Below are positions 1 through 64,000 of a DNA stretch of 64,000 nucleotides, piece by piece. Source of the DNA: Promethearchaeia archaeon (GTDB lineage Archaea; Asgardarchaeota; Lokiarchaeia; Sigyniarchaeales; SOKP01); contig JAHQWP010000218.1 of the NCBI GenBank assembly GCA_029856235.1, positions 70 to 64,069 of the forward strand, written 5' to 3'. The first letter of the stretch is position 1. Each line of letters begins with the position of its first letter. The notes under the pieces are model-generated. The model was not told the origin of the DNA, searched no databases, and worked only from the letters and a program-made list of their open reading frames with translations. A program made the position numbers and the translations under genes.

Positions 1-1
1 C

Positions 2-1102
2 GTCTCTGTCAACGCTTCCACAGGATTATGTAACTACTGCGAAGACCCCGAGTATAAAACGCCTTCTTGGTGGAAAACTCAGATAACGGAAGAAATGAGA
101 CTTGACGGTCTTGAGGATTGGCAGCGTGTAATGGAACAAGCGCAATCAAGACGAGGAAGGCATAAGTATGATTGTATTGTAGGATATTCTGGTGGGAAAG
201 ATTCCACAGCTCTTCTATGGAAAATGATACACGAATATAACCTCTACCCTCTTGCTGTAACTGTAGATTCTGGATTTATTCCTGACACAGCATTTGAAAA
301 CATGAGGGATACTCTTCAAAAAATTCATGTAGATCATGTGATAATTGATGGTGCTAAAAAGACTTTCCCAAAATTGTATAAATGGATGTTTTTACATCAA
401 GATTCGGAAGATAGATGTTTAACTACTTCGATATGCGAAGCTTGTAGCGATTTAGTCCATGCTTTAGTTGTGAAAGAAGCTTTGAAGCGTGATATTGATT
501 TAATTCTCTTTGGGTACTCTCCCGACGAGATCAGAAGATATTTCTACGAAATTCCTCAACACGAAATCATCGAAGAATGGATGCCTGAATTCTTCTGGAA
601 CGACAATTTTACCGAAATGGACAGAGATCACTTTATTACTCGCAAAGAAGCGAAAGATCGAAGTCTTCCTCGAATATTGCTTCCGTATCACGTAGTAGAT
701 TACGAAGAAGATAAGATTATAGAGCTCGTCGAGACGAAAAACTTAGTGAAGAGAGGAAATTCAAGCACTCTTAAAACTAGTTGTCATGTTATAATGGCTG
801 CGTCCTTTTACGATCTGAACAGATATGGAATAGTCCCCTACGCATTACAATTTTCGGAACTCATTCGTCAAGATCCAAGTGTAAGGAAGAAATGGATAAT
901 CACGATGAAGCAAATCTCTCCTTTAATAAAACAGGGAAAGTTTAACGAACAAGGATTTAATTTTGCTCTGGAGAAAATGGGTATAACTAAAAGCCAACTT
1001 AGCGAAGTAATTCAAGATCAATTAGCTCGCGATCCAAATCGAGAAAAAATAATTCGAAACGTGGAATTATTCACATCTCAACATCGGAGAAAGCGAAATT
1101 AA
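2..1102 (+). CDS. PP-loop ATP pyrophosphatase, N-acetyl-sugar amidotransferase-like (5' end runs off the window)
   Basis: The frame of the listed ORF 95..1102 stays open back to nt 2 (...GLCNYCEDPEYKTPSWW..., a CxxC zinc-ribbon-like element). SGGKDS PP-loop motif (IVGYSGGKDSTALL). The Zn-ribbon then PP-loop layout resembles WbuX/PseA-type amidotransferases. Confidence 0.6.
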   Translation, partial: VSVNASTGLCNYCEDPEYKTPSWWKTQITEEMRLDGLEDWQRVMEQAQSRRGRHKYDCIVGYSGGKDSTALLWKMIHEYNLYPLAVTVDSGFIPDTAFENMRDTLQKIHVDHVIIDGAKKTFPKLYKWMFLHQDSEDRCLTTSICEACSDLVHALVVKEALKRDIDLILFGYSPDEIRRYFYEIPQHEIIEEWMPEFFWNDNFTEMDRDHFITRKEAKDRSLPRILLPYHVVDYEEDKIIELVETKNLVKRGNSSTLKTSCHVIMAASFYDLNRYGIVPYALQFSELIRQDPSVRKKWIITMKQISPLIKQGKFNEQGFNFALEKMGITKSQLSEVIQDQLARDPNREKIIRNVELFTSQHRRKRN

Positions 1103-1120
1103 TTCGTGCTACTTAATTTA

Positions 1121-1130
1121 TTTTTTTTTT
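1121..1130 (+). terminator. oligo-T tract (archaeal-type terminator candidate)
   Basis: T10, 19 nt after the stop of the PP-loop gene. Confidence 0.35.
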
Positions 1131-1239
1131 CTATTTGTTTAACTCTGATTAGATCAGTCCGCGACAAATTTTTTCTTTAAATATTTAAAATTATTTTCGT
1201 CTCTAACATAAAATATAAGCTGGTAGATGTAAAAATATT

Positions 1240-2928
1240 ATGACAATAGCGTTAGTAAAAGTATCGTGTATTAACGACAGGTTAATTCCGCTAGGTTTGG
1301 CATGTTTACAAGCGTACTTAAAGCTCCATGCTCAGTCGGTCCAAGTTTTTAACTTTAGAGCAACCAATTACACTTTACCTAAGGTGATATTTGACCCACT
1401 CATCCAATTGGATTTAACTAACTTTATCATGAACCACCAGGATTTTCCGATGATTGTTCCCATCGCGAACGATATTTTTAGAAACGAAGATCCCAAATTT
1501 AACGAGGGGATGTACGTCGATATTATAAAAGATTACTCAACGAGAATGTTCGAACCGCTTAATGCGACGAAAATACGATTCGAGGGTATGATAGACTATT
1601 GTAGGAACACCGTTCTCGAGGATTTAAAAGATTACTCAATAATCGCGTTCTCTTTGAACTATCTTAACATTTCGGAAACCATAATTTCCTCGTGTCTGTT
1701 AAAACGGACCAACCCTGAGTGCACAATCGTGTGGGGGGGACCATCTATCACCCAATCTTCTGAAGCGTTTAAAATATTTCTTAAGAAAGGAATATGCGAT
1801 GGGTTAGTAATTGGAGAAGGAGAACATCCATTGCTTGAAATTGCAAAAGGAGTCGATTTAAACGATATAAAAGGTGTAATGAGCTTAAATCAGCAGCACG
1901 GTTACCAATATTCTCCCGGAATTCAGCTCGATTTAGACTTATTGCCAACACCCGATTACACCGATATACCGTTAGATACGTACTATCAAATTGCTTCGAC
2001 TTACAGGTCTCGCGGGTGTACTAATCGTTGCCAATTCTGCGCAGAATGGAAACTTTTCGGTCCACGCTTTAGAATTCGTTCGGTGAATAAAGTGGTTCAA
2101 GATGTGGAGACTATTTTGCGAAAATTTAAACCACGGTTCATGTTGTTTGGAGAATCACTAATTAACGACGATCTTGAATATTTCGAAGAATTATGCGATA
2201 AGCTCATCGAAAAGAATTTAGATATTAAGTTTGGGACTCACTTTAGAGCAAATATAACTCCAAATCTTGCTAGGAAAGCAAAAATGGCGGGATTTGAGGA
2301 CGCTTGGGTAGGTTTTGAAGCCTTTTCGGATAAAGATCTGAAAGAAATGAACAAAGGAACCAGTGTTAACCAGAACTTGGACACTATAGAAAGTTTAACA
2401 CAAGCCGGAGTTAACGTGCTAGCAATGCTAGTTGTAGGTTTTAGCGACATCAAAACTGAAAAAAACAACTGCGAGAACGTTAATCAAACTATAGAACATT
2501 TCTCTCAAAGATCGTATTTCGACAACGAGGGAATCGAACATCCTCTCCCAGTTCAATTCCGCCCTGCTCCTATGTATATTGTTCCAGGATCGTTCGATTA
2601 CAAATCAAAAAAGCACACTGCTATGGGGTCTTGGAAGTGTCAATATAAAGCAAACGAAAATGAAAAGGATATTTCTAATCTAGAAGAGGAGCTAATGGAA
2701 ATTCCCTATATTTTTAATAGACCAATTCCAGACGACAAAATCGTAAATTTTATGATTCAAATACAAGATGCTGATCGTCAAGCTGGTTTTACCATTGGAG
2801 GTGTAATGAAATACGTCATAGATTACACGATGGAAATGAGAAGAAAAAGCCGCCAAAAGCGAAAAGTTCAGAGGATAGGAGTATCCGCTCAAAGGTTTGA
2901 GCCAAAAATCAAACAGCAAATTAATTAA
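1240..2928 (+). CDS. B12-binding-domain radical SAM protein
   Basis: 562-aa ORF. CxxxCxxC radical SAM cluster motif (RGCTNRCQFCAEW) follows a Rossmann-like N-terminal half (IVWGGPSIT, LVIGEGE) typical of class B cobalamin-binding rSAM enzymes. Confidence 0.8.
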   Translation: MTIALVKVSCINDRLIPLGLACLQAYLKLHAQSVQVFNFRATNYTLPKVIFDPLIQLDLTNFIMNHQDFPMIVPIANDIFRNEDPKFNEGMYVDIIKDYSTRMFEPLNATKIRFEGMIDYCRNTVLEDLKDYSIIAFSLNYLNISETIISSCLLKRTNPECTIVWGGPSITQSSEAFKIFLKKGICDGLVIGEGEHPLLEIAKGVDLNDIKGVMSLNQQHGYQYSPGIQLDLDLLPTPDYTDIPLDTYYQIASTYRSRGCTNRCQFCAEWKLFGPRFRIRSVNKVVQDVETILRKFKPRFMLFGESLINDDLEYFEELCDKLIEKNLDIKFGTHFRANITPNLARKAKMAGFEDAWVGFEAFSDKDLKEMNKGTSVNQNLDTIESLTQAGVNVLAMLVVGFSDIKTEKNNCENVNQTIEHFSQRSYFDNEGIEHPLPVQFRPAPMYIVPGSFDYKSKKHTAMGSWKCQYKANENEKDISNLEEELMEIPYIFNRPIPDDKIVNFMIQIQDADRQAGFTIGGVMKYVIDYTMEMRRKSRQKRKVQRIGVSAQRFEPKIKQQIN

Positions 2929-2984
2929 ATTTATTAATTGATATTTTTTCTTCTTTTATAATAGTATTTTAAAGGCTATACTCT

Positions 2985-3245
2985 ATGGATGAAATTAGTG
3001 GGATACTTTCTGCTGAAACCGTAGCAAATGGAACTAAATCCGAAGGACCTAGATATTATATTCAACCGTTAGATGACTACGCTAATCGGTGGTCTAAAAT
3101 TCTCGTAAGGAAACAAGTTATGTTGTGGCAGAACGATCCAGTGCTACATAAATTTATTGGTAAAAAAGTGATAATTCATGGCGAGATAATCGAGACTAAA
3201 AGTACTATCACCGTAGATTACAAATTCGTAGAAGAATTAGAATGA
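2985..3245 (+). CDS. hypothetical small protein (86 aa)
   Basis: ORF 57 nt downstream of the rSAM gene on the same strand. No recognisable motif. Confidence 0.4.
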   Translation: MDEISGILSAETVANGTKSEGPRYYIQPLDDYANRWSKILVRKQVMLWQNDPVLHKFIGKKVIIHGEIIETKSTITVDYKFVEELE

Positions 3246-3267
3246 TTAATCGAATTTTAAATAAAAA

Positions 3268-3492
3268 TTACACCTTTATTTTTTCTACCTTGTAATACTT
3301 ATTAGTTAAGTCATCCTTGTGCGCGTTTCGTTGTTTAGACTTTCGTTCTCGCAGCATTTCGTTCACTAATTCTACACTCCCGCGCTTTAGAAACATTCTA
3401 ATGAATTTTAGCTCATTCACGCTAATATTAAGCGTTTGGAGGAATTCAGAATGCCGAAAATTTCCCCAATCCAGATTACGATTTTTTTTCAT
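3268..3492 (-). CDS. hypothetical basic helical protein (74 aa)
   Basis: ORF only. It competes with an overlapping + strand ORF (3317..3499) whose product is low-complexity; the minus-strand product looks more protein-like. Confidence 0.3.
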   Translation of the reverse strand: MKKNRNLDWGNFRHSEFLQTLNISVNELKFIRMFLKRGSVELVNEMLRERKSKQRNAHKDDLTNKYYKVEKIKV

Positions 3493-3672
3493 GGTATAGA
3501 CCTATTTATGTTTATAATTATAGCGAATAGTTACGCATATATAAAAAAAAATTCGAGTGTAAGATCTCCGAGAACAATTTTGTTCTAAATTTTTCATTTA
3601 AATAAAGCTACGTCTATTAGTATGTATAAAATAAAGTTTATAGCAATTTAATTAAAAAACCTGTTACCCAAG

Positions 3673-4017
3673 ATGATTTGTGAGTACTGTGGCATAGCGC
3701 TTAAGAGTCTCGGAAAGAAAGTAGTTGAGCACATTAACATAACTCAGCCTCAGAAAACTCATTACTTTTGCTCTCAAGCCTGCAAAGATAGATGGTGCTT
3801 ACAAATTCAAAAGAACAAAACCCGCCTTCTTGTTACCTGGTGTGTTGGTTCCTATATAGAAAGATATTTCTTTGTAAAAAAACTCTTGAAAGTCCACAGT
3901 CCATCCTTACTAGGTTCAGAATCAAACAAGTCTTACTTTAAATCCAATTTTCAAGAAGTAGAGATATTAGAGTTAGTAGAATTTAACGGAAAAAAGGTAT
4001 TAAAGGTAAGAAGCTGA
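3673..4017 (+). CDS. TRASH/YHS-like zinc-binding domain protein
   Basis: N-terminal CEYCG...(x)...YFCSQACKDRW cysteine pattern. T9 tract 4036-4044 lies just downstream. Confidence 0.45.
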   Translation: MICEYCGIALKSLGKKVVEHINITQPQKTHYFCSQACKDRWCLQIQKNKTRLLVTWCVGSYIERYFFVKKLLKVHSPSLLGSESNKSYFKSNFQEVEILELVEFNGKKVLKVRS

Positions 4018-4123
4018 ATATTGATGGTTAAGTAATTTTTTTTTAATAGGAAATTAAAGATATTTAATTATTTGATTAGAAATTCCTTAAACTCAGAAAT
4101 TTTTACATAGCAATTTAGAGGTT

Positions 4124-4735
4124 TTACTTGGTTTCTTCAATTTTATCAATCCATTTTTTGATTGTCTTCATACTAACATGTTGCTCGTCAGCAATTTGTT
4201 GAATGTTTTTATTTAACTCAAAATGCTGTTTCTCCAACCATTTTAAATCAGTATAATTTTGATTTTCGTTCCTTTTAGAGTAAATTCTCATGAAGTATAT
4301 TTTCCCTAGAATAAGAAGTAGCCCACCTACAAAGGGAAGAACGACAACAAACTCAAAAATAAAACCGTAAGGAGCAAAAAACGGTACTATAATAATCCAA
4401 CTTATTATCCAGAATGTGTTGAGAATTAAAATCCCAATACCCCAACCTAGCCATTTATTTAAAATAAAATCTAATCGAGTAGGGTTTTTTCTTAAAGAGA
4501 AAATCGAGCTTATTAGAAAGAATGTAATTATGAGAAAATTTAAAGATATAATTTTTTGGGGTATATCAAGTATATTTATTTCAAATATAGGGAAATAAGG
4601 AAAACCCCAAATCCAAAATGGATAAAATCCAGAAGGAGAGCTCTCGTATCTTGTAAATGGGAATACAAACGCTAAAATAATTGAAATAATAGAACCCATA
4701 GGAAATAAAAATATTATACTTTTTTTCATATCCAA
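4124..4735 (-). CDS. polytopic membrane protein with C-terminal HTH-like tail
   Basis: About 5 hydrophobic segments, then NIQQIADEQHVSMKTIKKWIDKIEE, which resembles a sigma-70 region 4 or terminase-type HTH. Confidence 0.55.
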   Translation of the reverse strand: MDMKKSIIFLFPMGSIISIILAFVFPFTRYESSPSGFYPFWIWGFPYFPIFEINILDIPQKIISLNFLIITFFLISSIFSLRKNPTRLDFILNKWLGWGIGILILNTFWIISWIIIVPFFAPYGFIFEFVVVLPFVGGLLLILGKIYFMRIYSKRNENQNYTDLKWLEKQHFELNKNIQQIADEQHVSMKTIKKWIDKIEETK

Positions 4736-4844
4736 GTTCGTCTCATTTTTTTTTCAACTAGATGTTCAAATAATATCAAATAAATAACCCTTTTAAATGT
4801 CTTCTTTCAACTTGCCCTATTTGGATTTAAAGAAGTTTTCAGCA

Positions 4845-5135
4845 TTACTTTCGAGGTTCGATATGTTCTAGAGACGATAGATGACTGATAGAATAATCGT
4901 GATATCCGTCATTAGAAGGTGATCTAATTCCTTCAGCGCGGATGTAATGCCCAACGCGGGGTAAAAAGCCATAGGAATTTATTTTTGAGGAACTCACTAG
5001 GACCGAATACATTTCCGATCCTACGCGAACTGTTAATGATATGTAGCCATAGGTATAACTTCGAGAAATGCGCTTCTCACCTCCTCTAATTTCTACAATT
5101 CTTCCTTCGATCGTCCTTTTTCCCTTATATGCCAT
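4845..5135 (-). CDS. hypothetical protein (96 aa)
   Basis: ORF with balanced composition. No motif recognised. Confidence 0.45.
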   Translation of the reverse strand: MAYKGKRTIEGRIVEIRGGEKRISRSYTYGYISLTVRVGSEMYSVLVSSSKINSYGFLPRVGHYIRAEGIRSPSNDGYHDYSISHLSSLEHIEPRK

Positions 5136-5235
5136 CAGGAATTACCTACTACTCAAAAGTTAAATATAAATAAACAAGAAATTTAAAATTTATATTACTT
5201 AAGAACTTTTCAAATAACTGGTCTAAAGTTCATCA

Positions 5236-5640
5236 TTAAAAAAAAGGTCCAAATTTCTCATAGACTCGTATTAAGTTATCGCGGTAGAATTGAATTTTCT
5301 CGTTAAGTGGATTTAACTCCGTAGCAATTTTCATCACTTCTTCCGCTTTTTTAAGTTCTCCTTTATCCATATATGTTATGGTAAGCAAACCCCACGCTTC
5401 GATTAAAGTGTTATTTAGGTCTGTAGCTGTTTCAAAACTATTTATTGCTATATCGAGGTTTCCTAAACGGCGATTGACAATACCTAAGTAAAGCCACGCA
5501 TGTTCATTCGAAGGATCTTTATCTAATAAACTATTTACAGTAACAAGTGCTTTTTCATTATCCTTTTCTGCGAGGAGTTTATTAATCTGTTCGATAGCTT
5601 GCTTGTTTTTAATTTCGTCTAATTCCAAAGTGTACTTCAC
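5236..5640 (-). CDS. TPR repeat protein
   Basis: Three to four 34-aa TPR-like units (e.g. AWLYLGIVNRRLGNLDIAINSFETATDLNN, AWGLLTITYMDKGELKKAEEVMKIATELNP). Confidence 0.7.
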   Translation of the reverse strand: MKYTLELDEIKNKQAIEQINKLLAEKDNEKALVTVNSLLDKDPSNEHAWLYLGIVNRRLGNLDIAINSFETATDLNNTLIEAWGLLTITYMDKGELKKAEEVMKIATELNPLNEKIQFYRDNLIRVYEKFGPFF

Positions 5641-5770
5641 AATATTTTGTTTACTAATTATAACTTACTCAAGCTTATTTATATACATTTAATATTAAAC
5701 CTTTATAAAAAAAAAGTGTGCCATAGGAATATCACATATTAAAAACGATAAAAAGTATAACAAAACCTTT

Positions 5771-6034
5771 TTAAAATAGCGCAGGATGCTTTTTTTCGAT
5801 ATTATTTAAGGTCGATACTAAATCATAAAGGAGTTTTTCGTCTTGACACTGATTAATTGACTCAGATAACTTATTTAGGAGCGAATTTGCCAAGTTTTTC
5901 TCGTATTCCGTAGGATTTTCAGATCTGTTATGAAAAATTTCGTCAAATTCTGCTTCAAACCACCGTAGTTGTTCCTGAAATTCCTCTTTTTGAAGGTTTT
6001 CACTATTGTAGTTTAGAAACATACGTCTCCTCAA
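5771..6034 (-). CDS. hypothetical helical protein (87 aa)
   Basis: ORF only. Confidence 0.4.
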   Translation of the reverse strand: MRRRMFLNYNSENLQKEEFQEQLRWFEAEFDEIFHNRSENPTEYEKNLANSLLNKLSESINQCQDEKLLYDLVSTLNNIEKKHPALF

Positions 6035-6310
6035 TTTAAAATTTTTATTAAATATTTTAAACTACAATAATAGTTATAAAACTTATTTAAAAAGTTAAGC
6101 AACTCTGCGGATTTTCTAAAATGTCCTACGACAAATGGGAAAATGAGTTATAACTTAAATAATCGTAATAAGTCGGATCGTACAATTCCAATAATCTAAC
6201 AATTAGAGCTCTTGTTCGCAAGTTTAATGGTGATAATAGTATAAAAGCATTTTTGTCGGAGCTCTAAAGAAAAACAAAAGAATCATTACAATTCTAAATT
6301 ATATTATCAG

Positions 6311-6721
6311 TTACCCGCCTAAAACATTTAAAGCTAATACCGAAAAAATATTGCCTAAAATAACTGCGATTATGAATAGAATTACTTGAATAACAAGAAT
6401 AAATTGAATTGCTTCTCCTTTTTCTTTCTTATAATACTTGATAGCGAATACAACACCTATAAGCATATTAGTGCCAAATCTCACAAAGTCAATCATTACA
6501 CTATCTCCATAGAGTAAAGACAAAGGAATTCCAATAACCAGACTAACAACTAACCAAATGGTGTTAATCTTTAAAGGAATATCAAAAGATTGGCCCCACT
6601 TCTTCGAACTTGCATATATTTGCATAATATAGGTACCAGTGATAAACAAAATGAGGGATATCCCAATATATGAAATCAATACAAAAGTAATTACCGTAGC
6701 ATAATCTAATTGAAAAATCAT
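6311..6721 (-). CDS. membrane protein (4 TM)
   Basis: Four long hydrophobic segments. Confidence 0.6.
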   Translation of the reverse strand: MIFQLDYATVITFVLISYIGISLILFITGTYIMQIYASSKKWGQSFDIPLKINTIWLVVSLVIGIPLSLLYGDSVMIDFVRFGTNMLIGVVFAIKYYKKEKGEAIQFILVIQVILFIIAVILGNIFSVLALNVLGG

Positions 6722-6883
6722 TATGGTCTCCTAATTCATAATTTAATAGATAAAAAAGTGAAATCTTCGCATCATTTATAGTTTTTATTTATAAATAATA
6801 TCCATATTGTCATATATTTGAAAAGGAGTTTTATATCTAGGATAACTTTATATATCATTAGACAAAATTGTACTATACTTTAG

Positions 6884-7357
6884 GTGATAGAGATTTCTGA
6901 CATAGAGCATAATGATGAGATAAAGATAGAAAAGGGATTTAGGGACGATAGCTCAGAGGGACTTAATATAAAAAATAATGAACTAAAAGAAAAATTAATG
7001 CTCATAGGATTAATTTTAAATAGTATAGGAGGAATTTTATATCTTCTCTCCGTTTTCATGGTTTTCCAAACCTCTATAGGTTCCATGTATCCATTCGCTA
7101 GTGGGCCATTTTTACTTACAGGAGTAATTTCAATAATAGGAACTATATTAGGAGTAAAGAATTTAAAAACAGGTTATTTAATTATCCTCTCTTCAATACC
7201 ATTTACTTTCGCTATTGGTCTTATATTCTTTCGCTATTTGGATTGTTTCATGTGTCTCATTGGGTTTGTGTTGGTACCAATCCCACTCCCCCACTCCGTA
7301 TTTGTAATAAATGGCGGAATTCTGTGTTTAATAAGCTATAAGAAGAAAATATATTAG
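6884..7357 (+). CDS. membrane protein
   Basis: GTG start preceded by AGGTG. Acidic N-terminus followed by 4 hydrophobic segments. Confidence 0.55.
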   Translation: MIEISDIEHNDEIKIEKGFRDDSSEGLNIKNNELKEKLMLIGLILNSIGGILYLLSVFMVFQTSIGSMYPFASGPFLLTGVISIIGTILGVKNLKTGYLIILSSIPFTFAIGLIFFRYLDCFMCLIGFVLVPIPLPHSVFVINGGILCLISYKKKIY

Positions 7358-7515
7358 TTAATATGAAAACCTAGTTAATACTACATATTCAAAGAAGATC
7401 GTGAAAGCACACTTTTACGAAGTATTTGAAAATAGCGTCTTTTTATACAAAGGATGCATATATACAAAATAAAAACCAAGGTTTAAATTCGACAATTAAA
7501 ATAAGGAAAAATATC

Positions 7516-7740
7516 ATGAGAAAAAGAAACATTGCATTCATATTGTTTGGTGTTGGAGCTGTGAACATTGTAACTCTTCCTATATTACTTTTCGTTTATG
7601 GACCGTTATACCAACAACTTGGGATGCCACCCTACGCCTCAACCGTGGGATTGATGACTAGTACAATAACAACAGTAGTCGCAGCTTCCGCTCTCTTTAT
7701 AGCAGGAATAATTGTTTTTATTAAATTCAGAAAAACTTGA
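7516..7740 (+). CDS. small membrane protein (2 TM)
   Basis: The ORF track starts at TTG 7426. In-frame ATG 7516 (MRKRNIAFILFG...), preceded by AAGGA, is the more likely start. T9 tract 7742-7750 follows. Confidence 0.45.
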   Translation: MRKRNIAFILFGVGAVNIVTLPILLFVYGPLYQQLGMPPYASTVGLMTSTITTVVAASALFIAGIIVFIKFRKT

Positions 7741-7764
7741 ATTTTTTTTTCGGATTCAATTTTT

Positions 7765-8079
7765 TTATTTGATCCTCTTCTTTACTAATTGAACTAAGCT
7801 GTCAAACTCTTCAGCGATTTCCAGATATTCTTCACCCCAACCATTACTAATTGAAATTTCTTGAAAATCGGATGTTGGAAGAAATAGAATTTTCAGCTCA
7901 TTTATTTTTGAAATATCTGATTCCGACAACCTTGTAATGTGATTATCAATAGCATTAATTACATCTTTACTAGTGTTAAAAGTTGACATCGTGACATCAC
8001 AATCTTTGATACCCACATATCCTCTTATGATTTTAAGTAATCTTATAATATCTTTAATTTCATTTTCCAATTTAACCAA
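7765..8079 (-). CDS. hypothetical protein (104 aa)
   Basis: ORF only. Confidence 0.45.
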   Translation of the reverse strand: MVKLENEIKDIIRLLKIIRGYVGIKDCDVTMSTFNTSKDVINAIDNHITRLSESDISKINELKILFLPTSDFQEISISNGWGEEYLEIAEEFDSLVQLVKKRIK

Positions 8080-8103
8080 CTGTGTTAATAAAAAAAAGAG
8101 ATA

Positions 8104-8847
8104 TTATTTTTCCCAATAATCGGGATTAAACTCTTCTAAATCGTAGGGAGGCCAAGCTTTAGGCGTTTTAATATTTCGAACAAAACGATGGGTACACTTC
8201 TCAGCTCCAAATCCTAAAGTTTCTGTGCGCGTAAATCCAAAACCAAGACCTTCAGCTTCATAGTGATCTCCTAAACAAATAAACGGGAGATATTTCTCGG
8301 CCCCTAGTTTCTTATACCCCTTCTGAACTCCACACGCCGTTATGTCCCATCCCCACTCAAAATTTTCACCATCTCCCTCTACAAAATCCATTACCCAATC
8401 GTCGGGATAAAGTCTTAATTGAGTTTCTTCGGTTAATTTTTTTTGATAGTCCATGTATACGGGATCAAAGGGGTATTGGGAAGGATCCCGACCTGCTTGC
8501 TCTAAAGCTTTTTTTCTATTTTTATTAACTTCTAATATGTAGTTATAATGGAATACCCCGATTTCTCCGAATGAAAACCCAATTTTTTCCAGTGTGCGAA
8601 ACACTGCGAGATCTGACATGCATTTGACAAGGATTAAAGTAAGAGGATTTTTTTGTCCTCCAATGTATGGAATGTGAGGTAATATTCCCTCAAATTCTGC
8701 TCTCATTTGGTTAATTAGCTCTTCGCACTTGTTGTTGTCAAATTTCTTACCAAGTACTTCGTTTACTACTGCTAAACGCTCGTCAAAACTCTTTATGAAT
8801 TTTGATTTCTTTTTAACATAAAAATCATCAACTATTTTGGTAGTCAT
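8104..8847 (-). CDS. L-2-amino-thiazoline-4-carboxylate hydrolase-like (ATC_hydrolase family) protein
   Basis: C-terminal pattern ACGV...LGAEKYLPFICLGDHY...FTRTETLGFGAEKCTHRF matches my memory of the C..x..C..D...R..TL..G...C..F signature of that family. Confidence 0.5.
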   Translation of the reverse strand: MTTKIVDDFYVKKKSKFIKSFDERLAVVNEVLGKKFDNNKCEELINQMRAEFEGILPHIPYIGGQKNPLTLILVKCMSDLAVFRTLEKIGFSFGEIGVFHYNYILEVNKNRKKALEQAGRDPSQYPFDPVYMDYQKKLTEETQLRLYPDDWVMDFVEGDGENFEWGWDITACGVQKGYKKLGAEKYLPFICLGDHYEAEGLGFGFTRTETLGFGAEKCTHRFVRNIKTPKAWPPYDLEEFNPDYWEK

Positions 8848-9023
8848 AATTGTCTATTTTATGATTGGTTCATCCAATTTCAATTTATTCAAGTTCTTTG
8901 CTATGTAAAAATTTTATAGAAAAGGTATAGAATGGATAATAATAATTTTTTTATTCTTACTCTTATTATTCTCCTAAAGAACTTTGCTGATAAGGTCTTA
9001 TTCATTAATTTAATTTTTCTACC

Positions 9024-10025
9024 ATGAAACCAGAAAAAAATTCAGATCGCAAACAAGAACTCGTGGCTTATATATTACTAATTTTAACCATGGTTATTTG
9101 GGGCGGTACGTGGCCATTAGGACGATGGTTAGTTTCAGAGGAAGTAGGAGGAGCTACAATCCCTCCATTCATGATTGCAGTAATCCGATATTTTCTAGCA
9201 GTCATTTGCTTTTTTCTGATCCTTAAGTTTAAAGAAGGGTCTTTAAATTGGCAGTTTGCTAAAAAACATTGGAAGATATTAACTTTAATGGGATTATTAT
9301 CGGTGACAATTTATCAAGCGGGTTATTTAATTGGAGAGATATTTACCAGCGCGAGCGACGCGAGCATAATGGTTGCAACTAACGCAGTTTGGGTAGTTAT
9401 TCTTTCAAGTACTTTCTTGAAAACTGAAGGGTTTGCATGGAAAAAGATGGTTGGCTCATTACTAGCATTCATAGCAGTCGTTATTGTTGTAGGTTTTTCT
9501 CCCAATGTAAACGTGGCGAATCGGATTTTTGGAGATATTATGATACTATTAGCGGCATTTGGTTACGCCACTTATACCGTTATAACTCGCTTTTTCTTAA
9601 ATAAAACTCTCGAAAACAATAAATCCTATCAACCTAGCTCCATTTGGATTATGACCTATGTTTCTTTATTTGGTTTTTTAATAACTACTCCTATTGCTTT
9701 AATTATTAGTCCAGAGTTCTTAATTCCTGCAACATTTTTAACTATACCCCCTCGCGTATGGATAGGTATATCATATCTTGCGTTTATATCTACGATCGGT
9801 GCATATACATTCTATTTAGAAGGAGTTAAACGTTTAAATGCTAGTAGAGCCGCAATTTTCCAAGCACTTGTTCCATTATTTGGAGTGTTGTTCTCTGCTT
9901 TGTTCTTGCAAGAGCTATTCGATGTGTTCATCTATCCCTTCGCCTTATTGCTTGTCATACTAGGAATAATTCTCGTAAACCTTAAGAAAACGAAAATCAA
10001 AACTAGAGATGATGATATTAAATGA
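9024..10025 (+). CDS. EamA/DMT-family transporter
   Basis: About 10 TM segments arranged as two 5-TM halves, typical EamA duplication. The stop overlaps the next start (ATGA). Confidence 0.8.
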   Translation: MKPEKNSDRKQELVAYILLILTMVIWGGTWPLGRWLVSEEVGGATIPPFMIAVIRYFLAVICFFLILKFKEGSLNWQFAKKHWKILTLMGLLSVTIYQAGYLIGEIFTSASDASIMVATNAVWVVILSSTFLKTEGFAWKKMVGSLLAFIAVVIVVGFSPNVNVANRIFGDIMILLAAFGYATYTVITRFFLNKTLENNKSYQPSSIWIMTYVSLFGFLITTPIALIISPEFLIPATFLTIPPRVWIGISYLAFISTIGAYTFYLEGVKRLNASRAAIFQALVPLFGVLFSALFLQELFDVFIYPFALLLVILGIILVNLKKTKIKTRDDDIK

Positions 10026-10477
10026 GAATTCCTATTCAAGTATTGGTCTATCCTGTAAGAAGAAATGAGAGAGAATGGGAATTTCTGATGCTTAAAAGAA
10101 TAAAAAGCCGAGGAAGCTTTTGGCAAGGAGTAACTGGAGCCCCTGAAAACGATGAGACCAATCTTGAGGGCGCAAAACGAGAATTATTTGAAGAAACAGG
10201 TTATCGCTCTGTAACCCTAATACAAACGGATGTATCCTACATAATACCAATGGAAGATAGATGGATAGACATCTATCCTAAGGGTACTGTAAAAATCCCT
10301 GAATACCTTTTTATTGCTATAATATCCCAAACAATTCCACCTAAAATTGATCCCGTTGAACACGACGAATGGAAATGGTGTTCATACGAAGAGGCTATGA
10401 ATCTTCTCTCGTGGGATGATAACAAAAGAGCTCTCGAGTATGTTCAAAAGTATTTAGGAGATATTACAATTAAATAA
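10022..10477 (+). CDS. NUDIX hydrolase
   Basis: Exact Nudix box Gx5Ex7REUxEExGU: GAPENDETNLEGAKRELFEETGY. Confidence 0.85.
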   Translation: MRIPIQVLVYPVRRNEREWEFLMLKRIKSRGSFWQGVTGAPENDETNLEGAKRELFEETGYRSVTLIQTDVSYIIPMEDRWIDIYPKGTVKIPEYLFIAIISQTIPPKIDPVEHDEWKWCSYEEAMNLLSWDDNKRALEYVQKYLGDITIK

Positions 10478-10497
10478 AAAAAAGTAAGAAATTGAAT

Positions 10498-10743
10498 TTA
10501 TTCTGTTCTTCTTGCCCTTAAAATAAAAAGAAGAATCCCGACCAGGATTAAAACGATTCCAACTGATAACCAAATATACAAAACAAAATAAGCTCCTGGA
10601 GCCATTCCAAAACCAGGATATTGTGCTTCAAAAGCTAGGGCAGATATGATAACAAAAAGACACCAAAGAGAAATTAAAGCACCAACTACAATAGAAATAA
10701 GAGCAAAGACTAAATATGTTGTTTTTGACACATTTTTCACCAA
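10498..10743 (-). CDS. small 3-TM membrane protein, paralogue of 30571..30813
   Basis: 81 aa. Collinear similarity to the 80-aa ORF at 30571..30813 (LVFAxI..xxGAxL...xPG..M.P......Y..L.VGIxLI.V.ILLFxLRAxR). Confidence 0.6.
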   Translation of the reverse strand: MVKNVSKTTYLVFALISIVVGALISLWCLFVIISALAFEAQYPGFGMAPGAYFVLYIWLSVGIVLILVGILLFILRARRTE

Positions 10744-10847
10744 TAATTTAGGATTTCGATTAGATATGGATAAATGATTTCTTTGGTATATAAATTTAAC
10801 ATTTTTATCGTAATTAAAAAATATAATAGAGAGTTTGATTGATTATA

Positions 10848-13800
10848 TTACTCAATCAAACCATCTACGAACTGTACAAGAAAGTTAATTCCTAACACCA
10901 AATAGACTACTCCTAATATGACCCTACCAAGTTTTGACCAACTTCCCTTAAATGCACTCAAAATTATACTGCCTGATATTAATTTATTACTTCCTTTGAT
11001 TAAACTTCCTACAGTTTCAATAGCTAACTCAACAATATCATCTATGTTCAAATAATCAGCGTAAGTAAGAAAATCTATGTCGTAATTGACATACTTACAT
11101 AGATTATTAAAATTTTTCACTTCTTTTTTTAGGTCATCGTCTGTATATGCGTTTTTATATCTAGAAAATCCGAATTCTTTTACTTGATTAGGTATAATGG
11201 CAGTTACGCCTGAGAGTAAAAAGCCTAAGCCAATTCCTAAATTGATAGCGTTTCCTTTTTCTTCTACTTCAGAACCGATATTATATACAAGTGAAATTAT
11301 CAGCCCTACAATTGCACCAATTCCTACAATTAACGAGATTCCTTTAGTAGCTTTCGCGGCTTCTATTGAAGGACCTAAAATAGAGAAAGTAATACCGCAT
11401 TTTTCCATCGTTTGACCCATTTTTTTAAATCCTTCAAGGTATTCAGTAAGAGTATCTACCCAGGTCTCCTCAGCAGTTTCAGTGAATTCAAAAGTTAATT
11501 CATCAGCTTTAAGAACAAAGTTGAAACCCCAGTCCTCACCACTATAAAACACTTTCAAAGTGGGCATATCCATATTAAAAAAGTCATCAAATTCCATAAA
11601 GACAACAAAACCTAAAGTGAATCCAGGATTTACTGTTAAACTATTTCCTGTAAAGCTTACGTCTATATCGCTAAAAAGGCTAATAATTCCGTAGACTAAA
11701 GCTAAGGATGTAATCACTTTGAACATCATTTCAATAATTATTGCAATCATGAAGTAGTGATTAATTAGGGTGAAAAATTTAAAGATGAGTATTATAAATG
11801 GCGCAAAAGGTCCTGCTGCCCAAACCAACGCTGCTTCAAAAAGTACCAGAGCTACGGAAGTAATTTTAGCTATAAATCGACCAAAAGGTTCAAAATCACC
11901 AACCATAATGCCTTGGATTGCTTCGACCCACAATTTACCTAATTCAACTTGAAAGTCATAAAAATCCGTAGGCGGAGGCCCGATTTCGTCGTTTAAAGTT
12001 GCTGGAGCGATGCTTGGTATGACTTGTAATATATCCGTATGAATGTTCATTAATTCAATGACAAAATTATCAAGTTTGGTGCTGGCAAACTGATTGATAT
12101 ATCCTATAATGTTGTTTGTTTTGTTTACTATCCCTTTTAGTGTATAATTTAAAAGCATTTCAGCTTCTAACCATGTGCATTCTAACATAAGAAGAGTGTT
12201 TAATTGATTACTTGAAGTTTGTGGAATATCGTCGCGGTTTTGAGCAATAAAGGTTCCATCTGCTAAAATAGAATTATTGAACTTAGTTTCATTTTGAATT
12301 ATTGAATTCAGTAGAGAGTCGACATAAAATTCATTCGGAATTAATATGGTATTCAATCCCTGTACGAAAGGACTTGATGTATCAGGTGTATCTGTTACTG
12401 TCACTGAAAAAACATGCATACTATCATATTCATTATAGTGTCCATTGAAAACAGTAGTATTATCAAATATTGCGATCGCATTTGAACGGGAGATGCCAAA
12501 AGTGCTTACTTCAAACCGTAACCAATCATCACTACTATAACGAGTAAAAACTGGATGCACTTTCCCGCTATCGTAAGTAGTTCCAGCGGGATGTTCCCTA
12601 AAACTATGTACGTATTTAACTTCCATCCTTAATGTATCCCAAACTCCTAATCCCTTATCCCAAAGTTGGAATTCTAATTCACAATTTGTTTCATCGTCTT
12701 CTATATCAAAATAATACGCATAATCAAACTCAGCTGTGCGCCAGTATTTAATGTAAGCAGTGTGCTCTCCTTCGTCAGGATCTTGGGTAGCTTCTTCTAC
12801 AGGAGTAATATAACTAATATTACTATTTCGGAAATAATAAGTTACTACTAATTGCATTTCTGGATGTTGTTCTGATGTTATATACCACAGTGGTAAATCA
12901 TCTACGTGACCTTTTTTCAATTTGACTTTTAATAAAACATTTCTTAACGGATCTAAATCACGCGAATCTCTTATACCATCTCCATCTGAATCCCAAGAAA
13001 CTGGATTGGTTGGTTCACTTCTATCGTAAATCTCATAACCATCCGACCATCCATCTCGATCGCTATCTCTCTCGTCTGGTTTTGTAATCCAAGCATCAGT
13101 ATCTTCTGCAGTAGCTTCGCGATGTCCGTATGTGACCAATGATAGATTGGAAAGGATGAATAAATCCAAATCTGATGTGTCGTAGATTTCTAAGATTATA
13201 TCATAGTATCCATCAAATCTATACGGATAATAGCTGGAGGGTCTAAAATGATAATCATTGGAATAACTGCCCAAAGCGGAAAAAGAATGGTTTTGGGAAA
13301 GTCTTATTATTTCAGGAAGTCTGCAATCAATTTCTTTCTGGACTACTTTTACATTGACCCAACCATCTCCATCTAAAATACCATTTGAATTTATTGAAAA
13401 GTAGACATCGGCATCATATATCTTACCAATATCACTAATTTCAATCCGGTAAATATCGTATGTACTGTTATCAGTATCAGCAGTAATATTAACAAGATCA
13501 TCGAACTTGCTTATCTCATAACCTTGAGCATAAAGTTTGCATTCTACACCATCCCATATACCATCGTTATCGAAGTCATTATCGTTTGGATCAAGATATC
13601 TCAGTACATTAATACTATATTTCTCTAGTGATAATTCCCCGTGCTTATCATCCAAATACATAACTTTGAAAACATAATATCCAAAATATGTCTGTCCTGA
13701 ATTTTCAATGATATCTTTTATATCAATAGTTCTACTGAAATATCTTTCAGTGCCATTTGTTAATATAATGTCATCGTAAAGTATAAGCTCTGAATCTAGC

Positions 13801-16800
13801 TTAAATATTTGAATCCTTATATCCGAGAGTAAGTCGCTTGAAGCATCTTCTCCATAAGTTAAAAGGAAGTTGACGCCTGCACTCGCAGCTGTCTCCACAT
13901 CTCTTTTTGCAAAATGCAATATTACTGGAGTAGATACATCTTTTCTTCCATCTATTTCATAATTAAAATTAACCATTTCTTCGTTATCCGCAAGGTAATC
14001 ATTGTCGGAATCTTTAAGTAGAGGATTAGTAATAAACGCCCATCCATGATATTCGTCACCATCTAGCAAACTATCACCGTCTGTATCACTATTATTGTAG
14101 AGAGTCCCTATCTTGAATTCTGTTCCATCCAATAAGTTGTCGTCATCGCAATCAGGATTGGTCGGATCTGAGCCGTATTTATTAATTTCCAGGTAATCAG
14201 TTATACCGTCGTTATCGGTATCTGCTCTACGCGGATTGGTTTTGTATAGGTATTCTTCATAATCATCTAACAAATCTTTATCAGTATCTTTCATAAGAGG
14301 GCTAGAGGTATAATTTATTAGTTGTTTGCCTTGACCAGTATAAATAGTATGAGTCCAACCAAAAAATTCAAACCCATCAAGTAATGAATCAGAATCGGTA
14401 TCGTTTATCAGAGGATTCGTTCCTACGGAAAATTCTCCTGAGAATGTCCCAATATTCCAACCATCGGATAGTCCATCTCCATCGGTATCATAATTAGTAT
14501 CAGATGTGTTCGTTGTTAACTCCTCGTAAAAGTTGGGAAGTCCATCATGGTCCACATCTGTAGAAGTTTTATTATTCAATAGTTCCCACTCATTTGTATA
14601 CCCATCACCATTACTGTCCAAAACAACATCTACATAGAATTCTTGTGAAGCGATTAGATCAGTGGTATCTCTCACCGATACATGACCTTTAATAGTCGAT
14701 GATTCATTACAAAATACAGAGATTTTAGAGGATAGTGTCCCAGATTCGACGAGAACCCTTCTATTTGCTATTAGCCACTCAAATTCTAAGGTTTCCGAAT
14801 CAATGAATGAATCCCACGCATAAGCATTAATCTCAATATACCCGGGACTTCCATAATATCTTCTATTCGGTACGGTGATGATTGGTTCGAGATTTATCAG
14901 ATCTAAGCTAATTTGCACCAAAACAGATTGTTCGTTTTCAATTGATAATTCGATAATGTAACTGCCTTCATCTAAAGCGAGGGATGGTTTTTTTCCATAA
15001 ATCGTATCTACATATTCATCAGAAACAGCTATAGGGTATAGATTATCACCAAGGTTATACACACCTGAACCATCGTAATATCCGAACGCATCGCAATAAA
15101 GGGACATCTCTGCTACTCCTCCCGATTTAATGTGTAAGCAATCGAGATAGGAAGTATTGTGATTAGGAGGTAAACCGAATTGCATCGTATAAGATTGAGA
15201 ACTTATTCCATCCACAATTATTCGCCATTCCTTGTCTTTTAACCCCAAATAGTTACCATTTGAGCATTCATAATCAATACGGATGTGATGCCATGTATTA
15301 GACGAAAATAGAGGTAAATTTGGAATTACAGAATTGTTTCCTAGGTAGTAATTTCTAAATATCCAAGTGCCATTATCGCTAATGAAAATGGGTATTATTT
15401 CTGTTCCAGAATTTGAAATTGAAATTTGGATGTTCTCTCTTTCAGGATCAATATAAGAAGATCTTATCCAAAATTCTATACTTCCATTAACAGATTCACT
15501 ATCACCATAAGTTAATAAAAAGTGTCCCTCTCCTTGATTGTTATTATCTTCTACTTTCAATACATTATAATGATCGGATAATTCTTCAACGATTCCATAA
15601 CTTATGTCAGTCTCGCTATAAAATTCGAAAGGTAAACCGGGTAGATCATCTTCCTCAAATTCATCAAAGTTATAAGTACTATTATAACTGTTTAGCCTTC
15701 TATAAATATCCCAAGTATAAGCCAAATTATAATCTACAATGCTATCAATAGCATCAACATTTAGAGTAATAGTTTGCCCTTCAACCCCACTGAAAGAAAA
15801 TGGGCCGATCACATTAGGAGGTTTTTCAACAACTTCGATAATGTAAGACGCACAATAAGAATCACCATTATTATCTTTAACATATAGTTTTACTGTATAG
15901 GTACCGGCTTCCATAAAAGCATGTGATGGAGATGTTTCAGCTGAGAATACTCCATCTCCGAAATCCCAATAATGTCTGAGGGAGTTTATATCAGAGTCAG
16001 AATCGTAGAAGTCTGCTTCAAAAACAATAGTCTCATCTTCACTTGTTACATTCTGAAATGTTCTAATCTTTGCATATGGTGGTCTATTAACTACTTCAAT
16101 GAAGCGAATCTTCTTCGCATAATTTATTCCGTCGCTAGCTATTACTTGAATAAGGTACATGCCCGCATTAGTATATGTAAAGTTCACTTCGAATTGGTCG
16201 TTTCCAATATCTATCATAGGAAGATAAACTAATCCGCTTCCATCATTTATTCCAAAGGATATATTTGCTTCTAAACTATCAGCATTAATATCGTATATTT
16301 CAGCAAAGTATGTTACAGTTTGATCTTCTATTAGACTATCAGGAGCGTGAATTATAATTTCAGGAGTAAGATTGTCAAATAGACACTTTGAAGTTATATT
16401 AAATCCAAAATTCTCATATTGAATGTTATTTGGAAGTTGTGTTTCATAATATTCAGCATTGATAAAATGATTCGTATCAATAAAATTAATGCTATTTATA
16501 CTTTCATCGTTCAGAATGTCGATAGCAATGTTGTAAATATCAATATGAGTCAAATCCGCTTTGAATGAGAAATCATAGCTTACAGGAAAGGTTCCATTTA
16601 TTAAATCTAAATACCAACCTTTAGGTATCGATCGTATGAATTTTAAGCTCGCATACTTTCTACTATTTCTTTCAGATATTTCTAACTGGCAAGTAACATC
16701 GTCAATTATGAACGATTTATTATAGATTGGAGTAGCGTAATCAACTTCAAAATTAATTTGAATCGAGTAATCAATAGTAAGCTCTATCTTATCGTCGCTA

Positions 16801-19800
16801 GGATCTGATACAGAGCCTCCAAAAGTTAAAGGTACCAGTGAAAAATTATTTGAGTCAACCCAAATGTCGTTAACATCAACCATCCAAATTGTATCCATTC
16901 CATCAAAATTATTAGAAAATGTTGCTCGATATCCATTTTCAAATAAGATAGTTAAATTAAATAGGTGTTGACCTCCTTCTCTTGCTGTTTGATTTACAAC
17001 CAGTTGCCAATTTTCTGAGGGATCTATTTTGATAATTGAAGAATCTAATTCTATTAAGCTAGCGTTATGATTAGATGGAAAATTGGCTAAATAAACGCTT
17101 TGATTGTATCTGTCTGATACTAAGGAAACACTAAAGTTCGCTCCTTCTGGACCACTATTATAAATTGAACCTGATATGTTTGAGACAATATAAGCAGAAT
17201 GAATATCGAGAGTTGGTAACACATTCTTAACTTTAAGATAGTATGAATCAATATCCCAAATATATAGTGGATCCATAACTAATCCAACAATAGGATAAAC
17301 ATCTGTTTCATCTCCATAAATATTGTTAAAGAAAGTATAGGAATAATACCAGCCTTGGTCTGCCCAATCTCCAATATTTAAGTGTAAATCCCCCCATTTA
17401 TAAATAAGTTGCTGATAGTCAGTGAATGTATCATACCCAAATGCTTCAAGAAGTATCGTCTCACCCTCAAAAAATTCTTGTTGGATATATGCGAATTTAT
17501 TATCACCAACACTATAATACGGATCCCAAGAAAAACCAAAATTATCGATGTATACTTGGACGGGTTGAACAGTTACAATATCAGTAAAAATTCCAAAGCA
17601 AGTAAGATTCGAAATATCAGGATGATCAAAATGATTCATTTCTAAAATCTGAGACGGATTATCATCAGCATAAATAATAAATGTATCGTTTTCAAGTCCG
17701 TTATAAAGACTGTTGTCGCAGCAAAAATCGATCCGGATATGCGTCCATGAATTATCTTGTAGTGCCCAAAGATTTTCAAAAATTATTTCACTAGCACCAT
17801 GTCTCCAAGAACCATTCACAAATTCTATAAATATTCCATCTTGAGAATTATCTTCGAAACTTGAGATAAATATCTCTGAGATCGAAGTATCTGTGGTATA
17901 AAGCCAAAATTCCATTGTCCCACTAAGTTGATTTAAGTTACCGGGATCTGATTGGTTATAGGGTAAATCACTTATATTACAAGTCCATATTCCTCCAATT
18001 CCAGTACCATTCCCTATTAAGACAACATTATTGAATTCATCGATAGCCTCAACTACTTTAGTTATATTTAATGTCAATTCTTCTAAAGAACTTCGGTACC
18101 ATCCATCTGGAAATTCTCCAACCTCATTATCAGCAAAATCGTATGTAGTTGCACCATATTTTAAATACTCTATATTTATATTCGGATAATGGTTATCAAT
18201 CCAAATATATTGTTCATAAATGTCAAATATGCCATTATCATCAATCGTAATTAATCTTACCTTATATTTTCCAGATCTTCCGTATGAGTGTAAAACAGTC
18301 TGACCGAATCCAGTTTGATTATCACCAAACATCCAAAGATATCGTAAATTATCTTTGTCAGTAGAAGTGTCAGAGCAATCACCTGAAAATATAATCTCTG
18401 TATCGGCATACACACTAATTCTAGGATAGCGATTATCTCCTACATCATAGGATGGATCCCAAGATGCTCCAATTGCATCTAAATATATAGAATAATCTTC
18501 TCCTTGCTCTTTTGTGCTCCAAATATTCCAGCTAAAATCTGAAACTGGATAGTCAAAACTAAATGGTCCATGTTGAGATTGAACACCATCAATTCTGAGA
18601 TTAAATTCATTTTTGGCTAAACCATAATAATTTCCATTATCTCTACACTCGAAATCAACTCGAATATGATGCCATGTATTATTAAGCATAGAAGGAAGAT
18701 CTGATATTGGGAGATATTCTTCTCCATTTTTATACCACCAATCTCCTTCAGAGCCTAACCATATTCCGCTCTGAAGTGTTTTATGTCCAAGAGACATAAC
18801 TAGCCCTTGAGATGTGTCAGTCGTTCTACACCAAAATTCCAGAGTACCATAATTCGCTTTTGCCATATCTAAAAGCGACGCGAATACAAGATCTTCGTTG
18901 TCGTTGTCATACAACTCAAGGATTTTATGATGCCCATCTATTTCGGAAAGTATATTGGCTGAACAATTATCTGAGATTTTCTCAAAATCATAAGAAGCAA
19001 ACATCCAAGGTCCTAGAATTGTAGATTGGATGGTTTCATCATAGGGGATAGGTCCATTAGGATAAAACCTAAAATCCCAGGTTCCATAATATGTTTCTAA
19101 TCGGGTAGGGTTATTATCACCAAGTAGATAGGATGGATCTGTTGTAAAACCAATTGAATCTATAAACATGTGAGATCCTGCTTTAAGATCAATGCCTAAT
19201 CTATTAAATTGTTTACCTACAGCATCATAAACATTTGAAGGTTGACCATTAATGTAAACTCTCCATTCATTACCAGTTAATCCATCATAATCGATGTTAT
19301 CCGAAAAACAATAATCAAATCTAAAGTGTGTCCATTCATCTACTTGTGGCTGACCTAATTCGAGGATTTCAGCATATGCATATCGATCCTCGTTATTTAC
19401 TCCTTTAAAGGTATAGTACCGCATCCATTTTCCATTTAGAAAGCCAATCCTAGTAGAATTTTTTAAAGCGCGGGGATTATCGTATATCTCCTCTAATTTA
19501 TCTATCCAGAAAAAGAACTGATCGTTTTCAATACTCGTAAAATAGATCCAAAATTCTACTGATCCATTGTATTTAACGTCTGATTCAGGAAATCTTATCA
19601 TTCCGTATCCGCCGGCCTCATTATCGATTTCCAATACTTTTGAAAATTCGTCTTTAAAATCAATTACTTCGATATTTCCATGGGTATAGAGTTCAGTTGG
19701 AGATTGACCCGATATGTCAAATTTAAAATCATAACTTACATCATAATTCAGACCATGCGTAATCGAAGAGGTTGGCTTTTTATTTTCTATTGTAAATGTT

Positions 19801-21476
19801 CTTAACCTTGTTTTCATAGCCCCTTGATCGTCCATTAAAGTTAGGCGGACAGGGTATTCTCCTGCATTAATAAATTTATAGGTCGGGGATTCTTCCCGAG
19901 AATAATTTCCATCGCCAAAATCCCAAAGATAGGAATAATTAATGTTAACATCCGTTTCTAAATTATAGCTAAATCCGGTTTTATCGATATCAGATTCTTC
20001 TAAATTAATCACACTAAATCTTATTTCAAGATCTTCATATAAGTGATCTGGATATATAATTTTTAAATTATCTCCAACACGATAGAGAGGATCCCATGAG
20101 TACCCTACAGCATCTATATACATAGTCCCATTAGATTCGATATTCAGCGAATTTATCCCTAACCAAGAGGGATTCATTCCAAATTCTTTGCTTGATTCTC
20201 CATTAACATAAATCTTGAAATAACCGTAACCCAATCCCATGTAATTGTCAACGAAAGGGCCAGCCCAATCAATTCTTACATGGTACCACGTGTTATTTTG
20301 TGGTAGAGGAGCATATCCATGAGCGGGATCTGTAATATCATTACTTGACACATACCACCTATTATCTTTTTGAACTAAACCAAATTCATCTGAAATTGAA
20401 AATATTTCCCCTCCTAGATTCGTGTTTTCAGTCTTATACCAGAATTCAATTGTTCCATATTCTTGCATTGGAAAACTTTGCTCAATTCCGCAAAATTGTT
20501 GGGATCCACCAAAATCTAATTTAACTATTTTTCCATGATCATGCTCGTCTTTTACGATTTCTACTCCTTTTTCGACTCTTTCAAGCTTTAACCAATCAAT
20601 TGCTATATTCTCGGTATCGTTAGCATTACCTTCAATGTAAAAACTTGTATAAAGTTCTAGAATTTGAGGGTAATTCAATGTTAACACTTGCCCGTTAGCA
20701 TAATTTCCATCAAATAAAATCTCATTCTCTTCTAACTCAGGATTGAACATCAATAAGGACATAGAGTCATTTGCTGAAAAATAGAATTTATATGTTCCTG
20801 GAGTTAAATAATGGTTTTCCCATTGTTCAAAGTTGAGAATTATATCTATGTATCGATATGCATAACCCGTGTGTATAGAGGTGATGTTCCAGTAGTTAAA
20901 ATCTTCAAGTAAAAGGTTTGAAAAATTTCCTCCAGCTAAATATCCAGCAGTTATAATTGTGTCTTCTCCTAAATAGAAATCAATATCGTTACTATATTCA
21001 TTCCAATCTTCAAGTGGTATGCCAACCTCAATATCTTCAAAATCATATGTTCCATTATGATATTCTACAGAAGTATATCCGATGTCAAAATCTGGAGCAT
21101 CGTTCAATACTTCAATTATTAACCATTCTGAATCTGGTACTCCAGGTCCAAAAGCCCATAGCGTTACATTATAAATTCCTTCAGCATCATATGTATGCGA
21201 AAAAGTGGAACCTGTGATATAGTCGATGTAGGTGCCATCTCCTAAAAAGACGCTTGTATTTTCGTAGTTATCTACATCATAAATGAAATTAATTTCTTCA
21301 TAAACATCAGTACGGTATCGCTTATAACCTACAACTTCTGCATCGCATCTGAAATCTACAATTTCTACTAAACCAAAAGATAGATATAGAATTTGAACAA
21401 AGCTAGCCGAAATAATCGTAATACCTATCAATATTGCCTTTATTATCGTACCTGAATTTTTTTTCTTTTCCATCAT
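10848..21476 (-). CDS. giant (3542 aa) membrane-anchored surface protein: LamG_3-like x5, PKD-like domains, thrombospondin type-3-like Ca-binding repeats, multi-TM C-terminus
   Basis: Uninterrupted 10.6-kb ORF with an N-terminal signal/anchor (IIKAILIGITIISASF). Five LamG-like modules carry W(H/T/Y)H(I/V/F)R(I/V/F)D(F/W/Y) cores at nt 20265-20288, 19311-19334, 18651-18674, 17724-17747 and 15270-15293. PKD-like WDFGDG motifs. 12 DxDxDGxxDxxE repeats. Hydrophobic helices in the last ~400 aa. Confidence 0.9.
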   Translation of the reverse strand: MMEKKKNSGTIIKAILIGITIISASFVQILYLSFGLVEIVDFRCDAEVVGYKRYRTDVYEEINFIYDVDNYENTSVFLGDGTYIDYITGSTFSHTYDAEGIYNVTLWAFGPGVPDSEWLIIEVLNDAPDFDIGYTSVEYHNGTYDFEDIEVGIPLEDWNEYSNDIDFYLGEDTIITAGYLAGGNFSNLLLEDFNYWNITSIHTGYAYRYIDIILNFEQWENHYLTPGTYKFYFSANDSMSLLMFNPELEENEILFDGNYANGQVLTLNYPQILELYTSFYIEGNANDTENIAIDWLKLERVEKGVEIVKDEHDHGKIVKLDFGGSQQFCGIEQSFPMQEYGTIEFWYKTENTNLGGEIFSISDEFGLVQKDNRWYVSSNDITDPAHGYAPLPQNNTWYHVRIDWAGPFVDNYMGLGYGYFKIYVNGESSKEFGMNPSWLGINSLNIESNGTMYIDAVGYSWDPLYRVGDNLKIIYPDHLYEDLEIRFSVINLEESDIDKTGFSYNLETDVNINYSYLWDFGDGNYSREESPTYKFINAGEYPVRLTLMDDQGAMKTRLRTFTIENKKPTSSITHGLNYDVSYDFKFDISGQSPTELYTHGNIEVIDFKDEFSKVLEIDNEAGGYGMIRFPESDVKYNGSVEFWIYFTSIENDQFFFWIDKLEEIYDNPRALKNSTRIGFLNGKWMRYYTFKGVNNEDRYAYAEILELGQPQVDEWTHFRFDYCFSDNIDYDGLTGNEWRVYINGQPSNVYDAVGKQFNRLGIDLKAGSHMFIDSIGFTTDPSYLLGDNNPTRLETYYGTWDFRFYPNGPIPYDETIQSTILGPWMFASYDFEKISDNCSANILSEIDGHHKILELYDNDNEDLVFASLLDMAKANYGTLEFWCRTTDTSQGLVMSLGHKTLQSGIWLGSEGDWWYKNGEEYLPISDLPSMLNNTWHHIRVDFECRDNGNYYGLAKNEFNLRIDGVQSQHGPFSFDYPVSDFSWNIWSTKEQGEDYSIYLDAIGASWDPSYDVGDNRYPRISVYADTEIIFSGDCSDTSTDKDNLRYLWMFGDNQTGFGQTVLHSYGRSGKYKVRLITIDDNGIFDIYEQYIWIDNHYPNINIEYLKYGATTYDFADNEVGEFPDGWYRSSLEELTLNITKVVEAIDEFNNVVLIGNGTGIGGIWTCNISDLPYNQSDPGNLNQLSGTMEFWLYTTDTSISEIFISSFEDNSQDGIFIEFVNGSWRHGASEIIFENLWALQDNSWTHIRIDFCCDNSLYNGLENDTFIIYADDNPSQILEMNHFDHPDISNLTCFGIFTDIVTVQPVQVYIDNFGFSWDPYYSVGDNKFAYIQQEFFEGETILLEAFGYDTFTDYQQLIYKWGDLHLNIGDWADQGWYYSYTFFNNIYGDETDVYPIVGLVMDPLYIWDIDSYYLKVKNVLPTLDIHSAYIVSNISGSIYNSGPEGANFSVSLVSDRYNQSVYLANFPSNHNASLIELDSSIIKIDPSENWQLVVNQTAREGGQHLFNLTILFENGYRATFSNNFDGMDTIWMVDVNDIWVDSNNFSLVPLTFGGSVSDPSDDKIELTIDYSIQINFEVDYATPIYNKSFIIDDVTCQLEISERNSRKYASLKFIRSIPKGWYLDLINGTFPVSYDFSFKADLTHIDIYNIAIDILNDESINSINFIDTNHFINAEYYETQLPNNIQYENFGFNITSKCLFDNLTPEIIIHAPDSLIEDQTVTYFAEIYDINADSLEANISFGINDGSGLVYLPMIDIGNDQFEVNFTYTNAGMYLIQVIASDGINYAKKIRFIEVVNRPPYAKIRTFQNVTSEDETIVFEADFYDSDSDINSLRHYWDFGDGVFSAETSPSHAFMEAGTYTVKLYVKDNNGDSYCASYIIEVVEKPPNVIGPFSFSGVEGQTITLNVDAIDSIVDYNLAYTWDIYRRLNSYNSTYNFDEFEEDDLPGLPFEFYSETDISYGIVEELSDHYNVLKVEDNNNQGEGHFLLTYGDSESVNGSIEFWIRSSYIDPERENIQISISNSGTEIIPIFISDNGTWIFRNYYLGNNSVIPNLPLFSSNTWHHIRIDYECSNGNYLGLKDKEWRIIVDGISSQSYTMQFGLPPNHNTSYLDCLHIKSGGVAEMSLYCDAFGYYDGSGVYNLGDNLYPIAVSDEYVDTIYGKKPSLALDEGSYIIELSIENEQSVLVQISLDLINLEPIITVPNRRYYGSPGYIEINAYAWDSFIDSETLEFEWLIANRRVLVESGTLSSKISVFCNESSTIKGHVSVRDTTDLIASQEFYVDVVLDSNGDGYTNEWELLNNKTSTDVDHDGLPNFYEELTTNTSDTNYDTDGDGLSDGWNIGTFSGEFSVGTNPLINDTDSDSLLDGFEFFGWTHTIYTGQGKQLINYTSSPLMKDTDKDLLDDYEEYLYKTNPRRADTDNDGITDYLEINKYGSDPTNPDCDDDNLLDGTEFKIGTLYNNSDTDGDSLLDGDEYHGWAFITNPLLKDSDNDYLADNEEMVNFNYEIDGRKDVSTPVILHFAKRDVETAASAGVNFLLTYGEDASSDLLSDIRIQIFKLDSELILYDDIILTNGTERYFSRTIDIKDIIENSGQTYFGYYVFKVMYLDDKHGELSLEKYSINVLRYLDPNDNDFDNDGIWDGVECKLYAQGYEISKFDDLVNITADTDNSTYDIYRIEISDIGKIYDADVYFSINSNGILDGDGWVNVKVVQKEIDCRLPEIIRLSQNHSFSALGSYSNDYHFRPSSYYPYRFDGYYDIILEIYDTSDLDLFILSNLSLVTYGHREATAEDTDAWITKPDERDSDRDGWSDGYEIYDRSEPTNPVSWDSDGDGIRDSRDLDPLRNVLLKVKLKKGHVDDLPLWYITSEQHPEMQLVVTYYFRNSNISYITPVEEATQDPDEGEHTAYIKYWRTAEFDYAYYFDIEDDETNCELEFQLWDKGLGVWDTLRMEVKYVHSFREHPAGTTYDSGKVHPVFTRYSSDDWLRFEVSTFGISRSNAIAIFDNTTVFNGHYNEYDSMHVFSVTVTDTPDTSSPFVQGLNTILIPNEFYVDSLLNSIIQNETKFNNSILADGTFIAQNRDDIPQTSSNQLNTLLMLECTWLEAEMLLNYTLKGIVNKTNNIIGYINQFASTKLDNFVIELMNIHTDILQVIPSIAPATLNDEIGPPPTDFYDFQVELGKLWVEAIQGIMVGDFEPFGRFIAKITSVALVLFEAALVWAAGPFAPFIILIFKFFTLINHYFMIAIIIEMMFKVITSLALVYGIISLFSDIDVSFTGNSLTVNPGFTLGFVVFMEFDDFFNMDMPTLKVFYSGEDWGFNFVLKADELTFEFTETAEETWVDTLTEYLEGFKKMGQTMEKCGITFSILGPSIEAAKATKGISLIVGIGAIVGLIISLVYNIGSEVEEKGNAINLGIGLGFLLSGVTAIIPNQVKEFGFSRYKNAYTDDDLKKEVKNFNNLCKYVNYDIDFLTYADYLNIDDIVELAIETVGSLIKGSNKLISGSIILSAFKGSWSKLGRVILGVVYLVLGINFLVQFVDGLIE
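12960..14620 (-). repeat. coding repeat region: thrombospondin type-3-like calcium-binding repeats inside the giant ORF
   Basis: DSNGDGYTNEWE, DVDHDGLPNFYE, DTDGDGLSDGWN, DTDSDSLLDGFE, DTDKDLLDDYEE, DTDNDGITDYLE, DCDDDNLLDGTE, DTDGDSLLDGDE, DSDNDYLADNEE, DFDNDGIWDGVE, DSDRDGWSDGYE, DSDGDGIRDSRD. Confidence 0.75.
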
Positions 21477-21495
21477 ATACTAACTCCTTTCAATT

Positions 21496-22359
21496 TTAAT
21501 CAGATTTAGGTGACCGTTTTAGCTTAAAATATGATCTTAACGAATTAAGTGCAAAAAACAAGGTAATCCCCCCAATTGCAATTGAGACAGAGAGAAAAAG
21601 GGGATTAACTATTACTTCAGCTTCATTTGCGTAAAAGTTCATCCAACCAAGTTGACTCACATTTATCCAATTTATTATTAGGTGTAATTGACTTTCGCTA
21701 AGATTAAATGTTAACATTAAGATATTGTTGTAATTACCATTTCCAATAGCATCTAACCACATAACATCACCGCTTGTCACAAGCGAGAGAGAATTTGAGG
21801 GGTTCCAAAGGGCTTGACACTGATTTATTGTAAGTCCTGAAGGATTGGCATGATAAGAGATATTTAGATCAGCATAAGGCATTTGATTATCTAGATCGAC
21901 ATCTCCTATGATTTCAGCACATTCTTCTTGAATGTATCCTCCAATCACGGGGATTTCAACAACAGGAAACCAATCATTTGCCCATTCTTCATAAAACATC
22001 TCTTCTACTGAAGGTAATTTTTCATCGTATAAGCCACCCAACGGATCATTCTTAACTTCATCCAAAAGAGATTGAAATTCAGTTTCTACCGAACACTTAG
22101 CAGTCAAAAGAATATTGGCAAAGTTTTCATCAACTAGATTCTCATTATATACTGTTTGAGACTCAAAACTCAGCATAGCGCCACTTACTGCTAGCCCGAC
22201 GCCCAAAAAAACAATTATCAGATTTAAAATAAGTCGATTTTTTTTTACAGGAGTATTTTTTTCTCTTCTCTTTTTTGAAAAAATACTAATCTTCATTAAT
22301 TTTTCGCCTCTTCTAAGCAAGTAATTAATCTGGAAAAACCATTTTTTTTGATTTCGCAA
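21496..22359 (-). CDS. membrane protein with N- and C-terminal TM helices, co-oriented 19 nt upstream of the giant gene
   Basis: ORF of 287 aa. The more likely start is Met22 (ATG at 22296, MKISIFSKKRREK, GAGG about 12 nt upstream). TM at LNLIIVFLGVGLAVSGAML and at SVSIAIGGITLFFAL. Confidence 0.6.
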   Translation of the reverse strand: MRNQKKWFFQINYLLRRGEKLMKISIFSKKRREKNTPVKKNRLILNLIIVFLGVGLAVSGAMLSFESQTVYNENLVDENFANILLTAKCSVETEFQSLLDEVKNDPLGGLYDEKLPSVEEMFYEEWANDWFPVVEIPVIGGYIQEECAEIIGDVDLDNQMPYADLNISYHANPSGLTINQCQALWNPSNSLSLVTSGDVMWLDAIGNGNYNNILMLTFNLSESQLHLIINWINVSQLGWMNFYANEAEVIVNPLFLSVSIAIGGITLFFALNSLRSYFKLKRSPKSD

Positions 22360-22480
22360 ATGTGAAATACGTAATATTATACATATCTGTTAGACTTTAA
22401 TTTAAACTTATTTGTCTTTTTTTATCGCATAAATAGACTTAAATGTATAACTTACTTAACTAAGATAAGAAATCTATAAA

Positions 22481-25318
22481 ATGAGGATCATCGTGAACAA
22501 ATTAAAAAAACTATTCCTTCTCTTAATTTTAGTTGTATTTTTGATAATAGCTCCAAATATGCAATTTCCTTTAAATTCTAATTTAAGCAGTTTAGAGTCT
22601 GAAGAAAACGCTCAGGATCAGCTCCCTAAAACCAGTCAACCCTTTGTTAATATCTCTATCCCTGAAAATAAAACTTACCTAAGAGATACGAACGATTACC
22701 GTTGTTCGTACGATTTTGAGAATATGTATGATTTCGATGCGGATATAGGTAAAGGAATTATAAATGAGTTGGATGGACATCATCACGTACTAAAACTAGG
22801 TTTTCGTGGTGTTTTATATAAGTATTGGGAAGCTCAATATTCCGGTACTGTTGAATTTTATTTTAGATCTGAAGATGTGACTGATAATTTAGAGATGTTC
22901 TTAGGTTATTTTTGGGAACCAATACACTTATTTGTTGATAATGGCGAATTCTGGTACTATTGGGCTACTGGACGATACGATTCTGGTTGTGACATTATAA
23001 ATTTAGCAGGAGGTTATAAGCCAAAAAACAATGTATGGCATCATATTAGAATTGATTTTGAAATTACTAATGGAGGTTATGCAAGTTTAGAAAAAGAAGA
23101 GTGGAAACTCACAGTTGATGGACATTCATCTGGAGAGTTAAAAATGTGGAAAGATGTTTGGACTAGCAGTCCACCAAGTTTAAAGGTAGACGGTGTATTT
23201 TTAGATTCTTGGGTTAATTATCCAGATGGTGGAGCTTATTTTGACGCTTTTGGCTTTAGCTGGGATAATCCTTATTATTCTGTAGGAGATAACTTAGAGG
23301 AAGGCTTTCCTTTAAGCTTTACCTATGAAAGTGCTATTGATTTTGTTTCATTTAAATTTTCTCTTGATGGTCAGCCTAATATTTCTATTCCAGGGGATTT
23401 TATAATTGAACTGCCCGATTATGGCCCTCATACTATTCAGGTTTTTGGAACAAGCGATACAAGTGATGTTTATCACTCAGAAATAAGACATTTCTTAATG
23501 AGCCCAATAAAAGTCCTTACTCCTTACGAAGACTCGGTGTGGGAAGAAGGTAGTAGCTACGACATAACATGGATCTCAGAATCAACTTTCGATCTTATCG
23601 ATATTGAAATCTATAAGGGAAATAAACTGAAGTTTGCGTTTCCGAATATTAACACTTCCCAAGCTCAAGGAGTCTTCTCTTGGAATATTACTGCTGATAC
23701 ACAACGAGGTATTGATTGGATGGTAAACATTAGCAGTAGTAGCGATCCTTCGCTCTATTCGCTAAGTGATAGATTTCACTTAGCTTCTTCTATATCAGTA
23801 ATCTTTCCTAAATCGACTTCTTCTTGGTCCTCCAATAATTACTATAGCATAACATGGAGTACTTTAGGTACCATCGATTTTGTCGATATCGAGTTATATA
23901 ATGGGACGGAGTTTAAGTATTCGCTCGTAAATAGAACGGATAATGACGGTTCCTTTACCTATTTTCTTCCCTTTAGCATCGAAGCAAGTTTTTTTTGGCG
24001 AGTAAAAGTAATTGATAGCGATAATTCAAGCATTTTTTCGTATAGCCCCTACTTTGAAATTTTTACTTATAAATCCTTTTCGTTTATCGATCCTAACTCA
24101 GATACGGTATGGGAGAGAGGAACGAGCCAATATATCACCTGGACATCGACAGGAAATATCATTTATGTGGACATTGAACTATATAAAGATGGTATCCTCC
24201 AATATTCGATTGTGAATTCAACTGAAAATGATTGGGCAAGATATTGGGAAATCCCCAAAGATCAAGAAGCGGGAGCGGATTATCAATTAAGGATGATTGA
24301 TGTTTACAATAACTCTGTAGATGCTTGGAGCGAAGAATTTGAAATAAAAGTAATCCCAGATATTTATATTACTAGTCCACATAGCACGTCTGCTTGGAAA
24401 TCTGAATCGAGTTATCTAATTACCTGGGGAAACTCGGCGAGAGCTAACATCTCGAGAGTCATTATCGAAATTCGTAAAGGATTTGATTTAAAGTATTCAT
24501 TAGGTGAAACTGATAATGATGGAAGCTATTTGTGGATATTACCGTATAATCCTGAACCAGCCACGGATTGGAATGTAAAAATAAGTGATGCCCATAACGA
24601 ATCGACTTATACCTATAGCCCTAGTTTTGAAATTTATACCGATAAATCAGTTTTTCTAACCGGACCTTCGACTACTTCGGTATGGGCAGCTACTAGAACT
24701 TATACGATTACATGGAGTACAACTGGTACAATTTTTAGTGTCAATTTGAGTATATATCAAGGAACTAGTTTAATTCAAGCATTTGATGAAATTGAGAACG
24801 ATGGATTTTTCGACTGGACAATTCCAGAAGGAGTACAAGCCAGCACAGATTGGTCGATTGAGATAAGAGTTTCTGATTATGAATATATAACTTATCAAAG
24901 CCAAAATTTTGAAATCTACATTATAAAATCGCTTGGTATTACTCATCCAAATGCAACAGTTGTTCTAGAAAAGGGACAATATTATGATATTACATGGAAT
25001 ACTAAAGGCGTGATTGATAACATAGATATAGAACTTTATAAGGATAATTCATTCGTAAGAACTATTACGAGCGATGAATTAAACGACGGGAGGTTTCTAT
25101 GGCAAGTACCAAGTTCTCTAGAAGATTCATCAAATTACAAGATCAAGATCATGGATTCAACGAATTCATCAGTATATGACTATAGCGATTACTCCTTTGA
25201 GGTGAAAACGGGACTTGAAACAGGTATACCTGGTTTTCATATTTTATTCTTATTCATGGGATTCTTCATTACAACCACGGTATTATTAGAAAAAATGTGG
25301 AAAAAACTAAAAAAATAA
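22481..25318 (+). CDS. secreted/anchored surface protein: LamG_3-like module + six ~95-aa Ser/Thr-rich beta-sandwich repeats + PGF-CTERM-like tail
   Basis: Signal peptide. Same LamG signature as the giant protein (WHHIRIDF at 23036-23059; YFDAFGFSWDNPYYSVGDN). Six repeats of the pattern W..G..Y.ITW...G.I..VDIELY...NDG.F.W.IP. C-terminus is GIPGFHILFLFMGFFITTTVLL + KKLKK. Confidence 0.85.
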   Translation: MRIIVNKLKKLFLLLILVVFLIIAPNMQFPLNSNLSSLESEENAQDQLPKTSQPFVNISIPENKTYLRDTNDYRCSYDFENMYDFDADIGKGIINELDGHHHVLKLGFRGVLYKYWEAQYSGTVEFYFRSEDVTDNLEMFLGYFWEPIHLFVDNGEFWYYWATGRYDSGCDIINLAGGYKPKNNVWHHIRIDFEITNGGYASLEKEEWKLTVDGHSSGELKMWKDVWTSSPPSLKVDGVFLDSWVNYPDGGAYFDAFGFSWDNPYYSVGDNLEEGFPLSFTYESAIDFVSFKFSLDGQPNISIPGDFIIELPDYGPHTIQVFGTSDTSDVYHSEIRHFLMSPIKVLTPYEDSVWEEGSSYDITWISESTFDLIDIEIYKGNKLKFAFPNINTSQAQGVFSWNITADTQRGIDWMVNISSSSDPSLYSLSDRFHLASSISVIFPKSTSSWSSNNYYSITWSTLGTIDFVDIELYNGTEFKYSLVNRTDNDGSFTYFLPFSIEASFFWRVKVIDSDNSSIFSYSPYFEIFTYKSFSFIDPNSDTVWERGTSQYITWTSTGNIIYVDIELYKDGILQYSIVNSTENDWARYWEIPKDQEAGADYQLRMIDVYNNSVDAWSEEFEIKVIPDIYITSPHSTSAWKSESSYLITWGNSARANISRVIIEIRKGFDLKYSLGETDNDGSYLWILPYNPEPATDWNVKISDAHNESTYTYSPSFEIYTDKSVFLTGPSTTSVWAATRTYTITWSTTGTIFSVNLSIYQGTSLIQAFDEIENDGFFDWTIPEGVQASTDWSIEIRVSDYEYITYQSQNFEIYIIKSLGITHPNATVVLEKGQYYDITWNTKGVIDNIDIELYKDNSFVRTITSDELNDGRFLWQVPSSLEDSSNYKIKIMDSTNSSVYDYSDYSFEVKTGLETGIPGFHILFLFMGFFITTTVLLEKMWKKLKK
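23505..25205 (+). repeat. six tandem ~95-aa coding repeats (Kre9/KNH-like Ser-Thr-rich module)
   Basis: Repeat openings: IKVLTPYEDSVWEEGSSYDITW, ISVIFPKSTSSWSSNNYYSITW, FSFIDPNSDTVWERGTSQYITW, IYITSPHSTSAWKSESSYLITW, VFLTGPSTTSVWAATRTYTITW, LGITHPNATVVLEKGQYYDITW. Confidence 0.8.
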
Positions 25319-25333
25319 AAGATTAAAAAAGTA

Positions 25334-27742
25334 TTATTGAATTTTTATTTTATTTCGTTCTTTTAAAAGTAATAGTAAAGAGATTCCTAAAATGCTAAAG
25401 ATGATAAATAGACCATATCCGATAACAGGGTCTCCAGTTTCTAGGCAATCGTTATTTTCAAATACATTCCCAACGCAATCTCCAGATTCTCTGAAGCATT
25501 CACCTTTATTTCTAACTTTGTTATTCCTTATAGTATTATAGCTGCTATCACGAAAATCAATTCCATAATGTCCACTCCCATCAATAGAATTGTTGACAAT
25601 TAAATTAGAATCACTCTCCCCTAATTGAATGCCATCCGTATAAGAAGTGATATGATTAGAATCTATAGTATTGTTTGATGATTCATAAATATCAATTCCA
25701 TGAAAATCACTATCTATGGTATTATGGCTTATTTGATTGAAATTACTTTGAAAGCTAATTCTTATTGGAGTTATACAGGCACTGAAATCATTGTCAGACA
25801 CATTATTGTTTTCACTATTCATATATAGATGCACTCCTCTGGTGTATGACAAAAAAGTATTGTCATAAACCTCATTATCACTACCACCACTAATAAGAAT
25901 ACCATTATGAGAATCCGTGAATCCTTGATCTAAATGATCTTGGAAAATGTTATGGAAAATCTTGTTACGTTGAGAACTACCTACATCTAAACCGTTATTA
26001 TGATTTCCAGAGATAGCATTAGAAGAGATATTGGAGTCACTTATAGTTGTATATATGCCTGTGTCGCCATTATAGTCTGCAAAATTCATCGAGATTTCAT
26101 GCTTTCTTCCAGAAGAAATCCGTATCCCATGCTCATGATTATAAGACGCAGTATTTCCTTGAATAGTATTGTTAAATGACCCATGGACATATATCCCATA
26201 ACCGTTTCCAAATCCATAATCATGCCCATAATAATAAGAGCCAAAGAAATTATTATTTGCTTCGTTTGATTGAAGAGTACAATTTACGCTATTTTGTATG
26301 AAGATACCTCCATCTCCATTGAAATTAGTTATTGAATCGACTATTTCACACAAATCGCAGTTATTAAGATAAATTCCAAATCCAGTATTATTATTTGACA
26401 CAATATCAGATAATATTACATTGCGACATTCAATTAGACTCGCACCTATAGTTCCAAAACTAAGATCTAAATTTGAAGCTTGAGAATCGTTACACCTTAA
26501 TAAAACAACTTGGCCAGCGTTAACAAAATCACTGTTAGATAGATTTTTAGTAGAATTATAATAATATAATTTTTTACCATTTACTAAATTTGTGTTAGAA
26601 ACAAAATTGGTGATTAACGAATCAGTCGAGCCCCAAACATTTACACCGCAATTAAAAAGCTCATTATCCGTTATATTGTTATACTCCACATTATCTATAT
26701 TAATACCACAGATATGGTTATTGCTAGCGTTATTAAGGTTAATTTTGTTGTATTGGACTATCTCATAACCGGTCCAATCGGTCAGATCAATACCAATAGT
26801 GTTATCAAAAACAGTGTTTGAACTTATGTTATTAAAGGTAGCGCCACCTGCTAGTTTGATTCCAGAATCTGTATTATTGAAAACTATATTTTCTGTGATA
26901 TGATTGTTGCTAGTATATCCCATTCTTATTCCATCGTTGTTTCTCGTAATGATATTCTCTGAGACAGTATTATTTTTACATGAATTTAATACTATCCCCT
27001 CTTGACCGTTGTTCGTAATCGTATTCTTAATTAACTGGTTATTTTCGCCGCTTAAAGATATTCCGTCATCATCGCTATTGGTTATATGATTTTCTGAGAT
27101 CATATTATTATTCCCATCCACTATTAATCCTCTATTTCTATCCGAATTAGATATCGTATTGTTAAAAATAGTTGTCCCATTACAATTTTCAAGATACATA
27201 TTAAATTCACGAGTAGATCTAATGATATTCCCTGAAAACCAATTATCATAGCTATTTAGGAAGTAAACGCCATACTTATTATAAAACAGGTCACAATCTA
27301 CTACTCTCCCGTTGGATACATTATCGAACTCTATTGCGTAAGCCTCGAAATTACCATAAACATCTTTTATTCCACAGTCGTTAATTCTGAAGTGGACATC
27401 TGAATTCCTTATTTCTATAGCGTTAGAACCGTATCCAGGAGCAAAAAATGTATTTTCAATTAAATATGGATTTAAAAAAGTATTGCCAGGACCACCTGAG
27501 CACCACGCGTAAGTAGATGCGGTATATGCCCAATCCATCGTGGGATTAGTATTATCAATCTCGATATCAGTAAAGTTGTAGAGATACGAGGTTTTTAAGG
27601 AATCTTTTTCAAATTCCGTGTTGATATCACTTTCCTTTTCAGTAAAATAAAAACCATCGTAAAAGAAATTGAATGTAAAAGATATTCCTAACAAAATTAC
27701 GCATATTATAAAAAGCATTTCTATCTTATTTTTAGATTTCAT
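25334..27742 (-). CDS. right-handed parallel beta-helix (NosD/pectate-lyase-like) surface protein, C-terminal TM anchor (copy 1)
   Basis: 802 aa. Signal/anchor at the N-terminus. Dozens of ~22-aa N/G/I-rich repeats (NxIxxNxxxGIxL). C-terminal GYGLFIIFSILGISLLLLL + KERNK. Confidence 0.85.
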   Translation of the reverse strand: MKSKNKIEMLFIICVILLGISFTFNFFYDGFYFTEKESDINTEFEKDSLKTSYLYNFTDIEIDNTNPTMDWAYTASTYAWCSGGPGNTFLNPYLIENTFFAPGYGSNAIEIRNSDVHFRINDCGIKDVYGNFEAYAIEFDNVSNGRVVDCDLFYNKYGVYFLNSYDNWFSGNIIRSTREFNMYLENCNGTTIFNNTISNSDRNRGLIVDGNNNMISENHITNSDDDGISLSGENNQLIKNTITNNGQEGIVLNSCKNNTVSENIITRNNDGIRMGYTSNNHITENIVFNNTDSGIKLAGGATFNNISSNTVFDNTIGIDLTDWTGYEIVQYNKINLNNASNNHICGINIDNVEYNNITDNELFNCGVNVWGSTDSLITNFVSNTNLVNGKKLYYYNSTKNLSNSDFVNAGQVVLLRCNDSQASNLDLSFGTIGASLIECRNVILSDIVSNNNTGFGIYLNNCDLCEIVDSITNFNGDGGIFIQNSVNCTLQSNEANNNFFGSYYYGHDYGFGNGYGIYVHGSFNNTIQGNTASYNHEHGIRISSGRKHEISMNFADYNGDTGIYTTISDSNISSNAISGNHNNGLDVGSSQRNKIFHNIFQDHLDQGFTDSHNGILISGGSDNEVYDNTFLSYTRGVHLYMNSENNNVSDNDFSACITPIRISFQSNFNQISHNTIDSDFHGIDIYESSNNTIDSNHITSYTDGIQLGESDSNLIVNNSIDGSGHYGIDFRDSSYNTIRNNKVRNKGECFRESGDCVGNVFENNDCLETGDPVIGYGLFIIFSILGISLLLLLKERNKIKIQ

Positions 27743-27886
27743 ATGAATTACCCTCTAAACGGTAATATTTACAGAATTGTTAAAATAGTATTTAATATTT
27801 TCGCTTCGAATTATTTGAATTGTAAAATAACAAGATAAGATTTCACAATTTTCTTATAGTAAAGTGTAAAAAAGAAAAAAAGAGAT

Positions 27887-30295
27887 TCATTTATTTTTTT
27901 TTATTTGTTTTTTTAAAAGTAATAGAAAAGAGATTCCTAATACGCTAAAGAGGATGTATAAATCAAATCCACCGATAATATCTCCAGTTTCTTGGCAGAC
28001 ATTATTTTCAAATACATTCCCAACGCAACCTCCAGATTCTACAAAGCAATTAGCTTTATTTCTTATTGTGTTATCTCGTATAGTGTTATAACTAGCATGA
28101 TGGAGTTCAATACCAGTAAAGCCACTCCCCTTAAGAGTGTTATTAACAATTAAATTATAATCACTATCCATTGCTTTTATGCCTGATTGATAACTAGTAA
28201 TTTCATTAGAATCTACAGTATTATTTGAGGATTCTTCTATATCAATTCCCCCCCAATCACTATTGATGGTATTATAACTTAAGTAATTGTGATGGCTATT
28301 GTAGTATATTTTGATTGGTGTTATACAGTCACTAAAATCGTTGTTAAAAACAACATTGTCTTCACTAGATGAATATAGGTGCACTCCTCTGGTGTATGAT
28401 GAAAATGTATTATCATAAATGTCATTCTGTATACTATTCGTTAAATAAACGCCATTGTGAGATGTCAAGAACCCTTGACCGGAATGGTCTTGTACGATGT
28501 TCTGATAAACCTTGTTATCTGTACAAGCATCTAAATGCAAACCGTTATCGTAATTTCCAGAAATAGTATTTGAAAATATATTCGTGTTTCGTAGTCCAAC
28601 TACAAAAATACCTGAGTCGCCATTGTAATCTACATAATTCATCGAGATTTCATGATCTCTTCCAGATGGGATCTCTATCCCATGCTCGTGGTTATAAGAC
28701 GCTGTATTTCCTTGAATACTGTTATTAAAGGAGCCATGGGCATAAATTCCATTGCCAATTCCAAAATCATAAAGATAGCCATAAATATAAGAGCCAAAGA
28801 AATTATTATTTGCTTCGTTTGATTGAATAGTGCAATTAAAACTATTTTTCATAATAATTCCACCATCTCCGTTGAAATTAGCTTCCGATTCTCCTATTTT
28901 ACATAAATCGCAGTTATCAAGAAAAATACCATATACAGTATTATTATTAGACAATATGTTGGAGAATACTACATTACGGCATTCAATTAAAATAAGACCG
29001 ATAGTGCCGAAACTAAGATCTAAATTTGAAACTTGAGAATCGTTGCACCTTACCAATATAACTTGACCAGCGTTAACAAAATCACTGTTAAATAAATTAC
29101 TGGTTGAATTATAAAAATAAAGCTTTTTACCATTCACTAGATTTGTATCGGATATAAAGTTGGTAATTAACGAATCAGTCGAGCCCCAAACATTTACACC
29201 GTTATTAATTAGATTGTTATCCGTTATGTTATTATACTCCACATTATCTATATTAATACCACAAAGAGCATTATTGCTAGCATTATTTAAGTTAATTTTA
29301 TTATACTGAACAGTATTATATTGCTCGGTCAGATCAATACCATAAGTGTTATACTCAACGGTGTTTTCAGTTATATTATTGAAGTTAGCCTCATCTCCAT
29401 CTAACCTGATTCCAGAAATTCTATTATATGAAGCTATATTTTTTTTTATGTGATTATTAGTAGCATAACGAATTCTTATACCGTTTAAGTAATTAGCGAT
29501 AATAATATTCTCGGAGATAGTATTATTTTTACAATCAAATAGTGCAATCCCATCATCTCCGCTATTCATAATAGTATTCTTAATTAACTGGTTATTTTCA
29601 CCGGATAAATAGATTCCGTAATCAGCAGTATGGTTTATATAATTTTCTGAGATCAAATTATTATCCCCATCAATTAGAATTGCGGAATTCCTCGTATTTG
29701 TCAAAGTATTATTGAAAATAACAGTATCATTAGAGTTTTCAAAATAAATATTGTAATCCTCAGTATTGTCAAGAACATTCCCTGAAAACCAATTATCATA
29801 ACTATTAAGGAAGTGAACGCCATACTTGTTATTAAAAAAGTCGCAATCTACTACTCTCCCGTTAGACACATTATCAAACTCTATAGCGTACGATTCCCAA
29901 TTACCCCAAGCATGTTCTATTCCACAGTCTTTAATTCTGAAGTGGACATCTGAATTCCGTATTTCCATAGCATTAGGGCCATAACCTGGTGTAAATAAGG
30001 TATCCTCAATAAAATAAGGGTTTGAAATGTCTCCAGGACCACCTGAGCACCATGCGTAAGTAGATTCCGTATAAGCCCAATCCATAGAAGGATTAGTGTT
30101 ATCAATCTCAATATTTGTAAAGTTGTAGAGATACGAGGTTTTTAAGGAATCTTTTTCAAATTCCGTGTTGTTATCACTTTCCTTTTCAGTGAAATAAAAA
30201 CCACTATTAATTGTAAACGATTTGAATGTAAAAGATATTCCTAACAAAATTACGCATATTATAAAAAGCATTTCTATCTTTTTTTTAGATTTCAT
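27887..30295 (-). CDS. right-handed parallel beta-helix surface protein (copy 2, tandem paralogue)
   Basis: 802 aa, collinear with 25334..27742. The N-terminal ~90 aa and several internal blocks are nearly identical. Confidence 0.85.
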   Translation of the reverse strand: MKSKKKIEMLFIICVILLGISFTFKSFTINSGFYFTEKESDNNTEFEKDSLKTSYLYNFTNIEIDNTNPSMDWAYTESTYAWCSGGPGDISNPYFIEDTLFTPGYGPNAMEIRNSDVHFRIKDCGIEHAWGNWESYAIEFDNVSNGRVVDCDFFNNKYGVHFLNSYDNWFSGNVLDNTEDYNIYFENSNDTVIFNNTLTNTRNSAILIDGDNNLISENYINHTADYGIYLSGENNQLIKNTIMNSGDDGIALFDCKNNTISENIIIANYLNGIRIRYATNNHIKKNIASYNRISGIRLDGDEANFNNITENTVEYNTYGIDLTEQYNTVQYNKINLNNASNNALCGINIDNVEYNNITDNNLINNGVNVWGSTDSLITNFISDTNLVNGKKLYFYNSTSNLFNSDFVNAGQVILVRCNDSQVSNLDLSFGTIGLILIECRNVVFSNILSNNNTVYGIFLDNCDLCKIGESEANFNGDGGIIMKNSFNCTIQSNEANNNFFGSYIYGYLYDFGIGNGIYAHGSFNNSIQGNTASYNHEHGIEIPSGRDHEISMNYVDYNGDSGIFVVGLRNTNIFSNTISGNYDNGLHLDACTDNKVYQNIVQDHSGQGFLTSHNGVYLTNSIQNDIYDNTFSSYTRGVHLYSSSEDNVVFNNDFSDCITPIKIYYNSHHNYLSYNTINSDWGGIDIEESSNNTVDSNEITSYQSGIKAMDSDYNLIVNNTLKGSGFTGIELHHASYNTIRDNTIRNKANCFVESGGCVGNVFENNVCQETGDIIGGFDLYILFSVLGISFLLLLKKQIKKNK

Positions 30296-30551
30296 ACGTA
30301 TTATCCTCTAAATGGTAATACTTACAAGATTGTTAAAATCGTATTTAACACTTTCGTTTTGAAGATGTGTTAAATTCAAATCTGAAGTGTATAATTAGAT
30401 GACTTATTTCTTCTTACGTTTGAATGCTTATGCTTAACTTTAACAGGTACATCGCTAAACTGAATTGAGTGTTCAAGTAATCTGTAGAAAATCTTGAATA
30501 TTAACGCTCTACAAATAATATTTGATTAATTTCAGAAATCTAAAATGAATT

Positions 30552-30561
30552 AAAAAAAAAA
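30552..30561 (-). terminator. oligo-T tract (A10 on + strand)
   Basis: 10 nt downstream of the minus-strand gene ending at 30571. Confidence 0.35.
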
Positions 30562-30570
30562 GAATTAGAT

Positions 30571-30813
30571 TTAATCTTTTCTTTTTGCTCTTAATACAAA
30601 AAGGAGGATCGAAACTGCAATTAAAATGATACCAACTGTGAGCAATACATAGAAGGAAACTACACTTTCAGGATTCATTGTGGTTCCAGGAAATGTTTGT
30701 TTTAACGCTATGTCCATTAAGAGAATGATGGTCCAACCGGTCATAAGAATAGCTCCGAGGACCATTGTAATAATAGCAAATACCAACATAACTGTTTTTG
30801 CCACTTGTTTCAC
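30571..30813 (-). CDS. small 3-TM membrane protein, paralogue of 10498..10743
   Basis: 80 aa. See 10498..10743. Confidence 0.6.
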   Translation of the reverse strand: MKQVAKTVMLVFAIITMVLGAILMTGWTIILLMDIALKQTFPGTTMNPESVVSFYVLLTVGIILIAVSILLFVLRAKRKD

Positions 30814-30909
30814 CTATAGTTTTAGATTTCGAAATTATATATAAGATTTGTTTTTCAAGTATTTAAGTTTTACATTATTGTCTTCTATGATGATATATTG
30901 ACAAAATTG

Positions 30910-32025
30910 TTAAGTTTGGAGGGTAACATTAAAACATTTTTTCTTTATCACTTCTTCGCCTACATCAGCAATTCTTCGTGACAGTTCAGAGATTTTCCAT
31001 TTCTCGTGCCCTTTTACATATGTAGAAAATATATCTTGAAGAGGGTCTCTCCATTTAGAAGGGATGTTATCAACTCCTAATTTAGCACCAAGAATTGCTC
31101 CAATATTGCCGCAATTACAGTCAGTATCGTATCCCATCATAGCAGCAACACAAATAGATTTTCCGAACGAATCTCGTTTATCCTGAACACCATATAGAAG
31201 AGCCAATATGATTATTCCAATGTTTGGTAATACATGCACTCCTCCTAGACGAGTATTCAAAAACATCCTTCTTTCTATTGGAAAAATGGAAGAAGAATCA
31301 AGTACTTTTTCTACCATCTCTTTTATCCAAAAATCTCTTATCAAAATCTTCCGGGCAGCTCTAAAATCGTTTGGATATTGTTCGTATATATTTATTGCTT
31401 TTTTAACCATCTGAGTATATAAACTTTCTTTCTCCGAAGGGAGATATTGAAGAGCTGTCTCAATATTGTATCTAATATCCTCTTCAAAGAACGCTTGAGA
31501 GAGTAAAACTGCAATAAACACTTCTCCTTCAATACCAATTCCAGCATGTGAGATGGAACCATCAATTTCTGCATAATTCTTAGCAAGACTTGGGCAACCT
31601 GGAGTTATTAGTCCCCAAATATCCGCTCTCATCTGAGCGCCTATAAAATCAAAATAAAAATTGTTTAAAATTCCAGATTGAGGAGGTTGAATTCCAGCTT
31701 TAAGATTATTTAAAGCTATTTTTTCTGCAGTAAATACATAATCTTCTCTTTTAAGGAGATTGACCCATTCACGAGCAATTTTCTCGGCCGTAATATCAAT
31801 ACCGTATTTTTCTAATGCTATTAAAGCAATAATCTCATACATTTCATCATCATTAACATGATTAAGATCAATTGGTTCGGGGTAACTTATAATGTCACCA
31901 TATTTAGCTTTAATGCTTGCATAAGATTTCAATTCAACAGGGATACCAACGAAATCTCCAGCAACTCGTCCCAACCACGAGCCAAAAACTTTATTGTAAT
32001 ACTCCTCAGAAGTTATTTCTTTCAT
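30910..32025 (-). CDS. ADP-ribosylglycohydrolase family protein
   Basis: N-terminal GSWLGRVAGDFVGIPVE, DDEMYEI, and C-terminal MGYDTDCNCGNIGAILGA (the GxDTDx(3)GxxxGA metal-site motif of the ARH/DraG family). Confidence 0.8.
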   Translation of the reverse strand: MKEITSEEYYNKVFGSWLGRVAGDFVGIPVELKSYASIKAKYGDIISYPEPIDLNHVNDDEMYEIIALIALEKYGIDITAEKIAREWVNLLKREDYVFTAEKIALNNLKAGIQPPQSGILNNFYFDFIGAQMRADIWGLITPGCPSLAKNYAEIDGSISHAGIGIEGEVFIAVLLSQAFFEEDIRYNIETALQYLPSEKESLYTQMVKKAINIYEQYPNDFRAARKILIRDFWIKEMVEKVLDSSSIFPIERRMFLNTRLGGVHVLPNIGIIILALLYGVQDKRDSFGKSICVAAMMGYDTDCNCGNIGAILGAKLGVDNIPSKWRDPLQDIFSTYVKGHEKWKISELSRRIADVGEEVIKKKCFNVTLQT

Positions 32026-32146
32026 AATGTTATTACCAATCCAAAGTAACTATAACTGTTTGCTTTATTATCTCACCTTTAATATTAGATAATATAAAAA
32101 TTATTAGAAGATATTTTGAGCTATTAAGTTCTAAACAGCTTATCTT

Positions 32147-32157
32147 AAAAAAAAAAA
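32147..32157 (-). terminator. oligo-T tract (A11 on + strand)
   Basis: Downstream of the minus-strand acyltransferase gene ending at 32185. Confidence 0.35.
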
Positions 32158-32184
32158 GAATTTAACTTATAATATTTTAAGTTT

Positions 32185-33621
32185 TTAGCGGGTAACGAAA
32201 AATGCAATAATAAGGTACACTCCCATAGGAAGTAAGAGTATCCAATGTTCGCTTGGTAAGACAACTGTGACTTGAAGAATCATCGAAACGAAGCTTATTA
32301 GTAAAAATCCCGTCCATATAAATACGTTAGCCGTCGATAATGGGGTTTTAACAGCATAATATCTTATTAAAACAGCGATCGCATAAATTACAATAACAAT
32401 AAGCGGTATAGGAACCCAGAAACCTTGCGCCCAAAATGATAGTAAGAAAAGACAAGGAAATATTATGAAAAAATTCAGGTAATATAGAATCCTTCTCTTT
32501 AAATTCTCTTGTTGATCGATTTTATACCATATTATACCAAACCAAATAAATCCAACCCACAACACTATTAAATCTATTATATCAGAAGGGTCGAAGGGGA
32601 CATCCATTCCGTAGTGAGTACCCCAGAACGCCGTAATCATCCCATATCCTAATATCTGAGTAAGTAATATGTGGTACGTTGATTTACTTATCTTAGAAAT
32701 TAACTTGGCAAACCAATTATCCCATCTCTTTGGTAAAAGCTTGATTGCTAGTAAAACTAAAAACGCAGAATACGGAAAAACCATGAGAGTATAGTCTCCT
32801 CTTAGGAAACGGTTGCCATCAATCATGATTCGATAGCCGAAAAACTGATATGCTATTATAAAAGCTAAACTAATAGGATAGAGAATCCACATAAAAAGGT
32901 TCTGCTTAGCAAAGAGATTCGGTCTTTTTGAAAACCACATACCCAACCCTACTGCTGAAAGGTAAAACAGTATACTGCTACTGAATAGGGAATAAACATG
33001 TACCTGTTCCCAACTAGTAAAATCGCCCCCGAATAAGAAAAATACAATTGTTTGCATCGCAATTTCAATTGCAAAGGTTAAAATTAAGGCTACCACCGGT
33101 TTTTTCGTAAAAACCCAATATAACAATGGCACGACGAGAATTGATTGGAATAATACAGGGATAAACCAATTACCCGGGCCCCAAAAAGGCATTATAAAAT
33201 AAAATAAGTTGATAACCCCGTGACTGGGGTAATATTGAGTATCGTACATTGCTATAAAATCGAAACCATACATAAACAAACCGATAAAGGTTGATGCTGC
33301 GTACAAAATAAGAAAGGGGACAACGTAACGCATGATTTTCTTCTTGAAATAATTCCACGAATACAATTGTTTTAACGAAGTATAGCCTTTTTCTCTAAAG
33401 GAAAGCCCCATATTAAAACCAAGGATTACTAAGAAGACAGGTATGGAAATTCTTTCCCAAAGAGCAACTGCAATATTATTTTTGATGTTCCAAGACACAT
33501 TGTGATCGAAAATCACCAAAAATATCATCGCCGCTTTTAGAAAATCAATCTGGAAAAGGGATTTTTTTTCGGAGGGTATTTCTTCCTCTTCTTCAAGAAT
33601 TTGAAGATTAAGTTCGTTCAT
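32185..33621 (-). CDS. acyltransferase-3 (OafA-like) family integral membrane protein
   Basis: More than 12 TM segments. N-terminal IDFLKAAMIFLVIFDH resembles the acyltransferase_3 opening motif. Confidence 0.5.
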   Translation of the reverse strand: MNELNLQILEEEEEIPSEKKSLFQIDFLKAAMIFLVIFDHNVSWNIKNNIAVALWERISIPVFLVILGFNMGLSFREKGYTSLKQLYSWNYFKKKIMRYVVPFLILYAASTFIGLFMYGFDFIAMYDTQYYPSHGVINLFYFIMPFWGPGNWFIPVLFQSILVVPLLYWVFTKKPVVALILTFAIEIAMQTIVFFLFGGDFTSWEQVHVYSLFSSSILFYLSAVGLGMWFSKRPNLFAKQNLFMWILYPISLAFIIAYQFFGYRIMIDGNRFLRGDYTLMVFPYSAFLVLLAIKLLPKRWDNWFAKLISKISKSTYHILLTQILGYGMITAFWGTHYGMDVPFDPSDIIDLIVLWVGFIWFGIIWYKIDQQENLKRRILYYLNFFIIFPCLFLLSFWAQGFWVPIPLIVIVIYAIAVLIRYYAVKTPLSTANVFIWTGFLLISFVSMILQVTVVLPSEHWILLLPMGVYLIIAFFVTR

Positions 33622-33781
33622 TCTTTACATCTATAATTTATTGTTAGAATTTTAAAAGAGTATTATTAATAATTCTAAGCAACATCTAAATTATTAACAT
33701 TGAAGGAGTCCGATTTTTAAATTCTAAGAGTTTAAAAAAGATACGAAACTCATTAGTGATTAGAAATAAAATTTTCATAAA

Positions 33782-35035
33782 GTGAAATTCATGAAAAGAA
33801 TTTATCAAATACTAATAGCGATCATATTTAGTGTATTTCTTACTCTAATTGAAATTGTTGTAGAAATTCTCTTTTTTTCTAGCTATATAGAGCCAAGTGC
33901 GTACTATTTCTTTTATACTTTCTTAATTCTATTTACAGGTTATTTCTATATTTTTCTTCTAATTTTTCTAAGTTACGGATTAAAAAATGATAAAAGAGAA
34001 TTTAATAAAATAATTTCGGTAAAAGTTCTGGGATTCTTACTCCTTGCGATACATCTTGTTTTTTTCTTTCTAGTTAGAATATCTATCTGGGTATTTGCTC
34101 CGTTGATATCTGATACTTTTGAATTAATTTCCTTATATGTATCTTTTGCAGTAATGCCTGCTATCTTCATTACATTTTTCGTATTTGGGGTTAACAACGA
34201 ACGAAATTATGGAAACTATGTAACATCATTTTCCATCCTTTATCTTATTTATTTCATTATAACTCTATTGCACCACTTTTTTATTTCTCCAGTACTCATA
34301 ATCGGAGCTGACAGAACATTAGTTCTTGGGACTACATTCACGACACTTCAAGTGTTACTAGTGTATTTAGCAGCGGGTTATCTTTTCTTTTTTGGCATTC
34401 GAACCAAATTACCTCATTTTGTCTTAATAAGTTTTTCATGGGCATATTACAGCGTGTATCGGCAAATATCAGATTTAATAGACACAATGGGTAAGGATAG
34501 TGATGAATATATCTTCATGCTCTTAATAATTATAATCTGTTTTCTAGGTATAATTGTTTCGATCCGATTTTTTGAACTAGGAAAAAGGCTTAAAAGAGGA
34601 TTGCGAGTATTTATAAGCCACGCTGTCGAAGACTTTGACAGTTATCGTATTAAAGCTCTCGCGGACTATTTAAAAATTCAAAAAAAGATAGGCCATGTGT
34701 ATTTTTGTGAAGAGGGACTAACAGGAAACATTGATAAGTGGATGAAAAAAACAGTTCATCGGAGTCAAGTTTTAGTTTTTATCTCAACTCCTAATTCCCT
34801 GAAATCAAAAGATAGCCTTTTTGAACTAGAGCTTGCGCGCAAACATAAATTACATATAATACCGATTTTAGGCTTTGAAATGGTGTGGGAAGATTTAGAA
34901 GAATTAGATCTTCATCGGGAGTTTGGTTCCCCTTTTAGCCCAATGGAATTTGAAAAATTCTGTGATGAAATATATCAACATATTTTAAAATTCAGAAAAG
35001 ACAAAAAAATAGAGGACGTTGAAGAAAAGAAGTAA
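33782..35035 (+). CDS. polytopic membrane protein with C-terminal TIR domain
   Basis: About 8 TM helices (aa 1-265), then VFISHAVEDFDSYRIKALADYLK...VLVFISTPNSLKSKDSLFELELA...IIPIL. This is a TIR-like beta-alpha pattern with a candidate catalytic Glu in SLFELE. Alternative ATG at 33791. Confidence 0.7.
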   Translation: MKFMKRIYQILIAIIFSVFLTLIEIVVEILFFSSYIEPSAYYFFYTFLILFTGYFYIFLLIFLSYGLKNDKREFNKIISVKVLGFLLLAIHLVFFFLVRISIWVFAPLISDTFELISLYVSFAVMPAIFITFFVFGVNNERNYGNYVTSFSILYLIYFIITLLHHFFISPVLIIGADRTLVLGTTFTTLQVLLVYLAAGYLFFFGIRTKLPHFVLISFSWAYYSVYRQISDLIDTMGKDSDEYIFMLLIIIICFLGIIVSIRFFELGKRLKRGLRVFISHAVEDFDSYRIKALADYLKIQKKIGHVYFCEEGLTGNIDKWMKKTVHRSQVLVFISTPNSLKSKDSLFELELARKHKLHIIPILGFEMVWEDLEELDLHREFGSPFSPMEFEKFCDEIYQHILKFRKDKKIEDVEEKK

Positions 35036-35125
35036 ACAAGTAAGAATTAAAACAGAAAAAAGAAAAAAAGTTCTTCTATTTCTATCAATCACTTTATTTT
35101 TAATAAGATAGAGGATAAAATTGAA

Positions 35126-35971
35126 TTAACTTAAAGGGAATTTTGGCTCTCGTTTCTCCATGTAAGCGTTAAACGCTTCGAATACATCTTTAGAACTACC
35201 TGATAGGACTTGTCCTCGGTTTTCTAATTGGATCATCGTTTCTAAACTCGGAGAATTAAGGGATAGATTAAGCGCTTGTTTTGTCATCCGTAAGCCTAAA
35301 GGGCTTTTCTTCAGCATTTCTCTCGCCAACTCCATTGCTGAATTTAACAAGTATTCCTCCTCAACAACCTTTAAGACAAAACCTGTTTTTAAAGCCTCTT
35401 CAGCGTTTAAAAACCTTCCTGTATACAATAATTCGGACGCTCTTGATAATCCGATAAGACGAGGAAGAAAATAACTACTCCCCATGTCTGCCCCTGTTAA
35501 TCCGATATTTATGTAACCTGCGTTGAACTTAGCGTTTTTTCCGGCTATGCGAATATCAGCAGCCATTGCAATAGAAAAACCTGCCCCCATTGCCGCACCT
35601 TGGACCACAGCAATAATAGGTTGGGAAATCTTTCGCATTTTAACGATAATGTCAGCTATCCTCCATTGGTAATACATGAAGCTTTTTACTACTTCGGGAA
35701 CATCTAAATAATAATATTTCTTGAGATGGTCCGGCTTTTTTTTTGATTTTAATATAGTACCATCACTCAAATCCTGACCAGCGTTAAAGACCTTACCTTC
35801 TGCTCTCATAATCAAAACTCGGCAATCAAGATTCGTCATTAGCGAATCGAATAAAGAATGAAGGTCTTCAACCATTTGAAAAGAAATCGCATTTGCTTTT
35901 TCCGGCCTATTAAAGATTAAATACCCTATACCATTTTCCTCTACTTCGAATTTTATCGTCTCGATTTCCAT
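35126..35971 (-). CDS. enoyl-CoA hydratase/isomerase (crotonase) family protein
   Basis: LIFNRPEKANA, FNAGQDL, AVVQGAAMGAGFSIAMAADIRIAG oxyanion-hole region. Confidence 0.85.
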   Translation of the reverse strand: MEIETIKFEVEENGIGYLIFNRPEKANAISFQMVEDLHSLFDSLMTNLDCRVLIMRAEGKVFNAGQDLSDGTILKSKKKPDHLKKYYYLDVPEVVKSFMYYQWRIADIIVKMRKISQPIIAVVQGAAMGAGFSIAMAADIRIAGKNAKFNAGYINIGLTGADMGSSYFLPRLIGLSRASELLYTGRFLNAEEALKTGFVLKVVEEEYLLNSAMELAREMLKKSPLGLRMTKQALNLSLNSPSLETMIQLENRGQVLSGSSKDVFEAFNAYMEKREPKFPLS

Positions 35972-36065
35972 GCTTTAACACGTAAAAGATCATTTAAAAA
36001 ATTTGTCAATAAACCTTGAAAAAAGAATTTCCTCCGATATGAGAATAGCTTTTTAAGTCAAGTTT

Positions 36066-36075
36066 AAAAAAAAAA
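36066..36075 (-). terminator. oligo-T tract (A10 on + strand)
   Basis: Downstream of the UFM1-like gene ending at 36093. Confidence 0.35.
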
Positions 36076-36092
36076 GTATATTTTTTATTTTA

Positions 36093-36425
36093 CTAAAAAC
36101 ATCCAGCAGTACTAGCAGGAATTAAGAGAATGTCGTCGCCATTACTCAAGTTATAATCTCTTAATTGATCGTTATCGTCCATGGTAACTCCCCCAGACGA
36201 TAAGTGAAATTCGTCAGGATCGAGCCCAAATAAATTTCCTAACGTATTCTTAATGTCGCTTACTCTATTTGCGTCGTTCACTGTTAATTTTTCCTTCTTC
36301 TCGCCAGGACCTATAGTGGACATGAAGTACAAAGTAGACTTCTTTCCGGAGGTAGGCGTCTTTGAAGCCGGTGTTTTTGACTTAACAGGTTCAAATTCGT
36401 CGTCAAAATCTTCTTCATAACTCAT
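36093..36425 (-). CDS. ubiquitin-fold modifier-like protein (UFM1-like beta-grasp) with acidic/basic disordered N-terminus
   Basis: Residues ~31-108 align by eye to ubiquitin/UFM1. LYFMSTIGPGEKKEKLTV corresponds to beta1-beta2; LRDYNLSNGDDILLIPASTAG-CF compares with UFM1 FLKHGSELRIIPRDRVG-SC. Confidence 0.55.
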   Translation of the reverse strand: MSYEEDFDDEFEPVKSKTPASKTPTSGKKSTLYFMSTIGPGEKKEKLTVNDANRVSDIKNTLGNLFGLDPDEFHLSSGGVTMDDNDQLRDYNLSNGDDILLIPASTAGCF

Positions 36426-36540
36426 TTAAATCACATTTGTTTTTCTTGAGATTATTACTCTCATGGTAATTTAGTATATTAAAACCAATTGGAATGATAA
36501 TGAAGTTTTAAATTTTTAAAAATCCTTTTTAGTATTTAGC

Positions 36541-38454
36541 TTAATTTGAAGGTAATAATTGCATTTCTTCCTCGATCTCTGCAAGAAAAAGGTCTACAAT
36601 TGCTAACCATCTATTCTTAGATTCCATATCGCCAATAATTTTACTTGTTAATTCTTTTCCTAACTCAAGATTTTGAGCTGCTAACTCGATATTTTCTAGT
36701 GCGGTGTAACAAATTCCGATTTTGATATAAGTTTGATGGATAAACCAGGCATTTGAATCAATTTCTATGGTTTTTTCGAATTCTTTTATGGCTTTTTTGT
36801 ATTCTTTAAAGTGTATTAAGATTTCTCCGTATGTATCGTGATAGATTCCTTTTTCTGGTTCGTTTTTTACGAGTTCGCGAAGAAGTTCCAGTGCTTCTTG
36901 TTTTTTATCCAGATATGATAACCAATACGCTTTATAATTACGAAGAAAATTGTCTTTTGGATATTTTTCAATTAAATCTTCAATGATTTCTAGGCCCCCT
37001 TCTAAATTTTTATCTTTTTTAAGAGTATACGCCTTTTTTATCATAATATCAGTCTCTTTTTCAGGAAATAGCTTCATCATCTCCTCCAATACCCTTAAAA
37101 CATCATTGTATTGGTTAAAATAGAGTAGAATTCGTAATTTTGAATTGTATAAATCGTAATTCGTTGGAGCTAAGGAAATTTCTTTATCGATTTCATTAAT
37201 TTTTTCTTTGTATTGAGAATCTAATGCGTTAGAATTCAGCGATTCCAATATATCTGTCATGTTCTGCCAAATTATCCCTTCGAGTTTATCATCTGTTCCT
37301 ATTAATTCTTTTTTTATCTCAATTTTATATGCTAAATATTTAATATAACCGGGTAAAAAAGCTCTAAGTGATTCCTTGAAATGTGCATGAAATAAAATTT
37401 CACAAATTTCGTTAAGAATATCATCTACAACAGAATTCATGTCTCCTAAATCTACAAATTTCTCCAAGTATTTGTTTGCCGCTATATGTTCTTCAGTAAT
37501 AGCTCGAAGTATCTTTTCTAATTTCTCATCTGAATGAAAATAATAATGTTTGTCTGGAGAAATATCTAATTTAAAAAACTGTAAATCATATAAGTCGCTT
37601 TCTACGATCTCATTTATCCAAAAATCAAGGATTCGCTTTTTAATTTCATAAAATCTCGAAAACTCCTCAAAAGATAAATAGTCAGGATAAAAATCGGGAT
37701 GATTAATTGAAAGAAAGAGGAGAATTTTGTGAAAATCTTCTTCGTCTTTTAGGATTGCATTAACTTTTGAGTAATCTAGTTTCAATATATTATTGAGAAA
37801 TCTAAATTTGACATGATTATCGTTAATATTAAATTTGTCAAAAAAGGGTTTAGTCTTTGTAGTAATCTCATCAATTCGTTTTCTTTCCTCTTCTAAGATA
37901 GTTTGTCTATCTAAATTGTATAGTTGTAGAATCTTCGAATATTCAGCTTTTCCCGATTGAGTAATTAAATATCTTTTATTTTCGTTGATGAGTAATCCCT
38001 TTTGGATTAATGAGTTTAAACTTTTTGATAACGACGATTGATTTATAGAAAATGGTTCTTCAAGAAAATCAGACCGTTTACAATAGCCATTATTGTAAAC
38101 CATCCATAGAATCCAATGGAAATAATTCCTCCCTCTTTTTAGGATTGCATCAGGTGGATAACTTAACACTCTTGCAGTTTTTCTCTCTTCTGATAGTTCA
38201 TTAAATCTCTCCTTCCCCTCTGGAGTTATTCTGTATTGTCCTCGGGAATACTTTTCTATATATCCTTTGAAGATTAATTTTGTGAAATGACGCGATAACG
38301 TAGAAATGGGAATTTCAATAGGCTTTTGTTCAAAGTTAGACCATTCACAACTTTCATTATTTGATAGCATCCAAAGAATTATATGGTCATAATTCCTTCT
38401 TTGTAGTTTCGAGGGGTTAAGAATCTCATCAGAAGGGTAATTTAATTTTCCCAT
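36541..38454 (-). CDS. dual winged-helix + TPR repeat protein
   Basis: Two N-terminal wHTH copies (HIILWMLSNNESCEWSNF...STLSRHFTKLIFKGYIEK..YRITPEGKERF and HWILWMVYNNGYCKRSDF...SSLSKSLNSLIQKGLL...YLITQSGKAEY). The C-terminal ~200 aa are TPR-like. Confidence 0.7.
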   Translation of the reverse strand: MGKLNYPSDEILNPSKLQRRNYDHIILWMLSNNESCEWSNFEQKPIEIPISTLSRHFTKLIFKGYIEKYSRGQYRITPEGKERFNELSEERKTARVLSYPPDAILKRGRNYFHWILWMVYNNGYCKRSDFLEEPFSINQSSLSKSLNSLIQKGLLINENKRYLITQSGKAEYSKILQLYNLDRQTILEEERKRIDEITTKTKPFFDKFNINDNHVKFRFLNNILKLDYSKVNAILKDEEDFHKILLFLSINHPDFYPDYLSFEEFSRFYEIKKRILDFWINEIVESDLYDLQFFKLDISPDKHYYFHSDEKLEKILRAITEEHIAANKYLEKFVDLGDMNSVVDDILNEICEILFHAHFKESLRAFLPGYIKYLAYKIEIKKELIGTDDKLEGIIWQNMTDILESLNSNALDSQYKEKINEIDKEISLAPTNYDLYNSKLRILLYFNQYNDVLRVLEEMMKLFPEKETDIMIKKAYTLKKDKNLEGGLEIIEDLIEKYPKDNFLRNYKAYWLSYLDKKQEALELLRELVKNEPEKGIYHDTYGEILIHFKEYKKAIKEFEKTIEIDSNAWFIHQTYIKIGICYTALENIELAAQNLELGKELTSKIIGDMESKNRWLAIVDLFLAEIEEEMQLLPSN

Positions 38455-38653
38455 TTTCTAAAAGATCAAAATCTTATTTTCGATAGGTATAATTTGGGAA
38501 CATTTCTATTTATATCTATTTTTCAAAACTTCCACAAATTTTCGGAATTTCCAAGGAACTACCGGAAGTGGAACTATAAATGGATGAATATCTACATTTT
38601 TCATTGATCATCATTTAGATGATAAATTTAGAATTAAAATCAAAAAAAAAGAG

Positions 38654-39358
38654 ATGAATAAAAAGAAAATGCTAGTGAAAAAGAAATTAAAAGTGACTAA
38701 AACACTTATCGCAGCATCATTTTTCATAACTATTATAGCAATTATGACACCAGTGATGGCAGCTGGGTCTAATCGCTTCTTATTCATAGCAATAGGAGAT
38801 GATCTAGATCTCGATGCCACTAATCTTATCGTAGGCAAAATTGAGCTCGATGAATGCGGTGAACCCTTATCAGGGCAAGTAGTTTTCCATCAAAGAATCT
38901 ACGATTCAGGTGAAAAAGTGTATACGATGAAAGGAACGCTTAAAAAAGGATCACTAAATACCTCTAAACATGTGTTCTATTGTCCCATCTTTAATGCCTG
39001 GTGGATTAACGTTTGGTGGATTGAGGGTGAGGGGAAGTTTAAAACTACTAATACAGATTATACAGTATTTTTCCGAAATTCGATGTTTTTAATGATGCCA
39101 AATACGGAAGGTAAATACATCCCGGCTACCATTTTTATGTGGCTAAGCCTTACAAAAGAATATTATCCGGGAGAGTTTGATAACGAGGGTAACCTTCTTC
39201 CTCCACCGTTGGGCGAAGATCCTTTAATTTCGAAAGGAGAAAGTTGGGTACTTGCTGGAGTTTTTTGGGATACAGGTATAGAAATGGATTTTGGATATGG
39301 AATAGGGATAGTACCAATCGGTCCAGTGTCCAATTTAACAAGATACATTAAATTCTGA
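38654..39358 (+). CDS. secreted protein, unknown function
   Basis: Basic N-terminus plus hydrophobic core and AAG cleavage-like site (LIAASFFITIIAIMTPVMAAGS). Confidence 0.55.
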   Translation: MNKKKMLVKKKLKVTKTLIAASFFITIIAIMTPVMAAGSNRFLFIAIGDDLDLDATNLIVGKIELDECGEPLSGQVVFHQRIYDSGEKVYTMKGTLKKGSLNTSKHVFYCPIFNAWWINVWWIEGEGKFKTTNTDYTVFFRNSMFLMMPNTEGKYIPATIFMWLSLTKEYYPGEFDNEGNLLPPPLGEDPLISKGESWVLAGVFWDTGIEMDFGYGIGIVPIGPVSNLTRYIKF

Positions 39359-39489
39359 AACCAATAGCGCCGAATCTATCATGAAAAATAAGATAATATT
39401 CTCTAAAATCTTTTTTTTTTTTAAAACCACATTGATAGTCAATTTGATGATAATAATAAAATAGCAAATAAATTGAGTTGATAAAAAAA

Positions 39490-39885
39490 ATGACTGAAAT
39501 TAAAAAATTAACAAAAATCGCACTTATAGTCGATGCTATTATTTGGTTCATATTTGGGGTCATGCTTGTCTTTCTATATGATATGACATTGAATTATGAG
39601 GGTTGGACAAATCCACTTCACGTAAGAGCTTTTGGAGGTATCTGTTTTGTTGCTTTCCTTTTTGTAATTATAATGCTTCGCAAAAAGGAATGGGAGGAGA
39701 TTAAATTGCTGTTTATTTGTTTAATTAGCATGTGTATATCAGTAATAATTGTTGAAGCTACAGTATTAGCAATGTTTGCGTCAACATTTATGGCTGCCAC
39801 GGTATCTCAGATGATCTTCGATTTAATTATAAATGCTGCAAAAAATATTCTTAGTATTGTCGCCTATATCAAACAGAGAAGCTAA
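39490..39885 (+). CDS. membrane protein (4 TM)
   Basis: The ORF track starts at TTG 39478; in-frame ATG at 39490 (MTEIKKL...). T13 tract 39910-39922 lies downstream. Confidence 0.55.
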   Translation: MTEIKKLTKIALIVDAIIWFIFGVMLVFLYDMTLNYEGWTNPLHVRAFGGICFVAFLFVIIMLRKKEWEEIKLLFICLISMCISVIIVEATVLAMFASTFMAATVSQMIFDLIINAAKNILSIVAYIKQRS

Positions 39886-39909
39886 ACGCCATAATTTAAA
39901 AAATTTCTA

Positions 39910-39922
39910 ATTTTTTTTTTTT
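39910..39922 (+). terminator. oligo-T tract
   Basis: T13, 25 nt after the stop at 39885. Confidence 0.4.
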
Positions 39923-40047
39923 ATCCTTATTTAGAGAAAATGTTCTGACTTTCTTTAATGGAATTAACCACTAGATTTAAAACACAATTTAGTTTATATT
40001 AGTAAATATATCCAAAATTGTCATGATTTAAAATATTTTTTAAGTAG

Positions 40048-41739
40048 ATGTTTCTTCCAGAAATTAAAGGTTTGAATCCCGTAAAAGAACTTAGAGAAGA
40101 GGGGAAAATAAAGGAAGCCTTACATATTGTTTTAGAATTAGAACAAGGAGATGATCTTTCTCTTAAAGAATTACTCTCATATAAACTTGTTAAAGCTAAT
40201 CTATTACGTATTTCAGGAAACCACTTAGCCGCAATTGAAATTGCTAAAGAGATTTTTCAAGAATTTAAGAAACTAGGAGATTTAGTATCGTCATTTGACG
40301 CTTTACTCATTCAAGGTTATTCCTATATGATAACGGCCAATCTAACTCAAGGCGAAGATTTAATTAGGCAAGCAGAAAATTTATTTAAAATAATTAAAAC
40401 AAAATTTTCAATAGACCTAAGAGAAAGAGAATCTTTCTTGGTAAGGATACAGTCTATGTCTTACTTTTTTAAGGGAGATATTCTCACTTCTCTTGAATTG
40501 AATAAAAAAGCTTATGAACTAGCCAAAGACACAGGCAATAAAGCATTGATTTCTACGAGTCTTAATAATATTGCTGACAAATTTTATCATATGAAAGAAT
40601 ATGATAAAGCAATCATGTATGCTAAGCAAGCTGTTAAAGTTAATTATAGCCCATCATTGGCAGCTGCGTTATCTACTTTAATTGAAATTTATGTCAGTAA
40701 GGGAGATATTAAAGAAGCGAAAGTTTATCTTGATCAATTGCGTTATCATTCCAAGAAACTTGATTTTAAACGAAAAAAAAATACATATTACAGTTCAAAG
40801 GCTACGATATTAAAATCAAGTCTACGAGCAAGAGATCGTATCAAAGCGGAAGATATATTTAAAAAGTTAGCTATGGACAATACAATATTTAGTTATATAC
40901 GGATTGAAGCAATTATTGACTTATGTGATTTATATCTCACTGAACTTCGGATAACTAATGACCCTGAGGTAATAAACGATATACACCCATATATTCAAGA
41001 ATTGTTAAGTATTGCAGAAAAGCAACATTTATATTTATATTTAGCCGAAACTTACCTTTTGCAAGCAAAACTTTCATTATTAACTTTGGATATAAAGGAA
41101 GCTAAACGATTTTTAACTCAAGCTCAAAATATAGCAGAATCAAATGGGATAAAACGATTAGCAATGAAAATCTCATATGAGCATGATGAATTACTCAGAA
41201 AAACCAAAATGTGGGAGAATTTGAAAGTTTCTGAAGCGTCTTTATCTGAACGTTTGGAGCTTACTGGTTTGAACGAACAAATGGAAAATATGGTAAAAAG
41301 ACGAATGATTGAAGTTCCAGAGATATCAAAAGAAGACCCTGTTATGCTCTTAATCTTAACGGAGGGTGGTAATCTTTTGTTCTCTAAAAAATTTATAAAG
41401 GCTTTTTCTCTTGAGGATGATATATTAGGGGGCTTTCTAACTTCGATAAATTATTTTATTAGTGAGGTATTTTCAGAAGGTCTTGATAGGGCAGTTTTTG
41501 GTCAATACACTCTTCTTATGATGCCCATTCAACCATTTTTAGTTTGTTATATCTTTAAAGGGGACTCGTATTTTGCTCACCATAAGATTAAAAATTTCCT
41601 TGATTCCATACAGAATGATAGTGTTATTTGGCAATCTTTACAGAAATTTTTCCAAAAGAGTAAATCAGTTCAATTTGACAATATTCCGTCGCTTGAATCG
41701 TTGATAACAGAGATCTTTATTGAGAAAGAAAAATCTTAG
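40048..41739 (+). CDS. TPR-repeat protein with conserved C-terminal longin/roadblock-like alpha/beta domain (copy 1)
   Basis: 563 aa. TPR-like helical repeats (e.g. YHMKEYDKAIMYAKQAVKVN). C-terminal domain from ~nt 41335 (EDPVMLLILTEGGNLLFSKKF...DDILGGFLTSINYFISEVFSEGLDRAVFGQYTLLM). Confidence 0.75.
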   Translation: MFLPEIKGLNPVKELREEGKIKEALHIVLELEQGDDLSLKELLSYKLVKANLLRISGNHLAAIEIAKEIFQEFKKLGDLVSSFDALLIQGYSYMITANLTQGEDLIRQAENLFKIIKTKFSIDLRERESFLVRIQSMSYFFKGDILTSLELNKKAYELAKDTGNKALISTSLNNIADKFYHMKEYDKAIMYAKQAVKVNYSPSLAAALSTLIEIYVSKGDIKEAKVYLDQLRYHSKKLDFKRKKNTYYSSKATILKSSLRARDRIKAEDIFKKLAMDNTIFSYIRIEAIIDLCDLYLTELRITNDPEVINDIHPYIQELLSIAEKQHLYLYLAETYLLQAKLSLLTLDIKEAKRFLTQAQNIAESNGIKRLAMKISYEHDELLRKTKMWENLKVSEASLSERLELTGLNEQMENMVKRRMIEVPEISKEDPVMLLILTEGGNLLFSKKFIKAFSLEDDILGGFLTSINYFISEVFSEGLDRAVFGQYTLLMMPIQPFLVCYIFKGDSYFAHHKIKNFLDSIQNDSVIWQSLQKFFQKSKSVQFDNIPSLESLITEIFIEKEKS

Positions 41740-41914
41740 AATCATAAAATTCTTTTTTATGATACATTTATTGTATACCGTCTTTCTTGTATTGATTCGG
41801 TCCAAAGATACATGAAATTAATAAGCACTTTTTTACATTATATTTAAAACACAATTTAGCTTATATTAGTAATTATATACAAAAATGTCTTGATTTAAGA
41901 TGTTTATTGAGTAG

Positions 41915-43603
41915 ATGTTTCATCCTGAGATTAAAGGTTTGAATTCAGTAAGGCAACTTAGAGAAGAGGGGAAAATAAAGGAAGCCTTCCAAATTATTTT
42001 AGAATTAGAACAAGGAGACGATCTTTCTCTCAAAGAATTACTCTCATATAAACTTGTTAAAGCTAATCTATTAATTCAGTTAGGAAAATTTTTAGACGCA
42101 ATTGAACTTGCTAAGGAAATTTTTCAAGAATTTCAGAAACTAGGAGATTTAGTATCATCATTAGATGTTTTACTCATTCAAGCTTATACCCATATGATAA
42201 TGATAAATTTAAGTGAATGTGAAGATGTAATTAGGCAAACTGAAGATTTATTTAAAATAATTAAAGCAACATCTTCACTAGATCTAAGAGAAAGAGAATC
42301 TTTGTTTGAAAGGATAAAGGCTGGTATTCATTTTTTTAAGGGGGATATTCACACTTCTCTAGAATTGAATAAAAAAGCTTATGAACTTGCCAAAGACACT
42401 GGCAATAAAGCATTGATTTCTGCGAGTCTTAATAATATTGCTGACAAATTTTATCATATGAAAGAATATGATAACGCAATAAAATATGCAAAAGAAGCCT
42501 TTAAGATTAAAAATAATCGACACTTGGCAGTTGTGTTAGGTACCTTAATTGAAACTTATGTCAGTAAGGGAGATATTAAAGAAGCGAAAGTTTATCTTGA
42601 TCATTTGCGTTATCATTCCAAGAAAATTGATACCAAAAATTCTAAAACTTTTTATTATATTTCTAAGGCTACGATATTAAAATCAAGTCTACGAGCAAGA
42701 GACCGTATTAAAGCTGAAGAAATATTTAATAAGTTAGCTTTGGACGATACATTACTTAGTGAGCCACGGATTACAGCGATCATAAATTTATGTGATTTAT
42801 ACCTAACTGAACTTCGGATAACTAATGACCTTGAGATACTAAATGAGATACAACCATATATTCAAAAGTTGCTATATATTGCTGAAGATCAACATTTATA
42901 TTTATATTTAGCCGAAACTTATTTTTTGCAAGCCAAACTTTCATTATTAACTTTAGATATAAAGAAAGCTAAGCGATTTTTAACTCAGGCTCAAAAAATA
43001 GCAGAATCATATGGTATAAAACGATTGGCAATGAAAATTTCGTACGAACATGATGAATTACTCAGAAAAACCAAAATGTGGGAGAATTTGAAAACTTCTG
43101 ATGTTTCTTTATCTGAACGTTTGGAGCTTACTGGTTTGAACGAGCAAATGGAAAATATGATAAAAAGACGAATGATAGAAGTTCCAGAAATATCAAAAGA
43201 AGACCCTGTTATGCTCTTAATCTTAACGGAGGGTGGGAATCTTTTATTCTCTAAAAAATTTTTGACAGATTTTTCTTTTGAAGACGATATTTTAGGAGGT
43301 ATCTTGACCACCATAAATTTTATTATTAGTGAGATATTTTCTGAAGGGCTTGATAGAGCAGTTTTTGGTCAATATACGCTTCTTATGAAGCCTGCTCAAC
43401 CATTTTTAGCATGTTATATCTTTAAAGGACACTCGTATTTTGCTCACTATAAAATTAAAAATTTTATTGATTCCATACAGAATGATAGTGTTATTTGGCA
43501 ATCTTTACAGAATTTTTTCCAAAAGAGTAAATCAGTTCAATTAGACGATATTCCCTCGTTTGAATCATTGATTACAGAAATCTTTGTTGAAAAAAAAAAA
43601 TAG
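41915..43603 (+). CDS. TPR-repeat protein with conserved C-terminal longin/roadblock-like domain (copy 2)
   Basis: 562 aa, collinear near-duplicate of 40048..41739. C-terminal domain from ~nt 43199. Confidence 0.75.
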   Translation: MFHPEIKGLNSVRQLREEGKIKEAFQIILELEQGDDLSLKELLSYKLVKANLLIQLGKFLDAIELAKEIFQEFQKLGDLVSSLDVLLIQAYTHMIMINLSECEDVIRQTEDLFKIIKATSSLDLRERESLFERIKAGIHFFKGDIHTSLELNKKAYELAKDTGNKALISASLNNIADKFYHMKEYDNAIKYAKEAFKIKNNRHLAVVLGTLIETYVSKGDIKEAKVYLDHLRYHSKKIDTKNSKTFYYISKATILKSSLRARDRIKAEEIFNKLALDDTLLSEPRITAIINLCDLYLTELRITNDLEILNEIQPYIQKLLYIAEDQHLYLYLAETYFLQAKLSLLTLDIKKAKRFLTQAQKIAESYGIKRLAMKISYEHDELLRKTKMWENLKTSDVSLSERLELTGLNEQMENMIKRRMIEVPEISKEDPVMLLILTEGGNLLFSKKFLTDFSFEDDILGGILTTINFIISEIFSEGLDRAVFGQYTLLMKPAQPFLACYIFKGHSYFAHYKIKNFIDSIQNDSVIWQSLQNFFQKSKSVQLDDIPSFESLITEIFVEKKK

Positions 43604-43709
43604 AAGAATTGTATTATTCAATCACTCCAGCTCCCCAAAATTTTATATTAAACTAAAACTAATCTTACATTAAAAAAGAATTTTATTTTCATTAAGAAAT
43701 AGAAATCTA

Positions 43710-44264
43710 ATGAAGAACTCGGAGGAATTTCGATTTAAGATTGTAGTCGTTGGAGATGGAGCAGTAGGTAAAACATCCTTAATTAAGAAATTCACTAAGG
43801 GAACATTTGAAAAGGATTATGTAAAAACCATAGGAGCTCAATTATCAAAATATAGCAAAGAAATTAATGGAGACATGATTAGATTAATATTTTGGGATAT
43901 CGCCGGTCAAGCTGATTTCAATTTTCTCCATCACTTGTTTTATAAAGAAAGTAGAGCAGCTATCATAGTAATTAGCCTTGAGGAGAACGATTTAGGCAAG
44001 AACAGCTTCATGCATATAGAAAATTGGTATAATGAATTAAGAAAGTATTGTGGCGATATACAGGTTGTTTTATTCGCTAATAAAGTTGATTTAGTAGAGA
44101 ATGATAATATTAATAACATGAAAATTCAAGAACTTGTTCACAAATATAATTTCCTTGGAAGTTTCATTACATCTGCAAAAACGGGGGAGGGTGTAATAGA
44201 AGCATTTAACGCGATTATTGAGAAGTTATACAACAAATATAAACAACTTTCTACTCAAAAATGA
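43710..44264 (+). CDS. Rab/Ras-like small GTPase
   Basis: G1 GDGAVGKT, switch I YVKTIG, G3 WDIAGQ, G4 NKVD, G5 TSAKTG. 184 aa, no C-terminal Cys. Confidence 0.9.
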   Translation: MKNSEEFRFKIVVVGDGAVGKTSLIKKFTKGTFEKDYVKTIGAQLSKYSKEINGDMIRLIFWDIAGQADFNFLHHLFYKESRAAIIVISLEENDLGKNSFMHIENWYNELRKYCGDIQVVLFANKVDLVENDNINNMKIQELVHKYNFLGSFITSAKTGEGVIEAFNAIIEKLYNKYKQLSTQK

Positions 44265-44451
44265 CTCCACTAAAGTCAAAAATGTGGAGGACGATAATGA
44301 AACATTATTTCTCGATTATAGAGAATAATCATTCTTAATCCAGTCATTAATTTCTAATAGAATGTATTCTAATATAACTTATCATGAAAGCAATTGTATA
44401 TCAATCGATGTACAAAATCAAATATTGTAAAGTAAAGGATGTGTTAGAAAT

Positions 44452-44820
44452 ATGGAAGATGTGAAGATAATACTTTCATTCATATGGGTTGCTGTAATGT
44501 TAGTTTATTTGTTAGGCGACGTAATGCGAATTTTTGCTGGGGATTTTACACCAGGAGAAATAGAAGGTAAGCCAATGACTCAGAAAATGGTGTTTGGAAT
44601 GGCAATAATAATGCTAATTCCGATTGTTATGATTGTCCTATCCCTGATATTGGAGCATCCAGTAAATAGCGTCGTAAACATCATAGTAGCTATTTTCTGG
44701 ATTGTGTTTAATCTCGCTGGAATAAAGGGTTATAAAGCTTACGATAAATTCCTGCTCATTGTAAGCATGGGGTTTAATATACTTACCGTTTGGTTCGCAT
44801 GGACTCAATTTCTTGTTTAA
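44452..44820 (+). CDS. small membrane protein (4 TM)
   Basis: Hydrophobic profile only. Confidence 0.55.
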   Translation: MEDVKIILSFIWVAVMLVYLLGDVMRIFAGDFTPGEIEGKPMTQKMVFGMAIIMLIPIVMIVLSLILEHPVNSVVNIIVAIFWIVFNLAGIKGYKAYDKFLLIVSMGFNILTVWFAWTQFLV

Positions 44821-44827
44821 AAATTAA

Positions 44828-45787
44828 ATGGTGAAAAAAATGGAAAATAAAGAAAAAATGAAAGCTATGGTATATGAAAACTATGGGGGGCCGGAGGTTT
44901 TTCAGCTTAAAGAGGTAGACAAACCTACCCCCAAAGACAATGAAATACTTATAAAAGTATATGCAACAACAGTAAACGCTGCGGTAAAATTAGCTCGAAG
45001 TGGTTATCACCCAGATAAAAAAATATATACACTCGGCGTACGATTAATATTTGGTCTCCGAAAACCAAAAAGGCAAATACTAGGTTTTGAACTAGCCGGT
45101 GAAATTGAAGTTGTAGGCAAAGATGTCACACAATTTAAGAAAGGTGACCAAGTTTATGGGAGTACCACCGGGTTAAAAAATGGTGCTTATGCTGAGTACG
45201 TATGTCTACCAGAAGAATGGAAGGCAGGGATGGTAGCAATAAAACCAAACAATATGACCTATGAGGAAGCTGCTGCTGTTTCTACTGGGGCTAGCACAGC
45301 GTTGCATTATCTTAAAACGGCAAATATCCAGAGCGGCCAAAAAGTTCTTATCTATGGTGCTTCAGGATGTAATGGGACTTTTGCGGTACAGCTCGCTAAG
45401 TATTTTGGGGCAGAAGTTACCGGAGTATGCAGTACCGCGAACTTAGAATTGGTGAAATCTCTGGGAGCCGATAAGGTAATTGACTACACTAAAGAAGATT
45501 TCACAGAGAGCGGAGAGCTTTATGATATCATATTTGATGCCGTTGGAAAGGACTCGTTTTCAAATGGTAAGAAAGGCCTAGCTCCTGACGGGGTCTATGT
45601 GACAGTTTTAAAGGGAAGATATAGCGAAAAGAATGAAACTTTGATATTTCTTAGAGAAATTATTGAGGCCGGGAAGCTAAAATCGGCCATAGATAGAACT
45701 TATCCGTTGGAACAGATGGTCGACGCTCATACCTATGTCGATAAAGGACATAAAAAAGGGAATGTAGTAATAACTGTGGTAGAATAA
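44828..45787 (+). CDS. NAD(P)-dependent medium-chain dehydrogenase/reductase (quinone oxidoreductase-like)
   Basis: [15 protein letters not shown] opening, [30 protein letters not shown] Rossmann motif, C-terminal GHKKGNVVI. Confidence 0.85.
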
Positions 45788-45962
45788 CAGTTCCAAGTTT
45801 CTCTTCACATTATAATCAATAGAACATATTTTTTTTACTCAATCCTTAAAAAGAAGCCACTTATGAGTTTTTTTCTAAATTTTTTTTGGTTACGCAATAT
45901 ACTGGTCCTTTTTCCATCGGAACACTAATGAAAAAAAAATTCAAAATTAAGCTTTTTACTAA

Positions 45963-46526
45963 TTAGGTAGGTTTTCGTTTCCAAATTTTAATAGATTCAA
46001 AAATAAATACAGAAGTGCAATAAATTATAAAAAACAGAAAAAGTAGGCTAGCTGGATTAGTAATAAATGCATCACCATAAATGGTCGCAAGATATGTATA
46101 TCCTATCACACCTAGAATATTAATAACTAAGTATAAAGAATATCGAGGAATCATAAGTGGTCCTATGCGAAAATAAAATCCTAACACACCCTTTTTTACA
46201 CCATCCTTCACATAATATTTACCATCTTCATCGTTTTTTGTAACAATCCCTGCTTTCAATAATTTATTTAATTGATAGGTAACAGTTCCAGGAGATACCA
46301 TTTTTAATGCCTTCTGAATCTCTCTTACTCCCGCGCGATGATGAGTTAAAATATACCAATACACTTGGAGAATCTTCCCTTGCAATACTTTTTCCCGATT
46401 GTCCTTTTTTTTTTGTTCTTGTACATCAGAATCTGACATTGCAAGTGAAGTTCTATTTTTTGATTTCGAGGATCTATAAGTTATTACAAGTCCTTCCTTT
46501 TTATACTTTCTCCCACTTGGTGTCAT
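45963..46526 (-). CDS. winged-helix (ArsR/MarR-like) protein with two C-terminal TM helices
   Basis: ILQVYWYILTHHRAGVREIQKALKMVSPGTVTYQLNKLLKAGIVTKNDEDGKYYV, then 2 hydrophobic segments. Confidence 0.6.
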   Translation of the reverse strand: MTPSGRKYKKEGLVITYRSSKSKNRTSLAMSDSDVQEQKKKDNREKVLQGKILQVYWYILTHHRAGVREIQKALKMVSPGTVTYQLNKLLKAGIVTKNDEDGKYYVKDGVKKGVLGFYFRIGPLMIPRYSLYLVINILGVIGYTYLATIYGDAFITNPASLLFLFFIIYCTSVFIFESIKIWKRKPT

Positions 46527-46622
46527 AAGAAATCCAAATCTTCTTGTAAGAAGTATTTCTTCTATTTTTTGAAATCTCTGAGCCCAAATTTAAACTTCTC
46601 GGGACATAAACAATAATTATTA

Positions 46623-46883
46623 TTAACCAATTGATTGTTTCCATCTTCTTAAGGCTCTCTTTTTTTTTATTAAATCTGATTCATCCTTAACTACAGGGGC
46701 TACGGTAATCTTTTCCTTCTGTTCTAGATTGACATCTTCTTTTAAGTAATATTTACCATCGTCATCATTCTTTGAAATAATCCCTGCCTTCACAAATTTA
46801 TTTTTTTGATAGGATGCAGCTCCAAGAGAAACCATTTTTAAGGTCTTTTGAATTTCCCTTACTTCCGCCCGATTATGTGTCAT
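46623..46883 (-). CDS. truncated paralogue of the wHTH protein (possible gene remnant), start overlaps stop of beta-helix gene
   Basis: MTHNRAEVREIQKTLKMVSLGAASYQKNKFVKAGIISKNDDDGKYYL matches residues ~60-105 of 45963..46526. It lacks the first helix and the TM tail. Confidence 0.35.
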   Translation of the reverse strand: MTHNRAEVREIQKTLKMVSLGAASYQKNKFVKAGIISKNDDDGKYYLKEDVNLEQKEKITVAPVVKDESDLIKKKRALRRWKQSIG

Positions 46884-48115
46884 AAGAAATCCAAATCCTC
46901 TTGAGGTTTTTTAAACATTTTACCATTTTTATATATCATAAAAACAGAAACTCCAACGATGCAGATACTTATAAAGAGAATAGTTGGCAGGTAATTTAAT
47001 GATGGCTTAAGTGTACAATCGTTATCTTGAATTACATTCCCTTGGCAATTTAATTCAACGATACATTCATCATTTCCTATTACATAATTTCCCGAAACGA
47101 TGTTATAATCGCTATCGGAAAGAATTATCCCCCACCGGTTGTAATTTGCGGTGTTTCCTGAAATAGTGTTATAATTGCTATAGAAAAGAACAATCCCACA
47201 TTCGGTATTATAAAATGCGGTGTTTCCCGAGATGATGTTATAATTACTATCTACTAAGCATATCCCACTCCAATTATTGTTATTTACTGTGTTTCTTAAG
47301 AAAGTGTTATTATAACTATATGCTATCCACATCCCATGCATGTTATTATCATTCATAATGTTTCCCGAAATGATGCTATTATTCCCAGCTAAATGTAAAC
47401 CATTCATATTATTATCATTCATAGTGTTTCCCGAAATGACAGTGTAATTACAGGCTAATATATATATCCCACACCATGTGTTGTTATTTGCAGTGTTTCC
47501 CGAGACTGTATTATTAAAACTATCAGATAAAAGTATCCCACCACGGTTGTTATTTACGATATTTCCAGATAATGTGTTGTTATAACAACTCCCACCACCC
47601 CAACCATCGCCAAATACTATCCCCAACTGACTATATGAACAATTATTACCAATCAATTGGGAGTTATTAACATTCAATAATCCGATTCCAGCTTCTGATC
47701 CCCATTCCGCATTATAGAGGGTACAATTTACGATTTTAAAATACACATTGGAATTTTCAATTAAAATAGAATTTCCCGAGCCTTCACCATCTATTTCTAA
47801 ATCTTCAATAATATAAGGATCAGAATAAGTACCATTCCCCGTACATATTCCACCTTCTTTAGCAACAGTCCAATTAATACTTGGATTGTCATCGTTAATA
47901 TGAATTTTTCCTGATACTGCTGGGATTTTTGGTTTTTCCTTGTCAGAATTAATAACATCGTTGTCATCAGTAATAAAACTTGGACTAATTGTAAACCCTA
48001 GTGCTAAAGCGAAAAGGATTCCAAAAGTGATTACTATTATTATTTCTATTTTTACTTTTGATTTCATTTTGGTTTCACCATTATAATATAAATTTGTTTT
48101 TGGATGTGATTTCAA
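46880..48115 (-). CDS. right-handed parallel beta-helix surface protein (short, 411 aa), C-terminal TM anchor
   Basis: The N-terminal region resembles the 802-aa paralogues (NPSINWTVAKEGGICTGNGTYSDPYIIEDLEIDG...VYFKIVNC). Repeats of (I/V)SGNT(A/M)N(N/D)N. TM at LPTILFISICIVGVSVFMI. Confidence 0.8.
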   Translation of the reverse strand: MKSHPKTNLYYNGETKMKSKVKIEIIIVITFGILFALALGFTISPSFITDDNDVINSDKEKPKIPAVSGKIHINDDNPSINWTVAKEGGICTGNGTYSDPYIIEDLEIDGEGSGNSILIENSNVYFKIVNCTLYNAEWGSEAGIGLLNVNNSQLIGNNCSYSQLGIVFGDGWGGGSCYNNTLSGNIVNNNRGGILLSDSFNNTVSGNTANNNTWCGIYILACNYTVISGNTMNDNNMNGLHLAGNNSIISGNIMNDNNMHGMWIAYSYNNTFLRNTVNNNNWSGICLVDSNYNIISGNTAFYNTECGIVLFYSNYNTISGNTANYNRWGIILSDSDYNIVSGNYVIGNDECIVELNCQGNVIQDNDCTLKPSLNYLPTILFISICIVGVSVFMIYKNGKMFKKPQEDLDFL

Positions 48116-48189
48116 AATTGTTTTTTTTTTATTATTGTATAAAATTTCTTATGTTACAATTATGTCATCTATTTAATAATACTATTTTC

Positions 48190-48216
48190 TGTACACCCTG
48201 TACAGAGATTTGTACA
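48190..48216. promoter_or_regulatory. three TGTACA palindromes upstream of the beta-helix/wHTH operon (candidate operator)
   Basis: TGTACA at 48190-48195, 48199-48204 and 48211-48216, about 75-100 nt upstream of the ATG at 48115. Confidence 0.3.
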
Positions 48217-48312
48217 CTTCAACATTAAATTATAATTTTTATTAAAAGGGTGTGTTTTTAAACAGAGAAAGTTGAATTCCTTTTATTCCACTAAATCTAT
48301 ACTATAATTTTA

Positions 48313-48372
48313 TGTACGATCGTCGTATCTTCCTTGATTCTGTCAAGAACGATCTGAGTTTAATCTTCTTCC
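48313..48372 (-). pseudogene. orphan fragment of Lrp/AsnC 3' end (copy A, with in-frame stop)
   Basis: Aligns to 51848-51907. It translates as EED*TQIVLDRIKEDTTIV versus EEVKTQIVLDRIKEDTTII in the intact gene. Confidence 0.4.
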
Positions 48373-48419
48373 AAATGAACTTGAATCCCTTTTTAAACTA
48401 TATAATTTGAATTAAAGCA

Positions 48420-48827
48420 TTAAAGTTTATTCCAATCATATATATTGAGATCATCAATTCTCTCAAAATGTTTTATATTTCCGGAGTAAAGGGATTCTTG
48501 ATGCACAATACAAATACTAGCAATTAATTCATCCATAATACCAATAGGATGTCCCCTAATTTGGAGATCTGAAGAAAGTTTGGCAAACTCTTCTGCAGAA
48601 TCATTCTCAAATAAAAAAATATCATCTAACGCATCAATTATTAACTTAACCTTCATTAATCCTTTAGCAACATTTTTCATGGAATAGCAACCTTTGTACA
48701 ATTCAGCTACATTGAAAATCGTCGTGTTCAAAGACTCCTCTTTTTTTTTTAGATTCTTCATTTTTATATAACTATCATTCTTTCCTCTGAGATAATATAT
48801 TAAAACATCTGTATCTAATACTACCAT
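48420..48827 (-). CDS. vapC: PIN-domain toxin VapC
   Basis: MVVLDTDVLIYYL opening with conserved acidic residues. 135 aa. 11 nt downstream of the antitoxin gene. Confidence 0.85.
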   Translation of the reverse strand: MVVLDTDVLIYYLRGKNDSYIKMKNLKKKEESLNTTIFNVAELYKGCYSMKNVAKGLMKVKLIIDALDDIFLFENDSAEEFAKLSSDLQIRGHPIGIMDELIASICIVHQESLYSGNIKHFERIDDLNIYDWNKL

Positions 48828-48838
48828 TTTAATTCTCC

Positions 48839-49063
48839 TCAGATTCTAGCTGGTCTTCTTCGTTCTTGATATATCTCTTCAATGATTGTGTCCCATTCAT
48901 CATCTTCTTTAAATGCTCCAGCTAAGTCTTCTAATATTTTTTTTCTTGACTTAGTTTTTTTTAATAATCTGCTAATGAGATCTGCAAAGGATTCTCCCTT
49001 TCGCTTTTCTTTTCGCAGTTTTTCGTATGTTTCAGGAGGTAAAGAAATAGTTTTATTTGCCAT
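48839..49063 (-). CDS. vapB: VapB-type antitoxin (archaeal short helical antitoxin)
   Basis: Likely start at ATG 49063 (MANKTISLPPETYEKLRKEKRKGESFADLISRLL); the ORF track extends to 49111. Confidence 0.7.
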   Translation of the reverse strand: MANKTISLPPETYEKLRKEKRKGESFADLISRLLKKTKSRKKILEDLAGAFKEDDEWDTIIEEIYQERRRPARI

Positions 49064-49181
49064 AATAGAATTATAGTTATAAATTATATATATTATTTTG
49101 TGTAAAGTCATAAAAAATTCAAAATTTCGTTATAAATTAAATTTTAAATTCTTTAATAAAAAAGAAATATTAGTATAATAA

Positions 49182-50195
49182 GTGAATATTATGAATGAAA
49201 TTGATATTTGGAAATTATACAAAATGATGCTACGGAGTCGTCTTTTTGAAAACGCCGTAACGAAACTATGGAAAGAAGGGTTGATTACAGGTGAAATGCA
49301 CCTTGGTATTGGAGAGGAGGCAATCGTAGCGGGAGTAGTTTCGCAATTAGAAGACGGAGATGCCATGGCTGTTACTCATCGAGGAACCCCTCAATTCATC
49401 ATGCGAGGAGTAGATCCAGTTTCTTTACTACTCGAGTTTTTTGGTCATTCTGAAGGATTATGTAAAGGACAGGGAGGTCACATGCATCTTTTTTCAAAAG
49501 AACATTTAATCGCTGCTTCAGGAATAGTAGGCGCGTCAGGTCCAGCAGCTACAGGTTTTGCACTCGCATTAAGTTATAAGAAACTAAACAAAATCGCCGT
49601 AGCGTTCTTTGGAGAGGGAGCAGTTAATCAGGGAATGATGATGGAATCAATGAATCTAGCTTCAGTTTGGAACTTACCTGTTCTTTTTGTATGCTGCGAT
49701 AATGATTGGGCAGTCACAACGACTACTAACAATTGTACTGGGGGTACAATCTTAGATAGGGCTAAAGGTTTTGGGATTGAAGGATATAGTGTCAATGGAA
49801 CAGATGTAGAAGCTGTCTGGAATGTGACAAACCAGGCAATATCAAAATTGCGAAAAAACAGTGGACCTCAGTTTATTCACGCCACTTGTACACACATGGA
49901 AGCGCATTTACTTGGAGATTTGCTCCTTAGGAATAATCAAGATCCCGTCATGATGGCTGAAACTGCAGAACCTCTCAAACAATATGCGGGTGAAAGCTTA
50001 GACGAAGTTCTTTTATTGGTTCGAAAAATTGGAGCTCAAACTAAAAAAAAAGGTGATCCTATTGTTTTCACAAAAAAGAAATTAAAGGATGAGGAGGATC
50101 GCTTAAAACAGATTGAAGAAGATGTAGCTAAAGAGATTGAAGAACTTACTAGCAAGGCGTTAGAAATATATAAAGGAGGTATTAAATATGACTAA
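49182..50195 (+). CDS. 2-oxoacid (pyruvate/acetoin/branched-chain) dehydrogenase E1 alpha subunit, TPP-dependent
   Basis: LYKMMLRSRLFE, GEMHLGIGEEA, TPP motif GEGAVNQGMMMESMNLASVWNLPVLFVCCDN. Confidence 0.85.
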   Translation: MNIMNEIDIWKLYKMMLRSRLFENAVTKLWKEGLITGEMHLGIGEEAIVAGVVSQLEDGDAMAVTHRGTPQFIMRGVDPVSLLLEFFGHSEGLCKGQGGHMHLFSKEHLIAASGIVGASGPAATGFALALSYKKLNKIAVAFFGEGAVNQGMMMESMNLASVWNLPVLFVCCDNDWAVTTTTNNCTGGTILDRAKGFGIEGYSVNGTDVEAVWNVTNQAISKLRKNSGPQFIHATCTHMEAHLLGDLLLRNNQDPVMMAETAEPLKQYAGESLDEVLLLVRKIGAQTKKKGDPIVFTKKKLKDEEDRLKQIEEDVAKEIEELTSKALEIYKGGIKYD

Positions 50196-51201
50196 AATGA
50201 CTTTTGCCCAAGCTATTGAAAGTGCGCTTACACAGGCTATGGAGGAAGACGAAAATGTTATTATTCTGGGAGAAGATGTACACACTTTACGGATCAATCT
50301 TTTTGCTCGATTTGGTAAAGAAAGAGTGAAATACACTCCCATAAGCGAAAGTGGATTTGTTGGTGCTGCCGTCGGTGCTGCTATGGCAGGTTTACGACCT
50401 ATTGCAGAAGTCATGTTAGTAGATTTCATAGCAGTTACAATGGATGCAATCCTTAATCACGCTGCAAAAATTCCATTCTTCTCGGGAAATAAATGGAAAG
50501 TACCTCTTGTTATCAGAACCGCTTGTGGTGGAGGATATGGTGATGCTGGACAACACGAACAAAGTTTATGGGGTTGGTTAGCTCACATCCCAGGATTAAA
50601 AATTGTCGTTCCGTCAAATCCTGCAGACGCTGGAGGATTAATGCTGTCTTCTATCTATGAAGATAATCCAGTAATCTATTTTGAACACAAACTCCTAGCT
50701 GATTATTGGTTGGAAAATATGGCTATAGGTGGGAGAACTACGGTTTCTTTTGACGTTCCAGAACAAGGAGCAGAGGGAGAAGTTCCAGATAAATGGGAAC
50801 CAATTCCTTTAGGTAAACTAAATCATATGAAGGATGGAAGTGATATTACATTAGTTAGTGTTGGTGTTGGTGTTCATCGTTCCATAGAAGCTGCTAATAT
50901 TTTAGAAGAAAAAGGTATTTCCGCGGAAGTTTTAGATTTAAGGTGTATAGCACCACTAGATAGTGAAGGATTAAAGAAGTCTGTAGAAAAAACTGAAGCT
51001 CTCTTAGTTGTTGATGAAGATTATAAGAATTTTGGACTTTCAGGCGAAATATGTGCTTTGCTTTTGGAAAATGAAATTTCGTTTAAATTCGGTCGTGTAT
51101 GCACTGAAAATACGATACCTTATGCAATAAAGCTAGAAAACCAAGCGCTTCCCAATACTAAGAGAATCGTCGATAAGACGCTTGAAGTTTTAAATAAGTA
51201 G
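50188..51201 (+). CDS. 2-oxoacid dehydrogenase E1 beta subunit
   Basis: MTFAQAIESALTQAMEEDENVIILGEDV, SESGFVGAAVGAAMAGLRP, QHEQSLWGW. 8-nt overlap with the alpha subunit gene. Confidence 0.9.
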   Translation: MTKMTFAQAIESALTQAMEEDENVIILGEDVHTLRINLFARFGKERVKYTPISESGFVGAAVGAAMAGLRPIAEVMLVDFIAVTMDAILNHAAKIPFFSGNKWKVPLVIRTACGGGYGDAGQHEQSLWGWLAHIPGLKIVVPSNPADAGGLMLSSIYEDNPVIYFEHKLLADYWLENMAIGGRTTVSFDVPEQGAEGEVPDKWEPIPLGKLNHMKDGSDITLVSVGVGVHRSIEAANILEEKGISAEVLDLRCIAPLDSEGLKKSVEKTEALLVVDEDYKNFGLSGEICALLLENEISFKFGRVCTENTIPYAIKLENQALPNTKRIVDKTLEVLNK

Positions 51202-51259
51202 GATTAAATTATTTAATATTTATTTTTTAAATTTCTTTTTTTCTGATTGTTTCGAATCT

Positions 51260-51376
51260 GGAATTATGATTGTCGTATCTTCCTTAATTCTATCAAGAAC
51301 AATTTGGGTTTTAACTTCTTCCACCCCTGGAAGGTTTCGTAATTGCTCTATTAGGTTCATAGAATCTTTTTGAACC
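51260..51376 (-). pseudogene. orphan fragment of Lrp/AsnC 3' end (copy B)
   Basis: About 117 nt align to 51844-51960. It encodes ...DSMNLIEQLRNLPGVEEVKTQIVLDRIKEDTTIIIP... versus the intact ...DSMRLIDQLRNLPGVEEVKTQIVLDRIKEDTTIIIPE. Confidence 0.55.
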
Positions 51377-51490
51377 AATTGTTGAAATATTCTTTACATA
51401 AAATCTTATATTGAGGTAATTATTTTATCTAATCAAAATTGGTACCTTTAAAATAAGAATTAACGAATATATTTTGAATTGGAAAATTCT

Positions 51491-51769
51491 ATGGCAAATG
51501 AATCAAAATCAGAATTGAAAAAAAAAATTGAATCAGATTACCATAAAAAGCTGAAAGATTTAGAATCATTGTTGGCAACAAAACATAAAAAGTTAAACCA
51601 GATTGAACGAACAATACAACATGAATCAAAAAAGATTTATGGCTCAACTCTATCAACTCTTCCTAAGCTCAAAACTGAAAAAGTTGAAATAGACGCGACG
51701 ATTAGGAGGGTAAAGAAGGAAATTAAACGCGTAAGAAGTGATTATATCAAGAAGATGAAAAAATTATGA
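51491..51769 (+). CDS. hypothetical Lys-rich coiled-coil protein
   Basis: ORF (TTG at 51479 in the track; ATG at 51491). Heptad-like charged sequence. Confidence 0.4.
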   Translation: MANESKSELKKKIESDYHKKLKDLESLLATKHKKLNQIERTIQHESKKIYGSTLSTLPKLKTEKVEIDATIRRVKKEIKRVRSDYIKKMKKL

Positions 51770-51836
51770 CCTATCTGTTTACAAAACTCATTATGCAAAC
51801 ATTTATATTTTCCTAGCTAATGGTAAAAAGCTATTT

Positions 51837-52334
51837 TTATTCCGGTATAATAATCGTAGTATCTTCCTTGATTCTATCAAGAACGATTTGAGTTTTTACC
51901 TCTTCCACTCCCGGAAGGTTTCGTAATTGGTCAATTAACCTCATAGAGTCTTCATGGTCTAAACATTTAGCCATGATAAAAAGAGGATATTCTCCGGTCA
52001 CTACGTAGCCGAATTTGATTTTTTCCATGTTCTCTATTTCGGTTTTTACTTGCTCAATTGGTTGTTGTGAGTTAACTCTCAATGACGCCATGACCATTTC
52101 TCGATATCCCAAATGACGACAATCTATTAAAGCTACGTACTTTTTAATTAAGGTGTCTTCTAATTTTTGGACACGGGCCCTGATCGCAGTTGCGCTTTTT
52201 GGTTTTTGTTTTAACTTTGTTGATACCATTTCAGCAATCTTGTTTATTGTGATTTTTCCATCATTTTGTAATAAGTCCAAGATTTCTCGATCAATTTCAT
52301 CTATTTCTAATGGTTTGTTATTATCTGTTGCCAT
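51837..52334 (-). CDS. Lrp/AsnC family transcriptional regulator
   Basis: IDEIDREILDLLQNDGKITINKIAEMV HTH plus a C-terminal RAM/ACT-like domain (GYVVTGEYPLFIMAKC...LPGVEEVKTQIVL). Confidence 0.85.
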   Translation of the reverse strand: MATDNNKPLEIDEIDREILDLLQNDGKITINKIAEMVSTKLKQKPKSATAIRARVQKLEDTLIKKYVALIDCRHLGYREMVMASLRVNSQQPIEQVKTEIENMEKIKFGYVVTGEYPLFIMAKCLDHEDSMRLIDQLRNLPGVEEVKTQIVLDRIKEDTTIIIPE

Positions 52335-52574
52335 TGAAGTTACTCCAATTTTTTATTTATTAATTTAAATATAGTAAGTCTTACTTATAATTTTTTTCAC
52401 TACAATTGATGATCAATTTAGTTTTTTTTTATAGATAAAGGTGATTCTTATAAACAAAAAAACTATGATTTAAATACTGGTCTGCATTTTTAATCTACAA
52501 GGAATATCAGATATAAACTTTATTTGGTATAAAACCAGAAAAAATAAAAAAAATATCTAAAAAAGTTGAAAAAA

Positions 52575-52799
52575 ATGGCAGATTTAACACTTAATGCAGT
52601 AGGAAAAAAATGCCCAATGCCTGTCCTCATGACTAAAAAGGAGTTAAAGAAAATGAGCTCAGGACAAACTCTTGAATTGGTTGTCGACGACAAAGGAGCC
52701 TTAAAAGACGTACCTGCTCTTATCAAAAAGACTGGGGATACGATTGTCGAGACTAATGAAGATAACGGCCATATAACCTTTACAATTCAAAAAGCTTAA
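52575..52799 (+). CDS. tusA: TusA/SirA-like sulfur carrier protein
   Basis: CPMP motif (GKKCPMPVLMTKKELKKM). The ORF track starts at TTG 52566; ATG at 52575. Confidence 0.8.
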   Translation: MADLTLNAVGKKCPMPVLMTKKELKKMSSGQTLELVVDDKGALKDVPALIKKTGDTIVETNEDNGHITFTIQKA

Positions 52800-52829
52800 A
52801 CCTTAGACTTACGAGAAAAGTGATTAACA

Positions 52830-53198
52830 ATGACAACCTATTCTTTTTTTATTAGTACTGAACCTTACAAATTCGAAGCGAGCGACTCGTTAATAGAGAT
52901 TTGTAAATCTTTGATAAAGAAAGGGCATACTATTAAGGGATTTTTTTTCTTTGGAACTGGCGTTTACAACATAAAGGGAGACATTAGCAGTGGAAGCTCT
53001 ATAAGAGATATTCCCAAAAAGCTAGAAACATTTGCAACTGAGAATAATATTCCCACGGTTGGATGTTCAACCTGGGTAAGTCTAACGGGATTAAAAGAAT
53101 CGAGCTTTATTAAAGGAGCTACAGAAGAAGGGTTAGGCGACTTTTCTAACTGGGCTGTAGAATCAGACAAATTAATTGTATTTGGAGCGGGGGGTTAA
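52830..53198 (+). CDS. dsrE: DsrE/TusD-like sulfur relay protein
   Basis: 122 aa. FFISTEPY opening. Candidate active Cys in PTVGCSTWVSLTGL at the position of the TusD/DsrE catalytic Cys. Confidence 0.7.
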   Translation: MTTYSFFISTEPYKFEASDSLIEICKSLIKKGHTIKGFFFFGTGVYNIKGDISSGSSIRDIPKKLETFATENNIPTVGCSTWVSLTGLKESSFIKGATEEGLGDFSNWAVESDKLIVFGAGG

Positions 53199-53203
53199 GT
53201 AAA

Positions 53204-53572
53204 ATGGTAGAATCTGTAGTTATAATAGCTGATCACTCGCCAATAGGTAAGAATTCAGCGTTGGAAGCAGTTCGTATTGGCTCTGGATTTGTAGCTCTTG
53301 GAGAATATATTAATTGTCAAATCGTATTTACGGGAGACGCTGTTTATTTACTTAGCAAAAACGCGAAACCAGAGGCAGTTGGAATGGACACATTCGATGA
53401 AGTTATGGAAATCGCAGACTTATCAGATTTAGAACTTTACGTAGTGGATCAAGCTTTAAAAGATGCTGGGATGAGTGCTGATGACTTAGTTGAATACGAA
53501 AATTTGAAGATCGTCACAATTGAAGAAGTCGTTAATTTAATTGAAAACGCAGACACAAGTTTTAGATTTTAA
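53204..53572 (+). CDS. dsrF: DsrF/TusC-like sulfur relay protein
   Basis: 122 aa. VVIIADHSPIGKNSALEAVRIG..., ELYVVDQALKDAGM. Confidence 0.65.
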   Translation: MVESVVIIADHSPIGKNSALEAVRIGSGFVALGEYINCQIVFTGDAVYLLSKNAKPEAVGMDTFDEVMEIADLSDLELYVVDQALKDAGMSADDLVEYENLKIVTIEEVVNLIENADTSFRF

Positions 53573-53588
53573 GGGAGGAGAATAAAAA

Positions 53589-53930
53589 ATGTCTGAAACC
53601 AGGAAAGTATTGTATTTATTTGGATATAGTGAAATGACTGGAACACAATTAGAGCGATTATTACCGATCTTAAAAGCACAAATTAACAAAGGTTCGCAAC
53701 TTGGATTAGTTCTAATTCACGACGGAGTTATTGGGATCAACAAGAAAGGCAAGGTTCCGGAGAAGATGGAAGAATTACTCAATATGAATATCGTTGTTTA
53801 TGCGATGATCCCTGATTTACAAGCTCGTGGTATAGATCTGGAACAAATTCACGATAAGGTTAAAGCAATTGAATATGACGATTTAATCGATTTATTAGAT
53901 GTAACACCAAAAATAATATCTTGGATGTAA
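53589..53930 (+). CDS. dsrH: DsrH/TusB-like sulfur relay protein (no Cys)
   Basis: 113 aa. LVLIHDGV, VYAMIPDLQARGI. SD-like GGGAGGAG upstream. Confidence 0.65.
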   Translation: MSETRKVLYLFGYSEMTGTQLERLLPILKAQINKGSQLGLVLIHDGVIGINKKGKVPEKMEELLNMNIVVYAMIPDLQARGIDLEQIHDKVKAIEYDDLIDLLDVTPKIISWM

Positions 53931-54052
53931 ATACTCCAGGAGATCAAAATAGATTTTTTGAAAATTATGGTAATAAAATATTACAAAATTTTGGAATATA
54001 AATGAATTAAAAATTATAAAACAAAAAAAACAAAAAACAGAAGTGAAAAAAT

Positions 54053-54469
54053 ATGGGAGAAACAATAAACTATATAGTTAAGGACAAATCGTTCGAGAAA
54101 TTCGCAATGATGATGCTCCTAGGTACCACAGCAGACGCTATGGAAACCAAATCCAATTTTTTCTTCACCTTTTGGGGCTTGAACTTATTAACCAAAAAGT
54201 TTAAACCTAAAGTTGCTGGAATGCCTACCCCAATGAAGGGTATGGGTGCTAAGATTTTTGGCAAAAGGATGGCAAAATTTGGGATTGAAGATCCATGGGG
54301 TATGATTAAAGACGCTGTCGAAAATGGCAACATGAAATTATTTCCATGCCAAATGACAATGGATTTAATGGGAATTAAGCGAGAAGAAATGTATGACTTC
54401 GTTGAAGATCCTGTTGGTGCCGCAACATTCTTAGAAATGAGTGAAGGCGGACAAATAGTCTCACTATAA
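54053..54469 (+). CDS. DsrE-superfamily protein (COG2210 / DsrE3-like)
   Basis: FAMMMLLGTTADAMETKSNFFFTFWGLNLL and a Cys in LFPCQMTMDLMGI. Confidence 0.6.
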   Translation: MGETINYIVKDKSFEKFAMMMLLGTTADAMETKSNFFFTFWGLNLLTKKFKPKVAGMPTPMKGMGAKIFGKRMAKFGIEDPWGMIKDAVENGNMKLFPCQMTMDLMGIKREEMYDFVEDPVGAATFLEMSEGGQIVSL

Positions 54470-54483
54470 ATAAATTTTTAAAA

Positions 54484-54496
54484 TTTTTTTTTTTTT
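54484..54496 (+). terminator. oligo-T tract between dsrE-like gene and hdrC
   Basis: T13, 15 nt after the stop at 54469 and 25 nt before the hdrC ATG. Confidence 0.35.
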
Positions 54497-54520
54497 CAAG
54501 TTAATAAAAAGGTGGAAAAA

Positions 54521-55087
54521 ATGTCTGAAACAAAAGAAGAACACCGAGAATATAAGACGGATGAAGATTTCGATAAAAACTATTTCAAAGATATAGAAAG
54601 AAAATCGAACATCTGGCAATGTATACAGTGTGGTTCGTGTACCGCGAGTTGTGAAAGCGGCAGATGGACCGCGTTAAAGACCCGGTCGATTATTAGAAAA
54701 GTAGTTCTTGGCGATTTATCTGTTCTAGAGGATCCTGATATTTGGTTGTGTACGACATGTTATCAATGTTATGAACGTTGTCCTCGCGATGTAAGGCCAA
54801 CCGATGTAATAATGGAACTCAGAAATTACGCGACTAAATTGGGAAATATATCACCAGCTCATAGAGCTGTCGTTGGCTATTTAAAGAATTTTGGCCACGC
54901 AGTGCCGATAAACGACGAGATTAGAAAGCGAAGGGTCGAATTAGGATTAGAAGAACTCCCTCCAACTGCGTTTAAATATAAGCAAGAGGGAGATGATAAA
55001 GATTTAAAGAAATTTGAAGAACACTTATTTGATCTTCCTCCCGTTAAGGAGGAGAAAAAAAAGGAAGAGAAAAAGGGGGAGAAGTAA
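54521..55087 (+). CDS. hdrC: heterodisulfide reductase subunit C-like (2x[4Fe-4S])
   Basis: CIQCGSCTASCESGR and CTTCYQCYERCPRDV. The ORF track starts at GTG 54512; ATG 54521 follows AGGTGG. Confidence 0.85.
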   Translation: MSETKEEHREYKTDEDFDKNYFKDIERKSNIWQCIQCGSCTASCESGRWTALKTRSIIRKVVLGDLSVLEDPDIWLCTTCYQCYERCPRDVRPTDVIMELRNYATKLGNISPAHRAVVGYLKNFGHAVPINDEIRKRRVELGLEELPPTAFKYKQEGDDKDLKKFEEHLFDLPPVKEEKKKEEKKGEK

Positions 55088-55090
55088 TAA

Positions 55091-56008
55091 ATGGTAAAAG
55101 AACAAACATTTTCGTTTTTTCTTGGATGTCTCATGCCAAATCGATATCCTGCTATTGAAAAAGCAACTAAATTTGTAATGAAGAAATTAGGATATGAGAT
55201 ATTAGATATGGAACGCGCCAGTTGTTGTCCGGCTCCAGGAGTCTTTCGATCTTTTAACAAGGTTGATTGGATGGTAGCAGGTGCTAGAAATCTATGTATA
55301 GCTGAAAAACTTGATGCAGATATTCTTACAGTTTGTAACGGATGCTTTGGAACGCTCCAAGAGATTAATAAACACTTGAAAGAGAACGAAGAACACAGAG
55401 AGTTAGTGAATGAAAAGCTAAAACTGCTCGGAGATTACGAGTTTAAAGGTACGATTGATGTCCGACACGTTGCTGAGGTGTTAGGATACGAAATTGGGCC
55501 ATGGGGCATAGAAGATTTAATAACCAGAAAAGTAAACGCTCGTGCGGCTGTACATTATGGATGTCATTTTCTAAAACCTACAAGAATTCGGGAGATAGAG
55601 AGCTCAGAGGGACCTACCATAGTAGAAGAATTTATTGAGGTTTTAGGAGTGGAGTCTGTTCGATTCAAAGAACAACTCACATGTTGTGGAGCAGGCGGAG
55701 GCGTAAAAGCATATTCCGGAGATACGAGCATGACGATTTTTGGAGAAAAAATGAAAAATATTGACGAAGTCGAACCTGACTTTATTTTAGACATATGTCC
55801 GTTCTGTCACTTACAATTTGAGACGGGGCAGGATTATCTAAACAAAAATAAAAACTGTAATTACGATTATCCCGTAATTCACCTTTCCCAGCTTGTCGCG
55901 TATTGTATGGGGATGGACCAAGAATTTGTTGGTCTACAATATCAAATGATGGGAAAAGATTATATTTTTGGTGGAGAAGAAGTCAAAAAAGAAGAGGAGG
56001 CCATATAG
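55091..56008 (+). CDS. hdrB: heterodisulfide reductase subunit B-like (two CCG domains)
   Basis: GC...CCPAPG...CNGC and GC...CCGAGGG...CPFC. Confidence 0.9.
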   Translation: MVKEQTFSFFLGCLMPNRYPAIEKATKFVMKKLGYEILDMERASCCPAPGVFRSFNKVDWMVAGARNLCIAEKLDADILTVCNGCFGTLQEINKHLKENEEHRELVNEKLKLLGDYEFKGTIDVRHVAEVLGYEIGPWGIEDLITRKVNARAAVHYGCHFLKPTRIREIESSEGPTIVEEFIEVLGVESVRFKEQLTCCGAGGGVKAYSGDTSMTIFGEKMKNIDEVEPDFILDICPFCHLQFETGQDYLNKNKNCNYDYPVIHLSQLVAYCMGMDQEFVGLQYQMMGKDYIFGGEEVKKEEEAI

Positions 56009-58024
56009 ATGGCTGTTAAAGAAGAAAAAATGGAAGAAAGTAAAGTTGGATCGGAGGACTCTGAAGAACCCCGAATTGGCGTATTTGTATGTCATTGCGG
56101 TCATAACATTGCTGGAACTGTAGATGTCGCAAAAGTGGCAAATTACGCAAAAGATTTACCAAATGTTGTAAAAGCAGAGCATTATATGTTTATGTGTTCT
56201 AAACCGGGAGTTCAGATGGTTAAAGATTCAATTAAAGAATTAGGAGTTAATAGAACCGTTGTAGCGAGTTGTTCTAAAAATCAACACGGTAGGACTTTTG
56301 CGAGAGCAATTGCCGAAGAGGGTATTAATAAACACAGACACCAACAAGTCAATGTTCGAGAATATTGTAGTTGGGTTCATCAAAAAGACAAAGCAAAGGC
56401 TACTGAAAAAGCACTTCAATTGGTGGAAGCAGGAGTTAATCGCGCTCGAAAACTTGAAGATGTAGAAACAAGAAGAGTTCAAACTACTAAAGCAGCGTTA
56501 GTTATTGGTGCGGGTATCGCGGGTCTTAGAGCTTCAAATGATTTGGCGGAATTAGGAATACCAGTGTTTTTAGTAGAGAAGAATTCGACGATCGGGGGAC
56601 ATATGACGCAATTGAATAAAACATTTCCAACTTTAGAGTGCCCACAATGTTCAATTTCACCGTTAACTAACGGAGTAGCGAATCATCCTTTAATTGAGCT
56701 TTATACAAACGCTCAGATTAAAAACATTGAGGGATCGTTAGGGAATTTTGAAGTTGAAATCGAAATTAAACCTCGGTATGTTAAGGATAACTGTACTTCG
56801 TGTGGTGAATGTTCATTACACTGTCCAGTAGAAGTCCCAAGCGAATGGGATAAAGGGATGTCTATGCGGAACGCTATTTATAAAGCATATCCACAAGCAA
56901 TTCCAGCAACATTCGTAAGGGACAAGAAGACTTGTATTGAGTGTAATACTTGCATTAATGTATGTCCAGTACAAGCAGTTGATTTCTCGATGCAACCTGA
57001 AACTAAGACGGTTAAAGTTGGCTCGATTGTTGTTGCTGTGGGGTATGATGAATACGATCCTACGGAAGTTGAACCGTATCATTATGGACAAGACGGCTAC
57101 GAAGATGTTATTACTCAATTAAAATTGGAAAGAATGTTATCACCTACCTCTCTTACCAATTCTGAAGTTTTACGACCTTCTGACGGAAAATTACCTAAGA
57201 GTATTGTAATGATTCAATGCGTTGGGAGTAGAAACGAGCAAGTTGGAAATAAGTATTGTACTGGTGTATGTTGTAAATTCGCGATAAAAAATGCTCGAAT
57301 TGTAAAAGAAATGTATCCGGATACCGATGTGACGGTTTGTTATATTGACGTGCGAACTCCGGGATTAAACTTTGAAGAAATGTATCAATCCGCACAAGAA
57401 GTTGGAGTTCGATTTATCCGAGGAAGACCTTCGGAAATCGTTAAGGATCCAATAACTGGAGAACTAAAAGTTATTGTAGAAGACACGTTAAGCATGACGC
57501 CTTTACAATTAAACGCTGATATGGTTGTATTGTCAGCAGCGATGGTTCCTCCTAAAGGAATAGGTCCTCTTGGTTCTAAACTTAAAGTTTTACGTTCCAA
57601 GGAAGGATTCTTAAAAGAATTTCATATTAAGATGAACCCTACATTAAGCAGTAAAGGAGGAATTTTCTTAGCGGGCACGATTCAAGGGCCAAAAGACATT
57701 TCTGAAACCGTAGCACACGCAGGAAGCGCTGCTGCTCTAGCTGCAGCACCATTAGTCAAAGGTTATATTGAAAAGGAAATGTTGGTGCCATCAATAGATT
57801 ACGATTTATGCGTGAATTGTGGAATTTGTAAAACAATTTGCGCACCTGCGGCAATTGATATTGACGAAAATGGGAGACCGACGGTTAACGAGATTGCGTG
57901 TAGATCGTGTGGTATGTGTATGCCAAGTTGTCCTACGAATGCAATTCAATTAATAAATTTTACAGACGATCAATTATACGATGAAATAATCGCTGTATCA
58001 GGCGGGGGTGCTGTTTGCGAATGA
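56009..58024 (+). CDS. hdrA: heterodisulfide reductase subunit A-like flavoprotein
   Basis: VCHCGHNI, FAD fold ALVIGAGIAGLRASNDLAELG, several CxxCxxCxxxCP ferredoxin motifs. Confidence 0.9.
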   Translation: MAVKEEKMEESKVGSEDSEEPRIGVFVCHCGHNIAGTVDVAKVANYAKDLPNVVKAEHYMFMCSKPGVQMVKDSIKELGVNRTVVASCSKNQHGRTFARAIAEEGINKHRHQQVNVREYCSWVHQKDKAKATEKALQLVEAGVNRARKLEDVETRRVQTTKAALVIGAGIAGLRASNDLAELGIPVFLVEKNSTIGGHMTQLNKTFPTLECPQCSISPLTNGVANHPLIELYTNAQIKNIEGSLGNFEVEIEIKPRYVKDNCTSCGECSLHCPVEVPSEWDKGMSMRNAIYKAYPQAIPATFVRDKKTCIECNTCINVCPVQAVDFSMQPETKTVKVGSIVVAVGYDEYDPTEVEPYHYGQDGYEDVITQLKLERMLSPTSLTNSEVLRPSDGKLPKSIVMIQCVGSRNEQVGNKYCTGVCCKFAIKNARIVKEMYPDTDVTVCYIDVRTPGLNFEEMYQSAQEVGVRFIRGRPSEIVKDPITGELKVIVEDTLSMTPLQLNADMVVLSAAMVPPKGIGPLGSKLKVLRSKEGFLKEFHIKMNPTLSSKGGIFLAGTIQGPKDISETVAHAGSAAALAAAPLVKGYIEKEMLVPSIDYDLCVNCGICKTICAPAAIDIDENGRPTVNEIACRSCGMCMPSCPTNAIQLINFTDDQLYDEIIAVSGGGAVCE

Positions 58025-58473
58025 GCAATTGTGAAGTACCTGATGAATACGTGCAGGAAAGGATTAACAACATTGTTGTATTCATGTGCAACGAGTGCGG
58101 TCAAGGATCAGCAAACACTGCGGGTGTCGCTAGAATGGCGTACGACGCTGCGATAAGAATAATTAGAGTGCAATGCACAGGTCAAGTCGGACCAATTCAG
58201 ATCATGGAAGCATTAACTAACGGTGCAGATGCTGTTGCGTGCGTAGGTTGTTGTTTAGGTGCGTGTCATTTTTTTAATGGTAATATAATTTCAATGCATA
58301 GAATAAAATTGATGAAAAAGGTCTTTAAAGAGTTGGGGTATAGCGATCAATTCGTAAACCAATACACATCGAGAGCTGCGGAAGGTGAAACTGCTGTTGG
58401 TGATTTTGAAGATATTATCGATCGATTAACAACTGCAATAACAGAAAAGGGGACGATAAAAGATGGATGTTAA
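58021..58473 (+). CDS. mvhD: MvhD/FlxD-like [2Fe-2S] electron-transfer protein
   Basis: FMCNECGQGSANTAG, RVQCTGQV, GADAVACVGCCLGACHF. ATGA overlap with the hdrA stop (the track lists TTG 58015). Confidence 0.85.
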   Translation: MSNCEVPDEYVQERINNIVVFMCNECGQGSANTAGVARMAYDAAIRIIRVQCTGQVGPIQIMEALTNGADAVACVGCCLGACHFFNGNIISMHRIKLMKKVFKELGYSDQFVNQYTSRAAEGETAVGDFEDIIDRLTTAITEKGTIKDGC

Positions 58474-59704
58474 AGTGTTTCAATTTAACGGATGTAAAAA
58501 GTGCTTCAATGAATCTTTACTATTAAAAGAAGAGTCCAAATACAAAGTTGAATTTGTTTCCGATCCAAAGAACTGGAAAGGAGAAAAAGTTGATGTTTCA
58601 GTTATTACGGGTTATTTACTCCCTAACGACTTAGAGCATCTGGGACGCATAAAAAACAATTCTACTAAAATTATTGCTTATGGAGGCTGTACTGCCACTG
58701 GTGGAGTATTTGCTTTAGCAAATCAAAAAGGGCACGAGGTCACTCCTTTAACGAATTTAGTTGAAATTAATAGTAACGTTCATGGATGTTTAGGCGAAAT
58801 TGAAGAATTAAAATTAGCTATTGACGGAACAGAAGTTCCGAAATTAAAAAGTTTATGCCAAGTTTGTTCCAGAAAGGCAACTTGTGACTATTTAGAATCA
58901 ATCAATAGACAAATTGAATTAGAAGATTCTGAAACTTGTTTTAACGACTTAGGATTTCTATGTAGTGGTTTTACAGCTACTGAATGTAAAGAAAAATGTA
59001 TTGATTACAATACTCCTTGTAGAGGTTGTAAACCAAGCATAGATCGTTCTGGAATTCGCATGTTAGCAATGTTCGGAACCTTAGCTGGGAACATAGAGAT
59101 TGCAACGGAGCATTCAGTTAAGGGAGCAACTGACAAATTAGGAGACGAGGACGATGACCTAACCGATAGTTTACCTGATGTGGTTGGAAATTTTTTCAGA
59201 TTCACATTACCTACTTCAGGTTTTCCAAAAGGTAGAATCCCTTCTTCGGGATCTTTGCTGGAAGATGTTTTTATTGGTAGACTGATCGAAGAGATTCCTT
59301 TGATAACAGGTCTTTTAGGTGGTGCTAAATCAGTATCATTAACGCTTAAGTTTATAGAATCCTACGAGAAAGCGAACCAAATAGAAGTAAGCGAACAGAC
59401 TAAAAAGTATAGAAACGAACTACTACAATTAGAAAGTGACTTGTCAAAAGCTATTGAGAGCGAAGACGCATCAAAATATAAAGAAATTACGGATAAGATT
59501 CGATTTATTGCTGGTAACATGAACTTATCAAATGTATTTTTTGGGGGGTTCAAGTCAATTATCGATCCTAACGATGATTTTAACAATTATAAATCCCATG
59601 TTTTTGATGTGGTGGAAGGAACCTACAAAAATGGTTCGATAGAATATACCCTTGATCAAACGGGTATTATAACAGAAATTAAAATTAGTGAGGAATTATT
59701 ATGA
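58463..59704 (+). CDS. hydrogenase small-subunit-like (MvhG/FrhG-type) Fe-S protein with ~200-aa C-terminal extension
   Basis: NGCKKCFNE, DVSVITG, AYGGCTATGGVFAL, GFLCSGFTATECKEKCIDYNTPCRGCKP. No large-subunit gene nearby. Confidence 0.6.
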   Translation: MDVKVFQFNGCKKCFNESLLLKEESKYKVEFVSDPKNWKGEKVDVSVITGYLLPNDLEHLGRIKNNSTKIIAYGGCTATGGVFALANQKGHEVTPLTNLVEINSNVHGCLGEIEELKLAIDGTEVPKLKSLCQVCSRKATCDYLESINRQIELEDSETCFNDLGFLCSGFTATECKEKCIDYNTPCRGCKPSIDRSGIRMLAMFGTLAGNIEIATEHSVKGATDKLGDEDDDLTDSLPDVVGNFFRFTLPTSGFPKGRIPSSGSLLEDVFIGRLIEEIPLITGLLGGAKSVSLTLKFIESYEKANQIEVSEQTKKYRNELLQLESDLSKAIESEDASKYKEITDKIRFIAGNMNLSNVFFGGFKSIIDPNDDFNNYKSHVFDVVEGTYKNGSIEYTLDQTGIITEIKISEELL

Positions 59705-62166
59705 GTTTTGAGTTGTTAAAAAAAGAAATAATTGACGTTGGTTTGTGTCAAGGCTGCGGTTTGTGTGTAGGATATTGCAAGCATGTAGAAATGGAGACGT
59801 TACGTCCGATATTAAAAGATTATTGTATTCTAGAAAGGGATGGACAAAAATGCGGAAAATGCTACGAAAACTGTCCTCAAGTAATACAGAAAAAATTCAA
59901 AGAGATACACCCAAAAGGAATTTATTCTCTAAGAAGCAAAGATTCTGAGATATTAGAAAAAGCATCAAGTGGTGGATTTGTAACTACAATTGCAAAGCAT
60001 CTTTTGAAAGAAAAAGATCTGTCCAAAATCGTTATGGTACAAAACATCGATGATTTACCAAAAGCAAGTATAGTAACTAACCCTGATGATGTTGTTCAAA
60101 AAGCTGGGGTTGTGTATGGACGATCGGGAGTTTTGCAAACATTAGTTGAGGAAACAGGAGAAGATTTCGAACCTTTAGGAATTATTGGAGTTCCGTGTGA
60201 AATAAGAGGTGCTGCTGAACTTGAGGTGGAAATGAAAAGAGATATCCTCAAAATGGGATTATTTTGCAATTCAAGCATTCGAACTGAAGATACTGATAGA
60301 GGTTTAATTTATTCACCGTGTTCTAGTGGATGCCCTTCAGGAGTTGATGCTCGAGGGTATATTTCCTTAATTCGAGAAGGACATTATTTAGAAGCTGTGG
60401 AATTAGTACGTGAAAACAATCCTTTACCCTCTGTTTGCGGAAGAATTTGTACGAACGAATGTGAACATGGATGTACGTTAATAGGATCCGATAACCCCAT
60501 CGCTATTCGAGAATTAAAGAAATTTGTTACCGAATATGAAATTAAACATGGTAGAGCTGTAAGAGCTCAAAATATCAAAAAGCTGGGAAAAAAAGTGGCT
60601 ATCATTGGTTCTGGACCAGCAGGTTTAACAGCAGGATATTTTCTATCCCTTAAAGGATATTCTCCTACGATTTTCGAAAAAGCGGATCAAACTGGTGGAA
60701 TGTTAAGATTTGGAGTACCGCAATTCAGACTACCTAATTATATACTCGATTACGATGTAGAGACTATTAAAAATACTGGCGTGGAAATAATTTTTAACAC
60801 ACCGTTAGGTCCAGATATGACTATTGAAGATTTAAAAAAAAATGGATTTGAAGCAATTTTTATAGCAACAGGTCAATATAAACCTCGTACATTGCATCTA
60901 GAAGGCGAGGACTTACCAAACGTGTTTGTTGCTATTAATTTTCTTATCGATAGGAAATATCGTGAATGGACAAACCTAGAGGAATTTAAGGGAAAAACCG
61001 TCGGTATTATAGGAGGAGGTCCTGTAGCCGTTGATGTAGCTCAAACAGCTTTAAGATTGGGCGCTGAAAAAATACACCTTGTAGATATTATGTCTGAAAA
61101 AGATCTTGAACTCACATTGAGGGAGATTCCCGAGGAAGAATATAAATATATGGAATATCATTTTGGAACTTCAACTGCCAAAATAACAAAAGGAAAAGAA
61201 GACGGATTGATATTAAATAGTTACAAAATTGAATGGGGAGAACCTAACGAGACTGGTAGACGCCCGCTAAACAAAGTTAAAAACTCTGATTACGAAATTC
61301 CAATCGATATAATTGTAATAGCTGTTGGACAAACCGTCGATTTCAATTTAATTGATGTAGCTACAAATAACAAACTTAAAAAAGAACGGAACAAGATCGA
61401 TATTGACCCTATAACATTTGAAACTAACATTCCAGGTGTTTTTGCAGGCGGGGATATTGTTTCGAACTCAAAAGCCGTTGCCATCGCTGCAATTGCTCAC
61501 GGAAAAGAAGCTGCCATCTCTATCGATCGATATCTAAAAGGCGAAGATCTTAAAACCGGTCGTAATAAAGAAGATAGAATGTTTTTCGCTGGACAAAAGA
61601 AACCACCAAAAGACTTTTCTTTAAAACCAGAATCTTTAGAAATGGCTACAGAGAACATTCAATGGGACTTTGATGAAATCGAGGGTATTTTTAACGAAGA
61701 AACGGCGTTAAGGGAAGCAAAACGGTGCTTAAGCTGTAATCACTTCTGTTTGCATTGCCAAGATTTTCCTGCAATCTATTCGGATTTTACAGCCGGAGAA
61801 GTTGGCTCTGAAAAAGGATATTCTACAGTTGTGGCATGGACAGATAGAGGAAAAGATATTATTGAAAAAGCTATTAAAAAAGGTTTGTTTGAACAAGGAA
61901 GCGTTAACGAAGAAGAATTACAGAAAGCAATCAATCTAAAGTCAAAAAGAGAGTTAAAAGTCCTAGATAAAACACCTAGACAAGAAGTCTTAAATTATAT
62001 CACAAGAACAGGACACGCCACTATCAGTAAAATTGCTGAAATTTTAGATTTAGAAGCAAAAAAAGTGAGATACGAAGCCTTAAGGTTAGTTCAATTAAAC
62101 CAGCTTGAGATGATAGTTGAGCCTGGTATGGATGAGCCAATTTTTTCACTTTTATGTGAAGATTAA
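59701..62166 (+). CDS. fusion protein: FrhB/FdhB-like module interrupted by a GltD-like NAD(P)H flavoprotein module, plus C-terminal winged helix
   Basis: CQGCGLCVGYC, ASSGGFVTTIAKHLL, GIIGVPCEIRGA, LFCNSS. Then PLPSVCGRICTNECEHGCT and VAIIGSGPAGLTAGYFL...GGMLRFGVPQFRLP. Then CLHCQDF...DFTAGEVGSEKGYSTVVAWTDRGKDII. C-terminal ISKIAEILDLEAKKVRYEALRL. Confidence 0.75.
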   Translation: MSFELLKKEIIDVGLCQGCGLCVGYCKHVEMETLRPILKDYCILERDGQKCGKCYENCPQVIQKKFKEIHPKGIYSLRSKDSEILEKASSGGFVTTIAKHLLKEKDLSKIVMVQNIDDLPKASIVTNPDDVVQKAGVVYGRSGVLQTLVEETGEDFEPLGIIGVPCEIRGAAELEVEMKRDILKMGLFCNSSIRTEDTDRGLIYSPCSSGCPSGVDARGYISLIREGHYLEAVELVRENNPLPSVCGRICTNECEHGCTLIGSDNPIAIRELKKFVTEYEIKHGRAVRAQNIKKLGKKVAIIGSGPAGLTAGYFLSLKGYSPTIFEKADQTGGMLRFGVPQFRLPNYILDYDVETIKNTGVEIIFNTPLGPDMTIEDLKKNGFEAIFIATGQYKPRTLHLEGEDLPNVFVAINFLIDRKYREWTNLEEFKGKTVGIIGGGPVAVDVAQTALRLGAEKIHLVDIMSEKDLELTLREIPEEEYKYMEYHFGTSTAKITKGKEDGLILNSYKIEWGEPNETGRRPLNKVKNSDYEIPIDIIVIAVGQTVDFNLIDVATNNKLKKERNKIDIDPITFETNIPGVFAGGDIVSNSKAVAIAAIAHGKEAAISIDRYLKGEDLKTGRNKEDRMFFAGQKKPPKDFSLKPESLEMATENIQWDFDEIEGIFNEETALREAKRCLSCNHFCLHCQDFPAIYSDFTAGEVGSEKGYSTVVAWTDRGKDIIEKAIKKGLFEQGSVNEEELQKAINLKSKRELKVLDKTPRQEVLNYITRTGHATISKIAEILDLEAKKVRYEALRLVQLNQLEMIVEPGMDEPIFSLLCED

Positions 62167-62206
62167 CGAATTAAAAACAATATTAAAAAATAAAGAGGTA
62201 TGAATT

Positions 62207-62443
62207 ATGAAATTTGACCAAGAATTAAATGTGTGCGGTTTAGTCTGTCCCGTACCTGCGTTAAAAACTAAGAAACAACTCATGAAGATGAGACCGGGTA
62301 CCGTGTTAAAAGTAATCACAGACTATAAGCCAGCATCTGAATCAGTTCCACGTGATTTAGCAAAAACTAAGCACAAGCACTTAGGAACGGATTTTCTCGA
62401 CGATGACGAGCTCTGGCACATATATTTTGAAGCTGTAAAATAA
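62207..62443 (+). CDS. tusA: second TusA/SirA-like sulfur carrier protein
   Basis: CGLVCPVPALKTKKQLMKM (CPxP motif). GAGG 8 nt upstream. Confidence 0.75.
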   Translation: MKFDQELNVCGLVCPVPALKTKKQLMKMRPGTVLKVITDYKPASESVPRDLAKTKHKHLGTDFLDDDELWHIYFEAVK

Positions 62444-62622
62444 CTAATTTACAATTTTAACTATTTTTTTACATTTTTATTTTTACAAAAAAATGAGTAA
62501 TCTAATTTTTCATTTGATTTTTTTATTTTATGTCAAACTTATTCTTTCTTAAGCGATAATTAGGTTTTCTATTTAGCTTAAATTTTCTCTATGCTAAGAA
62601 ATATAAATAAATAGAACTTGAA

Positions 62623-63831
62623 TTAATCTGAATTTAAATCATAATACTCAGAAATATTTTTGCCCTTACCGAGAATCGCATCTACCTTTTCAAGTTCTTC
62701 AGGTATGTTTATTTCTTGAGGACATTTCTCTAAACATTCACCACATTTAGTACAGAAGGATGCATTGCCATTTGGATATTCTTTATTTAACTTTTTCTTC
62801 GATTTAGCTAATTTCTTATATCTTCGATTTATAAGGAAGGTCATCCCTCCTTTCTCTCCCGTGTAAGCTACGTTATTCAGAACAGCAAAATTTTCTGGAA
62901 TATTGACTCCAGAAGGACATGGCATGCAATATTTACACGCTGTGCACTGAACAAGAATGCTTTTGCGATAGATTTCTGCTAGTTCTGAAATTATATTATT
63001 ATCTTCTTCACTCAATGAATTAATCCCAGAATTTGAAGCACTTTCAACATTTTCATTGACCATCTTTTTTGATCCCATTCCACTGAGAACCACAGCTACT
63101 TCGGGTTGATTCCAAACGTATTGCAAAGCCCAATCAACGGGTGTTCGCTGGTTTGATGCTTTTTTCATTATTTTTAAGGCTTCTTCGGGAGGATTCGCTA
63201 ATTTTCCACCCTTGACAGGTTCCATTATCACAACTGCAATTCCTTTTTCATGAGCATACTTCAACCCCTCATGAGTTGCTTGAACTGCTGTATCCATGTA
63301 GTTATATTGGATTTGTGCGAGATCCCAATCGTAAAAATCAATTATTTCTTTAAAAACAGGAAGAGTATCGTGAAAAGAAAATCCAACATGCTTGATAAGT
63401 CCCTTATTTTTAGCTTCTTCCATCTTTTCGATTAAATTTAATTCCTTTACTTTCTTAAATGAGTTTCTCGATAGACCGTGGAAAAAATAAGCATCCAGAT
63501 AATCTGTTTGAAGGCTTTTTAATTGCTGGTTGAGATATTTGTAAAAATCTTCTGATTTTCGGACAAGGAACATTGGTAATTTGGTGACAAGGAAAACTTT
63601 TTCTCTATATCCGTCTTTTAATGCTTCTCCTAAGACTTTTTCGCTTGCTCCAAGACCATAAATCCAACCCGTGTCGATGTAATTGATGTCTTTATCAATT
63701 GCATAACGAATTAACTCTATCGATTCGTCCCAATCTACTCTAGGGAGGATTTTTTTTGTAGGAAGTCGCATGGCACCCAATCCAAGCGCAGATACTTTCC
63801 AGTCTATAGATCCAAATTTTCGATATTCCAT
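62623..63831 (-). CDS. aldo/keto reductase with C-terminal 4Fe-4S ferredoxin-like domain
   Basis: LGLGAMRLP, IDTGWIYG, HGL, plus CTACKYCMPCPSGVNIP and CTKCGECLEKCPQEINIP. Confidence 0.85.
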   Translation of the reverse strand: MEYRKFGSIDWKVSALGLGAMRLPTKKILPRVDWDESIELIRYAIDKDINYIDTGWIYGLGASEKVLGEALKDGYREKVFLVTKLPMFLVRKSEDFYKYLNQQLKSLQTDYLDAYFFHGLSRNSFKKVKELNLIEKMEEAKNKGLIKHVGFSFHDTLPVFKEIIDFYDWDLAQIQYNYMDTAVQATHEGLKYAHEKGIAVVIMEPVKGGKLANPPEEALKIMKKASNQRTPVDWALQYVWNQPEVAVVLSGMGSKKMVNENVESASNSGINSLSEEDNNIISELAEIYRKSILVQCTACKYCMPCPSGVNIPENFAVLNNVAYTGEKGGMTFLINRRYKKLAKSKKKLNKEYPNGNASFCTKCGECLEKCPQEINIPEELEKVDAILGKGKNISEYYDLNSD

Positions 63832-64000
63832 TATAATCCCGTTTTATTTATTTCCTAATTGATTTTTAAAATACTTATTCTCTTTTTAACTTATTTCTTT
63901 AAAAATAACATATTAACCCGCCAAAATTATCCACAATATTACCTGCTTCGGATTCTTTTCTGATAATCTTAGTGTTAATCTCCAGGTTTTTTGCGATTTG

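Follow-up and report, generated by a model that had tools for sequence, protein, structure and literature searches.

A methanogen-type heterodisulfide reductase gene cluster of Lokiarchaeia with a hydrogenase remnant, an FrhB-type flavoprotein and conserved sulfur-carrier genes

What does a methanogen-type heterodisulfide reductase (Hdr) reduce in archaea that make no methane? An answer is suggested by a gene cluster from a Lokiarchaeia genome, which we analysed within a 64-kb stretch of DNA (hereafter the window). Twelve genes of the same (+) strand (52575-62443) encode, in this order, TusA1, DsrE, DsrF, DsrH, a DsrE2B-like protein, HdrC, HdrB, HdrA, MvhD, an MvhG-like protein, FrhB with an inserted GltD/NfnB module and TusA2 (Table 1). 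The preliminary description of this DNA had named all of them at the coordinates recovered here (although it counted eleven), and Pfam and NCBIfam searches placed each ORF in the expected family. With somewhat better than even confidence, we favour an H2-independent, flavin-based bifurcating or confurcating complex, whose thiol-side substrate would be sulfur carried by TusA/DsrE-type proteins.

Table 1. Features of the cluster and its upstream regulator (window coordinates).
Feature	Position	Strand	Evidence
Lrp/AsnC-family regulator, divergent, upstream of cluster	51837..52334	-	Pfam HTH_AsnC-type and AsnC_trans_reg
TusA1 sulfur carrier, CPxP cysteine	52575..52799	+	Pfam TusA 2.6e-23
DsrE/TusD-like subunit, Cys79	52830..53198	+	Pfam DsrE; TIGR03012 1.2e-12, under curated cut-off
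DsrF/TusC-like subunit	53204..53572	+	Pfam DsrE 1.1e-12; TIGR03010 5.4e-10
DsrH/TusB-like subunit, without cysteine	53589..53930	+	Pfam DsrH 1.6e-11; TIGR03011 51 bits vs cut-off 49.2
DsrH-DsrE2B spacer (122 bp), T6 at 53954-53959; probable transcription-unit boundary	53931..54052	+	Sequence read
Soluble DsrE2B-like carrier (PF13686), Cys99	54053..54469	+	Pfam DrsE_2 6.5e-22
T13 in the dsrE2B-hdrC spacer; probable oligo-T terminator (archaeal type) and/or promoter region	54484..54496	+	Sequence read directly
HdrC, two [4Fe-4S] clusters	54521..55087 (ATG 54521; ORF opens GTG 54512)	+	TIGR03290 174.5 bits vs cut-off 160
HdrB, two CCG domains (noncubane-cluster motifs)	55091..56008	+	Pfam CCG 2.5e-36, two stretches
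HdrA, full-length bifurcating type, 671 aa	56009..58024	+	5odc_A E 8e-197, colinear residues 19-660
MvhD, [2Fe-2S] connector, start overlaps hdrA stop	58021..58473	+	Pfam FlpD 1e-30; NCBIfam VhuD 2.5e-26
MvhG' residues 1-255, small-subunit domain of [NiFe] hydrogenase with ligand sets of three [4Fe-4S] clusters	58463..59227	+	5odc_E E 7e-14
MvhG' residues 256-413, degenerate [NiFe] large-subunit remnant without nickel ligands	59228..59704	+	Profile search
FrhB-like flavoprotein, N-terminal 2x[4Fe-4S] domain, winged-helix-like tail	59701..62166	+	Pfam FrhB_N (75-147), FrhB_C (665-736)
GltD/NfnB-type NAD(P)H-FAD-2x[4Fe-4S] module within FrhB, residues ~195-660	~60283-61680	+	Pfam Fer4_20 and Pyr_redox_2 (205-601)
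TusA2, most conserved carrier, in hdr transcription unit	62207..62443	+	Pfam TusA 6.8e-19

Judged from its sequence, the Hdr is of the methanogen type, with all cofactor motifs kept, and not of the sulfur-oxidising sHdr type. HdrC (188 aa by gene callers, Pfam 4Fe-4S dicluster match) and HdrB (TIGR03288, 365 bits vs cut-off 345; 5odc_B, E 7e-90; 46.6% identity to the solved HdrB) both exceed the curated NCBIfam cut-offs for CoB-CoM heterodisulfide reductase equivalogs. HdrA (Pfam HdrA-type FAD/Fe-S; top NCBIfam model HdrA2) is 46% identical to the solved enzyme and, in the 5odc_A alignment, keeps Glu356 and Lys409 (numbering of the solved enzyme), which are regarded as key residues (PMC12054007). 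Thus, relative to the methanogen MvhADG-HdrABC complex (PDB 5ODC), HdrA, HdrB, HdrC, MvhD and the MvhG domain are colinear (HdrA and HdrB ~46% identical), and all Fe-S/FAD motifs, both bifurcation-site residues and the mvhD-mvhG order are retained; unlike there, the host is not a methanogen, sulfur carriers are attached, and in place of a functional MvhA there is a remnant of ~160 residues, followed by FrhB(::GltD).

The likeness to sHdr loci (Hyphomicrobium, Aquifex, Sulfolobales), to which the cluster had earlier been compared, holds for the carriers only: in those loci, too, hdr genes stand beside TusA and DsrE-family carriers with invariant active cysteines, and Saccharolobus 2qs7, the closest solved relative of the DsrE2B-like protein, itself stems from one (PMC11094781). 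That the system runs oxidatively, turning sulfane sulfur into sulfite in the manner of Hyphomicrobium or Sulfolobales, seems to us scarcely credible. It is contradicted by a single hdrCBA set in place of hdrC1B1A-hyp-hdrC2B2 (the cluster holds neither a second hdrC2B2 pair nor the hypothetical subunit), by a methanogen-like HdrA and by the presence of MvhD, MvhG' and FrhB, which are not sHdr components; the classical DsrEFH trio further sets it apart, and the 42 larger ORFs scanned in the window include neither a lipoate-binding protein (LbpA) nor a lipoate ligase. A methanogen-type affiliation of HdrA and HdrB, coupled with complete CoM/CoB pathways in the genome, had been named beforehand as a point against the carrier-linked reading; of the two, the affiliation is what we found (5odc_A, E 8e-197, vs 1.6e-37 for sHdrA 6tjr, which matches residues 335-582 only).

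The absence of a hydrogenase large subunit, noted previously, is borne out by the lack of [NiFe] L1 and L5 motifs in all frames of the window. On sequence comparison, the 413-aa protein formerly called small-subunit-like is MvhG fused to a large-subunit remnant of ~160 residues without nickel ligands (MvhG'), an architecture described here for the first time. Its first domain (Pfam Oxidored_q6, 8e-12) has its twelve cluster cysteines invariant or nearly so in Lokiarchaeia and Thorarchaeia, and its predicted model (pLDDT 88.6) matches the MvhG fold (Foldseek E 3.6e-15, TM 0.67). A profile of the extension alone retrieved [NiFe] large subunits as all of its top 12 PDB matches, mostly of group 3 and in one register (FrhA at 2.1e-5; extension residues 11-75 aligned to large-subunit residues ~40-107), while single extension sequences match VhuA at 2.2e-4 and frhA at 1.7e-3. 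The L1 motif RxCGxCxxxH is replaced, its Cys-Cys-His lost, and, the usual gene order being mvhD-G-A, the extension sits exactly where mvhA would begin. Proteins of the MvhG' type are few: a search of 1.84 billion proteins gave 17 representatives at E<=1e-30. With the [NiFe] subunit so reduced and the metal ligands gone, the complex should be able neither to use nor to make H2. Complex I (NuoB/NuoD) and the Thermococcales Mbx/MBS sulfane reductase are likewise hydrogenase-derived scaffolds that have lost the [NiFe] site and serve a non-H2 reaction, MBS tying such a relic to sulfur reduction; they are, however, membrane-bound, of group 4 and with a full-length large subunit, whereas the present protein would be a soluble group 3c derivative with a fragment only.

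The replacement of a hydrogenase by an FrhB/FdhB-family flavoprotein as electron entry has counterparts in FdhAB-MvhD-HdrABC (PDB 7BKB), Methanosarcina HdrA2B2C2 and HdrA-(inactive molybdopterin protein)-FdhB of ANME type II, the last of which also keeps a catalytically dead relic subunit beside an F420-type module (PMC12054007). In the Lokiarchaeia cluster, by contrast, the relic combines the small subunit of a hydrogenase with a fragment of the large one, MvhD is unfused to HdrA, TusA/DsrE genes are present, and an NAD(P)H module sits inside FrhB. The preliminary description had recognized both parts of this FrhB/GltD fusion; the Pfam layout indicates that they are not joined end-to-end and that GltD is inserted into FrhB, as does the short FrhB of locus L047, which aligns only to residues 1-194 and ~660-820 of the window protein. 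The insertion (not reported before) is seen in Lokiarchaeia loci only; three of these lack it, and so do the Thorarchaeia. The module, with GxGxxG at 303 and GxGxxA at 438, matches 9n5u_A (deposited as NfnA; 1.7e-92), the NfnI large subunit 5jca_L (5.6e-67) and, also strongly, Stn. It resembles the large subunit of Nfn, which binds NADPH, and shares Fer4_20 and the FAD and NAD(P)H Rossmann domains with NfnAB/NfnSL, Stn and DsrL, although here it has no NfnA/NfnS partner and is embedded in an FrhB scaffold attached to Hdr; DsrL shows that such modules can connect NAD(P)H to sulfur metabolism (PMC7596348). The FrhB-model scores lie far below the cut-off, so that F420 is no more than a putative donor. 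Taken together, MvhD, the MvhG-like protein and FrhB::GltD have the appearance of a module that supplies HdrA with electrons from a source other than hydrogen, in support of the electron-input side proposed earlier.

The same parts could make up an oxidoreductase (ferredoxin:F420 or ferredoxin:NAD(P)) or a transhydrogenase. HdrA-MvhD-MvhG'-FrhB::GltD would then move electrons with no thiol chemistry involved, and HdrBC and the carriers would be accessory. In Nfn the GltD-type module carries the bifurcating FAD, and two flavin sites together with HdrA could connect three pools (pyridine, deazaflavin and ferredoxin). The co-location of frhB, hdrA and mvhD has been so interpreted for Korarchaeia (PMC10667645), which share the core idea of an FrhB with HdrA and MvhD. 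We nevertheless judge this alternative improbable: both HdrB CCG motifs are complete, and few genes of the cluster are as well conserved as those of HdrB and HdrC (82-98% identity), which argues for a working disulfide-reducing site.

The carriers would offer such a site its sulfur. Their cysteines are invariant on alignment (TusA1 in 37/37 orthologues, DsrE/TusD-like Cys79 and DsrF/TusC-like Cys38 in 38/38 each, DsrE2B-like Cys99 in 44/44, TusA2 Cys14 in 54/54), so that the loss of active-site cysteines, anticipated as a possible objection, is not what is seen. The fifth gene, initially taken for COG2210/DsrE3-like, has DsrE2B as its nearest solved relative (2qs7, E 1.8e-18, cysteine aligned; subtype naming after PMC11094781). 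TusA2 is 86-99% identical across Lokiarchaeia loci and 72% identical in the cultured Promethearchaeum syntrophicum MK-D1; its second cysteine (CxxxC) is not kept in MK-D1 or Thorarchaeia, which removes a simple intramolecular-disulfide mechanism. No DsrC/TusE-type acceptor occurs within the cluster. It is very doubtful that the carriers move selenium rather than sulfur (e.g., for selenoprotein or selenophosphate metabolism). The YedF selenium-metabolism models score TusA1 and TusA2 as well as or better than TusA models do, but all under cut-off, and we know of no role of DsrEFH in selenium metabolism. HdrA and FrhD/MvhD are widespread Asgard selenoproteins (PMC11227280); those of the window are nevertheless uninterrupted, without in-frame UGA.

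The linkage of carriers and hdr genes, proposed from this one locus, recurs, and a lack of conserved synteny, which would have told against it, is not what is seen. Among species-representative genomes, 61 loci carry this cluster, MK-D1 included, and every sufficiently long one keeps the twelve genes and the Lrp gene, while the flanks vary (the best flanking family is present in 15/41 loci downstream and 10/30 upstream); such recurrence indicates that these genes did not come together by chance. Thorarchaeia and related lineages keep these parts in another order: in three loci, one of them labelled Thorarchaeota, DsrE-family and TusA genes again stand with HdrCBA-MvhD-MvhG'-FrhB, and of the three only the Thorarchaeia locus (L065) has DsrEFH complete. 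Despite this rearrangement, the gene immediately before hdrC is of the DsrE family in all four lineages compared, and TusA follows frhB also in L065 and L067. The combination had been thought undescribed, which stands in part: the Hdr-MvhD-'MvhG'-FrhB-like block of MK-D1 (DSAG12_01145-01150) is listed among 'heterodisulfide reductase complexes', with no function proposed and DSAG12_01149 annotated simply as MvhG (Imachi et al. 2020, Supplementary Table 4), and neither that report nor the Korarchaeia one (PMC10667645) draws a connection to the TusA/DsrE genes.

The genes of the cluster had been described as separated by very short spacers or overlapping. Such junctions are confined to the sub-blocks, DsrH and DsrE2B being 122 bp and DsrE2B and HdrC 42-51 bp apart; from hdrC through frhB the genes overlap or abut, as would be shown by subunits of one complex. 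Runs of at least six T occur in the DsrH-DsrE2B spacer of 26/38 loci and in the dsrE2B-hdrC spacer of 27/28 (median longest run 10), and at none of the nine junctions inside sub-blocks. Conserved oligo-T tracts thus probably split the cluster into three transcription units (a division proposed here for the first time), and, considering also that in MK-D1 the Lrp/AsnC gene is located between dsrE2B and hdrC, the carriers other than TusA2 are probably not co-transcribed with hdr. This regulator lies upstream in 29/30 Lokiarchaeia loci with sufficient flank and adjoins the cluster in L065 and L066 as well.

These boundaries bear on the possibility, which we regard as real but rather unlikely, that a conventional Hdr fed by NAD(P)H or F420H2 acts on a small-molecule heterodisulfide (CoM-S-S-CoB or another Asgard thiol pair), with the carriers serving biosynthetic sulfur trafficking (thiol cofactor, Fe-S, thiolated tRNA) and co-located for regulation only. 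The HdrB and HdrC scores above the CoB-CoM equivalog cut-offs speak for such a substrate, and the identity to the methanogen enzyme with every motif kept and the oligo-T boundaries are in line with it. Furthermore, the automatic KEGG column of the MK-D1 supplementary table calls the carriers tRNA 2-thiouridine-synthesising proteins, and several other MK-D1 Hdr complexes have no neighbouring carriers, which suggests a common diffusible substrate. Against this, mcr was undetected in Lokiarchaeum according to a review, the role of Hdr without Mcr is called unclear (PMC10667645), the Tus-model (NCBIfam) scores, TusB excepted (51 bits vs 49.2), are far under the equivalog cut-offs, TusA2 belongs to the hdr unit not only in Lokiarchaeia but also in Thorarchaeia and L067, and a DsrE-family gene keeps its place before hdrC.

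In the carrier-borne sulfur reading that we favour, the locus would encode an Asgard-specific soluble complex, HdrABC-MvhD-MvhG'-FrhB(::GltD), descended from a methanogen-type MvhADG-HdrABC hydrogenase:heterodisulfide reductase, in which the catalytic [NiFe] subunit shrank to the remnant fused to the small subunit and was replaced by an FrhB-type (F420H2-type) module, in most Lokiarchaeia with the inserted NfnB/GltD-type NAD(P)H-FAD module. We infer that electrons would pass from FrhB::GltD through the three MvhG' clusters and the MvhD [2Fe-2S] cluster to the bifurcating FAD of HdrA, where they would be split between ferredoxin and the HdrC-HdrB branch; reverse operation (confurcation) may also occur. 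On the HdrB side, the substrate would be sulfur in an oxidised state (a persulfide, polysulfide or disulfide) that the co-conserved carriers hand over; of these, TusA2 is placed within the hdr unit and a DsrE-family protein directly upstream of hdrC, with TusA1-DsrEFH as a putative feeder relay. We estimate from textbook potentials that bifurcation from NAD(P)H to ferredoxin and to a persulfide/sulfide couple at about -260 mV would be endergonic at standard state; hence the couple would have to be more positive, unless the complex works by confurcation. The Lrp/AsnC regulator may couple expression to amino-acid catabolism. All thirteen genes are expressed in MK-D1, at values (182-348) within the range of the listed catabolic genes, the highest being that of the DsrE2B-like gene (348; Imachi et al. 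2020, supplementary table).

Every gene named in the preliminary description was recovered by ORF listing and family scans, and the same-strand genes number twelve rather than the eleven counted there. The very short spacers and overlaps ascribed to the whole row hold inside sub-blocks, but not before the fifth gene (dsrE2B), which follows a 122-bp spacer, nor before hdrC, which follows a T13 tract. By counting runs of at least six T in the intergenic spacers across the compared loci, we found such a run in the dsrE2B-hdrC spacer of 27 of 28 loci (median longest run 10), in the dsrH-dsrE2B spacer of 26 of 38, and at none of the remaining nine cluster junctions. Oligo-T tracts are archaeal termination signals, and their conservation here makes three transcription units likely: tusA1-dsrEFH, dsrE2B, and hdrCBA-mvhD-mvhG'-frhB::gltD-tusA2, with tusA2 likely remaining within the hdr unit. 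The scan for sigma-70 promoters and hairpin terminators (39 found, 37.9 expected by chance) concerns bacterial signals and is not meaningful for an archaeon; an Rfam scan of the window returned zero RNA families.

Features of the window (genes from the Lrp/AsnC regulator to TusA2: ORF listing and family scans)
Feature	Position	Strand
Single 3542-aa ORF	10848-21476	-
NosD/right-handed beta-helix protein, 802 aa, first of tandem	25334-27742	-
NosD/right-handed beta-helix protein, 802 aa, second of tandem	27887-30295	-
TIR-domain protein	33782-35035	+
MalT-like TPR protein	40048-41739	
MalT-like TPR protein, paralogue	41915-43603	
Ras/Roc-family small GTPase	43710-44264	+
NosD/right-handed beta-helix protein, 411 aa	46880-48115	-
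E1 alpha and beta genes, 2-oxoacid (pyruvate/acetoin-type) dehydrogenase	49182-51201	+
Lrp/AsnC regulator, divergent	51837-52334	-
TusA1	52575-52799	+
DsrE-like	52830-53198	+
DsrF-like	53204-53572	+
DsrH	53589-53930	+
PF13686 carrier (DsrE2B-like)	54053-54469	+
T13 tract between the DsrE2B-like gene and hdrC	54484-54496	
HdrC	54521-55087	+
HdrB, two CCG domains	55091-56008	+
HdrA	56009-58024	+
MvhD	58021-58473	+
MvhG', 413-aa Oxidored_q6 protein	58463-59704	+
FrhB/GltD protein, 821 aa	59701-62166	+
Winged-helix-like C-terminal tail of FrhB/GltD, about 70 residues	61900-62166	+
TusA2	62207-62443	+
Aldo/keto reductase with C-terminal 4Fe-4S dicluster domain, convergent	62623-63831	-

A conservation scan (one genome per species, gene orders mapped by tblastn) yielded 61 loci, each carrying the label Promethearchaeota or a related Asgard name and one of them being that of MK-D1 (Promethearchaeum syntrophicum); the cluster also recurs in identical form on three ENA metagenome contigs. 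The order Lrp(-), TusA1, DsrE, DsrF, DsrH, DsrE2B, HdrC, HdrB, HdrA, MvhD, MvhG', FrhB::GltD, TusA2 is found in every long-enough locus and, three short-FrhB loci aside, the sole rearrangement is that of MK-D1, which has its Lrp gene between dsrE2B and hdrC. Since conservation stops at the flanks (the commonest family occurs downstream in 15 of 41 loci and upstream, beyond Lrp, in 10 of 30) while the order within the cluster is constant, the block has been held together as its surroundings changed. The 413-aa protein belongs to a narrow family, with 17 representatives at E<=1e-30 among 1.84 billion proteins, beyond which only ordinary small subunits match (over residues about 92-255); its named relatives carry the label Lokiarchaeota, Promethearchaeota or a related Asgard name, and some of the distant ones (33-44% identity) Thorarchaeota. 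Three Thorarchaeia-type loci carry the same parts in shuffled order: L065 reads Lrp(-), then DsrE-HdrC-HdrB-HdrA-MvhD-MvhG'-FrhB-TusA-DsrE-DsrF-DsrH; L066 reads TusA(-), then DsrE-HdrC fragment-HdrB-HdrA-MvhD-MvhG'-FrhB; and L067 reads DsrE-DsrE-HdrC-HdrB-HdrA-MvhD-MvhG'-FrhB-TusA. The linkage of dsrE/tusA with hdr, on which the preliminary description depended, is thus kept in Lokiarchaeia and survives shuffling in the Thorarchaeia-type loci, and the finding is real and conserved. What argues most strongly that carriers and Hdr are functionally linked is this co-location, which outlasts reshuffling from one Asgard class to another. A query with the Thorarchaeia DsrE preceding hdrC gave 11 close matches and is uninformative on lineages beyond Asgard archaea. 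A few kb downstream, two loci (L032, 17329-18400; L033, 14383-15500, minus strand) have DsrE-DsrF-DsrH once more in a divergent form (34-50% identity), accompanied in L033 by an additional TusA.

The candidate active-site cysteines of the DsrE-like carriers, whose conservation the preliminary description had set as a test, proved invariant on alignment, at Cys79 of DsrE (38/38 orthologues) and Cys99 of the DsrE2B-like protein (44/44), as did the CPxP cysteine of TusA1 (37/37) and Cys14 of TusA2 (54/54); the two TusA motifs in the window read GKKCPMP and GLVCPVP. DsrE Cys79 is presumably the equivalent of E. coli TusD Cys78, by position only. The fifth gene, previously called DsrE3-like, has to be renamed, as the best solved relative of its product, with the cysteine aligned, is Saccharolobus 2qs7, classed as a DsrE2B (PMC11094781). 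Against the NCBIfam TusA/TusD/TusC/TusB equivalogs the carriers score 39-51 bits (cut-offs 78-94), and the TusB domain model is the only Tus model passed (51, cut-off 49.2). Because these scores fall mostly well under the equivalog cut-offs, the carriers are, judged by family models, members of the Tus/Dsr family, but their orthology to the Tus system of tRNA thiolation is not demonstrable. A TusE/DsrC-type acceptor was likewise sought, and Pfam and NCBIfam gave zero DsrC-family matches among the cluster genes. We also considered the CxxxC of TusA2 as a DsrC-like redox disulfide and rejected it as a general mechanism, the first cysteine being Gln, Thr or Arg in MK-D1, two further Lokiarchaeia loci and Thorarchaeia.

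The preliminary description also likened the locus to the sulfur-oxidising sHdr system. This holds for the TusA/DsrE-type sulfur transferases that accompany hdr, but not for the Hdr proteins, which are of methanogen type. HdrA, HdrB and HdrC carry the complete cofactor motif set of MvhADG-HdrABC; HdrA (671 aa) and its solved methanogen counterpart are colinear from end to end (E 8e-197), a far stronger match than that to the sHdrA structure 6tjr (1.6e-37, limited to residues 335-582), and HdrB matches 5odc_B at 7e-90, both proteins being 46% identical to the solved enzyme. Aligned with solved HdrA, the window protein keeps both Glu356 and Lys409, residues important for the bifurcating flavin (PMC12054007). 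In the cluster, one hdrCBA set is followed by mvhD, and neither the hdrC1-hdrB1-hdrA-hyp-hdrC2-hdrB2 set nor a short sHdrA-type flavoprotein is found; Pfam gave no LbpA or lipoate ligase among the cluster genes and 42 larger window ORFs (a set covering all but two of the ORFs of 120 aa or more), and no FlxA, FlxB or FlxC in the cluster. In MK-D1 the Flox-Hdr clusters lie at other sites. By these identities and PDB E-values, HdrABC is methanogen-type and presumably bifurcating, rather than sHdr. The main rival to a carrier-bound substrate is that the enzyme acts on a small-molecule heterodisulfide of the conventional kind and that the carriers have a biosynthetic role. HdrB and HdrC do score above the curated CoB-CoM Hdr cut-offs, while the persistent company of the carriers argues for their engagement with Hdr.

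The hydrogenase-like part of the cluster begins with MvhD, which matches FlpD (1e-30), and continues with MvhG'. Residues 1-255 of MvhG' correspond to MvhG by alignment, and in Lokiarchaeia as in Thorarchaeia they retain the cysteines that would bind three [4Fe-4S] clusters. With 12 close Lokiarchaeia sequences the AlphaFold model stayed at pLDDT 46, too poor to use; a second, from a 46-sequence alignment of Lokiarchaeia and Thorarchaeia, reached pLDDT 88.6 and pTM 0.89, and its best structural match in Foldseek is MvhG of the methanogen complex 5ODC (E 3.6e-15). As Foldseek returned small-subunit matches only for the whole model, the C-terminal domain (residues 256-413), which has no counterpart in MvhG, was assessed by sequence profile. 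Searched against all PDB sequences, the extension-only profile had [NiFe] large subunits, chiefly from group 3, as all of its top 12 matches (FrhA 2.1e-5, sulfhydrogenase alpha 7e-3, MvhA 0.036), in one register that pairs extension 11-75 with large-subunit residues about 40-107. Single extension sequences from distant lineages independently hit identical profile positions in the models of VhuA (2.2e-4) and frhA (1.7e-3); Pfam scans of single extension sequences found nothing, and matches of the terminal beta-strands to either large-subunit end were weak and not significant. The aligned region contains the L1 motif, where FrhA reads IASRVCGICPIAHTL and the extension consensus IAATIGGSKSISVTL, so that both nickel-ligand Cys and the His are lost. 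The reported lack of a hydrogenase large subunit is borne out, as the L1 (RxCGxCxxxH) and L5 (DPCxxCxxH) nickel-iron ligand motifs occur in no frame of the window and the only trace is this remnant with its L1 Cys-Cys-His replaced. The usual gene order is mvhD-mvhG-mvhA, and the extension sits where mvhA would begin. From the large-subunit homology, the lost L1 ligands and this position we conclude that MvhG' is MvhG fused to a vestigial MvhA fragment, a newly recognised feature, and that the complex descends from an Mvh hydrogenase but is unable to bind a [NiFe] centre. The precomputed annotation of a Lokiarchaeia MvhG' homologue encoded on a 473-kb contig (P0089) places PF28234, which the Pfam scan of the window protein did not report, beside PF01058; PF28234 may already describe the C-terminal extension.

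The 821-aa flavoprotein consists of an N-terminal 2x[4Fe-4S] domain, the FrhB N- and C-terminal domains with their [4Fe-4S] and FAD sites (PF04422, 1.6e-13; PF04432, 3.9e-16), a complete GltD/NfnB-type module between these two, and the C-terminal tail. The module has a Fer4_20 two-cluster domain and the FAD and NAD(P)H Rossmann motifs (GxGxxG at residue 303, GxGxxA at residue 438), as in NfnB/GltD flavoproteins, and its PDB matches include 9n5u_A (deposited as NfnA, 1.7e-92) and the NfnI large subunit (5.6e-67). For coenzyme F420, a candidate partner, the FrhB and FpoF models give 60-98 bits, far short of their cut-offs of 269-475. All Thorarchaeia-type loci and three from Lokiarchaeia encode a short FrhB (345-389 aa) in which residues about 195-660 are missing, which points to an FrhB-type flavoprotein as the constant partner and to the NAD(P)H module as a later insertion, seen only in Lokiarchaeia loci. 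In the three Lokiarchaeia loci (L006, L024, L047), where FrhB without the GltD insertion measures 380 aa, an extra divergent HdrC-like/HdrB-like pair (e.g. L047, 11239-14174; 28-37% identity to the window HdrC and HdrB) lies directly 3' of tusA2. The conserved tail, present in the short FrhB of L047 too, resembles a winged-helix domain (PRQEVLNYITRTGHATISKIAEILDLEAKKVRYEALRLVQL...).

We reason that an H2-independent, hydrogenase-derived Hdr complex, bifurcating or confurcating, is the best-supported reading of the locus, and the preliminary interpretation was thus partly correct. Such a complex would take up or release electrons via FrhB (F420-type) and, in most Lokiarchaeia, via NAD(P)H; on the HdrB side an oxidised sulfur species would be presented by TusA2 together with a DsrE-family protein, with TusA1-DsrEFH as the putative feeder relay. 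The data demonstrate who the genes are, that the [NiFe] site is lost, that GltD is inserted, and that the cluster is conserved and expressed, whereas assembly, direction of electron flow and substrate are inferred from them. We estimate that driving bifurcation onto a persulfide/sulfide couple with NAD(P)H would be energetically marginal, which favours a more positive couple or confurcation during amino-acid fermentation. We consider it possible, yet rather doubtful, that Lokiarchaeia and Thorarchaeia carry out flavin-based bifurcation or confurcation on protein-bound sulfane sulfur, whereby the hydrogenase-derived Hdr complex, independent of H2, would use NAD(P)H/F420H2 and ferredoxin in reducing or forming a persulfide carried by TusA/DsrE. 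If true, the high-potential partner would be protein-carried sulfur in place of CoM-S-S-CoB, cytoplasmic sulfur-dependent energy coupling would operate in the archaea most closely related to eukaryotes, and the role of Hdr in archaea without Mcr would find an answer.

HdrABC-MvhD genes are widespread in non-methanogenic archaea (Asgard archaea, Korarchaeia, Bathyarchaeia), where the substrate is an acknowledged question; in Korarchaeia frhB, hdrA and mvhD are co-located and the function of Hdr without Mcr is puzzling (PMC10667645), and in Lokiarchaeum, according to a review, mcr was not detected. As the sulfur carriers stay with one particular Hdr complex across Asgard classes, they provide a concrete, testable candidate for the Hdr substrate. 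The locus further documents the conversion of a soluble [NiFe]-hydrogenase into an H2-independent dehydrogenase, of which the large-subunit fragment is the trace; an analogous cluster is described for ANME, where a catalytically dead molybdopterin protein occurs with FdhB beside HdrA (PMC12054007). An 'MvhG' annotation beside hdr is no evidence of hydrogenase activity, a point that matters for hydrogen-centred views of how Asgard archaea live and how eukaryotes arose.

We found no description of the whole TusA/DsrE-Hdr-MvhD-MvhG'-FrhB unit in the full-text literature, of which papers on Asgard metabolism were covered incompletely. Imachi et al. proposed no function for the Hdr block of MK-D1; their table gives automatic Tus/DsrE annotations for DSAG12_01139-01143 and DSAG12_01151, places the true hydrogenase elsewhere (DSAG12_03951-03954) and lists expression of 182-348 for the cluster versus 346 for MvhA and 285 for lysine 2,3-aminomutase (units unstated). 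Being present and expressed in the cultured MK-D1, the cluster opens the hypothesis to biochemical testing. In the MK-D1 locus (L057, NZ_CP042905.2 651579-672829) the sulfur-carrier genes lie between two divergent Hdr clusters, DSAG12_01135-01138 (-) and DSAG12_01145-01150 (+), and the supplementary table shows that the rest of the genome has at least four more clusters with Hdr genes.

The window has a G+C content of about 33%; together with its Ras-family GTPase, TIR-domain and NosD/beta-helix proteins, the identical cluster copies on metagenome contigs and the Asgard labels of MvhG' relatives, this assigns it to a member of the Lokiarchaeia. The E1 genes just upstream of the cluster belong to a dehydrogenase family that uses lipoyl proteins, a notable neighbour for an Hdr/sulfur-carrier locus; they adjoin it in L001 and L002, two near-identical contigs, and at no other locus, and the aldo/keto reductase gene downstream likewise adjoins the cluster only in near-identical contigs. 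An 821-aa protein similar to the NosD/beta-helix proteins is encoded in L001 just past the window end, and the small GTPase is a typical Asgard eukaryotic-signature protein.
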